From the NCBI RefSeq assembly GCF_964355755.1, contig NC_092676.1:687788-751787 (forward strand): 64,000 bases of DNA. The letters run 5' to 3'. The DNA is from Antedon mediterranea. Its lineage: Eukaryota; Animalia; Echinodermata. Shown piece by piece: positions 1 to 64,000 of this stretch. The position numbers and the translations under genes were made by a program. The first letter of the stretch is position 1; each line of letters begins with the position of its first letter. Below the pieces are notes generated by a model. The model had not been told where the DNA came from. It worked only from the letters and a program-made list of their open reading frames with translations, and made no database searches.

Positions 1-461
1 TTTCATATGAATGTTTGTATCATGTATTAATTATTTTGTTAAGGTGGCCAAATACTGTACGAGCTTTGCTCTTTTTTGGTCATCCTTCCATTTTTGCATA
101 TATTCATTACACTTGTTTATATTGGAAAATAAAAACTGAAACTGAACTGAATGACTTACGACCTGTGACCTATAAACTCAATTGATAATGAACAGTAAAT
201 TGAATTTGTGGCATACTTTTTTTTAACTTTTTAGTTTTCGAGGGATGTTCATATTTTGGGAATAATGGGTCATTTCCAAATAGAATAAAAATTGTGTTTC
301 AATTCAAGTAATATTTATTTCACATAAATTTGTACAAATTATAACAATTCTGGTTGGCAAACCAGTGAGCAGTTCAAAGCCACAAGGCACATATATTCTC
401 ATCTACCTGTCATTCCTATAATAATTCCTACTACTACTGCTAGCAATGAAACATGATTTAC

Positions 462-3400
462 CTCAAAAGAAAAGATGACATCATATGGTAGGTAATTATG
501 GAGTACAATCGGTGGGTGGATTTGTAAGGTGTACAGTGGCACTTTCTCTTTGACAATGTCTCCTTTCCGAGATGGTGACTCAGCTTCTAAAATACACTAA
601 AAGAAAGAGCAAAAACACTGTAAAACACCTCTTGATATTCTTAAAGGTGGAGATTAAAGACTTCATACATGTTTAATTTCAGATGTCTTTCACCCTAGTG
701 TGGTCTTAATGTCAGTCAGGTCAACAGAGGTTCTTGAGCTGTACTGATTTGGTGTTGGTATTGGTGGAATGTTCCTTTTGTAAGCATACAAGAATACAAG
801 ATCACATAGGAACACTACAAGCAACAAACCTACCTTAAAATTAAACCATTTTTCATCATTTATTTCAGTTTGTGATGAAAATATCTGCTGCTTTTTTACT
901 TTCAGCTTCTGCCAAACCACTGCCTCATTACACAGTGTGTACCTAAGGTATGAAGTCAAGAAAATTGAATTATTAAACTACAAAGCTTTGGGAATTCTAA
1001 TTTTGTTTAAATCAGAAATATATACAGGATTAATTGAAGTAATCAATAACAATACATACACTCTTTACATACATTCTTAATTTGTCAAAAAACATAACAA
1101 ACCACAGTCAGATAAAAAGTGCCAGAGACTAAAAAGGAACCCTCAAGCCCAAAATTAGAGAGGGGCAATAAAACTCACAAATAAACGCACAAAAAACAAC
1201 AGTAATATTATTATAAGAAATACTTGTAAATGAAACACTAGAAAGCACATACCCTTGGTCATACGGTCCAAAGAACAAACTAGCACTGTAGGCAACATCA
1301 AGGGGTAGATCCATAGTAGTATTTGGCTGTAGTACACCTAAGCTTTGCTTGCCTACTGTAGGATCGGTTGGATCCACCAGGTTGCTAGCCTTGGGTAGGT
1401 CATAGTAAACAGACATAGGTACAGCTAGGTAGTTGTGAAGCTAAAAAGATAAAAGTAGGGTATATTTTTATCTAAATACTTTCCTGTATGTTTTTGTGAT
1501 GTGACAACTTACCAGTTATAACTAAAATACTAATTCTCAGTTACTTATTTGTTTAACACACTCATTTTCGTAGTGAAAAGGTTCATCTGGATCTCTGTAT
1601 ATGATTCATAAAATTTGTCTTTTGGATGATCCAATGGAAATAAAACCGCGACACTTACGTTTTTACTTATTTTCATTTATACTCAAACTATGTTATTGCA
1701 TTAAGAAACATAAACAAATAAACTCTGACCTGTAATGGTGACCTTATCTTTAATGTTTTCTTACACCTGTTGACATCGACCTCAGCTACTACTGCATATT
1801 GTATCCCATCCTGTCATAAGTAAATAAAGTAGTTTTAATGTAGAAACAAGTTGAAGATGGAAGAGGATATAAGTATTCTAAATACATGTAATCTTTCAGT
1901 TTGAAACTGAATCACTTGTGCTGTCTGTGTACATCTCTTCTCTATTCTTCTAATTATACAGTAAAATCAGACTTACTAAAATACTTAGATAACTTACCTT
2001 AATTGGTGATAGATAGTACAATACCTCACCAACTTGATTACACTTCACATTTTGAAGCGGGTCAAACCCTTCTACCTAAAAAACAAACATATTTTAAAGT
2101 AAAGTTAAGTTTTACAGATGAGAATAATTTCAATACAATGCACGCAATATGTGTACAAATTTTGTGAAATTAATAAATGTTTATAAAATAAAAAGTAAGA
2201 AAGACATATTATGTATTCTTCTAATATTCACAAATGATTGATTTTACTGTATTTTCTTACCTCTACACAAATGGAATCAACCGGTGTTTTAGGTGTAGTA
2301 CAGTGTTTAGCTTTGAATACAATCCCATCAGTTGATTCCTCCTCCTCTTCGTCATCGTCATCATCATCATCACATTTTGGTGTTGGTGGAGCAACAGAGC
2401 GAAGCGACATGCGGATATGTGACCTAGCAGCTGAGGGCAGCAGACTAAAACAAGTGTCGCTGTATATAGAAAACACAACTAAATTAATATTCACACAATA
2501 AACTGTTTTAAAAACAAAAGATTAAAACAAAAGATTAAAAGATATTATTATTTTCCTTGAATATGAAAATGTTACAATTAAGATCATGCTTAAATTAAGC
2601 TTTATCTTACTTATCACAGTCCATGTCAGGTTCATCAGCTCCTGCATCTTCAGTTCCATCGGCAACGCTTTCTATCTTCACATTCTCACCTGATGTTATT
2701 CTCTAAAGTAATTAAATAAAATTAAATAATAAAAAAAATGTGTAGAACACAATTACATGCAAACACGAATGTGTAGTTGAATGTGTGGTTTAATTATCAT
2801 TTGTATTAAAGTTCATTTATTTTAATTCTGAAACAAAGTCCAGAATAAAAAACCATACTGTACTTAACTACTGTATATACATTTTTTCTGTAATGTACAA
2901 CTTCAACTTTTGTTATCTGTACAACGATTTCTTAGTTAAAGCTTATTTATTTACTATGGATATATTATTTAATTATGGTATTCCAAAATAAAAAGGTGAA
3001 TGATAAATGAAAGAATGATTAAAAAATAAAGACAAATATAAAACAATTTGTGTTACCTGAAGTGTTGTAGGTAGTTTGACCTTGATTGACATGTTTGTAG
3101 TGTTCTTGATAGTAAATGGCGGTTGAGAGATTTGACGTTTAACTTCCATTAAGCCTTCTGGTTTGTTTACAAACCCATCAGTTACGTTATTCATTATTTC
3201 CAAAGCAAATGGCGTCACTGATAACTCCAACGCATCTGGTGAGCTGATTATGATGTATGTTGATAATTTCTCTTTTTCTTCTACATCTTCAAAATCAATA
3301 TCATCTGTAAAGATAAAAATTTAAATAATTCAATTCTTTATTAATATATCAAATCATATCTGATAAAATTAGCATATAAAAGACAAGCAAAAAAAAAAAA

Positions 3401-6400
3401 ATAGACAACATCGTAAAGCAAAGAAGTCTTCTAAAAATAAAAATGTATGTATCAATATATGCAATGTAGTGTTTTGTAAAGTTTAAAAAACACCTGCAAA
3501 TGCCAACTGGGAATTTGGCCAATTGTTACCTACCTACAATTACCATGCATGCTAACTAACAACTACAATGTTCTTATTGTTTAACAGACTATTCTATTCT
3601 TAATTCATACATAAATCTAGTAAAATTATTACCTCGCGATTGGCTCCTACTTGATGTCAATGATGCAGCGACCTTTGACCTGCCATGCCCATCCTGTTTT
3701 GTTTTCTGTCGAGTGCCACTGTCTCCATCTGTTTCTGCATCATCTTCTGATTCGCTATCTGAAAACATGTCTGTGATGAAGTCAACTACTTTATTAAAGA
3801 AGTTTCCTTCTTCTTCCACGTCATCCTCACCGTCTTGCCCAGATACAGGGTTGAAAGTTCGGTCAGGCGCATCTGAAGGAGTACCAACATCTAAAAAAAT
3901 AATAAAAGATTTAGACAAAGTTTAAGATTTGCAAATCTATAAAAATTATTAAATTATACAACAATATAATTTACTACTGCCTGCAGATGATGAATATTCA
4001 TTAGTTATTATTTCCTACATGAATATTCATTAAATCAATTCTTATTCGCCTTATATTATTCTAATTGTTTAATGGTTTGCTGTAAGGCAAAAAATATAAT
4101 ATATTATACATTTTGGAAACTAACTTACCACTGCTAAGTAAGCTGCTACTATAGTTCCCATCCCATTCTAATTCATCATCTGGACTTGAGTCTGTCTCAC
4201 TTCCGCTGTCTGAACCCAGTATCTGTGGTATTAGTCTTGGAGCGCCATCATGCTGGTCACATGACTCAAAGGCTAGATCTGATTCATTGGTACATGTAAT
4301 AGGTTGACTTGGAGCTTGGCACATCTAAAAAGTTCAACAATCAACAAGTATAAATATAAATTCATTAAAAAAAAACCTAATTAATTAAAGGTATATTTTA
4401 TGGTAACCTCCAGCTCTAGATATTATTTTATATTGATGTATGTATGTCTAATTTTTTCTATTTCTATTCTAGGTCCTTATAATCTAATGTTATGTGTATT
4501 GTACCTTTCAGATTAAATACCTAATTTGGATAGAAACATTATTTAATGGGGAAAAAATATTTTGTCATTAAAAATACCCAACGACTATTAAAAATGGCTT
4601 ATTTTTGGCAAGTTGTACATCTTCATACAAGAAAGAAAACTATGCTTCCTGTTGTTTCAAATTACGCACCCTAACAAGAAGCTCCCATGGTCTGTAAACA
4701 CCCTCCTTTTCCATTACTGGTTCAATCAGTGGCTCCCATGTTGTTAAGCGTTCATTGTACAACCAAGCCTCAGCACTTACTTCGAACTTCAAATTCATCT
4801 AAAAGACGAGAAAAAAAACTTAAGTAGTAGTTTTATGGGTACTAGTAATATTTGGGAAAAAAAAGGTACCATTAATAATGTGGTTGGAAAATGTATTGAT
4901 TTGGTTGGTTGAAAGATCTAAAGAAGAAATTACACTGACCATTGTTGACCAGTTGGTGAGTACAGATTCCACCTTGCTTCGGACACACAGCATTGGTACA
5001 TGATCTGACCCTTGTTCAATGTCAAGGGTCAACTGAATTTGTTTAGTTTCAATGGTCAGTTTTTGCTTGATCTGCTGGGCATCCAACGGACTGAAGTCCA
5101 CTTGTGTTTGGTCACTCTCTACAAAATGGAATAAAATGAGCAATTAGGAACAATAAAGTTTAATGAGATTTTAAAATGTATTTTTTATTTATTTTTTTTA
5201 TGGACAAAATAAATGATACAAAATGTAATCATGAGGCTGCAGGTTGTAATAATACAGAACAAACAAAACACTCTATCACATGTTATAATGCCAATAACTT
5301 ACAAGCAACTATACAATTACTAAATTGTAAGCACTTCAAACTAAAGCGATGTATACATTAGCTAAAACATTTGCCACTTCATCTCAAGTGACTTGTTAGT
5401 AATGCAAATGCAGTACACAATATCTAAGTAAATTCAAACTATTTTTTTTAATATCGCACAATTAATCAGTGTCAGAGAATCTTGACTTTTTAAATTATTA
5501 ATGTTTATTTTGGCAAAAACATCCACTAGGACCTGAGAAAACACAAGAAATAAATGCCAAAAACACTTTTTTTTTATAAGTTTGTTAAAAATAAATGTTT
5601 GTTTTATCAAGGTCAAATGAAACAAAATTGTATATGTTGTTAGTGGCAATATTCAACCACACAATCACTATATAAACCTGAAAGTGTGTGTAAATAGCAA
5701 AGGTAGTTATTTTGTCTTATTGTCTACAACACTGCATATCTATAATTTCATCATTCAGTTCTCACCTTTTTGTCTTTTAACAGAGCCTACAGGATTTCAT
5801 GTAAAAAGTCAGATTATAAATTAAAAAAAATATAAATATCACCAAATAAAAAATAAGTATAAGAATTAAATACACAAAGGAATATGAGGACGTCATGTGT
5901 GAGAGATGTTTGTACGGCCTGCTTCGGCGCATGGACTATTCCATTTTCCGTTTGAGGGGTGCCCATATTGTGAATAATGGCATATGTAGAGTCTATACAG
6001 GTAGGGATCTCACGAAATAAACACAAATGTAACTATAAGAATTAAATACACAAAGGAATATGAGGACGTCATGTGTGAGAGATGTTTGTACGGCCTGCTT
6101 CGGCGCATGGACTATTCCATTTTCCGTTTGAGGGGTGCCCATATGTAGAGTCTATACAGGTAGGGATCTCACGAAATAAACAAAAATGTAAATATAAGAA
6201 ACAAACAAAATAATAAACTAAAACTAGATATTTCATCATTAATATTAATTTCTATATTAAAATATAATTTACCTTTTCGTTTGGGAAAAGCAGTTGTGAA
6301 TATTGGTTTTGGTGTCCACATATCTTCACGGCTATCATCTGAAGTCATAGATGGGCCCTTTGGCGTTTTCTAAAATAAAAAAAAAAAAAGTTTTGAATTT

Positions 6401-9400
6401 CTTAATGATGTTTTTATATAATTATTTTTTCTTTAAATTAAAGTAAATTTTCTTTCATTCATAATGTAAAAGCTTAAATTCAAATATTGATTGTATTAAG
6501 TTTAACTATTTAACTTTAATAAAATGTTTGATTTCTTTAAAGGTTAACTGGTCATTGTGAATATATATTGACTATTTTGTTTATACAAATAGCAGGTTTA
6601 TAGATATACTCACAACAGTGAATGCTCTCAGTCCATGCACTATATCTTGAATCATAAAAACAACACGTGGTGAGATACGTGTACGGACACTTGATAGATT
6701 CACACCAATCTCTTCAACACCTTGCCGGTTTAAAGTTCGATGAAAATTTAGCATACAAGGATCAAGTACCTTAAAACCAAAAAGTGGGTAATGTTTTTAA
6801 AGTTATAAAAGGCAATGACAGACCTACTTCAACATTTTTTTTTTTATGTGGTTTCTGTTGTTTATTTTGTACAGCACTTTTATCTTCTTGAAAGGCGCTT
6901 TATAAATAATGAATAATAATAATAAAATCATAAATTAAGCTATCTAAAAAGCAGATTTCTTTAAGCCTGAGAAAACCATACTTAGTAGTGTAGATCAAAA
7001 GAGTGTTAAGTTTTCAGAGAATTGGAAAAAGTACTTTGATGCTGCATTGTACCCAAGGCAATGTATAAAACATTGTTGTCTGTGCTATATATGTTATGTA
7101 CTTTGTATACAATGGGATAAAGTAACAATTAACAATATAACCTGATAAGCTGTCCTCAATGCTTGAGAGTAGATACATGAGAAAATTTGTATTTGTTGTA
7201 ACTTAGCTTCCAGTTTATCAATAGTGGACGACTGCTGGTAGTTGAGGTCACCTTCAACCTACAGTACACAATAACATTTAAACATTAGAAAACAGATACT
7301 TGAAACTAATACAAATAATGCCCAAATACAATTCTACATTATTATAATATTTAAATTACTTTGAGAATAATATTAATATAATATATTCTATTCATATACA
7401 GGTTTGTGAAAATGATTTTTGTTCATTTTTGGATTTCATACAGAGTGTTCAAATATAGAATATTAGGAAAAATGAATCTTTCATCATTGTATAGAAAAAA
7501 AACCAATTTGTTTTACCTAAAGAACATACATTTCATTTCATAATAACATTTATTTCTTATCTTTCAAAGTAAACAAAATAACAATTTATATATAAATAAT
7601 TAAGAGGCAAAACCTAGAAAGTAATAACATTTGGAGGTTTCCCTCCACTTACTTACCTGAAGCACAAGGACTTGGCTGTTCTGACTGGTAGGATCAGCAA
7701 AGAGTACAACCTCTGGTTTCTTCAATCGGCCAGTAATCTTCAGGCTCCCTTTAGAAGGTGAACTAGCCTCATTGGACACTTGCCGGTTGAGTGGCCCAGT
7801 GGGGCTAGTACTGACCTTAGTAGCCGGTGTGGCCTTGGCTATAGAACTTGACAAGAAGTTGTAGACAGCTAATAAGTAGTGGATGAAGATGTTGATGCGC
7901 ATTCCTTCTAATGCAAAATCCACTAAAAAAAAAGAATTTGAATTAAAAAAATATATGTAGAAGAAATAATGATGTAGCCTGGATAATATTTATCAGCTAT
8001 ACATTAAAACTGTACTTTACATATTAGTATTTGACTAAAATCATATTTCAAAACTTAATGACATGTTGTTAACGTTTTCCGTCTTCCGACATTACGCTTT
8101 CCACAATTTGTTTCCATTTTTTTCTGTTTATGGCAGGATGGTTTGTTATTGTGTTAGTGTCTACTAGTCAAAACTTAAATCTACTAGTATTATTGCAATT
8201 CTAAGACATATCTCTTTTTTTTTTAGATCGTTTGTATATACTGCATCTTATGTATTTTTCTTGACCTAAAACTGTGTTATATATTAATTGAAGATGTTGA
8301 AATAAATGAAAAATAAATAATTATTGATTTTTCATTTATTTCAAAATTTTCAATTAAGTACTTACAATTTCTGTTTCCAGCTGAATCTTTTGTAAATGAT
8401 ATAGTAACCATTGGTAACGCATGCACTGATTTATCCTTTGGTTCCTTGTTTCCACTTTGACCTGATTGATGGATAAGTCTACAAAAACAAAAAAATGTAT
8501 GTGTCATATTTATACATTGCGCATAATCATGTATCCATTTCTTTTTGTTTTTAGTGTTTCTGTGCTCTTGTCTCTTTTTCCATAATCTATTCAATAATAT
8601 TTACAAAATTGACTCACCTTTTAATTGCTAATGGACTGCTCCATCTGATATCTTCCAATGATATGCAGTGTATAGATGCACTGAGTTGGATTGATCCATT
8701 TTCATAAAAGGTGGCATTTCCTTCAACCTCATGCAGTTGGAATCTTGACAGTCCATCTTGCTCTTCACGCAGGAGGAGTCCTTGGCCGTTTTTCCTCTGC
8801 AAAATAGTTTAAAAAAATTACAGTACCCATTACAAATATTCAAGGTATTGTTTTAGGACTACAGTACAACATTTCACAAAACGGACAATTACATATTGTA
8901 GTGTAATTATGACATGATTACAGCTTCCTACAATTGAATTACAAATTCTGTTTTTTGATGATGTTATTAGGTACTCGCAGCAAAATGATCAAATTCAACT
9001 TATTCATTTTCAAAAACTTTAACTTTACTTACCAATCTAGGTTCGTTTGTGAACAGTTCTATTTCCATTCCTTCCATAACAAACGCCATCTTGATATTTA
9101 TAGAAGACTGTGCATCTATTGTTGCTGTGGTAACCATGACATCACTGTCTTGGCTAACACTGCTATCATCTATTACTGGTGGAGTTTTATCTGAACAAAA
9201 ATTGAGAATTTTATATAAAAAAAATGATCAAATATGTACTTAAAGGTTGATTAAAAATATGTAACAAAAGAACTATTTTGGATTGGAGCTAATATTTATA
9301 AATTCGTTTTGAGATGTTACATTACATTGTACTTACCAAGAACAACTTGTTCACTGACAGGAAATAGGTTCTCATTTAAAACAGCAAAAATGATTACAAG

Positions 9401-12400
9401 ATCATCTTCTCCAATGTTTACCTATGAAAATGATAAAGAAATAATATTGTACAACACCATTAGCAAAATTAGATTATTGCATTATTATTTGATTGTAATA
9501 TGGAAAATAACAAATTTGAAATATTATTATTACTAACAAAACATCTAAAAATTACTAAAACAACACATTATGTTTCTTTTAACTGTCAATTTTAGAAAAA
9601 AAGTAAACGCACCCAAAACCACAATTCTAATTTAGGCACTAAAGATTTCAAATTTGTCCTACTAGACCAACTAACTCGACAATTTGTGAGTTCTATAATC
9701 ACAACCTTTTTTAAACTGAAATACTCACCTTAATATTTTCCAATCGTCCAGTAATGTCAAAAGGTATGACATCACTAGGGAACGGTGCCACTGCTCTGGT
9801 AATATCTACATGAAGACTGACGGGCTCAACAATGAGACGACGAGATCCTAGCACCTGGTGTGCTCCAGTAGTAGCTCTGTAAAACATTTGAAGACTCTTT
9901 TTTAAATACAGATTTTTTACCACAACAATGAATTGCTGGTTCTTTTTGTTCAACTGTATAGCAATTTATAAGCAACTTAGTTGTATGTCATTGTAATTCA
10001 ATATTTATTGCAATCCAAATAAACAAAGCAGACAAAACCAACCAGTTACAATCTTGAAAGCTTAAGTGAAAAGAAATTGATGATGTATAATAATTTAATT
10101 TTTTGTAATGTATATTATGAATATTGAATAAATGACCTTTCAATGTTAACCTTTATTTTAAGAAGTACTTTACCTGGAGATTTGCACAGAATTCAAAGAC
10201 ACATTCATGAAATCAATCAGATAATTTGAGTTGGTAGCCATCTTGATTGTGTTCTTTATGATGAGATCACCAAGATGTACAACCAGAGTGTCTGGTGAAT
10301 GGAAGCTTTGAGGAATTAGAATCACTGGTGCACGGATGTTGATGTTCAGATTAATACGCATACCTTGCTTGGTTAATTCCTCAACCTAAAAATGTAAAGA
10401 AAAAGAAACAAGTTTAAACCAATAGCAATCAATACAGCTCAACAGGAATAAGTACTACAGGTTTACTGAATATTCAGTTTTTTTCAGTCATCAATTCAAT
10501 CATTTATTCTATATTTTACATGAACAATACAAATACACATGATCCACACACACTAGACCCAGGGGTTTGACCCACACACACTAGACCCAGGGGTTTGACC
10601 CACACACACTAGACCCAGGGGTTTGACCCACACACACTAGACCCAGGGTTTGACCCACACACACTAAACCTAGGGGTTTGACCCACACACACTAGACCCA
10701 GGGGTTTGACCCACACACACTAGACCCAGGGGTTTCCAACAGCAACCTCTTTCGATGGGAAGTATTAAAATAAGTACAGGCTCAAACATGACCTATAACA
10801 TTATTATAACAATGAAAAAAATAACAGCTTACCTGTTTTTGAACAGCTTTCTGCGATGCAACTGTTGCATTGGTTAAAACTTCAGTACTGCTAAATGGTT
10901 CAAAGAAATTCTAAAAAAAAGTAATAAAAACAATAAATTACACAAAGAACATTTACTTTTTTCTACATCAACGTTCATGTTTGAATAGGTAGTTAACTAC
11001 AAGCCAGCAGGATTAAAAAGAAAAAGAATACTTACAATAAAGTCGCGAACAAACTGATAAACAAGAACGGCTTGTACGCGTCCAACTCGAAGACGTACGC
11101 AAGCATCCACTGGAATTACATCACCACTACCCAACACCGGCAAATCTCCTTTCTTATCTCGTTTGAATAAAACTAGCTGAAAAATAAATTATATGTAATG
11201 ATTAACAACACACCAGTGTGGTAGAAAGGTAAGATACCTAAATATGCCACAAAAAAAACAGCACCAAGTGTTTTTACAAAGTATAGTAGGTTTATATGTT
11301 ATTCTGGAATTTTGCTAACATAAGCCAAAGTAACATTGCAATAAGTACCTTGGCTTCAAATGCTGTTGGGTCCTCTAGACACAAGATCTTAGTGTAAAGA
11401 TTATTTACTTCAGAGTCTTCCACCGAGAAATCCTTCAGCCTGGAAAAATGTTCATAGATGTGATAAAAAGAAATAAAGATACTGTATGTACAATATATGC
11501 AATGCAATGTTCATAGATGTGATGTTTAAAGATATGTAATACAAAATAATAAAGATGTATTTATGTGTGATACGGATGCAGAATCTCTCAAAATACCATA
11601 CATTGAAGGTAGAATTATTATTGTAAATGTTCAGTTCAGTATGCCATAGGCCACACAGAAACTAAATGCTGGTTTTTGAGAACATAAATCTTCCATTTAT
11701 CTAATGAAACGATTGTTCTTTTTATATCAACAGTTTTTATACCTTGCTCTGATTGTTGTTCTGTTTGCTTTGTCCGTCATGGACGCCTCTAGATCACGAA
11801 TAAAAAGCTTAGCCAGTGTTTGGTTTGTGTCCATAAATGACACACTAATGAAGTCCATCTTGGCCTGAATGTGTAACTTAGTCATGGCTGGTAGATAGGT
11901 TGACGAAGAAACTACAAACAAAAAATAATATTAATAATAAAAGTAGTGATTCTATTTCAAGATTTGCATCATAAATAATATAATATACATCCTATGGACA
12001 CAAGCTGAGAGCTTATAGGGTTATCCTCTTGCTTTCAACATGTCATTTGTATATGTATTTGTAATAATTGTATTTGATGAATGAGCAACAAATACAAAAA
12101 CCACAACAATAAGAAACTTGTCAATTACAGGATGGATAAACAATTTATTGTGCTTATAAATCAAGTCTCATTTGAGGTTTGGGCAGTGGATTAGAAAGAG
12201 TTGTGAGTGACACTAAGCCAGGTTGAACCCTGGACTTTAAGAATGTAAGACAAGTGTGTTAAGCACCAAGCTACAGCTCCACAACTCAATCTAATCCTCA
12301 ACATTACACTTACCATCAGTTTTTGGTGTAACTGGTACGGTGTGAGAGGTTGAGGATGCAGGCTGTACAACATGTATCTCAGGCACAGATGGCTTAGTGA

Positions 12401-15400
12401 TAGTACTACGATAAAAACAGGATATTAGTAATACAAGCAAAATATAATGTTTAGTTGTGAAGAAAAAACCCATAAATTCTAATTATTACATTATTATTGA
12501 AAAAAAAAAAAAAGTTGTGAAGAAAAAACGATCAATCCTAATTATTACAGAGTATGCAAGAGATAAGGACAGCATCTACTTATACAAAACCAAAATAATA
12601 ATAGGATCAATAGTATTCACTGTGGGGATATTGGGAAGTGTTTCTTCACTCCAAAACCTCAACACAGTTTTGCGACGACGACGACCAATGACACATCAAT
12701 TGACCTGACCTAGGTAGGTGATCGCAAATCAAAAGCTCCCTAATAATACATAAACCTCTGTAAGGCTTTACCTTTGAGTAATGTTCTGTACATATTTTCT
12801 GAGATACAGCATGGCAGTTTTGTGAAAGATAACATTTAGTGCTGTAAACTTGATAACAACAGCTTGCTCCATACCATTGTAATAAGACTGCAAGTCTGGA
12901 CATTCTGTTGATACCTGGAAAATGAAATACTCAGTTTATACAGTTGTAATGTTACCCAGAGAGGTGTGGAAAAGAGGATGGGCAGGAAGGAGAAGGATGA
13001 GGTGGGAAGGAGGAGGATGGGGTGGGAAGGAGGAGGATGGGGTGGGAAGAAGGATGGGGTGGGAAGAAGAGAGAGGGGTGGAAAGGAGAATGGGCGGGAA
13101 GGAAGAGGTTGGGTGGGAAGGAGGAGGATTGGGTGAATAATAAAACTTACTTTTCTATACAAAATAGAGATGAGTTCAGACTTAGAAGCTGAACTTACAA
13201 GATGAAGATAAGTTCCTAAAGCGCCTATAAAAATAAAAGGATTTCTTGATTACAAAATGTAACATATGATTCCAAAAATACACCAATACCTATGATATAC
13301 ACTTTGTCAAAAGGGGAAAAAATAATAGAACTAAAACCTCTTAAAAATCCTTATAAAAACACAGACAAATAAGGCCACAAAATGGCTTGCCAAAATATTA
13401 TCTATTATAAATAAGTGTAGCGTTAATCCAAATGCCAACTTTATGGCTACCAGATGTCTCTATGAAGACGGTTACTTGAACCAATACCAGTAGAAACTTA
13501 CCAACATGCAGTTTATCAATAACTTGAATTCCACCAAGACCAAACTGGAAAGCCATTCCATGTGTACTAATGGCGCCATCTACCATCAACGAATCAACAC
13601 GTAATGTTATATACTCCGTCTCCAATATGCCAGCCTCGTCAGAAGATGTACCGGAATCAACATCATCAACAGACCGCGCTTCTTTGCATGTTGAAATATT
13701 ACAGACAACCTATTAATTGTTAAAAATCAAATATTACGTACAGTGATGGGTTTGTTACACATGAGTGAGCCCTCTATAGGAGAGGGAAGAGAATGGATGT
13801 TTTATTACTGTTTATTCCATTTAATGAGTGAGCCTGTAAAAGTACCTTAACGACCTTAAGGTCATTCAATTTACAACAGAAAGGCACATGACTATTTTAA
13901 CAATCGTGGCTCAAACTTTCATGTAATGTTAGTAATAACATCAAGTTACTTAAACTTAGTAATAACATCAAGTTACTTAAACTTAGTAATAACATCAAGT
14001 TACTTAAACTTAGTAATAACATCAAGTTACTTAAACTTAGTAATAACATCAAGTTACTTAAACTTAGTAATAACATCAAGTTACTTAAACTTAGTAATAA
14101 CATCAAGTTACTTAAACTTAGTAATAACATCAAGTTACTTAAACTTAGTAATAACATCAAGTTACTTAAACTTAGTAATAACATCAAGTTACTTAAACTT
14201 AGTAATAACATCAAGTTACTTAAACTTAGTAATAACATCAAGTTACTTAAACTTAGTAATAACATCAAGTTACTTAAACTTAGTAATAACATCAAGTTAC
14301 TTAAACTTAGTAATAACATCAAGTTCTTAAACTTAGTAATAACATCAAGTTACTTAAACTTAGTAATAACATCAAGTTACTTAAACTTAGTAATAACATC
14401 AAGTTCTTAAACTTAGTAATAACATCAAGTTACTTAAACTTAGTAATAACATCAAGTTACTTAAACTTAGTAATAACATCAAGTTACTTAAACTTAGTAA
14501 TAACATCAAGTTACTTAAACTTAGTAATAACATCAAGTTCTTAAACTTAGTAATAACATCAAGTTACTTAAACTTAGTAATAACATCAAGTTACTTAAAC
14601 TTAGTAATAACATCAAGTTCTTAAACTTAGTAATAACATCAAGTTACTTAAACTTAGTAATAACATCAAGTTACTTAAACTTAGTAATAACATCAAGTTA
14701 CTTAAACTTAGTAATAACATCAAGTTACTTAAACTTAGTAATAACATCAAGTTACTTAAACTTAGTAATAACATCAAGTTACTTAAACTTAGTAATAACA
14801 TCAAGTTACTTAAACTTAGTAATAACATCAAGTTACTTAAACTTACCTCACGAATCAGAAACCTAAGTAGTATTGTTGTTCTGTTGTTATTAGAATCATT
14901 TTCACCAAAGTCCGGCACTTGGTCTTGCTTTGACCATTGGTCAATGGACTGGTCAGAGTGGTCAGAAGCAGAGTAATATACGTCAGGTGATTTAGGCTCT
15001 AATAAAATATTCAAAGAAATAGGAAATAATGAGGTAATTTATAAATATTTTAATACGATTTAAACATTTTATTTCTAAAACAGAAATAAATAAAATGAAC
15101 ATGATACCTTCTAACTTTGTAAGTGGTTGTTAAACAGAAATACCTAAAATGAACATGATACCTTCTAACTTTGTAAGTGGTTGTTAAACAGAAATACCTA
15201 AAATGAACATGATACCTTCTAACTTTGTAAGTGGTTGTTAAACAGAAATACCTAAAATGAACATGATACCTTCTAACTTTGTAAGTGGTTGTTAAACAGA
15301 AATACCTAAAATGAACATGATACCTTCTAACTTTGTAAGTGGTTGTTAAACAGAAATACCTAAAATGAACATGATACCTTCTAACTTTGTAAGTGGTTGT

Positions 15401-18400
15401 TAAACAGAAAAACCTAAAATGAACATGATACCTTCTAACTTTGTAAGTGGTTGTTAAACAGAAATACCTAAAATGAACATGATACCTTCTAACTTTGTAA
15501 GTGGTTGTTAAACAGAAATACCTAAAATGAACATGATACCTTCTAACTTTGTAAGTGGTTCTAAAACAGAAAAACCTAAAATGAACATGATACCTTCTAA
15601 CTTTGTAAGTGGTTGTTAAACAGAAATACCTAAAATGAACATGATACCTTCTAACTTTGTAAGTGGTTGTTAAACAGAAATACCTAAAATGAACATGATA
15701 CCTTCTAACTTTGTAAGTGGTTGTTAAACAGAAATACCTAAAATGAACATGATACCTTCTAACTTTGTAAGTGGTTGTTAAACAGAAATACCTAAAATGA
15801 ACATGATACCTTCTAACTTTGTAAGTGGTTGTTAAACAGAAATACCTAAAATGAACATGATACCTTCTAACTTTGTAAGTGGTTGTTAAACAGAAATACC
15901 TAAAATGAACATGATACCTTCTAACTTTGTAAGTGGTTGTTAAACAGAAATACCTAAAATGAACATGATACCTTCTAACTTTGTAAGTGGTTGTTAAACA
16001 GAAAAACCTAAAATGAACATGATACCTTCTAACTTTGTAAGTGGTTGTTAAACAGAAATACCTAAAATGAACATGATACCTTCTAACTTTGTAAGTGGTT
16101 GTTAAACAGAAATACCTAAAATGAACATGATACCTTCTAACTTTGTAAGTGGTTCTAAAACAGAAAAACCTAAAATGAACATGATACCTTCTAACTTTGT
16201 AAGTGGTTGTTAAACAGAAATACCTAAAATGAACATGATACCTTCTAACTTTGTAAGTGGTTGTTAAACAGAAATACCTAAAATGAACATGATACCTTCT
16301 AACTTTGTAAGTGGTTGTTAAACAGAAATACCTAAAATGAACATGATACCTTCTAACTTTGTAAGTGGTTGTTAAACAGAAATACCTAAAATGAACATGA
16401 TACCTTCTAACTTTGTAAGTGGTTGTTAAACAGAAATACCTAAAATGAACATGATACCTTCTAACTTTGTAAGTGGTTGTTAAACAGAAATACCTAAAAT
16501 GAACATGATACCTTCTAACTTTGTAAGTGGTTGTTAAACAGAAATACCTAAAATGAACATGATACCTTCTAACTTTGTAAGTGGTTGTTAAACAGAAATA
16601 CCTAAAATGAACATGATACCTTCTAACTTTGTAAGTGGTTGTTAAACAGAAATACCTAAAATGAACATGATACCTTCTAACTTTGTAAGTGGTTGTTAAA
16701 CAGAAATACCTAAAATGAACATGATACCTTCTAACTTTGTAAGTGGTTGTTAAACAGAAATACCTAAAATGAACATGATACCTTCTAACTTTGTAAGTGG
16801 TTGTTAAACAGAAATACCTAAAATGAACATGATACCTTCTAACTTTGTAAGTGGTTGTTAAACAGAAATACCTAAAATGAACATGATACCTTCTAACTTT
16901 GTAAGTGGTTGTTAAACAGAAATACCTAAAATGAACATGATACCTTCTAACTTTGTAAGTGGTTGTTAAACAGAAATACCTAAAATGAACATGATACCTT
17001 CTAACTTTGTAAGTGGTTGTTAAACAGAAATACCTAAAATGAACATGATACCTTCTAACTTTGTAAGTGGTTGTTAAACAGAAATACCTAAAATGAACAT
17101 GATACCTTCTAACTTTGTAAGTGGTTGTTAAACAGAAATACCTAAAATGAACATGATACCTTCTAACTTTGTAAGTGGTTGTTAAACAGAAATACCTAAA
17201 ATGAACATGATACCTTCTAACTTTGTAAGTGGTTGTTAAACAGAAATACCTAAAATGAACATGATACCTTCTAACTTTGTAAGTGGTTGTTAAACAGAAA
17301 TACCTAAAATGAACATGATACCTTCTAACTTTGTAAGTGGTTGTTCCGTTGGCGTTGAAGCATCTGATTCATCTGTTACTGGTGGTTTTATTCTCGGTTC
17401 TCTGAAACTCTTCCTCACTCTCTTGAGGGTCGATATCGACGGCTCCGTCTTTAACGCAAGTGGATCCTATAAAAACAAATAAATGCAATGTTTTTTTTTA
17501 CTGTGACACTTCTGTTTTATTAGTGTTTTTGAGAAAGGCATTTTATGCAGTACTCTATCCACAAAGTAATATGAATGGGTTTAAAAAAAAATATGTTTAT
17601 TTGGTAAGGAAATGCTCTAGGTGACATTTGATTTATCAGAAAGTAAAGATTAACTCACCAGCGAGAAGACCACACCTCTAGGTGGCGATGTTTCAAGTTC
17701 TGCTTTATTTAATGGTAGAGGTAGGTGATGAACAAACTAGAAGAAAAAAATTAACATGTTACTAGGGGTGAGGTTTTAATATTGAATTAAAAAATGTTAT
17801 TGTTACATTAAAAGGTATAGTTACCTGCAGTAAAGTTTTCAACTTGCTCTCAGATATATTCACCTTAACTGAAGGAAGAACTGCTTCGACTTTCAGTCTG
17901 AAAGATTGAAATCAAATAAAACACTGAATTTAAACACTGAATTTTGATAGGGAGTGGTTTTCCTGGGTTGGATGGGTACATCTCTGCAATGGCAAATGTA
18001 GAGTACAGCATCTATATTTGTATCTGTAATATCCTACAATGATTGGCCTGAAATGATCTAAAAATAAACATGATAGAATGAGGTGCAAAAACAAAAAGCG
18101 ATTGCTTACTGTGGCAATTCTTTGTATTCAGGTTGTACACTGTTGAATAAACTGAGTTGCAATCCAAAGCTGGGTAATAGGTGGCGCTCTGAATCTCGAA
18201 GCTCTAGACTTTCATGCCAGTTATCACCTTAAAAACAACATTTGAACAAAATAATACTTTTTTTTCCCAAAACTTATGATAGATGCATACCTATCTTAAG
18301 TTTGCATTATTTTAATGTTTCTCCACACAGAGAGAAGTATATATTCTGGATGGTGACATTTCCAAAAACCTAGCACCGAAGACGAATGATTTCTTAAGTA

Positions 18401-21400
18401 CAATTTTAATGTACACATGAATCAAATATGATAAACACTTACCTGTGTGGGCAAGTAGTATCTGTATGTCATTAATGTGAACATTAAACTTATCATATAA
18501 ATGTTCTTCGATTTCAGTCCTGGTTGCACCCTAGAAAGAAGATTTAAGCATTGGTATATGTTTGAAAAAAAAAAAGTATTTTATTTGTAAAAGGAAGAAA
18601 CTTTTTTTTTCTTTCAAAATTGTTTTTAAATTTCATTTCCACAAATTCCTGTGGCCAAGAAACACCAAAGTATAAAACACATGAAAATGATCAGGAAGAA
18701 ACTAGATTACCTCTAATGAAACTGTTTCATTCTGCAGGTCACTAAAGACTCTTAGACTTCCTAGGTCGATGACAATTAAATGACCTCCTTTGTCAACTGA
18801 GCCAAACTCTGGTATCAAAATGTTGGGCGATTTCACATCAACATCAAGTTGAATGGTCTGAAATATGAAATATAGAGTAAATAAAAGATAAACTATAATG
18901 CTCAGTTCATAACACTTTGTGCTTTAAAGGCTTTCAAACTAATTGACATGAATATGTATGAATACAGGGTAAAGGTTGTTACTATAGGATATGTTTTGCA
19001 AAATTTAACCTGAAAATTATTTTAAAGAGATCAAAAATACTTCTAATGGTGATTCATTCTTAAGCTCAGCTTCACGTATTTGTGTATTAAGTATTGAATA
19101 AAGGTTTAACATATTATTGTATGTTTTCCCTCGTGGTTTTTAATGTAACTATTTGAATACTTTATTAGAAATGTTCTTTTTTCCAAACCAACAATTAGTA
19201 TGTAAACTCTTGACAGTTTCGCTGACATGATCATGACAAAGAACATTCCTAATAAACTAATTACTACAAACCAGATGAACATTTTCAATCATATTTGAAT
19301 ACTGTTATTGTGTTATTGTATTATTGTATTATATATGTAGCAGGTCACTCACTCTCCTGGAATTCATGTGGTTTTCCATACTTAACTAATGTAGACTATA
19401 GACCTGGGCTGTAACCACTAAGGTGTCAACTCCTAATAATTAATTGCCGTATTCTATGGAATTGGTAATAACTTACTAATGATTACTTGGGTGTGATCTT
19501 AATGGATATACCAGCTCTTGGGAGGGGACAAGGAGGGTCACTGAACTGATAAGTCACCTCACTGGGCTACTCCTTAAATAGTCATGTATGTTCTGTAATT
19601 AACACTTCTTGTAGATTAACACAATTTGGAAATAACTTGAACCGATAGCTACAACTTAATCACTCTCTGTGTACCTGTATATAGTGTAAATAAAGTACCA
19701 TTGAGAGAATAAAACAACAGTCTGTGTCATTTATATAAAGAGTGCTACATATATATTATATTATTGTATCTTGTACCTTATGGTTTTCAATAGCATACTT
19801 CAGACCTGCTGTGCTGTATTCTGCAAACTTCATCAATTGTGTTGAAGCAACTGCTTTCAAGTTGTCCATATTCAAATTTGGAACCGTGAAAAATGATACC
19901 AGCTCTGATATTGTGTTCTGAAAATAAAATAATAAATACATGTAGTATGAGTATTGACACAAAGAAAGCCGATAGTCTGGGCATAGGTGCTTGCAAAGTT
20001 AAAACTAAAAATAAAATTTATAAATATAAATTACCTCATGATAAACAATATCAACAGGTTCTGATGTCACTGCGAGTGAAAGGTCAGCTGAAACATTGAC
20101 CGGACTAGTCTCGAGGTCAACGTTAAACACTTGTCCTGCGACATCATCTGGTTTATCCTTAGCTGATGTTACTATGGTTACATTTTCATTTTTCTTAGGA
20201 CATCCCTCTACCAATAATGAGTCTGTACTTAACTGGAAGCTAAACACAAATTAAACAAAATTATTTAATCATTCGGTTACCTTAAAAAATTTTGACTGGG
20301 CTATTCCACTTTCTTAAAAAAGGGGTTTATTGTTCTGCCAATAACAAAACAAACAAATATAAAAGAAAAGAAAATATCAAACAGGCACCTAACACCTATG
20401 CTCTATAGGAATTTAAAGGAATAGAAACTGGTTATAAACGGTGAAGATGAAGAAATCTGTGAAAAGGAGAAAAAGCTGATATAACTTCCTAAACATACTT
20501 GCTACCTAAACATATGTTGATATAAAGTTTGTGAAGACGATCAAAGCTTATTGATCGAAACGTCGAGAAACTCAACAGTTCTTTTCAGTTCTTTTTATAT
20601 CAACATTGGATTTTGCCATGCAAACCTTCAAACAATATATAAAGAAAAACCTGTGTATGTATGGATGTTACAATACTTACTGTATTCCACTGTTGACAGG
20701 CCTGTGTTCAACATCAATAACAGTGTCTACAACTGAAGCTTTTAATACTTGTAAAGATTTGTTACGAAGACCAAATTGACCGTGATTCACAGAAAATATT
20801 ATCTTGGTTTGAACATACTAAAGGAAAAAAAAATTGAATATGTGACTTAAAAAATGTGTACTGTACGTATGATACGTATCTACAGTATTATTTTTTATTT
20901 AATCGGTATAAAAAGACTCAAAATACAACTCATAGTTGAAATGAAGAGCTTACATATGAAAATGATAATTCACATAGCCTAAACAAAGTTAAACGAAGAA
21001 AAAACACATTAAAGCCTAAGAAACAGTAATAATTACTGTATAATTCGTTAAACTTAAAATTACCATAAAAAATGCACAAATTCTTAAATATACAATTTTA
21101 AAAAATAGAGACTAATATTAATAATCACATTATTTTTAAACACCAATAAAATATATGTAAAATTCATTAAACTAAAAGTACAATAAAAATTGCACAAAAT
21201 TCAAATTCAAAGGATGATATTAATAATTACAAATTCTTATATTATATTTACAAATTTAAAAAATTGAATCTTATAAATCACATTTTTATAGTCCCATAAG
21301 TAGTTACAAAAAAAAATTTAAAGCATAAAACAACCACTTGACAAAGAGACAATAGAACATACTCTTCGAAATGTCTTTAAAGGTTAATTGTCCAAATCTA

Positions 21401-24400
21401 TTCATTATTTAAGAGTCCAATAACAGTTGGAATTGTTGATGCAGCAAGTCTTTTAGTCCGACATCGTGGCACATCAAACTTATTAACTTTACGCAAACAC
21501 CTTGTCGGCTTTTCTTTTTCAGGGATCCATTCCTTAAAGCGATCCGACTTTAGCAGCCCCTTTCCAAAGTTATAAAGAAGAACCTGACGTCTATGCTGCA
21601 ATGTCTTTAACTTGAGGGTTTCAAGTGATTTTGCGTAACTAACATAGTTTTGATATCCAATAATAAGTTTTACAACACGCTTTTGGATGAATTCAAGTTG
21701 ATCACTCTGTTTATTGGTGATCGAGCTATGCCAAAGAGGACTGGCATATTCAAGTAAAGGACGAATGTATGTTATAAAAGTGAAAACCAGATCATCCTTT
21801 GGGGCTCCAAAACGCTTCAGAATGTATAGCATATATAGACGACGTGATGCCCTGGAAACGACTTCTTTAATCTGCTTGTCCCACTTGAGGTCACTTTGCA
21901 GATGCACTCCAAGAAGTTTAACACTCTGGGATTCTTCGAGTATAACACCATCCATTTGTAACGGCTCAAATTGGGGAACATTACGCAAAAAATGAACACA
22001 CATCACTTGAAACTTTACAGGATTTGGAGTTGCATCCTTCTCCACACACCAACTGGAAAGAGCATCAAGGTTGCTTTGAATCGAACTATCTTCAGGTCTC
22101 TGTACTGAAATCACCTCGCCAATCGTCAGGTCATCAACAAACTTCCATCTATCAGGTACATTGTTGAGCAAATCATTAACCATGATAGTAAATAGGATTG
22201 GGCCTAATTTAGTACCCTGAGGCACTCCGCACGAAATTGGTTCTGGCGCTGAGACTGAACCGCCCAACCGCACACACTGATTTCTTTGCGAGAGGAAGCT
22301 ACACACCGTTGGAATGATAGAGGGCATGATATTAAGACCAATTAATTTGTCAATCAGAATTGAATGGTTGACCCGGTCAAAGGCTTTACTAAAGTCTATG
22401 GCACAAATAGTACCATACATTCCTGAGCTATCTAATCCTGACAGAAGCCTATTACAGAGTTGAACAAGGTAATGAGTCGGTGATGAACCCTTCGCATTTC
22501 CAAACTGTTGGGAATCCATAAGAGGTCTGAAATCAGTAGCTATCCAATCAGAAAGGAAGCTCTCAAAAATTCTACCAAAAACAGGCGTGATGGATATAGG
22601 CCTATGTTCATTAGGTGTAGAAGCCTTTGGCTTTTTGGGTACAGGAGTAATGATGGCATTCTTCCAGATAGATGGGAAATTATTATCCTGGAGGCAACAA
22701 TTCAATATTTTAGCGAGAGGTTGGGCAAGTTCTAAGGCAAATTCCTTAATTAATCGGAGAGGTATATCACGAGGATGCCTTGATTTATTCACATTAATGC
22801 CCTTTAATAGTTTAAAAACTTGCCCAGGAAAAATAACAGGGGGCTTAACAGAAGGAAGAAAGGCAGGTAAATTTCGCAAATCTAATGCAGGTAAAAAAGA
22901 ACAAATCCTAGCAAAATGTTTGTTGACAACATCTACAACAACATCAGGGTCACAACCAGGTTCAAGAAGTGCAGATTGCGGTTTTGATTTTCCAGCAATC
23001 CTCTGCACTTTCTTGTGCCACTTCTGGGGCTCAATTTTCCTAAGAGAAGATATAGATTCTTTATAGAAGTTTGATTTTGCCAATCTTACTTCAGAACGAA
23101 CAAGCCTTCTAAAATGACGGTATCTTGTTTGGTTACCCTTTCGATAAGCACGATGTCTTTTCTCAATCATTTTTTTAATACTTTGATTAAACCAAGGTTT
23201 ATCATTGTCTCTGACACGAATAACTACTGAAGGAAAAGACTTTTCGTAGGTTTCCTTAAGCACACTTTCAAATTTGGCAGCTAAATATTCAGAACTGTCG
23301 TCCTCATGAACTATATCATCCCAGTCAATCCCAGTAATAACTTGGCCAAATGCACGCATGGACGAGTCTTTCAAGGGACGGCGAACTAGCAACCTTCTCT
23401 TTACCGGTTTCTTTTGAATAAAATTAGGTTTTAAAAGAATGGAGGCATGGTCACTGCGACCCAGGGGAGAGAGTTTTAAAGGGGATTGGTAAAGATCAGA
23501 GATGTTTGTTAACATTTTATCAAGACATGCATCATCGCGAGTGGGAAAATCTACTACTTGTTCTAATGATGTTTGATAAAGTAGGGGGTCAATATCGTAG
23601 TCATTAAAGTCACCCATAATAATGAAAGCAGCATTATCCCTTACACTACTAAAATAGTCAATTCTTGAGCACAAGAACTCTGTAAGCTGTTGATTCCGAT
23701 TACAGTTAGGTGGGTAATAGACGACAATAGTGACGATTGAGAAAGAGAGGTTAATTTTTACATCAACGCATAGGCATTCAAGATCAATAGGACATGCATC
23801 ATCAACTTCGTAATCATATACTTCATTAATATATAGAACAACACCACCGCCAACGCGATTACTTCTATCATTCCGAATGCATGAGAAACCCTGAACTGCC
23901 GAACACTCAGAAGAAAAATCAGAATGAAACCACGATTCTGTTATACCAGCAATATCAATGTTACTTTTTGCTAAAACTAACTCAAATTCATTCATCTTAT
24001 TACATAACGAGCGCGCATTACACAGAAAAACACTAGGGTAAATGTTAGACCTACTAAGTTTAGCTTTACACAAAATTGGAACAAGAATGCTAGGCCCTCT
24101 CTCACCATTAATATTAGAATTATCTACTCTTCCTCCGATCTGGTTTATCTTGAAAAATTTATATATCTAAAATCTATGTGATCAATATCACAATTAAAAC
24201 AGATTTTTTAGAATAAAAAATTGATTAAAATCATATTAGGAATAGTTCAGTCTATGGTATAATTGACAGACAGTTGTTAATCTTGGATAAATAATGTGTA
24301 GTTACCTCAACTGGCTTTTCAGATGATGTTTCACTCCCCTCCTGATATCCAATTCCTTCATATATTTTAGTTTTATCTTCTTCAGTTAATTTCTCCCACA

Positions 24401-27400
24401 AAGTGTTATCTACAAAAGAGAAAATACAAAACTTTTTAAAAAAAGTCTTTAACTGTTCCTTTTTAAAATGCTGTGGTATATGTAAGTACACCAAGTTCCA
24501 CTGCCACTAAAATAAGTTCAAAACACATATGAAGTGTTAACTACTAACTAACAGTGATTATCAGTGTTTGGGAAAATTAAAATTAGGATAAAAGTTCCTT
24601 CTTACCTTCTGGAACGTCATCTTCGTAATCATCGTCCGAATCGTCGCCCCAACCAAATATGCGGCTGAACCAGCCTTTCTCAGATTCTTTTTGGAGTTCT
24701 CGTTCTCTTCTTAGTGGCGCTTGCTTTGCAAACTGAAAATTTAAAACTTATCATGAGAATATAATTAAAAGTATCTTCAACTGATCAATGAAACAAATGA
24801 GAATGAGCTATTAGCTTTTTGTGGTAGGGTGGTTAGTTCCTTTCCATGCAGCCTTCCTCCATGGTATTTTTCAACCAGGTACTCATTTACAGTCGAGTGG
24901 ACTGGGAGTTGTTATTGGAACTTATATTATATACTTATATTATGGAACCCAGATTTTTCTGCATGATGTATAGTGATGATGTACAGTACAGTACTTTTAA
25001 TCAGTATATTAAAGAACTTGAAATGTAACTCATTACCTCAATCTTTGCTTGTTCTCTTGCAAGTGTAATACTTGTCACATCCAGTTTTTCCTCCAGATTT
25101 CTCAGCTCTTTCTCGATTCTTTTTTTCACATCATCATCTGCTTTGACCCGTTCTAACTTGTCTTTATATTTACTCCTGTACGCTCTGTAATATTCTCGAT
25201 GTTGTTTCATGTGTTCCCAAGACCAGGGTTTAATGTACTTGTCCACCATGCTGTTATATGCATACATCCACCTGAACAAAATACAAACATTAGTAAACCA
25301 TTACAATTTACAGAGACAGTAGGCCAAATACATTTAAATACAAGTAAATATTTAAAGATTTATCAAAAAAATATATGTATTATTTGTGGAAAACTAATAA
25401 ACAAACAAACAAACAAAACTAAATAAGGTAACTATTGTGTCCAGAAGCTGAAATCAGGGGGTTTGCATTACTACGACAGTTTTGCGAAAAAATGTTTAGT
25501 AATCACCGGGTTGGACGCGACCTCTAGATCACAAGATGGCGACTATCTCTAGACAACTAAGCTTACACTGTCAGATTCAAGCTAAAGGAAGCAGTAGGTA
25601 CTGCACCAACATGCTGATACCTTAAAGCGTTCCTTTTGTTTCTTTTTCTTTTTCCTTTTTTTTTCTTTTTTCTGAATACTGCTTCTGCGATCCTTAAGGA
25701 TTAAAACAAGCAGAGTTTGTGCGCATGCGGGGTCCTTTGAAATTTAGTCTCTGAATTTAGGTGATAACTTCTTTGAAAGATTCATTTTCTTTAATGTTCT
25801 GTATATTTGGAGGTAGTTCGTTCCAGTCCCTAGTTGATCTGGGCACATATGAGAACTTGTAGGTATCAGGTTCCCACTCTAGAGATGCAACGGAGGGACG
25901 TACGCGCAATGCAAGCAAGTTGACCAATGACAAGCCACTGTTCAATGCTTGTGTTGCATCCTTGCGTTGCGTCGCTAGTTGCAAATAAGCTTTAGTACCA
26001 ATAATCGAAATCATTGTGTAGGCTTATATAGATAAGTATAAATTTCTTACCATGCTTTGGGGTCTTTCTTCACAGATACTGTTGGTTGGTATTTACGATA
26101 CACTGTGTTCACTTTCATCAACTGTAGCGCTTCTAAAAGGTCCAGAATATCTAAATACTGTGATCTACCAAGACCCAAATTTATCTCCTCGGTGTTGATA
26201 TCTACTGTCAAGCGAGGGCGCATGTACATACTGTCAGATTTATCATACGTTATCCGTGCTCTGGTTGTGACAGGCTCAAGAACTAGAAATTTAGAAGAGT
26301 ATAATTATATTGATGATTTAACTGTCTTTTAATAAATTTATAAACAGTAGCAGGAGGAAGATGCCATGTGTGGGAGACATTCAAACAGCCTGCTACATCA
26401 CCTAGACTGTTTCATTTTCCTTTGAGGGGTGTCCATATTTTGGGAATAATGGCAGTTGTTTATTCAGTTACTGCAATCATGCAAAATTATACAGTAAATA
26501 GAAAAACAAGAATTATTCAGTTTTTTTTAGAGAATAGAAACAGATTAGCAACTTACTAAATTGCAAATCTTCATACATAATCTTGTTATCAATAAGAGCT
26601 TCTTTCATAAAGCTCATCCACAACTCATCTTCAATATGCTCTGTCAAAAGTTGTTTACAATCAGTATTCATGTATATACTTAAGTTTGTGACTTGAGCAA
26701 GCTGTGAAAGTAAATTGATTTTATCCATTATTCATGAATTAGCTCATAAAAAAGGTAAATGTAATTAAATGTAGAGTGAACACAAACACAATGTGCAAAT
26801 TGAAAAAATAAAAATAAATATAAATGTTGAACTTTGTCCGAAGGTTGTTAAAATGCAAGAATAGGAGGCAATTTAAGTACCTGTCATATCGTACTTAAAC
26901 ACCACGTACATTTTAGAAAATTGGAAATGATTTTATTATTAGTTAACACAAATTAATTCAGATTATTTAATTGAATAAAAAAAAAATCTATATTTATATG
27001 TATGCAGCAACATGATGATGAAGCCCCCCCCCCCCCACCCCTCATTATGTAAATTTTTAAATATGTCTCAGTCTCTGAAACCATTATCATAATGTGATAT
27101 GATTGGTTTAAATGAGTAGTATTTGTAAACATACCTTCCTCATGACAAGAGCAGATGCATCGGCCAGTGTTGCTTTCCATAGCTCATCAGTTGTCTAAAC
27201 AAAATAAACAAACATTAAAATATGAAAACAACATAATAAACAAACAATTACAACATGAAACAACATAAACAAACATTACAATATAAAAACACCTATAAAA
27301 AAAAATAAACTAGGCCTATAATGTTGATAAAAGAATTTATTCATAGGATTTATTCATAGGATTGAGGGAAAAAAATGAAAACATCAAAATGATTTTTAAA

Positions 27401-30400
27401 TGGTTGACTGAAATATTCCTATTAAAAAAAACTGTACTTAACATTAAAATTACTAAAGCTGTACACTTAACTAACATTTAAATATTAATTATCGGTGAAA
27501 TCACTAATAAATGTCCTCATAAACTGAAATTAATTGTCATGTTATCAAGTATTTGCTGAGTTCATGTAAAAGGCAGATAGAGCAGCATTGAGATACTAAT
27601 TAAATTATCCAACTAATAAATATTGACCAGTCGCTTAATGGTGCTATATAGTAGATACTGGATTAAGACACTCTCTATTGTTTGTTTTTCCTGGAAATAA
27701 TACGGTTACCTCAACCATCATTAATAATTCATTTTCAGTATCTAACTGTAAACTGGGCAGTTTAGAGTTTTAAAATGTATGTACGTATACTGTGTATAAT
27801 AATAACCGCAGTTTAAATTTTGTTGCAATTGTAACAAACTTTTATGAGAAGAGTCACATGTGACGCCTGTATCATAGGACCTTTATTTGACACAGGGATC
27901 ACATGTGGATGTAACATGGACTGATTCAGGCATGTACTAAGTATTGGCAATGAAACTTACCTCAGCTGATATGTACGGTACCATGACACCAAAAGAGAAT
28001 GGGTAACCTGGATTGGTAACTGTGTCCTCATAACGAACATGCACATTCTTCATAAATACCTTAGAAAAATAATGGAAAGTTATACTACTTTTTATTAAAT
28101 AGTACTATAAAGTGTAAATCATATTGTTGTTAATCCAAGTTTATTAATAATTAATTAATGTCTTGGCACAACTTATTGTTGCCAAAACAAATAAAATAAA
28201 TGAATATATTTCTCGTGATTGTAGTGATATTTTGTTAAAATTCTACTGAATATAATTAATTTATGATGAACATGACTTTGAAAGGATAAAAGATGATGTT
28301 GTAATAAAAGTAAAATTAAAATTCTTCTAAAAATAGAACCATCAGATATTAATCAATATTGTTACAATATTAGAAACAGATTGCAGCCAACAGTGCTTAA
28401 ATTATCAAAAGCTTCCGTCTGTTCATCGTCATTGGATCTCAACGTGAATATATAATGCATGGACGTCTCTCAGCTGCCCAAGGGCAATTCTGCAGTCTGT
28501 GCTTAAATTACTTTCAGTCTGTAATGGGCGAACGAAGTCTAATCAATTCAAGGTACAAACAATGTTGTTTTTTTCAAGACTTCAATTCTTAGAGTTCTTA
28601 ACTAATTTAATCAATCACAGAAAAAATGCACACAAATAATTTGACTGGATTTGAACCTTAGTCTAGGCTACATTTTAGAATATTGTACATAATTTTTGAT
28701 TTGAAGTAAAACAGCCAGAAAAATTATCAGAGCTTTCAGATATATAATTGTGCTGCAATTGATTTGTAACTATGGACGTACAAATCCTGAAATAAAAGCA
28801 GAATAAAAATAAAAATGATAGAAACAGAAAATTCCAACCAATTAGAAATCAAATAGTAGTATAGTAACATTAGCAATTTGCTTCACAACAAACAGTGTAC
28901 AATACAAGTGAGATATTTTAGATAGAAAGTCTCTGTGTCCTTTTACATATAATTACATATATGCAATAGGAGATAGCAAACTAAGCTGCTCTATGTGTTT
29001 GTAATTATATATCAAAACCAATCATTGTATCTATGGTTCAATGACATTTGAGTAATAAATCAAACAAATGATATAATTTATAACTTTGAATGAATATTTA
29101 ATTGATGCATGGAAAAAAAATTTAAAATTCGAATAGTTTTTGTTTTAATAGGATTGAGTCAACAGTGGAGTTGTAGCTTGCCTTCCAATCCCAAGGTCCA
29201 GGGTTCAATCCTGACCTAGTGCCAGGGTTGTAACTCACAACTCTTTCAACTCCACTCCCTAAAAGCCTCAAATGACACTTAGTTTATAAGCATGATCAAT
29301 TATTAAATATTTTATCGATCCTGTAATTGGCAAGTTACTCGCTGTTGGATGCGAATGAAATAAAAAATAAAAGAAAACTTTGAAGCATTGATTTTGCAGA
29401 AGGATGAAGAACATTAACAAAACATAATATTTGTATAAAATATATAAAATTAGCTACTTTTTCTTGTTCTACAACATTAATTTTAATTAACATTTGCAAT
29501 TGACTAAACCTAACGCGGACTCCCACTGTCAAACACTTAAATATGCAAATTAAACAATTGACAAACCTCACTTAACTTGCAACATCTGTTCATCAATAAT
29601 TATTATCTAAAACTATATAATGTAACACAATATTGTGATTGTTTGTAACTACTATGGAGTAGCTTTGAGTCAGTGTGTTGGTATTGGTTCAGATGTTTTT
29701 GCTCTACTCTAATACTTGGGCTCGAATCTAACCCCTAGCCATCAGTGCAAGCCCGTGGTCTAGTCCTACTTGAGATTTAGTTGCAAATTTATGTATTCTC
29801 AATGTACTTAGTATAAAGTACAAATTACATCAGAGTAGGGCAAAACATATGACCAATTACAGTGCTATATGTTGTTTATAAAAAAGGAGTTTAGATAGAA
29901 AGGAGTTTAAAGATAATACAGTATATACAGTATGACTGGGTATAAACTACATGTTTGGGTATAATCCCACCACTAACTTATCAGACCCAACACTTTGGAA
30001 ATCCATATTTATGCAATCCTAGTATAATCCCACCATCCTAATTTTCACTGAATTTCGTATGCAGGCCACACTGGGACTATACGCAGGCCACACTGGGACT
30101 ATACTCAGGCCACACTGGGACTATACTCAGGCCACACTGGGACTATACTCAGGCCACACTGGGACTATACTCAGGGTAATTTGTTAATCTATACTGTGAG
30201 GGAAAGTGAATTAAATTTAGGAATTAACATTTTTTTTTATTTGGATGGATGTTTCTGACATTCAGACTTGAAATGAGAGTACAACATTCGTATGCACATA
30301 CTCAGTGACCTATAATCTAAAGTTCATATTTTCATTAATAAGCACTTACCGTACTAGGCCTATTGCAGTTAAGTGTTCCAGATGCATAAACTACTGTATC

Positions 30401-33400
30401 AGCTAGAATGAGATAGTGTACTAGGCCTATTGCAGTTAAGTGTTCCAGATGCATAAACTACTGTATCAGCTAGAATGAGATAGTGTACTAGGCCTATTGC
30501 AGTTAAGTGTTCCAGATGCATAAACTATTAGCTAGAATGAGATAGTGTACTAGGCCTATTGCAGTAAAGTGTTCCAGAAGCATAAACTATCAGCTATAAT
30601 GAGACAGTAATAAATAAAGTATAATATGTCAACTTACCTGTACATTATTGATGATTGACGCTGTCAACTTCTCAGTGAATGACAAACTCTCTTGCTCATC
30701 TTTTTCATCTACAAAATATAGAGATTTCACTTATTTATTGTAAAGTATGATTAAAGTATACTCTTAGTCTTACAGTACTAAAGCATTGAATAAGATTAAA
30801 AGCACATTTACACTAGGACGATAACGATAACAATAAATAGATAAATATGCATTTTTCATACATAAAACAAAAGAAATCTAAACAGTTTTCATCCTAGAAC
30901 TATATGATAATGCCTATGCTTCTCAAATAAATAAATAATATTTTCACATGTGATAATACAACGATTGATGCTAGTTCTAGAACAAAAACTTTTCATTTGA
31001 AAATGTATGTTTATCTATTTATTGTCAATCGTTATCGTCAGTGTAAATGGGCATTAAAACTGGCAAAAATGAACAATTGTAATAAAGAACCAGTATACAT
31101 TGCAAACAATCGTTTTCATGGCAGTCATATTAACCACATAGTTGGGGCCCTTGTTCCAGGGATCATTTTCATGGCAGTCATATTAACCACATAGTTGGGG
31201 CCCTTGTTCCAGGGATCATTTTCATGGCAGTCATATTAACCACATAGTTGGGGCCCTTGTTCCAGGGATCATTTTCATGGCAGTCATATTAACCACATAG
31301 TTGGGGCCCTTGTTCCAGGGATCATTTTCATGGCAGTCATATTAACCACATAGTTGGGGCCCTTGTTCCAGGGATCATTTTCATGGCAGTCATACTAACC
31401 ACATAGTTGGGGCCCTTGTTCCAGGGATCATTTTCTTGGCAGTCATATTAACCACATAGTTGGGGCCCTTGTTCCAGGGATCATTTTCATGGCAGTCATA
31501 TTAACCACATAGTTGGGGCCCTTGTTCCAGGGATCATTTTCATGGCAGTCATATTAACCACATAGTTGGGGCCCTTGTTCCAGGGATCATTTTCATGGCA
31601 GTCATATTAACCACATAGTTGGGGCCCTTGTTCCAGGGATCATTTTCATGGCAGTCATATTAACCACATAGTTGTGGCCCTTGTTCCAGGGATCATTTTC
31701 ATGGCAGTCATATTAACCACATAGTTGGGGCCCTTGTTCCAGGGATCATTTTCATGAACTCTGGCCTAATTACAGGATAGAATAGAACATTGGAAGTATT
31801 TCAAAGTATTAAACATTAAACATAAAACAAACATTACAAAAAAAAGTGAGTAAAAATTAAGGTGTTTCTACATGGAAATTATGTAGAACCACTAGAAAGG
31901 CTTTTGATATACAAAGTGATTTGTTGTTCTTACTTTACAAGTGTTTGTTTACCAGTCAACCCTTTTTAATATTGAAAGCTATCTAGTTATTCATTTTAGT
32001 TAGCTGCAGTGGTCACAAACATATCATGGATCAAAAGGTATTTCAAAACAAACACTTCAATACAATAATTAAATATTTGCACAATGGAATTTCTATTGTA
32101 ACACACTTTATAGGACCAAATGAAATAAAATAAAAGGGGTAAATTCCAAGTTAGATCATATATAACTACATTGTGCACACATTTGAATGCAAATTGTGAG
32201 TATTACTAGAGGTACAAAACAAAAATATTTACTAAAAATGTTTATAATGGCAAACAAAATTGAGGTACAGTATCTGTTATTAATACTGGCATCTTTTAGA
32301 GTTTAAACAGAAGTATATCAAGGTGCTCCATCAACAGCAGCCTCCAAATTAAGCTACACATACAATCACACATACAATCACACATACAATCACACATACA
32401 ATCACACATACAATCACACATACAATCACACATACAATCACACATACAATCTCACATACAATCTCACATACAATCACACATACAATCTCACATACAATCT
32501 CACATACAATCACACATACAATCACACATACAATCACACATACAATCACACATACAATCTCACATACAATCACACATACAATCACACATACAATCACACA
32601 TACAATCACACATACAATCACACATACAATCACACATACAATCACACATACAATCTCACATACAATCACACATACAATCACACATACAATCACACATACA
32701 ATCACACATACAATCACACATACAATCACACATACAATCACACATACTACAATCATATCCTACAAACAATAATCTTTGCTCTTTCAACAAATATGACAAA
32801 TATGATAAAGTTTCTTACTTAGTGGTTTTGTCTTGGACCTTTCCAACTGCTCCAATACTTTCCTCTTAGCAGCATTCTCCAGTCGTTTTTCTTTTTCTTC
32901 ATCATACGGTCTGGCAGTTACCGGGCTAACGAGCAATAGGACGTCCTCAACGTTCACGATAACAGGTGAGGAAAACAGAGAAGTCCATGGTATCACAAAC
33001 GATATTTTACCTGTACAAACATTTTTAGTGATATTATTTAACTTGAGACTCTATCGTGCAATAAAATAAAAATCAGAACGTTTGATTTGATAGAAATATA
33101 GAATCCTCTTGCAACTTGAATGAATATGGAGGTCTTGTTTGTTTGTTTTATCTTTATACTGGGTGACCTCTTCAGTCAAAGACTGATCTCCCAGAGGGCC
33201 CAGTTGGTGATCAGTGGCTGTGATGTACTACTACACCGGGGTAACCCCCTACTCGTCTCGAAAGATGTACTAGGTTCTTTAAAGTGTACACGAGCAAGTT
33301 GTGTACACTGGACCTACGGTTTATAGTCCTTATCCGAGAAGACATGGAGGATATGGGACATGGGGGGGACATGGGACATGGGAATATGCGACATGGGGAT

Positions 33401-35953
33401 ATGGGGATATGGGAATATGGGACATGGGGATATGGGACGTGGGGATATGCTTCGTCAATTGATTCCTCAACCTACAGTATGTTCATTATATCCACATTCT
33501 AGTGTTCTTATCAGATCAGATAAATTAAAAAACCATTTAGTTTCATCTTACCTACAGTTCCGGCTTTTACTTCAATTGGCAAATCCAATTCATACTGTAA
33601 TGAAACAGAATTTTATGCTATTAACAAAATTAAAAATTGCAAAAATGCAGAGAGTGAAAAAAGATGAAATTAGAAAGTGTGGATTTACATCATTTCTTTT
33701 TCATACATTTAGTAAATTTCCCTATCAACATTTTTATAAATTACAAAGTTCATTAAATAAATGACATTTAATATATTATATTACAGAGAAAAAAAATTGT
33801 ATCATGTACTGTAGAAACTGAAATTATGATTACCACATCAACGGTAAATCATATATTTTAAATACTTTTCTTCATAATAAAATGACAACGCAATGAAAAC
33901 AAAGAAATTGTAATTTTTACTAATAAACCAAAATGTTAGTTAGCAAGAATAACATTTTCAACGAGTTGTTAATGCTAATTGGACAATGTTGATCACATGA
34001 CCAAGAAAAGTGACAATATGGGAAGAATTGACCTTAAAACCTTAACGCAATTTAGACTAGACAAGAAGCAAGCAAAAACCAGGCACATTTGTTTTATATA
34101 TATTTAGGCAAATTGCCAAGGATAACCATAAGCGATTTCATTCACTATCCTTCTTAAAGGTGGCAATCCTGTTCACAAGACAAACATATACACAAGATGC
34201 TCTACATCAAGTCTATAAATGACAGGACTTGAACCCAGGACCCTTGGATTGGTAGCCAATCATTATAACCACCAAGCCACAACCCCACTCTATAGCATCA
34301 TTTTTAGTCTACCTGACATCTTGGTGAAGAGAATGCCCTTTGAAATCCTAGCTATGCTGGGCTTGGTAAATGTTTAGGTAGGTTTAATATACCTATGCTG
34401 AGAGCATGTACCCTAATGTATACTAAACAACTTTATTTGTCCATTATCATAAAAAAATAACAATAAAAATTCTTCATAAAGATTGGCAAATATTAGTATG
34501 ATAAAAAAACAGATAATATAAAAAAAGTGTGCAAAATGCCAAATACTGCTGATTGATAAGAATCAATAACATAATTGCCAGTAAAATATCACCATGGTTA
34601 CATCTCTAGTGTAAATTGATTTCTTTAATGATATGCATAATCTGATGATGAATATTCAAGTACAGAGTATTCTACTAAATTGAGATTTTTATCCTACTAA
34701 ATATGCAATTTATCAAATTAATTATTGATTGCTAGATTTTAATTATGAAACATTAGCCTAGATATTGCTGTTAATACACTAGATTCATCTCACACATACA
34801 GTAAGACTACTTGCCCCAAGTCTGTATGTTATTGTGTTTTTTATGTTAGCCCACCAGTCAACGTTTCGATTTTTGTCGCGAGTATTATATTTTGCGTATA
34901 GAATGCCATATCTGATTACGGGCAAAAACCTAGTCTATACTGAAATATACAGAGAGGAATACAGTGAGTTACAGCAGTACCTGTGGACCCCTTCCTTCAC
35001 AACTAGCAAAATGATATACAGTGAGTTACAGCAGTACCTGTGGACCCCTTCCTTCACAACTAGCAAAATGATATACAGTGAGTTACCGCAGTACCTGTGG
35101 ACCCCTTCCTTCACAACTAGCAAAATGATATACAGTGAGTTACCGCAGTACCTGTGGACCCCTTCCTTCACAACTAGCAAAATGATATACAGTGAGTTAC
35201 CGCAGTACCTGTGGACCCCTTCCTTCACAACTAGCAAAATGATATACAGTGAGTTACAGCAGTACCTGTGGACCCCTTCCTTCACAACTAGCAAAATGAT
35301 ATACAGTGAGTTACAGCAGTACCTGTGGACCCCCTCCTTCACAACCAGCAAAATGATATACAGTGAGTTACAGCAGTACCTGTGGACCCCCTCCTCCACA
35401 ACCAGCAAAATGATTACTTATTAACTAATAACACTCCATTGTGAGCATTAATGTTAATAAATGAACTATAGCCTTCAAATTGTAACATATTCATACACAA
35501 AACAATAGTTTACCTAAAATGAACAAATAAATTCCATTTTAGATTTAAATATTATACAGCAAAGCTTTAATTTTAAATTTCCATACAAACTGGTGATAAT
35601 ATCCAGTTGTCTTGAGTATAAACTTAAATGCATAATCTGAAAATGGGTCAAGGATTTACTGAGACATGTTTAATGTGTAGATAATGCTAAATACTGTACA
35701 TCGCTGAGAACAGTGTATACAGCAGGCTCTAACGAGTGATTGGAAATAATATTATTATTAGCTTAATATACTGTTTATTGCATGTATTATACACAATATT
35801 TTTATGATGATGATTATGATGACTGATGATGATGATTATGATGACTGATGATGACTGATGATGATGATAATGATGACGACGATGATGTAATGTAATGTTG
35901 TAATGTTGTTTGATTTATATAGTGCTACAATCAATGATGATGATGATGATGAC

Positions 35954-35988
<35 letters not shown>

Positions 35989-38900
35989 GTGATAATGATG
36001 ATGAAGATGAATGATGATGGTGATGATAATGATGATTATGATGCATGATGATGATAGATGATAAATGTGATAATGATGATGATGATAATAAATGATGATG
36101 ATGAAGATGATGATGAATGATGATGATGAATGATGATGAATGATGATGATGGTAATGATGATGAGAATGAAGATGATGATATATGATTCTGCATGATAAA
36201 TATGATATTGATAATGATGATGAGTATTAAATTACGACACAGAAAAGATGTTGTTTGAATAGACTAATAAATACATTTATGAAAGAATAATAATGTTGAT
36301 TAGGAATGATGGAATATAACAAAAAATAAAGTTATCAATATCAATAAAATTAACGATGGTTATGAAAAACAATGAATGAATAATGTTGATAAGGAATGAT
36401 GGATTATAACAAAAAATGAGTTATCAATAAAAATAAAATTAACGATGGTTATAAAGAACAATGAATAATAATGTTGATAAAGCAGAAGATGTATCTCAAT
36501 AAACAATGAAAATATCAATAAATATATAACGATAATTATGAAGAGTGAATACAGTAATAATTGTCGATAAAGGAGATGATGGATGATGAATCATAGCCAT
36601 AAAAAGACGATGAAGTTTATCATTTTTTTTTTAACAGAGAAATCATTTAATGTTTATGATGATGAATAGGAATAAATTAGGTAGCAATAAGGACACCCAC
36701 AGCAGTCCTTAAGGACACCCACAGCAGTCCTTAAGGAAGACATACAAAAACCTGAATATACTTAATCAAGAAAAAACAGCCAATATTCAATAATCTGTTA
36801 TCAAAGGCCATACTTGCTGACAAGAACTCGTTACGCTTGACTTCCTTCACATGACATTAGCGGAAATTTAATCGAGGAAAGCTAGGTACAGTAATATGCA
36901 GTTTGTATCGAGCAGAATATAATAGACAGCAGATGGATCTGATGCAAGTGGAAAGGCAGATAATATCCCTGGTAATATGCAGTTGCATCCTGCAATAGAC
37001 AGCAGATGGATCCATTTGGACATGTTAATAGTTCAATCATTTTATTTATCAACCTGATAAAATGTACTTTATGATGATAATATGATAAAAATGTTTATAG
37101 TTATCATCAGGTTTGATAAACCAATATATAATTGTTTCATTGAGATAATATCTTGATTGGTTATCAAATAATTGTATTGTAAGAATAAATATAAAGTAAT
37201 TCATTCTAGGAATAAGTTTTAAATTAAACAATACAATGGTATGTAATGTAGTTTATCTATTTATTTTACAAGGAAATGAGAAGATTAATGTTAATACTAG
37301 CAGCATTGTGCAGGTCATGATGTACTAATGATATTATCAAATAGTTGAGCGAGGTCAACTAAATAATGCAAGAATGCATTAGCAACAGAAACTAGCAAGT
37401 ACTTAAATTATAAATTGTGCTCTGCTTTTGTCTCAAGCACTTCTGTTCACGATTTGCATCAAGTCCAACATGCAGATTATTAAATAATATATTTCAACAT
37501 TTTTTGCTGCAAAACATCCAATGATAGTTATTAACTATAAACTGTTTATGTTATGTTGATAAGTTGTTTATAAAATAAGTCAGGCATTTTGTTAAATGTG
37601 TAGGAGCATACTAGACATCATTAAATTGCCCCATGGGGCCTGCTTCCCCCATGGGGCCTGCTTCCCTCATGGGGGATTCCCTCATGGGGCCTGCTTCCCT
37701 CATGGGGCCTGCTTCCCCCCATGGGGCCTGCTTCTGCTGATAACATTTCAAAAGAATGGTTTACTGCGAAACCATTTTATAAAAGGATCGTGTTAATCTA
37801 AAAAGGGAAATTGTTTTTGAAACGATTTGTTAATAAATTTCCGAAAGGATTAATAAAAGATAATTTGAATTTGAAAACCGGTATTTGACAATCAAGACTA
37901 GAATCATTTGGGTTTATCAAACCATATTTACACATTGGTTCTGTTTCTGTGGAATTGTTTCTGAAAATGACGTTCTATCACAATACGATAGTTCTAAATT
38001 TATATTCTCTTTCTCAACAGAAAAGTGATAGTATAGTAATCCTATGGTAGTAGTGCAGTTTATGACTACATTTGATAGAAAAGTGATAGTATAGTAATCC
38101 TATGGTAGTAGTGCAGTTTATGACTACATTTGATAGAAAAGTGATAGTATAGTAATCCTATGGTAGTAGTGCAGTTTACATTTGATGTTATAAAGAAACC
38201 ATACAAAGAATGTATTCATTATGTTAATTATTATGTTTAGTATAATTTACCATATTCTATATTTAATGTCACGTTTTATGATAAAAAAAACTACTACTAC
38301 AATGTTTGGTTTAAAGACCAAATAGCTATTGATTGTTATTATCTGTGCATGAATACATACTGGATATTCATATATATTTCTTTGCATATTTGGTAGCTTT
38401 TTAAATAGAGTTTTAAATTGGAAATTTTTGTTATATTTCACTGGTTGTAATGTTCATAGTTTATGCGTCTAAAAAGTATTGTATGTTGTTTGTATGTAAA
38501 ATTAGGTTACGGTGGCATGGTCACCATCCTGAAATGTTGTTAAATAATTAAATATTTTAAAATGTTATCAAAATAATTATATATTTAACTAAGGACTATC
38601 AGTTGCACAATAATTTATCCAATGTTGTCATTTAATTATTTTGTATTTCAATGATAATTAAAAAGATAATTTGAACAGACAAGCAGAGGTTTTTTTAACG
38701 GTTTATCAAACTTTGTTGTTCACGTACAGTACAGTATATGAAAATCATATTATATTCATAATCAGTGAATAAAATATGATGATACTGCTCACTTACCAGA
38801 GCTTCAGGTTTCAACTGCAAATCTTGTAAATTTAACTGACCTGGATAAGGACAAAGAATAACAGCATTAATAAGAAATATCATAGGTCATGTTCTAAATA

Positions 38901-39461
38901 TAGTATATTGTATTGTCAAGCAGAGCATAATAATTTAAAAATACATTTTTACAAACATTATACATACAGCATAATTTGTATGTCTTACTATTTATAGCTT
39001 GATTTCCACAAGGATACAATGTAGGGATGGGACCACAGCGAAAGTAATTTTGACCAATCACAACCGTCATCCAGATTGGTCAAATTACTTGCATTCACAC
39101 ACATAGTACTGTATGTCATATTCATTATAATGTGAACAAAGCAACAGCTCTGTCCACACTATCAAACTACAGTATTTTGACAAAAAATGTGATGTGCCCA
39201 AATATGGTGGTGATATGCCCAAATATGGTAGTGATATGACATCATCGTGTAAATATATGGGCACATCGCATTTTGTTGTCATATAAAGTTTGATAGTGTG
39301 GACAGAGCTTTATAGTCATCTGACCATGTGAACAGGAATCACTGACAAATATGAAACTTACCACTAAAAAGGCCAACATCCAAGTTGTCTGTGTCTAAGT
39401 TCTCAATGTATTTATCCAAATACTTGTTGAGTAGACTTGCCACAATACTCTCAAGCACCAT
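462..39461 (-). CDS. VPS13: VPS13A/C-like bridge lipid transfer protein, 5' portion; multi-exon, continues past the left edge of the window
   Basis: Exon 39362-39461 encodes MVLESIVASLLNKYLDKYIENLDTDNLDVGLFSG, a typical Chorein-N start. It is followed by in-phase GT-AG exons 38797-38840 (QLNLQDLQLKPEAL), 33552-33594 (YELDLPIEVKAGTVG), 32819-33010 (IPWTSLFSSPVIVNVEDV), 30638-30708 and 27961-28059 (NVHVRYED). Many more exons follow (RWMYAYNS, INIRAPVILIP, TTWEPLIEP), down to VAB/SHR-BD-like exons such as 462-596 (IHPPIVLHNYLPYD). A versus C paralog is not resolved. Confidence 0.93.
5858..6198. repeat. Two-copy tandem duplication of about 176 bp (intronic)
   Basis: TAAGAATTAAATACACAAAGGAATATGAGGACG...CACGAAATAAACA occurs twice; the second copy has a short internal deletion. 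Confidence 0.85.
10544..10735. repeat. 28-bp minisatellite, about 7 copies
   Basis: Unit CCACACACACTAGACCCAGGGGTTTGAC. Confidence 0.9.
13929..14845. repeat. 27-bp minisatellite, about 34 copies, starting at a VPS13 splice donor
   Basis: Unit TTAGTAATAACATCAAGTTACTTAAAC; some units lack one base. Confidence 0.95.
15077..17345. repeat. 54-bp minisatellite, about 42 copies, containing a VPS13 exon end and donor
   Basis: Unit AAACAGAAATACCTAAAATGAACATGATACCTTCTAACTTTGTAAGTGGTTGTT. Confidence 0.95.
20890..24140 (-). mobile_element. Non-LTR retrotransposon (LINE, CR1/L2-like group) in a VPS13 intron; no ORF1 seen
   Basis: The EN+RT ORF is flanked by VPS13 exons ending near 24307 and starting near 20817, and is followed by an AT-rich 3' region. 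Boundaries are approximate and no target-site duplication was identified. Confidence 0.85.
21398..24073 (-). CDS. LINE ORF2: AP-type endonuclease plus reverse transcriptase (891 aa, uninterrupted)
   Basis: Endonuclease motifs NARSL, ITESW, GGGV, YYPP, GDFN, LD and SDH. RT motifs RPISITP, DFSKAFD, GVPQGTKLGPILF, FVDD, LLGV and RPLLEYASPLW. Confidence 0.95.
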   Translation of the reverse strand: MCKAKLSRSNIYPSVFLCNARSLCNKMNEFELVLAKSNIDIAGITESWFHSDFSSECSAVQGFSCIRNDRSNRVGGGVVLYINEVYDYEVDDACPIDLECLCVDVKINLSFSIVTIVVYYPPNCNRNQQLTEFLCSRIDYFSSVRDNAAFIIMGDFNDYDIDPLLYQTSLEQVVDFPTRDDACLDKMLTNISDLYQSPLKLSPLGRSDHASILLKPNFIQKKPVKRRLLVRRPLKDSSMRAFGQVITGIDWDDIVHEDDSSEYLAAKFESVLKETYEKSFPSVVIRVRDNDKPWFNQSIKKMIEKRHRAYRKGNQTRYRHFRRLVRSEVRLAKSNFYKESISSLRKIEPQKWHKKVQRIAGKSKPQSALLEPGCDPDVVVDVVNKHFARICSFLPALDLRNLPAFLPSVKPPVIFPGQVFKLLKGINVNKSRHPRDIPLRLIKEFALELAQPLAKILNCCLQDNNFPSIWKNAIITPVPKKPKASTPNEHRPISITPVFGRIFESFLSDWIATDFRPLMDSQQFGNAKGSSPTHYLVQLCNRLLSGLDSSGMYGTICAIDFSKAFDRVNHSILIDKLIGLNIMPSIIPTVCSFLSQRNQCVRLGGSVSAPEPISCGVPQGTKLGPILFTIMVNDLLNNVPDRWKFVDDLTIGEVISVQRPEDSSIQSNLDALSSWCVEKDATPNPVKFQVMCVHFLRNVPQFEPLQMDGVILEESQSVKLLGVHLQSDLKWDKQIKEVVSRASRRLYMLYILKRFGAPKDDLVFTFITYIRPLLEYASPLWHSSITNKQSDQLEFIQKRVVKLIIGYQNYVSYAKSLETLKLKTLQHRRQVLLYNFGKGLLKSDRFKEWIPEKEKPTRCLRKVNKFDVPRCRTKRLAASTIPTVIGLLNNE
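25500..25900 (-). mobile_element. 5'-truncated LINE remnant (ORF2 C-terminus and 3' UTR)
   Basis: Translation YKFSYVPRSTRDWNELP resembles the SFFPRTIRDWNxLP motif at the end of many LINE ORF2 proteins. It lies in a VPS13 intron. Confidence 0.55.
29155..29260 (+). mobile_element. tRNA-derived SINE-like repeat head
   Basis: GTGGAGTTGTAGCTTG...CCAGGGTTCAATCC (B-box-like). Reverse-orientation relatives lie near 12200-12290 and 34220-34290. Confidence 0.5.
30061..30174. repeat. 22-bp minisatellite, about 5 copies
   Basis: Unit CAGGCCACACTGGGACTATAC(T/G). Confidence 0.9.
30351..30608. repeat. About 67-bp minisatellite, about 4 copies
   Basis: Unit GTACTAGGCCTATTGCAGTTAAGTGTTCCAGATGCATAAACT...GAGATAGT. 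Confidence 0.85.
31113..31756. repeat. 53-bp minisatellite, about 12 copies
   Basis: Unit TTTTCATGGCAGTCATATTAACCACATAGTTGGGGCCCTTGTTCCAGGGATCA. Confidence 0.95.
32356..32755. repeat. 12-bp minisatellite
   Basis: Unit CACATACAATC(A/T). Confidence 0.95.
33134..33345 (-). mobile_element. SINE-like interspersed repeat fragment with an (AAAC)n tail
   Basis: GC-richer block in an AT-rich intron, ending in a simple-repeat tail (TTGTTTGTTTGTTTT on plus). Family not identified. Confidence 0.4.
34959..35414. repeat. 57-bp minisatellite, about 8 copies
   Basis: Unit ATACAGTGAGTTACAGCAGTACCTGTGGACCCCTTCCTTCACAACTAGCAAAATGAT. Confidence 0.95.
35805..36222. repeat. Degenerate (GAT)n microsatellite
   Basis: Long imperfect GAT/AAT runs. 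Confidence 0.9.
38019..38186. repeat. 58-bp tandem repeat, about 3 copies
   Basis: Unit AGAAAAGTGATAGTATAGTAATCCTATGGTAGTAGTGCAGTTTATGACTACATTTGAT. Confidence 0.85.
39146..39309. mobile_element. MITE-like element with terminal inverted repeats of about 23 bp
   Basis: AGCTCTGTCCACACTATCAAACT ... AGTTTGATAGTGTGGACAGAGCT. Related copies lie near 40100-40200, 44520-44566, 46525-46688, 60122-60273 and 60985-61082. Confidence 0.75.
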
Positions 39462-41206
39462 GTTGGAAGTTGCCCAGTGGATGGGCAAGTACTAGTCAAC
39501 ACAATGGTGGTCGTATCAGGCAAGTTCTTGCCTTGGATCTTACAATGGTATGGCCTACTTCATAGACAGACAATTCCTGAAAAATAATAACAAATGATGT
39601 CCTACTGTTTCAATTGTTAATAAATATGCTTTCAAGTGTTATTAATAATTAATGAAGTGATTATGGCCTGGACAGGTAAGAGAGCTATGATGTTTATTCT
39701 GGTACTGCATTTAATTGTGCTAGGCAGAGATTTCTTAGCCTTCCACCAATCTTAAATTGGTTCATTCCAATCCTATTGTTCTTTCATAATTAATAAAGTA
39801 TTCTCAAGTACAACCTATTACAACCTTGGTGACAGTTCTAACAACTTCAATGGTACCCATCCTATGTTTATTCTTCTGTGTCTGTCCAGGGAGGTATTTA
39901 TACCTACAGTATCTGGTCTGTCAGTGTTAAAAAAGGTAACTACTGTACACAGAGAACTGAAAATTAGTTAGCAGGGTGGATCCAGGATTTCTCAAATAGC
40001 GGAGTTGTCCTACAATAAATTAGTTTGTCAAAAATAGATATCAAAAGGTATTTCATGTGGCTATTTACACTTAAATACAGGATTTAATATTTGTAATGTT
40101 TTCACATGATGATGTCATATCACTAAACATATTTAAGCATTAGCACCACCATATATGGACACACCACATTTTTTTTAGTTTGATAGTGTAGACAAGGCTT
40201 TAGGGCCTGGCTTTTGGTAGATTGATTCCATTAGTAGAATAGCTACATTGGACCATGGAGTAAAGATTTACTCCATGATTGGACTGCATTATTTACTGTT
40301 TGTATGAACTATATAGGCCTACTGTACATGTCATTGCAAGTGTTGTTATTTAACTAAAGCACCTCATTACCTTTTAAAAATATAAATAAACTGGTAGCCA
40401 TTAAAGAATATTTATGGACTAATACTTTATCCTCTAAAGTTACATAATTATCTTATGTATTACCATGTTTAGTGTCACACTATATTCTGTAACAAACATA
40501 AGCCTACAATAATAATTATTAAATAAGATTTTGGTACTTTGTACTTCAAATTTATAAATATTTCCATTGTAAATGAACAGCACATAACTGTACACATAAT
40601 CTACAATAACATGCAAACTGAAAGTAATCTAGTTTCTCTTGGTGCATTTATAAAATCAAATTTAATACAAAATTAAAAACCTGACGTAATGCTTCGCTGG
40701 ACAAGTATGCAGATGAATGTACAATTAATTTCCTTTTGATGGAAGGCTACTGTATACAAAATGAAAAATGTTATAATAATCTCCAAGACTACAGTATCAA
40801 GATATTACTGACAGTTATTAATAAATTGAAATATTGCATTTTGCATTTTTACAATTTATCTTTTGAGTAAACAAAATAATTAAACAACTCCCTGTTTCAA
40901 CCATTTCAAAGAATAAAACACCACAATAAGATTTTAAGGAAGGAAAAAGGAAAGGAGTGTTTTGTATGATCTTTATACATAACTACTTCTAATTCATGTT
41001 TGTTTTAAAACAGATCTACAGTAGTACAGTTTGAGCTGCTAGATCCTAGATTTACAATTCCAGCCAGAGAATGCATTATAAACTGCAGTCAGTACCTCCT
41101 AATATTAATAAGAATTGGGGTTAATGTCCTTAAAATGCATGAGATTCCATGAGAAGTATGGAGGCCTTTGGACCATACTTGGTAAGTTTAATTCCGTTCA
41201 TCCGCT

Positions 41207-41295
41207 TGATGATGATGATGATAATGATGACGATGATAATGGCGATGATGATGATAATGATGATAATGATGATGATGATGATGACAATGATGATA

Positions 41296-41330
<35 letters not shown>

Positions 41331-41346
41331 AATGATAATGATAATG
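41207..41346. repeat. (GAT)n microsatellite
   Basis: Imperfect GAT/AAT run. Confidence 0.9.
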
Positions 41347-41532
41347 GTGCACGTGATGGTAGCATTAAATTATGCTAGTACTGTAAGTCCTTTAATGTTT
41401 TCATTTCTAAATTAAGATCTTTAATTTACATCAAATATGTACATCTACGCACAATACATTACACAGTTAGCATGAATTAAAGACCGTTTTTCTGTACCAA
41501 TCAATCAAGCAATCAATTAAACACTTGAAGCG

Positions 41533-41721
41533 GATAGCCTGCTTATAGTGTGCGATAGCCTGCTTATAGTGTGCGATAGCCTGCTTATAGTGTGCGATAG
41601 CCTGCTTATAGTGTGCGATAGCCTGCTTATAGTGTGCGATAGCCTGCTTATAGTGTGCGATAGCCTGCTTATAGTGTGCGATAGCCTGCTTATAGTGTGC
41701 GATAGCCTGCTTATAGTGTGC
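41533..41721. repeat. 21-bp minisatellite, 9 copies
   Basis: Unit GATAGCCTGCTTATAGTGTGC. Confidence 0.95.
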
Positions 41722-42599
41722 GTCCTCATACACTAACATCACTTTAATTTGAAAATACATTAACGAATAAAATTCCCATTTAATTCTACAGTGGGCAGTT
41801 GTCGAGAAAAAAAAAATTCCCAAATGCAATAAGCTCAGGCAGTCATAATGTTAAAATGCTATGGTGTTGACTAAAGCTCAACAGTGGACTGATAGTGTTG
41901 CAGCTACATAAATTAAATTGGATGAGTGATAACCAATCGGTTTGGTGTTTTTATCTCCAATTTTGTCCCATTTCTGCTGCTAAGAAATTGGGTGTAATTT
42001 ATTCATACAAAAACTGGCCTTTAATACTACGGTACAGTGTATGTGAAGAAGAAGAATGACTTTTCCTGGCCACATTCACCCACCATTAATGTGCTCTACA
42101 AAACATTACTTTTGATATTACATTATTTTGTGTTTCTGTACTACAATAATGTATAATGATAAGTAAACATAATTGCATCATAATTATCAGATAATTAGCA
42201 AACTCAAATTTCAAAGGTCAAGTGATGGAAGATGATAAACAGAAGACTTAATAAACAACTAGAGTGGTGTTAAGTATAAACATGATAAGTGTTATGTTTT
42301 AATAGTCAGTGACATTTAGCATAAAAGGATTTTATTATTCCTAAACTTGACTAAAAAATGTTGGACAGCCTAATAATATATTGAGTAATATGCTAGTTTT
42401 TACAAACATTTACACAATTGGAAAAAACAATAGCAAAACAAAAATTTTTTTTTGTAAATAAATTTTAATATTTTAATATAATGAAAACTGGACAGGACAG
42501 GATTCGAACCCTACCTTTACTACTATGCCTATACCATTATCATGTTACATTTTTGTATCATCATGTTTTCCTTTTAAACAAAAATAAAGGGACCCTAAA

Positions 42600-43080
42600 A
42601 ACAAGTCTTACCTAGGACTTGGGTGGCTTTCTGAAATAGGCTAGGCAACTGAGGCAACCTGTACATGCTTGGCCTAGGTAGGCTATTCGTTACCTAAAAA
42701 CCCCAAAGCCACTTGCCGATATGCTTCGTCCTTGCTGATATCAGATCAGCAGAGCATGCTATGCATAGCGAGGAGAGGAGGAACCTTCACTTCTCAGAGC
42801 GACAATAATGACAATCGTTTCGCATATATCAATTAACGATCACAAAATTCCATTTGAAAATACAATATCATGACACTGGTTTAATAAAAAAGTAAAGGTA
42901 AATAAATACTCACCTACTATTTTAAAGAAATGTCTAAATATAAAAAGAATATATTGTCAACCAAGCAGGCAGCTGTCATTGATGGTTAAGTAATGTTGAC
43001 TTTAGCGGTGTTTACAGGTTTAAGCGCCTGCGCGAAAGGAAAAGAGGCGGAGCCTTATTAATATTCATGAGCCTCAATAT
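42600..43080 (-). promoter_or_regulatory. Probable VPS13 promoter and non-coding first exon(s)
   Basis: Locally CpG/GC-richer island (GCGCCTGCGC and GAGGCGGAGC near 43024-43053). Minus-strand donor-like sites occur near 42611 and 42913, and an acceptor near 39577 lies upstream of the ATG. Confidence 0.45.
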
Positions 43081-43893
43081 AAAATAAGACATTAATTATT
43101 AATGTTATGGACGCTGTAATTTCCGATATTATTCGGTCTATGTGTATTCTGTAGTACTTTTATCTAAATGCAATTAGAAAATTAATCCAGATTTTAAGAT
43201 TAGATCTTTACAGCAAAAGTTGAATCCTCTTATTTATCCATTTCTTAGTGTTAATATCTTCATCTTAAATAATATAATAACATATTTTCATCAACACCAT
43301 TGTATTATCATTTTTGTTTACCAATAATATATGGACAAATTTTCATGCAAAACAGAATTGAAATATGAAAAATATAAAACCCATCAACTATTATTTATTT
43401 GTTTATATTTTATTCACATATATACAAAAATAGTCTAAAATAATATGCCTAAATAGATTTTTTCTAATTTTACAATAATAACAAAGATTTGTAATGTTCA
43501 CTTTGAAAAAGGAAGATTAAAAGACTTTGATTGGCCAATTTGCAGTTTTAATAAAGTTATTCACTTAAGTTGAAAAAAATTAATGTTTTCACTTATAAAA
43601 AGACAAAATAAATGGTTAAATTCAACCAAAAACCAGTTGAATTTGACTATTTTTTGCATTAAATTACACCTAGCGCACATGCAATATATATTTTAAAGTT
43701 TTACTGTTGATGGATGTTTTAATTAATGTTTTTAAATTGTAAATTTGTTCTATGTATGATGTAATTATGAATGTTTTACCATATTTTTCTGTCGAGGAAA
43801 ACAATTTTTCCATGTACAATTTATTTTATATGGAACGAATAAAGATTTGATTTGATTTGATTTGATTTGACCTTTTTCAAGTAAATAATTATT

Positions 43894-44497
43894 TTTTCCA
43901 ATCCAATTTTTGGTCAAAGTGAATAATTATTATAGCAAGCAAGTTCATTATTCAGTAACGAGAGCAACTGAGTAAACGCCCTCTACAAGTATGAGAAATC
44001 TCGGGTTATTCAGAAGTAAGCTAGTTCATCAGATTCAGTTTTGTTATCTTGGAAAGTGACGAATGAGACGTCTCCTTGGAACGGCTTGTATAAACGCATG
44101 TGAACATAATTAGAACCAGTATTCACCTGGAAAAAAAAAAATTAATGTAAGTTAAGTTAAATGTATGTTGAAAAATGACAAAAATGTGATGTGCCTTTTC
44201 CAATCCAATTTTTGGTCAAAGTGAATAATTATTATAGCAAGCAAGTTCATTATTCAGTAACGAGAGCAACTGAGTAAACGCCCTCTACAAGTATGAGAAA
44301 TCTCGGGTTATTCAGAAGTAAGCTAGTTCATCAGATTCAGTTTTGTTATCTTGGAAAGTGACGAATGAGACGTCTCCTTGGAACGGCTTGTATAAACGCA
44401 TGTGAACATAATTAGAACCAGTATTCACCTGGAAAAAAAAAAATTAATGTAAGTTAAGTTAAATGTATGTTGAAAAATGACAAAAATGTGATGTGCC
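43894..44497. repeat. 302-bp tandem duplication containing cystatin exon 3 (second copy 44010-44126)
   Basis: 43894-44195 and 44196-44497 appear identical on inspection. Each has the acceptor, 39 codons including the stop, and 3' flank. Confidence 0.92.
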
Positions 44498-45231
44498 TAT
44501 ATAATGGATTACTGTATTTGGCCACATTTTTTTTGTCACAAAGTTTGATAGTGTAGACAGAGCTTTACAACTAGAACAAGGGTTGAATTGAGAAGCAACA
44601 TAAATTTTTAAGGATAAATTTGTTAGTTAAAATGTTACATTTTTAGTTGTTAGAAATACAGTAGGCCTAACTGAACACATCAATTTGCATAACATATCCA
44701 AATGCATGTACCTTGACAAAATAGTTGACTCCATTTACCAGCTGAGTTGCATATACCTTTGCCTCATATTTTTCAAACGATCGGCCCACTTCCTTTTCAG
44801 CCTCCTCGCGTACCTTTTTATAAAATAAATAAAAAAACCATTTTATTATTAAAATTATTACAATTTTAGATATATTTAATAATATGCAAAGGCCTAGCCA
44901 CACTTATAATATAGGCGTGTAGGTGCAAAAGTGCATTACTTACGAGTCTAGGCCTAGGGCCTACTTACTACATCAGATACGATTACTCTAACCACAGTAC
45001 CTGCTATACTATACTACTAGCCTATATACAGACTATTTACTACTACTAGTAGGCCTAGCCTAGGCCTACTACTAGTACAGTACTACTATATAGGTAGGCC
45101 TAGCCTAGCCTACTAGTAGCCTAGCTGGTAACTGTGTAGGCTTCATACTCTATATGTCTCACCTTGTCAATAAAACCCTGTATTTCTGCTGTTGCCACTT
45201 CTGCACCTTTCATACCACCACACAAAGCCAT
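44312..45231 (-). CDS. Type-1 cystatin (stefin; cystatin A/B-like), 95 aa, 3 exons
   Basis: Exons 45163-45231 (MALCGGMKGAEVATAEIQGFIDK), 44712-44813 (VREEAE...YATQLVNGVNYFVK, QxVxG motif) and 44312-44428 (VNTGSNYVHMRLYKPF...DELAYF*). Introns are phase 0 GT-AG, and there is no signal peptide. Confidence 0.93.
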
Positions 45232-46150
45232 CTTATTATGCGATATTTAAATTAAAAGGAATGTTTATCTTGGATTTTTTTGGCCACAGCTGATTTAAAA
45301 AACCCCAAAAAATACAATACTCATCACGTGCCAAAACTTGTACAAAAAGAGGGCGGCATTATTATTCAAATCATGGTGAGAGGGAAGAGTAAAGTGTGTA
45401 TTAAAATAATCTGATATATACTGCATATTATTTGAGTGTAGCTAGTTAGTTTGTGTGGGGTACTCAAGTGGCCGACTATACAGTATTTTTTTAATTTTCG
45501 ATGATGACACTAACACATAGTTTTATCACACAAAAAAACATTTGTTAACGTTTATTCTTTTGTTCAAATCCAATAAATTATCACTTAATTATACATAAAA
45601 CAAACAAATTTGTTAAAAACAGGATCCCAAGTATGATTGATAATACTATCTAACACATACGAAAGTCGTATAGGTATAATATTGATGAAACACTAACTTG
45701 GTAAAACCACACTGAACATTTCAAAGTATACAAAAACACACTTCCAACGAACATCCTATTTTCTTTATATAGCACATTAGTCCCTTATTTACAGCATAGG
45801 AGCTACTGTATAAAAATTATATTTTTATCACTCCATGTTTACAGTAAGTACAGCATATATACTGTATAATCTTATTTCTGCCGATTCAATTTGGCAGATC
45901 ATTTAAACAAAAAAACAGACTGTATGTACTACATAGGCTGTAGATTATTTACATACATGTGAGATGGACACAAAATTGACTGAGGTAGTTCAAAACATTT
46001 ATGATAACCAAACTTGTTTCTCTTATAAAATATAATGGTATTAAAAAGTAAAGCCAGCTGCCTACATCACAACACCTAGCATGTGTGTCTGAGTGGGTTG
46101 ACTGGATAAACCAACATTTTTCATCACTATCAACTACAGTATATGATATT

Positions 46151-48424
46151 TTAGCTTTTTTGTTCAAAATTTTCATTATTTGGGATGTATGTAAATGAGA
46201 CGGCCTGACTTCCACCATTATCTGAAGGCCGTATCAACTTAAAATAAACTTGTTTAGGTTCCGTAATGTTACCATCTTTGTAAGGAGGAGTCGTGCACAC
46301 AATAGCAACCTGAAAAAGACAAAAATAGAAGCATTTCAATAAACGTGACACAGAGTAAAACATTGAATTTGTGGTGACCTATGACCTATTACCTTCTTGA
46401 TTACTGTACTTGCTTGATGGGTCATAGAAAAGCTTACAATATATCATGTAAACCACATACAAAGAATTCATAATAAATAACTCATGCTGTCTGGACCACA
46501 AACAGATAAGCCTGGAGGGTTCTTAAGCTTTTTCTACATTATCAAACTAGTTTGACAAAAATGGTGTGATGTGTCCAAATATGGTAGTGATATGCTTAAA
46601 TATGCTAGTGGTATGACATCATCATGTCCATATATGGGCACATCAAATGTTTTTGTCACATAAAGTGTGATAGTGTGAACAGAGCTTTAAATTGTAATGT
46701 TTACATGCACTATACATGACACGTGAATCTTGTGCTGTAAGTTTGTTTAAAAAACATGTTATGTACCAATATAGTTATATTTCACAAGAAAAACAATACA
46801 TCATTTTATAAAATGAAAAAAAAAATAGTTTACCCGACGGTGAATATCCGATGGATTAACTTGAGCAAATTCTGACCAATCAGCATCAAAGAACTTCACA
46901 GCTATATCATCTAATTTTTGAAAAAAATTAATAAACTCTTATAAACCTTTTATTAAACTGTTATATATTTTTAAAATTAACTTTCACACGTTGAATTATA
47001 TATATGATATTTTACTGTCATGTTTGTTTGTATTCATGAAATTTGCATTGTTGACACATAAAATCACAGTAAATTATAAATATATAAACACAAGAATAGT
47101 TTTCTGATTCTATTTGTATGACTGAGTATCAATACCTCTTTGTATTTTGCTACACAGGATAAACACTTTATCTCCGCCACGAGCAAAACCTGTACGGCGA
47201 TCAATCTGTATCACTGCTGGGTAATCTAATTGCAACACAAAATGATAAAAAAATTAACTTTATATAAATAATAAACAGAAAGACATTCTAAACCTACCAC
47301 AAAAAAAAATGACTAAATGCATGATAAAGTCAAAATCTGAACTTTTGAAATAATGTGTCTCAATTCCTCATATATGCAGACAACTGTATTTGGCCTAGGT
47401 TTAAATATTAGCTCTGTCAGCCTAATAAAAGATGAGATTGAAACGAGTTGTTCTGTTTATTAAGTGTATTTCAATAGAAGCTTCAGAATAATGTATATAA
47501 ATGTTACTACTTTTAAATTAAAAAAAGTAAATTATATAAAGTAAAAAAACTCACTTTTATCAAATATAGGCTGACTAACAACCGGAGCGAGAGGCACAGT
47601 TTCACCGGCCTCCTGAACCAGGTACACTTGAAAGCACAGACACACAACGGTGAGGTCAAACAGTCCGATAAGTTTCTTTCGGTCAGTAGTGGTCAGTTGA
47701 AAGTTTTTGAATGGGTTAACACCCTGATTGAGACGTACCAACAAAGCACTGAATATCTCATCTTGCTTTATACGCTGAACGCCAAGATGTTCAAATCTAA
47801 ACAGAATATGACAATATATTTAATTCAATTCAAAATCCACAATTATTCAGTAGGTAGGAAAAATAAATTAATAAGGTGGAATGGTACTTTATTAGCAGTA
47901 CCAGCTTCTTTTCAATTTGTACTTGGACAAAAAAATAAGTAAAACAATTATTAGTGCTTGTAAGACAATTAAGTACTAAATAACATACTTGATTGGCTGG
48001 CCTGCATTTGGCACAAACTTCTTACAGATTCCATTTTCACAGTCTTTACCCACAAGGCCATATGGATGTGGAATAGGCTTTGATGTTCCAGTCTCATTTG
48101 TAACCAGAGATACAACTACTCTTACGCTGCCTGTGTAGTTATTAACCTGTAAGGTTAGTGACAGTTTAGAAAACAAAAAAAAATGGCAGAGGTAAAAACT
48201 ACAGTAAAGAAATTGACAGAAAAATGGATGTGAGAAAGCTTTAATGATGGAAAAAGACAACAATTTTATAAAAGTATAACAAACCTGGATTGTTGGAAAA
48301 CTTTTATTTTTTGAGATTGACTTTTCCTCATATTGAACTTTCACCTTATAGAACCTGAAGTCCCTCTGTTTTGGTTCTTCTATAATCTCAGTAAACGGTT
48401 CTTCCTCTGAACAAAGCAAGTTAC
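46151..48424 (-). CDS. Rel homology DNA-binding and IPT dimerisation domain exons, copy 1
   Basis: [87 protein letters not shown] and RPSD...[10 protein letters not shown]. Confidence 0.92.
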
Positions 48425-51400
48425 CTGTAAATTTATCATAAGTCAATGTAATATTAAAAACAATTACTGCTATTATATTATTACTTATGACTGAACAGTG
48501 GCCATATTGTATTCACCATTAACAGTTAGGCTAAGTGAAATACCTTTAGAATAAAAACTCTGCTGACCCAAGTGACATGTACATATTACTACTGTATATG
48601 ATTCAATTAATCAAGGATGTGTATTACTAGTACCTGTATAATTAACTAAAATTGACAGAAATTCATGATACATTGTTGTAACTATAAAAGTTTGTTATTT
48701 AGGGTACAATAAAAACTTCTCACCAAATTCTGATTTTACAGGCAGGAATACCAAATTTTGAGATGATTCTGAAAATAGAAACATGGTACTTAAATGGGCT
48801 GAGTAAACTCATTAGCTTTGGACTAGTGAAATAAAAATGTCAACCAAGTCGACAACCAATGACCTAACTGGGCCACTGGGACATCATCTTACCATCAGAT
48901 TCAACTTCACGTTTCACATTTAACAGTTTCTCCTGTACAGGTGATTCCTGGGCAACAGGCAGGCAATGTATAGGTCGTTTCTGGGCAACAGGCAGGCATT
49001 GCGTAGGTGGTTGCTGGGCAACAGGAAGGTAATCCATAGATGGTTGCTGGGCAACAGGCAGCCAATCCATAGGTTGTTGCTGGGCAACAGGCAGAAAATC
49101 CATAGGTGGTTGCTGGGCAACAGGCAGGCAATGCGTAGGTGGTTGCTGGGCAACAGGCAGGAAATCTGTAGGTGGTTGTTGGGCAACAGGCAGACAATGT
49201 GTAGGTGGTTGCTGGGCAACAGGCAGACAATGTGCAGCTGTTTGTTGGACTGGCAGTTCACAAGTTGGCTGTCCATGTGTAGATGGCTCATTGGTGTATG
49301 GTGTTCTACAGGGAGGTTGTTGGGGAGATCCAGCTGTTTGTCCTGATGGCATCTCTTTATTTAAATCTGCAAAAGAAAAAAGTGTTAAACCTATACTGCC
49401 TCCCCCTAAAGTCTTGTCTTCTCTACTAGCATTGCAAACTATCAACTATTTACAACTATCTACAATTGCCACTATTACTAATATCATTAACATTACCGTT
49501 ATTAACTGCTATGTCGTCATCATCATAATCAACATCATCATTATCATCATAATCACTATAATCAGACGAGTCTTCAGATGCTGATGATCCAATTACTAAA
49601 TCATTTGAAGATTCTGTTTAAAAATAAATTAGCAAAAAAGATTGAAAATATATCAAATATATTCTTTATATTATTAATAACTGAACTACAACTATGCTTA
49701 TCTATCAAGCATGTGCTTATGTTGCTTAGCTCACAAAACATACCGTGGTCTAGCTTTGCCTTCTTTGATAATTCTGAACTTTGAACTTTACCTACAAAAT
49801 GAGAAAAAGTCATTAAAGCGTAATTCCTACTTTCTAATTAACACACGTATTTTGTATATTTCATTGCATATCATTTGAAAACCTTTGTGCTCAATGCAAC
49901 ATCATGATTTAGTCATCAAGATATTATAGATTGGCTAGAGGGCAGACTCTTGACTGGGAAGTGATTCCAATAGGATGAGTAGTGCATGATTGTATAGGAG
50001 GTGTGACTGGTGTATCAATTGGTCGTATTGTATCATATTGTTGGTTCCCTCTAAACGAAGTATAACTTATTAACTATTTTAGTAAGAGTAGAGTTCACCC
50101 TCTAGTCAATCAGTAATATCTCAATTGATTCAGGTCACATGTGGGCTTGTATTTGGGAATTTGCCTAGATACAGTAAAATCGGTTAGTAATCTTACGTTT
50201 TACGGATGTCTTCACCATCTGGTTAAATTTAGTGCTTTCATTAGGATCTTCTGAAATAAAATTATGTAAATATATATATATCGGGAGATTCCAGCATTTA
50301 TCGGTATACTCCAGAATTTATCGGGAAACTCCAGCATTTATCGGGAAACTCCAGCATTTATCGGGAAACTCCAGCATTTATCGGGAAACTCCAGCAAATA
50401 TCAGGAGATTACAGAATTTTTGGGAGACTCCAGCATTCATCAGGAGAGGGAGGTGTGGTCCTTAAAATGTACATTTACTAAATGACAATGACAACAACTT
50501 ACTTGACATAACTTGGTCCGAGTTACTTGTCATTGATGTTGTAGATGATTCGTCTCTGTTGTCTAACGAAAAAAAAAATATATATATCAGAAAAAATTGG
50601 GGGACATTTATTGAGAGGGGGAGGTCTGGTTCTGGATATCCTTAAAAATAAGAAAGAATGTATTTAACAAAAGGCAACTTACTTGGCATAACTTCACCTG
50701 AGTTACTTTTCGTTGATGTTGTTGCTAAAGACGACGTTTCGCTGTTGCCTACCAAAAAATAAACATACTAGTCTAATTAAAATATTTGCAGAATAGATAC
50801 CGGTTTCCTGCTCTTCAAGTCCAAACTACACTTAACAATTCCAAACTACTCAATAATAAATTTAATCCTGGCGAGTAAACTGGAGCAAAGAAAACAATGT
50901 TATACCTTTTGTTAGAGCTTCCACTGCAAGTGGAACCTGAAGCGTTTTCAATTTCTCAATGAATGATTCCATTTTCCCCTCACAAATGACCCGCCTATGT
51001 TCAAGATCCATGATCAGGTTCCACACATCAACATACTCTTTAACAGGATCATTGTAACACTCACTGATTTTAGCCACATCAGCCTGTCGCAACACCATTC
51101 CAAGCATCACCACTTGTTGGCGATGACAGCTAAACTTTGATAATACAATGTCACGAACATTCGGGCATGATGGAATCAGCCGCTTAAGTTTTTCCACTAA
51201 GCCAAACTGCTTGGTTGCCTTTATGGTGTCGTATATCAGAGTGAGGTTACTGGGACTAAGATCTCCTGAGTCTATCAATAGATTCAGCAATTCAATCATT
51301 TTAGTAGCATTATCCAGCTCAAAGTTGCTTGCCACGTGGTCTTGGTACAACACTTTTAGCCAGTTGATATATGGACGTCGATCATACCACAGCGAAACCT

Positions 51401-53254
51401 CTGATAAAACATTCTTAAATTGTTCATCTGTTACTATAACAAGAAAAAAAAGTGATAATATAAAAATTTGTTTTCTTTTTCTGGGATGACAGTGTTTTTA
51501 CGGAATAATTTAGAGTAACTTACCTGTTGTACCATGGTCCAGCTTTGCCTTCTTTGATAATTCTGAACTTTGAACTTTACCTACAAAATAAGGAAAGAAA
51601 GGTCAAGAAAGGTTCAAAAGATTTATATATTTTTAAGTAACAAATGTAATTTTATATTTTTATTTTTGTTTTAATTTATTCTATTTAATTGCCCTAAATG
51701 ATTCGGAAACCTTTTTAGCTAAATGAAAAATCATTGCTTAGTTAATAATTTTTTTTTCCAATCTGAGACGGGAGTATCTACAGAGGAATTCAGATCTAAA
51801 ACCCAGACCGCCATATTCTATTATAACATCTAAATACATTCTTGTCATTTGATTCATTGAAACATACATGTCAAGTTTGAAACACTGTAATTTCCAAAAT
51901 GTCCCAACCGGGTAACCCCCTGCATCCACCTTATCAATCACTTTTATTTTAAGATTAACAGTACTTTACTTTTTTTTTGTCAATAAATCTTACACTTACA
52001 GGAAATTACATGAAAATTGAACTGTTGTACTGACAAACTTTACATTACATCGCAAGATTTAAATTTGATTCACTTACAATCAACTTCTGTTTGTGAACTG
52101 ATCCTTTTAGAAAGATTACCCGAAATACCATCATTTGATGACGCAACGACTTCTGTAACTTTGTTAATTTTTGGAGCTATTGTTGTTGTAGAACTCGACA
52201 CAACCTTCATCTTTGGATTGTTATCAGGGATATGTAAAATAAACATCGGCCTGCTTGTTTGAAAGGTATATGGCATAACCGATGATGATGTTCCTGTAAC
52301 CGGCATAATGTGGCGGTTTGGAAATTCTGCCTCATGAAGTATTGTGCAAGTTGTAGCTTTCAGACTGTGATTTGTGTATTTTTTTAAGCATCCAGCTTTT
52401 TCAGAAATCGTTTTCATCTTGCTTCCAAGCGTATTCACACCCAACGGCGCATCGATGTACCACGGAGTTCCGTCGTTTGGCGCCGCAAATCTCGGACGCT
52501 GCCACATACATTTCATGTCTGGGTTTAACACTTTTTTTAATGCGAGGAAACTCGAGACGGGGCACCTATTTGAACCGGGAATTTCGTGCATATGTCCGCT
52601 ACAGTCCTTATTAGGATCATTCTTACATCTAGATTTGGTCATGTTGTCACGATGCACAATGTAACGAAGATTTTTATCATCGACTTCAACAAAGAAATCG
52701 GAAATTGACATGCCTCGAAGGTTCTCTCTTCCACAGTTACCAAAGCGTATCATAATATCAATAAAAACTTTATTTTGCAGTCCCTCAGGTGTGGTAAGAT
52801 CCAAAGAGTCAAGTATTTTCTTCATGTCATCTTCAGTCACTGCTTGTTTGTGTCGCACGCCACCTTTGCCGAGTTTTTTAAGCTTAACAAGCATGGCTTT
52901 ATATGTTTTATCACTTTCTTTGAAGACCCAACTTTGAGTGATATCCACACATTTTTCAGCCATAAAGTGTCGGCCTAGCCCATATCGAATTGCATGCATC
53001 GTTTTTCTCGTGTACAATTCCCCATTATCTCTGCGTAGACCTCCATAGAAGCGACTCAAAAAACAATCAAGTTCTGTCGTATCTAGGCTTTCTACGTCCG
53101 CTAAAGTTGTACTTACAGCAATAGCAAAGGCTTCTAGCCTACTGACTGCATATTTGATTTGTTTTTTAGTGTTTGACGATTCTGGTGCATCATCATGTAA
53201 TCTAGCAATGTCTTCGTCGCTCAAAAGAGCAAAATTGCAACCGGATTCCGCCAT
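46151..53254 (-). CDS. Predicted multidomain protein (about 1163 aa): DUF3504/tyrosine-recombinase fold, tandem DED-like, Q/P-rich linker, Rel homology domain and IPT
   Basis: Phase-consistent GT-AG exons 52078-53254, 51524-51580, 50906-51433, 50683-50748, 50503-50562, 50197-50250, 49744-49791, 49497-49613, 48893-49366, 48724-48768, 48285-48424, 47989-48146, 47555-47796, 47136-47225, 46834-46910 and 46151-46309 sum to 3492 nt with one terminal stop. The join of the first exon is inferred. Confidence 0.7.
46525..46688. mobile_element. MITE-like element copy (intron of Rel copy 1)
   Basis: Same terminal inverted repeats and internal GATGTGTCCAAATATGGTAGTGATATG...GACATCATCATG as 39146-39309. 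Confidence 0.7.
50281..50440. promoter_or_regulatory. Intronic 20-bp minisatellite carrying six kB-consensus sites
   Basis: GGGAGATTCC (50283), GGGAAACTCC (50323, 50343, 50363, 50383) and GGGAGACTCC (50422) all fit GGGRNWYYCC. Confidence 0.55.
50906..51433 (-). CDS. Exon encoding two death-effector-domain-like (death-fold) helical repeats
   Basis: FKNVLSEVS...LKVLYQDHV..LDNATKMIELLNLLIDSGDLSPSNLTLIYDTIKATKQFGLVEKL, then FSCHRQQVVMLGMVL...DVWNLIMDLEHRRVICEGKMESFIEKL. The pattern resembles caspase-8/cFLIP tandem DEDs; no HMM was run. Confidence 0.7.
52078..53254 (-). CDS. Crypton/DUF3504-like tyrosine-recombinase-fold exon (KCTD1/ZMYM/QRICH1-like), catalytic motifs degenerate
   Basis: Motifs LSRFYGGLRRDNGELY, GLQNKVFID, GRENLR, CPV, WQRP, WY..PLGVNTL and YTNHSLKAT. 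The ATG is in a good context (ACAATGG), and the ORF ends on a consensus donor T|GTAAGT at 52078/52077. Confidence 0.85.
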
Positions 53255-53705
53255 TGTTGTTCGTTCGCGTTCAGCGATTGCATATAGCGAAATTCAACGG
53301 CGGCCATATATACCATAATAATTGAACGCTTGATGACGTAGCCTAGGCCTCCAGGTTCATTTGCGTATTTATTGAATACCATGTGACCCACAATCATCCA
53401 ACCAAATGCAGAGTTTCAAGTTTCTCAGATAAATTAAGTAATGTTGATAACAATTAAATAATTCAAAGACATTTTATACGCCCAACAAAAGCCAAATAAA
53501 GATAGAACAATTATCGGGACAATTGAAGTAAAAAACAAAGATAAAACTGGCGGGATTGCCTAATTAATAATACCTGTACAATAATTGTTATCTTAACAAT
53601 GAAATAATGCGGAATAAATTATTTTTATGAAGATGAAGAATTATTTTGTGGCTTTTTGACTTTGTGGTGCAGCATCGCAACACGACCGCAACAGCACAAC
53701 GACCA

Positions 53706-53810
53706 CCACGTGCTGCAGCTCTGAGACGATCGGGGAAAACCCTGGAATCATGAGCGACTACCACGTGCTGCTGCAGCTGAGACGCGTACGATCGGGGAAA
53801 ACCCCGAAAT
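53706..53810. promoter_or_regulatory. Duplicated E-box plus kB-like module upstream of the YR-DED-Rel gene
   Basis: CACGTG at 53707 and 53762; GGGGAAAACCC at 53732 and GGGGAAAACCCC at 53794. These lie in a CpG-rich patch about 450-550 bp upstream of the ATG. Confidence 0.55.
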
Positions 53811-55073
53811 CAGCGGTCATCTTAACAACTCATAACCACCGGATATTCGCCCGATTATGATACCAGCCAGAATAACAAATCTACCAGACGACTGGGTACT
53901 AGTAATTAGGAATTGCTTATAATTAATCATTGATGTGAAAGGCTTTGAATTAAAATTCTTTCATAAACCGGTAAAATGAATATACTGTAGGCCTACTGTA
54001 GTTTATTGCAGCTCCTCGCCATCATAATTCCATATAGGCCTACAGAAGGTATATCCGCATCCGTTACGTCTCGTGTGTATACTATATTGCGTTCTTGGAA
54101 ATGAAATACACCATTGTTTTGTTGAATTTTGAAAAATAATATTTATCATTATGTTTTTATATGTAAAAACTAATTAGATAGATGTGGCAGAGATAAATCT
54201 GTTTAGCTGGCCACCCACAAATCTCTATTACTCTACTAATAATCATTAATTAAACCAATAATAATTAATGCATACATTATATTATTATTATGACAAGAAT
54301 CTACTTAGGTGTGTTACATAAAATACTGTACCAATATTAGCTGTGTAAAATAACGTTTGACTAATAAGGAATTCCATTTTTTAAGAGAGAAAAATTTGAC
54401 TATTGCACATGAAAATAATTATTAAAAGCGTATTGTCCCAAGATTAATAAAATCAGACTTTGGAAATGCCATTGTGTAGTTGTATTAAGTTAATTTGAAT
54501 CACTTCATCAAAAAAAAAAAAATGATTTCACTTTATCATAAAATAACAAAATAATTGGTTAAATAAAAAAGCCATTATTTCAGGCAGAACATTTTTTTTC
54601 AGGTAAATTTGTTTGCGTGTATAACTATTATCTGACATTAAAATGGAATTTAAATAAAGATGTTGTACTAAACATAAAAAAAGAACAAAACCAGCAGATT
54701 TAGACACAGAGTCCAATTTGGAATGATTGGCATAAATAATAAAGATGTATGGTTCCCCTGACAAAAATTGTTTTACATTTTTGTTGTTGAATATGCCATT
54801 TTAATGTTACATAATAGTTATCCACCTTGACCAAAAATTGGATGTAAACAAAATTGATTTACCTGAAAAAAACTGTAATTTAAAGCAAAAAATGGTTAAA
54901 TTGGTTGACAGCCAATGGATTTTTGTTTGAATTCAACCATTTAATGTTTTTTTATAAGTGAAAACATTATTTGTTTTCTTTTTTTTTCAATGGAAGTGAT
55001 TAACAAGTTATTAAAACTACAAAAATATATATATATAACATATCCAAAGACTGATTTAATTAATCTTAATTTT

Positions 55074-56324
55074 TCATGTTTTTTGTGGACAATACATCTT
55101 TAACATATAAATGAAGCAATTTTTGTAAAAGTGACCTATGACTCTACTTCTGTTAACATGATCCATGTTGTTTACATCCTGGTGAGTTGATTGAGAAGTT
55201 TCTAATGTTGTTGTTGGTGTGAGGTAGCTTGGTCCTGCTGTTGGTGTGAGGTAGCTTGGTCCTGCTGTTGGTGTGCGGTAACATGGTCCTGCTGTTGGAC
55301 TAATGGTACAGACTGGTGTACTGCTAGCACTGTTATTGAATTTGTCCGACAGACACAAACTCATACTCCGTTGAACGTAGTGTTTAATACTGGCTTCAGA
55401 TTTGTGCCCAGAAATGGACATGATGTGCCTTGGTGCAAATCCTTCGTTACCCAATGCATGAATCGTTGTAGCCCGCAGGCAACTGTTAGTATATATTTTA
55501 GATGTTCCGGCTTCACGACAAATATTATGCATTTTTGCTCCTAATGTGTTTTTACCCAACGGCATATTATTGTACCATACCACATTATTATCCAAAACAG
55601 TATTTTTAGGCCGCTGCCAAAATGTGTCGTTTGCTGGATCAAGGTGTGAGGTGTACTTGCAGTAGGCAGCTACAGGGCAGTCTGGCAGGCAGGTTTCATA
55701 CATTCTTCCGGAGTCATCTTTAGTCTGAGCAAAGTATACATATCTCTGATTTGTTGAGGAATCAGAAGTCATGGCAAAATCAGTTTTTAAGAAACTACGC
55801 AGATTTCTCCTACTACTAAGACTGTTGTTGCATAAATGAAGCATAAGATCAACAAACACTTTATTTTGGAGTCCCCTCGGCGTGTTCACGTTCAACGCAG
55901 AAGAGGCTTTTATTTTTAAAAAGTCCTCTTTAGAAATTGGGTCTTTCGGTGACCCACATCCTTTCCCAGACAATTTAATTTGCATAAGGACCGTTTGATA
56001 CATCTCATTAGCTTGCTTAAATTGTGAATCATTTACAATGTCAATTGTCTTCACCTTTTTAAAGTGTTTCTGTAGTCCGTAGCGTAGAGTTATCATCGAT
56101 CGTTTAGCATACAATTCACCGTTTGATCTCTTCACCTCGCCGAAGAATGACCGTAGAAACGCGTTGAGCTGGGGTGCTGTGAACTTTTCAATGCACGCAA
56201 CTGACGATCCCTTAGCCTTACAATATTCATTGAGTATATTGACCGAGGAAGTCACAACATGTTTTGTAGACAGAGAGTCCTTTTCGTCTAAGCCTAATTC
56301 TTCTTCATCATTTGAAGCAGCCAT
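55074..56324 (-). CDS. Second Crypton/DUF3504-like tyrosine-recombinase-fold ORF (about 416 aa from the ATG at 56324)
   Basis: FLRSFFGEVKRSNGELY, GLQNKVFVD, CPV, WQRP, WYNNMPLGKNTL, YTNSCLRATT and SGHKSEASIKHY. The first ATG is in an AAAATGG context (the ORF track opens at a GTG at 56432). The 3' end may be spliced. Confidence 0.85.
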   Translation of the reverse strand: MAASNDEEELGLDEKDSLSTKHVVTSSVNILNEYCKAKGSSVACIEKFTAPQLNAFLRSFFGEVKRSNGELYAKRSMITLRYGLQKHFKKVKTIDIVNDSQFKQANEMYQTVLMQIKLSGKGCGSPKDPISKEDFLKIKASSALNVNTPRGLQNKVFVDLMLHLCNNSLSSRRNLRSFLKTDFAMTSDSSTNQRYVYFAQTKDDSGRMYETCLPDCPVAAYCKYTSHLDPANDTFWQRPKNTVLDNNVVWYNNMPLGKNTLGAKMHNICREAGTSKIYTNSCLRATTIHALGNEGFAPRHIMSISGHKSEASIKHYVQRSMSLCLSDKFNNSASSTPVCTISPTAGPCYRTPTAGPSYLTPTAGPSYLTPTTTLETSQSTHQDVNNMDHVNRSRVIGHFYKNCFIYMLKMYCPQKT

Positions 56325-58139
56325 TTTCAAACAGCTTATTCCTGGGCTGTCCACTCCTTTCTCACAATAATCAATTTTAGATCGATCGTCCAGGCCACTT
56401 TCAAGAAAACTCGCGGAAGGGAGACCAGTCACTATTCCAACAAAATTTCCCTAACGGGGAGACTCATATAACGTTTTGGATTCTGACCACCAATCACGTT
56501 CGAGTATTTACACAGGGGGTCGTGAGAAAACTACGGAGTCTATAAAGGGACATGCATAAATAAAAAAATATGTTTTTAAACGCAGTACATGAAATTAATT
56601 GTGTATAAATAATTAATATAAAATATAATTGTATTTTATTGGAATGCAAATGCAGTATGTACTTTTTATAAATACAGTAGTTTAGTTTTAAGAATTACTG
56701 ACTCTTATGAATTTAAAAGGCCCTATTTTCCTGGTCCTGCACCTTAGGCATGGGGGATACCTATTTTTTAATTGGTCAAATAAATAAATGAAATAAATAT
56801 TATTTCGTAGTACAGTATTAAGAATTATGAAGGTAGAGCCTACAGCTGAGTTTTCCCAAAAAGTTTGATAGCTTATCACTTCTGATAAACAAAAACAAAA
56901 TAATACACAAAACACAACAATCTTTTTATAAACAAGTTGAGGTTATTCATTTCGTTTTTACTACCGTACATAAAGAAACTATAGAGTGCAGATAAGAAGA
57001 ACTTAGTCCATTCCTGCCATGCTAGATCAAGATGGCATTTGGAGACATACCTCACATTGCATTATTGTTTTACTGGCACTATCTGGAATGTATAGTTATA
57101 CTGTATAAAGATTGAAAATGTACTGTGTATTAGAATGACAATACAGTATCATTTAAAATACTCTTATCTTATGTACGGGGCGCCGGTCGGAGCACTACTA
57201 ATAATAATATCAATGGCACCCCGTAGCTATGTGCGCAATCTGACATTTTATAAAATATTAACACTTATATTAGTAATATTATTGATAGTAAACAACTGAT
57301 TAATATATAAAATCACACATTTTCAATGTTTGAATAAACTTTTGTCAAAAGCAATAAGGTTGATTAGTATTTAATTGATAAGTTTACTTTTAACTGGATT
57401 TCTATAGAATTAATTTTTTTTTATTTGAATCAACATGATCAATGTTGTGTCACTACCTAATAGACCTTCACTTTCACGACGTGCCATTTGGCAATCATGT
57501 TGAAATGTCCTTATGCACATGCTCAGAAACATACAGCATGCATAGCATGACTATTAGACTCAATAGCTACATAGAGACAAAATTAATAATTTATCGTACT
57601 GGATACAATATTATGTGAAAATTAATATTTAATCTTGGATGGATCTATGAAATACTGTTTTAAACACAGCATACACTTTTAATTTGTCTATAAATGAAAA
57701 ATACACATTTTTAGTAGGTTATTTACAATACAGGAGCACGACACGGATTGAGGTAGTTCCAAATACACAAATAAATGATATACAAACTTAGGTTTCTCCT
57801 ACAAAATATAATGCCAAGTAAAAAGTATTAAGCCACATACAGCAGAGCAGGTCCATCACATCACCGTGTGTGTGTGTGTGCAAGTTCACTGAATATTTCA
57901 GCATTCACAATTTGTTTGTTCAGTGTTTTTAACACAACAACTTTTGAAGATGTTCAAATTCTAATTAATTCATAAATATTTACAACCAAATTCATTAGTT
58001 CTTCAGCATAAAATCACACCACTCATTATCACTAAAATATCATTAAACAAATTCTACAATGTAATATCTATACATCAGTAGTCACCTTGTTACACAAGTA
58101 TAAACATCTGATACATGTTACCAACTAACACTGTGCTCA

Positions 58140-58410
58140 ACCATGATCATACAACTGATGATAACTGTGATCATGTAGTGTTGATACCTGTGATCATGTG
58201 CATTGATAACTGATTTATGTACAGTAGTGTTGGTACCTGATCATGTGTGTTGATAACTGTGATCATGTGTGTTGATAATGGTGATCATGTGTGTTGATAA
58301 CTGTGAGCATGTGTGTTGATAATGGTGATCATGTGTATTGATAATGGTGATCATGTGTATTGATAATGGTGATCATGTGTATTGATAATGGTGATTATGT
58401 GTATTGGTAA
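58140..58410. repeat. 22-bp degenerate minisatellite in the Rel copy 2 3' region
   Basis: Unit approximately GTGATCATGTGTGTTGATAATG. Confidence 0.85.
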
Positions 58411-58469
58411 CAGCAATAATCATGATTGTGCATGATCTTAAAATATCCCGGATTAATATTAAAACTATT

Positions 58470-61400
58470 TTAGCTTTTTTGTTGCAAATGTGCCTTATGT
58501 TTTGATTTCTTATTTGGCACATACGTAAATGAAACGGCCTGACTTCCATCATTATCTGAAGGCCGTACCAACTTAAAATAAACTTGTCTAGGTTCTGTAA
58601 TGTTACCATCTTTGTAAGGAGGAGTCCTGCACACAATAGCAACCTGAAAACAGACAAAAATAGTTATTATTTGACACAGTACCTATAATTATTGTGTCTC
58701 TAATAACTAACATTAAGTAAAAGAATGAAGGAGGAATCAAGTCCCATGACAATGTTCATGCATCTGCAGAATGAATTGCTGTAACTAGTTTCTAGGTCAA
58801 TAACTCCTATCTCAACCACAGACAAGCAGATAAGTCTATAACATGAACACATATTTAGTGGCTTTAGTAGTAGTCTACAAGCACATGCACACACAATAAA
58901 ACAAATAATATACAATTCTGTAACATTAAGAGTAATACCTGACGGTGAATATCCGATGGACTAAAACGAGCGAAATCTGACCAATCAGCATCAAAGAACT
59001 TCACAGCTATATCATCTAATTATTGATTAAAAAAAAAAATTTCAAATATATTTATACAGAAAATTAATTTATTTAATAATTCATTAATAATAAATTATTT
59101 TTTAAACCACTTTCATTCTTTAATTAATATTTTATCTTTCTAGACTAAAATATATTTTACAATACGTAAATAAATGAATAAAGTACAGCTTTTTAATTAT
59201 AGTATAATATTATTTGTATGACTGACTAACTATACAAACCTCTTTGTATCTTGCTACACAGGATAAACACTTTATCTCCGCCACGAGCAAAACCTGTACG
59301 TCGATCAATCTGTATCATTTCCAATGCTGGGTAATCTAGTGAAAACAAAATAATAATGACAATGAAATAAGCTTTAAATGCGAATTAAACTGGAGTATTC
59401 TGCTTTCTACGCAGAAAGCCCACCTTCTGGATTAAACTTGTTGGCCTTGGTTCAAATATTAGCTCTCTCAGCTGAATATTGGGATTTTGCCAAAACGGTT
59501 CCACTAACTAAGGCCTAGATTAAGGCAAGTAAATAAATCTAGGGGAATAACCTGCGATTCGCAGCCTACTGGGCTAATTTGCACACAGGTGTGGACGACA
59601 CATACTAGGGACAATAATAGGGACTTTACAAAATAGGACGTTTAGGGGAGGATGAGGGAGATTCTGTGCTTGCTAGAGCGTAAAATCCTAAACAGATGAT
59701 ATAGCCATTTTATTAGTTACGAACAAATGGTTGTTGAGTAAGACTCACTTTTATCAAATATAGGCTGACTAACAACCGGACTGAGAGGCATGTCCTCACT
59801 GCCCTCCTTAACCATGTACACTTGAAAGCAGAGACACACAACGGTGAGGTCAAACAGTCCGGTGAGTTTCTTTCGGTCAGTAGTCGTCAGTTGAAAGTTT
59901 TTGAAAGGGTCAACACCCTGATTGAGGCGTACCAACAAGGCACTGAAAATCTCTTTCTGTTTTATACGCTGAATGCCAAGATTTTCAAACCTACAATGAT
60001 TGATGAAATAATAAATTCATATCACATTATAAATGCTAATGACTTGTTTTGGTTATTGTAGGATACTATATCTCTTGGACATTCTCTGTTTATGTGTAAA
60101 ACATTTGGTTTTAGGCACTATAAAGCTCTGTCTACACCATCAAATCTATGTGACAAAATATGTGATGTGCCAATATATGGACACAATGATGTCATATCAT
60201 ACCATATTAAAGCATCTCTGCCATACATCACACTTTTTTGTCACATAAAGTTTGATAGTGTAGACAAAGCTTAAGACAACCATTTTTTTTTCATTCATCT
60301 TCATCCATTCATCTTTTTATTTTGGAATATTATGATTACATAATATATCCATAATTAACATTAGATTAGATGACATGAACATAACGACATACTTGATTGG
60401 CTGGTCTACCTTCCGCACAAACTTAACATTAACATTAGATAGATGAAATGAATCTAACATACTTGATTGGCTGGTCTACCTTCTGCACAAACTTAACATT
60501 AACATTAGATAGATGAAATGAATCTAACATACTTGATTGGCTGGTCTACCTTCTGCACAAACTTAACATTAACATTAGATAGATGAAATGAATCTAACAT
60601 ACTTGATTGGCTGGTCTACCTTCTGCACAAACTTAACATTAACATTAGATAGATGAAATGAATCTAACATACTTGATTGGCTGGTCTACCTTCTGCACAA
60701 ACTTCTTACAGATTCCATTTTCACAGTCTTTACCCACAAGGCCATATGGATGTGGAATAGGCTTTGATGTTCCAGTCTCATTTGTAACCAGAGATACAAC
60801 TACTCTTATACTTCCTGTGTAGTTATTGACCTATTGCAAAAGATTGGCAAAGATAATTAACACTATTGTAATAAAATGAACATGGTATATAAGGCATAAT
60901 ACACTGGTCACTTATGGGCTCGAAAAAGATCAACACTATGATCGGAAAAAACAGAGTCCTCAAAACAGATAAATCAAATAATATATATGGACATGATGAT
61001 GTCATAGCACTACCATATTTAAACATATCACTACCCTATTTGGGAACATCACAAACTAGTTTGATAATGTAGACAGAGCTTACGAATTGTAAGTTTAATT
61101 ACTGAGGAGGAAAAGAAAGAGTACACATTTATTTACAAATATGTAATGTAAACACACCCTGATTGTTGGAAAACTTTTATTTTTTGAGATGGACTTTTCT
61201 CCAGAGATGCTTGCAGACCGACCTTCCACTTGGTAGCGGAACCTGAACTCCCTCTGTTTAGGTTGTTCTATTATCTCGGCAAACGGGCCTTCCTGCCGTT
61301 TTGGGCCAAGCCAGTTACCTGTAAAATGAGTTATTTTATGTATTTAGTCACATGTGTGGCATAAAGTCAATACAACTAGAAAGAAGAGCAATTATAACTG

Positions 61401-63837
61401 TTTCAAATAGTTTAACTATGATTATAATCTCTATTCACACTCGGCTAAGAAAAAACCCCATTAAAGTAAACAATTATATCCTATCTACAGTAAGTGAATA
61501 CCACATAAAATAACATCATCAAATATTGTTTAAGTAAAATTCTGTAATTCTAATTTACAAGAAATGTCTCACTTGAAATTGAATATTATTTAAATCTGTA
61601 ATGTTATATTTTAAAAAGTTAAAAAAAAAAAATCCTCACTAAATTCTGATTTGACGGATGATCCAGATGCGGAGCGTGACGATACCATCGAAAGTAATTC
61701 CAAATTTTGGAACGATTCTGAAAATAGAAACAATGTTCAAATAAGTTTAGTACACTCTTTGAAGTAGTAAAAGAAATGCACAATACTAAAACATTAATGT
61801 GTCAATATGATATAACTGTACCACTGCTAGATCCAACTTCACGCTTCAAATTTAACGGTTTCTGCTGTACAGGTGGTTGCTGTACAGATGGTTGGTGTAC
61901 AGATGGTGCCTGGCCAGGTGGCAGTCCATGCGTAACTGCTTGTTGGGCTGGCATATGATGATATGATGGTGTGCTAAGGGCAGGTCGTCCGTGGGCAGAT
62001 TTAGGTGCTTGTACAGAGGGTTTCTGTTTGTTCACATCTATAGAAAAAAAGTTGTACAGTTAATTTATTGTCTTGGGTAAATGGATAACTAAGAAGATAT
62101 ACCTTTTAAATTTTATGTTTGCCTTTTGTTTTTGCCTTTTGAGAATTTAATTTATTTTGTTTTGCCTCATGTCACCGCTGTGTCGGTTTTGTTTTTCTTT
62201 TGCATATTTATACGGAATTAAAAAAAAAAATAAAAAAATATAAACCTGACCTAAAAATAATTAGCTTACCACGACTGGCTTTTAAATTGTGTCCATTTTG
62301 GGCTAAAACACATAAAAAGCAAAATATACTGTACTGTTAGACTTAAACTTCAGGACCACAATGGAAATAAGTTTGCCGTCTTTGTACTTTATTGTGTTTT
62401 TATCCTATGATTTTATGTCAGAATAAAGTAATAAAAATGAAAATAAAACAAAAAAAAGTGGTAAATATATTTGTAAGATTCTCATCAAAGTCTCCTAGCT
62501 TAGCAAACTATTTACAATTGTCATTATCACTATTTAACAGTCTACATGAAAAACAGTGTTTGCAAATAGTAGTGTTATTTATTTCTTGTGTCAGTGACAT
62601 TACCTTTACTAACTGCTATGTCGTCATCATCACTATAATCAGACCAGTCTTCAGATTCTGATGATGCGATCACTAAATCATTTGACCCTTCTGTTTAAAA
62701 TAAATAAAAGTGAAGAATGTCAACTAATGTAATGAATGTAACTAAGCTATCTTTTTGTAAGCATGTACTTTGTTTAAAGGCCAATCATTTCCACAGACAA
62801 GTGGAAGCGGTAATAACAATATACTGTAGAATCTATGTTATTCCTTATGACCATTACACACAACGCTGATACTGTAGATAGAAATTCTACAAGGAACAAG
62901 CTACACGATATTCCGCTTACCTTTACCACTCACATGTGTAAATTGGCCGTTATACTAATATAAACTTTCCTCAGTTTCCACTTTGCCCATTTTCCAATTA
63001 CAGTTTTCTTTACTTACCTACGTATTTGTGATATATTTCTGGCTTTACAAGATGAGACTTATGTTCATCTTCACTAGTTATAGATAGTTCTTCAGAGTCT
63101 GACGACACATGAGATGAACCATTTGGCTTCTCTGTATAAAAAGAAAAACCCTTTAAAATTGTGTTTGTTTTTAAAATTGCTTGCTCATTTATTTTGAAAT
63201 CTAATAAATTTTCTTTTCATTTATTTTTAATGAAAGATAATTTTTTTTTTGGATGAACTCCTTTTTATAAAGAGAGGAAGAAACGATTCATAACATTAAA
63301 TCACATTGCTTACGTTAAAATAGAGAATGAAATTAAAAACAATTACAGCGACTTACCATGGTTCAGCTTTGCCTTCTTTGATAATTTTGAACTTTCAACT
63401 TTACCTACAAAGGTCAAGAAAGGGTCAGAAGATATTTAAGCATGGTTATTATATACTCTAATATTAATATTTGTACCCTAATGCATTGTTCTCATAAACA
63501 ATGTGCCCTAAGGATTTCAAACCATGTGATTGATTAGCTACTTATGTATTTAGGAATTTGCCTAGATACAGCACAAAACCAATCTTACGTTTTAATGATG
63601 TCTTTACCATCTGCTTGAATTTCATGCTTTCATTTGTTTTATTACTTGCAACTTCTGAAAAAAAAATATGTGTAAATAAACGTTAATAAGACAATTCTGC
63701 TATGACAAAATGCATAAATACTAATCCAAAATAATTTGTATTTCCATCATTAAAACTAAGCGATCTAAATTTACCTTTTTTCTGAGTTTCCAATAACTTC
63801 CTGAATGTTAGACTTTTATTAGCTGGATTTGAAGATT
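58470..63837 (-). CDS. Rel homology domain protein, copy 2 (3' portion; 5' end beyond the window)
   Basis: In-phase exons 63775-63837, 63589-63654, 63357-63404, 63018-63131, 62604-62690, 61822-62037, 61640-61717, 61158-61318 ([27 protein letters not shown]), 60673-60830, 59749-59990, 59240-59335, 58939-59015 and 58470-58643. RHD intron positions match copy 1. Confidence 0.9.
60122..60273. mobile_element. MITE-like element copy (intron of Rel copy 2)
   Basis: AAAGCTCTGTCTACACCATCAAA ... TTTGATAGTGTAGACAAAGCTT. Confidence 0.7.
60355..60704. repeat. 70-bp tandem repeat, 5 copies, containing a Rel copy 2 exon end and donor
   Basis: ACTTGATTGG recurs at 60391, 60461, 60531, 60601 and 60671. Confidence 0.92.
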
Positions 63838-64000
63838 CTGGAAAATTTAAATTTCAGTTTTAACCAAAAAATTATTGCAATTTGATAATTGAATAACTCC
63901 TTCAAAGTAGCTTTGCATCAGGGAGCTAGGTTAATGAATCAGATGTTTTCCCTACTCTGATGTGATTGTACTTTATGCAAAGTAAATTTAAGAAAACAAC

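Follow-up and report, generated by a model that had tools for sequence, protein, structure and literature searches.

The window, i.e., the whole 64,000-nucleotide stretch of Antedon mediterranea DNA that was analyzed, carries on its minus strand (53254-46151) a gene of 16 exons whose 3492 nt of coding sequence give a 1163-aa protein with a single terminal stop. A Crypton-type tyrosine recombinase exon is followed by tandem death effector domains (DEDs), a series of linker exons, and a Rel homology domain (RHD) with its IPT/dimer domain (Table 1). These coordinates and totals, first proposed in a sequence-only reading of the locus, were reproduced exactly on recomputation. All introns (15/15) are GT-AG, and the recombinase ORF ends, as that reading had it, on a consensus phase-1 donor (GTAAGT at 52077). 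The NCBI model XP_071956065.1 (P0001, 1572 aa) of Antedon mediterranea contains the 1163-aa protein at 100% identity and has an additional recombinase ORF ahead of it. A recombinase-free paralog, P0007, lies in tandem directly upstream; it is 760 aa long, is organized as DED-DED-linker-RHD-IPT, and has its own short first exon.

Table 1. Features of the fused gene and its surroundings (positions in the window)
Feature	Position	Strand	Basis
Exon 1, CryptonA-derived tyrosine recombinase, aa 1-393 (core ~1-331)	52078..53254	-	joint 52078>51580 in X1
Exon 2, copy of linker exon 7 (first 40 nt identical); acceptor for exon 1	51524..51580	-	X1 joints
Exon 3, tandem DEDs, aa 412-588	50906..51433	-	X1 joints, Pfam, structure comparison
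Exon 4, Ser/Thr-rich linker	50683..50748	-	X1 contigs, gene model
Exon 5, linker, diverged duplicate of exon 4	50503..50562	-	X1 contigs, gene model
Exon 6, linker	50197..50250	-	gene model; exon 6>7 joint not among X1 joints listed
Exon 7, linker	49744..49791	-	X1 contigs, gene model
Exon 8, acidic (Asp-rich) linker between DEDs and RHD	49497..49613	-	X1 contigs, gene model
Exon 9, Pro/Gln-rich 11-aa tandem repeat (33-nt unit, 8.9 copies)	48893..49366	-	X1 contigs, gene model
Exon 10, linker	48724..48768	-	X1 contigs, gene model
Exon 11, RHD start; DNA-recognition loop replaced and shortened	48285..48424	-	same letters in X1 and X2 contigs
Exon 12, RHD	47989..48146	-	X1 contigs, gene model
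Exon 13, RHD	47555..47796	-	gene model; X1 contig piece bounded by exon ends
Exon 14, IPT/dimer domain	47136..47225	-	gene model
Exon 15, IPT/dimer domain	46834..46910	-	gene model
Exon 16, IPT end; stop codon at usual place of Rel nuclear signal	46151..46309	-	gene model
GC/CpG-rich duplicated stretch, candidate promoter (weak)	53690..53850	-	motif search
Second CryptonA recombinase ORF, not closely related to exon 1 ("unrelated"; 35% identical), catalytically altered too	55077..56324	-	sequence comparison
3' part of parent paralog P0007; DED and first exon beyond window	58470..64000	-	sequence comparison

The evidence for expression comes from contigs of one run of one study, X1, which was treated as RNA-like solely because of its spliced joints and empty introns. 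Within 47960-53720, 10 of 11 introns are joined in these contigs with GT-AG ends, including the one between the recombinase exon and exon 2, and cover is zero in three intronic bins. The joints singled out earlier for an RNA check (52078>51580, 51524>51433, and 48724>48424) are all present, which bears out the spliced chimera, while the X2 and X4 contigs are DNA-like and run unspliced across 52078 (51560-52900). No single molecule or piece covering the whole gene was found among the X1 contigs, and the contig graph of the DED exon is common to the fused gene and the paralog. A joint skipping the recombinase (53574>51580) is not among the X1 joints, although contigs cannot show absence. A second 5' end on the DED exon was considered as an alternative first exon and rejected, because its sequence codes for the N-terminal end of P0007 and the window contains no start of this kind. 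The recombinase/DED/Rel fusion is real, a conclusion held with high confidence.

The recombinase exon had also been proposed as the start of the gene; without it, the next available in-frame Met of the model is aa 457, inside DED1. Of 2000 shuffles of exon 1, none (0) left a frame free of stops. The main product might nevertheless be something other than the 1163-aa model, namely, the NCBI two-recombinase form of 1572 aa or one with exon 1 spliced to exon 7 and the DEDs skipped. The first is favored by the inclusion of the upstream ORF, which lies 2 kb upstream of exon 1, in XP_071956065.1 and by X1 contigs covering 55246-56536. The second is favored by the exon-1 joint in X1, whose short side of 30 nt lies wholly inside the stretch common to exons 2 and 7; with 40 nt in common, the exon-1 contig alone cannot separate the two. 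However, the junction by which NCBI ties the second ORF to the gene reads GT..AA in the present assembly, and the ATG at 53254 lines up with the native start codon of recombinase relatives. Furthermore, the exon 2>3 joint is present and requires an upstream feeder, and because the common stretch is entered from exons 1 and 6 alone, any reading other than exon 1>2 needs a back-splice; the X1 contig depths, which pair as 10/11.4 and 23.1/22.9, give a weak hint of the same. A different main product is, on balance, highly improbable. As for the candidate promoter, it contains one exact kB-consensus site (53796-53805), one near copy, and two CACGTG boxes; the count of one kB match is reached in 27 of 100 shuffles and is alone not above chance.

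Sequence comparison and the predicted fold identify exon 1 as derived from a CryptonA tyrosine recombinase, the origin named in the earlier reading. The exon is one intron-less ORF nested among animal Crypton proteins in a tree holding relatives with a complete catalytic set, its sister group includes the catalytically intact octocoral P0144 (support 100/100), and its fold model (pLDDT 89.6) matches Cre in Foldseek (E 1e-7, TM 0.57-0.6). The catalytic set R/K/H/R/H/Y reads C174 K207 H296 K299 T322 Y329, three of the six residues being missing (R174C, R299K, H322T), and a 2-aa deletion precedes Y329. Exon 1 thus does not have the intact R-H-R-Y tetrad (plus K and H) of an active Crypton transposon; the complete six-residue set is found in 70 of 143 relatives. 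No terminal repeats are recognizable around the recombinase, and animal Cryptons are reported without them.

Exon 1 keeps its reading frame and structural residues, together with 11 of 15 conserved basic columns. All four of its listed variants are silent (P 0.003 by site share; X1 alone 3/3, P 0.014), with one further difference each in X2 and X4, within 52882-53394, that could be non-silent. Private departures affect 3 of 53 conserved columns, two of these three being catalytic. When exon 1 is taken with its sister, private changes occur at 4/10 catalytic sites vs 4/94 elsewhere (Fisher p 0.0026); for exon 1 alone the enrichment is borderline (3/6 vs 6/47, p 0.054). The silent variants and the catalytic-biased loss suggest that the recombinase exon is probably under selection, in line with the domestication proposed for it. 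Contigs of the sequencing runs give no sign, as weak evidence, of many near-identical copies: most of the exon is covered by long single contigs at neighbor-like depth, which is no measure of copy number, and four contigs lie over exon 1 near 53147. The CpG observed/expected ratio of exon 1 is 1.02 vs 0.50, and this absence of depletion would be expected of a young insertion but equally of a first exon that is unmethylated.

At the other end of the protein, both the RHD (118 bits) and the dimer domain (94 bits) exceed their Pfam cut-offs, which confirms the RHD and IPT assigned from the letters, and the tree of the Rel part places the fused copy on a long branch within the crinoid Rel clade (100/100). 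It shares RHD and IPT with RelA/c-Rel and with the crinoid Rel proteins P0023 and P0024 and differs from them in that the RHD is C-terminal, the recognition loop, nuclear signal, tail, and ankyrins are absent, and DEDs and a recombinase stand N-terminally. The loop, RFRYxCEG, is needed for DNA binding (PMC2751831). It is present in 119 of the 119 other Rel matches listed and near-intact in P0007, so that it was lost in the recombinase-bearing copy only; the letters that replace it are identical in X1 and X2 contigs. The basic nuclear signal that follows the IPT in 115 of the 119 other Rel matches listed is missing in both the fused copy and the paralog, and in both the stop comes after the IPT with no C-terminal activation or ankyrin region. 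Conserved columns are altered at 21/69 in the DNA-binding half of the fused copy and 10/69 in that of the paralog, compared with 18/52 and 15/52 in the dimer domain. With the loop lost and the protein stopping short of the nuclear signal and activation tail, the fused copy is, judged from its predicted sequence, probably not a DNA-binding Rel of the ordinary kind. An NFAT-type origin of the C-terminal RHD was rejected, since the paralog matches p65/c-Rel with E 1e-67 and NFAT5 with 6e-4. Exons 6 and 7 jointly encode what we take, from the general consensus, to be a candidate bipartite nuclear signal, and, the canonical signal being absent, nuclear entry of the fused copy would depend on this linker motif.

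Between the paralogs, the RHD dN/dS is 0.40 (0.23-0.72, 235 codons), a pairwise value that is partly the paralog's own. Polarizable RHD changes are lopsided, 15 of 18 falling on the fused copy and 3 on the paralog (30 more are ambiguous), and relaxed selection or decay fits this as well as a new role does. The gene could accordingly be a by-product: a Crypton upstream of a redundant Rel duplicate would supply promoter and donor, chimeric RNA would be made while the gene decays, and the loss of the loop would be early pseudogenization. The undepleted CpG of exon 1, the occurrence of the fusion in one species among the matches searched, and the adjoining second Crypton ORF, which shows that the region gathers such elements, all speak for this explanation. 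However, the frame of 1163 codons is intact, the listed exon-1 variants are silent and its losses biased toward catalysis, and the upper bound of dN/dS is 0.72, so that a by-product appears unlikely.

The tandem DEDs of the earlier reading are recovered with unequal strength. DED1 reaches a Pfam E of 2.5e-5, below the cut-off, with low confidence in its structure model. DED2 is closest to solved DEDs (PEA-15, Z 10.6, rmsd 2.2, 77 aligned), which occupy ranks 1-11 of the structure ranking, above DD, PYD, and CARD. Exon 3 is assigned a pair of six-helix folds of the DED type. Two such repeats, here within one exon, are also found in the caspase-8 prodomain, cFLIP, MC159, and vFLIP, although the DEDs of the fused gene are only 5-16% identical to theirs and no caspase domain is present. 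The exon-3 pair is 92% identical to that of the paralog and 48-53% identical to DED pairs of Anneissia, where shuffling has combined a crinoid-specific DED family with TRIM-like and other proteins. In Drosophila, the caspase-8-like DREDD cleaves Relish and releases its RHD half. By analogy, the fused protein might be a cytoplasmic death-fold scaffold: a caspase-8-like protease, brought in by the DED pair, would cleave the acidic linker and release the RHD half, and the recombinase would be a nuclear anchor or a passenger. The resemblance of the tandem DED fold to caspase-8/cFLIP DEDs (Z 8.9-9.0; 8.9 for DED2 and caspase-8), the Asp-rich exon between DEDs and RHD, and a DED-Rel layout that predates the capture would agree with this. 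However, the freed RHD would have neither recognition loop nor activation tail, and selection on exon 1 would be left unexplained; such a scaffold seems quite improbable.

The paralog also shows how the fusion may have arisen. The exon-shuffled coupling of DEDs to Rel noted earlier does exist, but it is older than the capture, being already present in P0007, for which the Atlas leads concern Rel only and are all sub-0.9. More generally, the sequence-only reading was right about the spliced chimera, the Crypton origin, and the lineage restriction, and missed the paralog, the loss of the loop, and the second Crypton ORF. In the sequence of events suggested here, a crinoid Rel would have lost its C-terminal half, a DED pair would have joined it via phase-1 exon shuffling, the DED-DED-Rel gene would have duplicated in tandem, and a Crypton ORF would have landed upstream of one copy, giving a start codon and a phase-1 donor to the duplicated linker exon. 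Among the 6 DED matches and 120 Rel matches listed, the architecture occurs in Antedon only, and no second species with the fusion appeared among 5 long matches or 6 DED matches from a collection with few crinoids. No published description was found of this architecture or of the parent DED-DED-Rel.

The route of birth is the one already known from KCTD1b. According to the KCTD1b study (PMC3212892), a single CryptonA recombinase exon with an incomplete catalytic set was inserted there ahead of a host gene that had been duplicated, and it provides an N-terminal DUF3504. In Antedon, contigs of the one run X1 show the corresponding arrangement, with the recombinase exon expressed and joined in frame to exons of the host gene, and in both cases a paralog free of the recombinase survives, KCTD15 in vertebrates and P0007 in Antedon. 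The partner is BTB in KCTD1b and DED-DED plus a Rel domain in the fused gene, and the KCTD1b event is more than 500 My old, whereas that in Antedon is young and lineage-restricted (paralog dS ~0.16-0.2). The catalytic Tyr, lost in all vertebrate DUF3504 domains in the same account, is kept as Tyr329. Unlike the KCTD1b case, no recombinase-free isoform of the fused copy was seen in X1 contigs. With the intact parent gene beside it, this young, RNA-supported example allows one to follow stage by stage how a Crypton fusion is born and diverges.

In SETMAR, PGBD3-CSB, and KRABINER a transposon domain is likewise spliced into a host regulatory gene, as described in 10.1101/2020.05.07.082677, where the word Crypton does not appear. 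Those fusions use a DDE transposase, whereas the invertebrate one uses a tyrosine recombinase; KRABINER employs an acceptor, and the transposon exon of the fused gene stands 5' and supplies a donor. A functional parallel is QRICH1 in Zincore, in which a dead Crypton recombinase fold is joined functionally with a transcription factor on DNA (title of PDB 9hjt; cited in PMC13538652). QRICH1 works in trans together with SEPHS1, its targets being zinc-finger factors, whereas in the fused gene the recombinase, a putative DNA binder, is joined to Rel in cis.

The preferred reading, for which the chances appear about even, is that a dead Crypton exon heads a tandem copy of the DED-DED-Rel gene and that the protein is a Rel partner dampening or re-targeting NF-kB. 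A decoy or re-targeter role is suggested because the fused copy's own DNA-reading loop is gone. The dimer domain would still pair with canonical Rel or with the paralog, and the resulting dimers could neither read kB sites properly nor activate. The cleavage-incapable recombinase would serve as a DNA clamp in place of the lost loop, tethering dimers elsewhere, and the DEDs would connect the protein to FADD/caspase-8-type assemblies. The chances of this mechanism, as drawn from predicted domains, are likewise put at about even. The fusion places a transposon domain on a transcription factor central to immunity, in the very copy whose DNA-reading loop has gone, and the role of a dead DUF3504 recombinase becomes open to simple domain-swap tests.

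Crypton first exons are found in other echinoderms as well. In two Asterias species (starfish), fumarase begins with a related recombinase exon, and in Holothuria (sea cucumber) another heads an inositol-dehydrogenase-like gene, suggesting recurrent first-exon capture in echinoderms. By extension, the dead Crypton exon could be a portable N-terminal module in echinoderms, swapped in Antedon for the Rel DNA-reading loop and sending DED-controlled NF-kB dimers to transposon-derived sites, but this is rather unlikely. Among 34 long recombinase relatives, picked by length from 150, most have no second domain family, and KRAB, ATF7IP, C2H2 fingers, MIEAP, THAP/DDE, and MULE were seen as partners once each. 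The Holothuria exon is the sister of the Antedon exon (99/98, 63% identical), and both have lost the first catalytic Arg.

The recombinase-DED-Rel fusion is real. The gene comprises 16 exons on the minus strand, from 53254 to 46151, and its 3492 nt encode 1163 aa without a premature stop; GT-AG ends mark every one of the 15 introns, each of exons 2 to 10 starts and ends in phase 1, and the model recovered is identical to that of the sequence-only reading. The 1163 aa are 100% contained in the uncharacterised Antedon mediterranea protein XP_071956065.1 (P0001, 1572 aa), which prepends a second recombinase ORF (56324-55136) by a predicted NCBI junction that is GT..AA in this assembly. Five sequencing runs cover the locus, none recorded as RNA. 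Run X1 looks like RNA. Of the 11 model introns between 47960 and 53720, its contigs splice out 10, each with GT-AG ends, and three intronic bins are without any cover. The three junctions named beforehand (52078>51580, 51524>51433 and 48724>48424) are all among these ten joints. Contigs of runs X2 and X4 are unspliced across the exon-1 donor.

The exon 1>2 joint rests on graph logic, because exons 2 and 7 are identical over their first 40 nt and the X1 exon-1 contig reaches 30 nt into exon 2. The exon 2>3 joint is present in X1, and exon 1 is taken as the feeder of exon 2 since the sole other possible feeder would need a back-splice from exon 6; the pairing of X1 contig depths, 10 with 11.4 and 23.1 with 22.9, fits this weakly. 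No X1 contig, from one run of one study, spans the whole gene, and the exon 6>7 joint is not among the X1 joints listed. Nor is any joint from 53574, from which a splice to 51580 had been proposed as a refuting case, an absence that contigs cannot prove. It is very unlikely that the main product is another isoform than the 1163-aa model.

The fused gene is a tandem copy of the DED-DED-Rel gene next door, P0007 (XP_071955940.1, 760 aa), which lies directly upstream and has DED-DED, linker, RHD and IPT without a recombinase. A second 5' end of the DED exon in X1 contigs encodes the P0007 N-terminus, and RHD dS between the paralogs is 0.16-0.20. Because P0007 lacks the recombinase, the DED-Rel join precedes recombinase capture. 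Of the chimera by capture and shuffling proposed earlier, the splicing of a recombinase onto DED-Rel holds, with the DED-Rel join being the older. The linker intron of P0007 matches exon 2 along with roughly 40 nt of its acceptor. In the copy, the recombinase exon and a duplicate of a linker exon probably took the place of the short first exon. In a tree of 16 rows picked from the Rel hits, both copies share a long branch within the crinoid Rel clade (support 100/100); the canonical Antedon Rel, P0024, sits on a different contig. The DED pair is of a crinoid family that Anneissia carries on proteins of other kinds (4 of 6 hits, all lacking an RHD) and that occurs in no other Rel among the 120 of 206 Rel hits listed. 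One Anneissia protein, P0010, joins it to a TRIM/NHL-like module.

Exon 1 has the recombinase fold that had been proposed for it, its predicted model (pLDDT 89.6) matching Cre along the full length, and has 4217 representative relatives at E 0.001. Across 143 aligned rows (exon 1 and the 142 of 157 hits covering the catalytic part), 70 keep the complete R-K-H-R-H-Y set. Exon 1 has C-K-H-K-T-Y and a 2-aa deletion ahead of the Tyr, and is therefore probably unable to cut. Its frame is open, and private changes occupy 3 of 53 conserved columns, two of them catalytic. Counted with its Holothuria sister, private changes fall on 4/10 catalytic sites versus 4/94 elsewhere (p 0.0026); for exon 1 alone the figures are 3/6 versus 6/47 (p 0.054). 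Among the variants listed, beyond which 61 further variant rows exist, 4/4 are silent (P 0.003), or 3/3 in X1 alone (P 0.014); X2 and X4 have one difference in 52882-53394 beyond those listed. The open frame, rare private changes, catalytic bias and silent listed variants suggest selection on exon 1. Against it, CpG depletion is absent, as expected of a young insertion.

As to the Rel part, 119/119 other Rel hits listed have the recognition loop RFRYxCEG, which PMC2751831 describes as necessary for DNA binding. P0007 reads RFRYQVEG, with Val in place of the redox Cys; in the fused copy the loop has given way to a different, shorter stretch, with identical altered letters in X1 and X2. A basic nuclear signal occurs in 115 of the 119 hits; both DED-Rel paralogs stop at that place, and both lack the activation tail. 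Exons 6 and 7 of the fused gene together encode a candidate basic motif of bipartite-like type. Conserved columns are changed at 21/69 in the DNA-binding half versus 10/69 in P0007, and at 18/52 versus 15/52 in the dimer half; the extra damage of the fused copy thus clusters in the DNA-binding half. The paralog-pair dN/dS is 0.40 (0.23-0.72; loop and tail excluded), and constraint on the fused copy itself is weaker, because 15 of 18 polarisable changes fall there. That the gene is a decaying by-product is, next to the signs of selection on exon 1, rather unlikely.

Most likely, the fused protein would join Rel as a partner unable to read kB sites or activate, so damping or redirecting NF-kB. 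One exact kB consensus 550 nt upstream, not above chance, would suit feedback control. The DEDs may tie the protein to FADD/caspase-8-type assemblies; a role as a caspase-released scaffold seems unlikely. As for the Rel-partner reading, the dead recombinase could stand in as a DNA clamp, by analogy with QRICH1, which reportedly holds DNA in a clamp mode. A structure of QRICH1, likewise a dead Crypton recombinase, in complex with DNA and a zinc-finger factor is given by the title of PDB 9hjt and cited in PMC13538652.

Other N-terminal recombinase fusions occur among the five long relatives found. The recombinase heads an inositol-dehydrogenase-like enzyme gene in Holothuria leucospilota (P0002/P0012; genome model and a 2334-nt assembly contig) and fumarase in gene models of Asterias rubens and A. 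amurensis (P0004/P0015). The Holothuria exon, 63% identical to exon 1, is its sister (99/98; 22 rows, catalytic columns removed) and has R174C and four other rare states in common with it, sharing with the octocoral outgroup P0144 not being shown. Either the dead module is old and moved between genes, or a horizontally spreading family decayed alike twice. A doubled recombinase exon heads a DDE nuclease in Asterias (P0003/P0019), and P0167, P0280, P0217 and P0182 include fusions to KRAB, ATF7IP, C2H2 fingers and MIEAP.

The capture route is known: KCTD1 isoform b (PMC3212892) and host-transposase fusions in general (10.1101/2020.05.07.082677) arose alike, as far as the portions available describe. 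The architecture seems new, in agreement with the sequence-only reading: in the accessible literature on DED-Rel combinations in echinoderms and other invertebrates, on crinoid NF-kB and on Crypton fusions, outside subscription journals and supplements, neither recombinase-DED-Rel nor the parental DED-DED-Rel was found described; relevant entries may stand in the architecture tables of PMC8662601 or among the genes listed with PMC3212892. The available text of PMC8662601 reports RIG-I-like receptors headed by DED and no DED-Rel; the parts of PMC13465315 and PMC12062965 available hold nothing on DED-Rel.

In the second CryptonA ORF, the first Arg region and the His are altered, and its listed variants are three silent in the recombinase part and one non-silent in the tail.

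Other features of the window
Feature	Position	Strand	Remarks
VPS13-like gene exons	~1100-25300	-	weak Pfam matches 7603-7989, 25004-25300
Satellite arrays, near-perfect, 27-nt and 54-nt units	13900-14850, 15050-17370		long spurious ORFs
Non-LTR retrotransposon ORF, endonuclease + reverse transcriptase	21401-24166	-	intact, 922 codons; apparently inside VPS13-like gene
Cystatin/stefin-like exon	44670-44903	-	downstream of fused gene
High-copy MITE-like elements, nested inverted repeats	54440-55067, 46520-46690		very deep in all runs
Second CryptonA ORF	55077-56324	-	different subfamily, open frame, X1-covered
P0007, 3' part	58470-64000	-	
Five 70-nt tandem copies	60354-60704		repeat end + donor of a P0007 RHD exon; possible alternative donors
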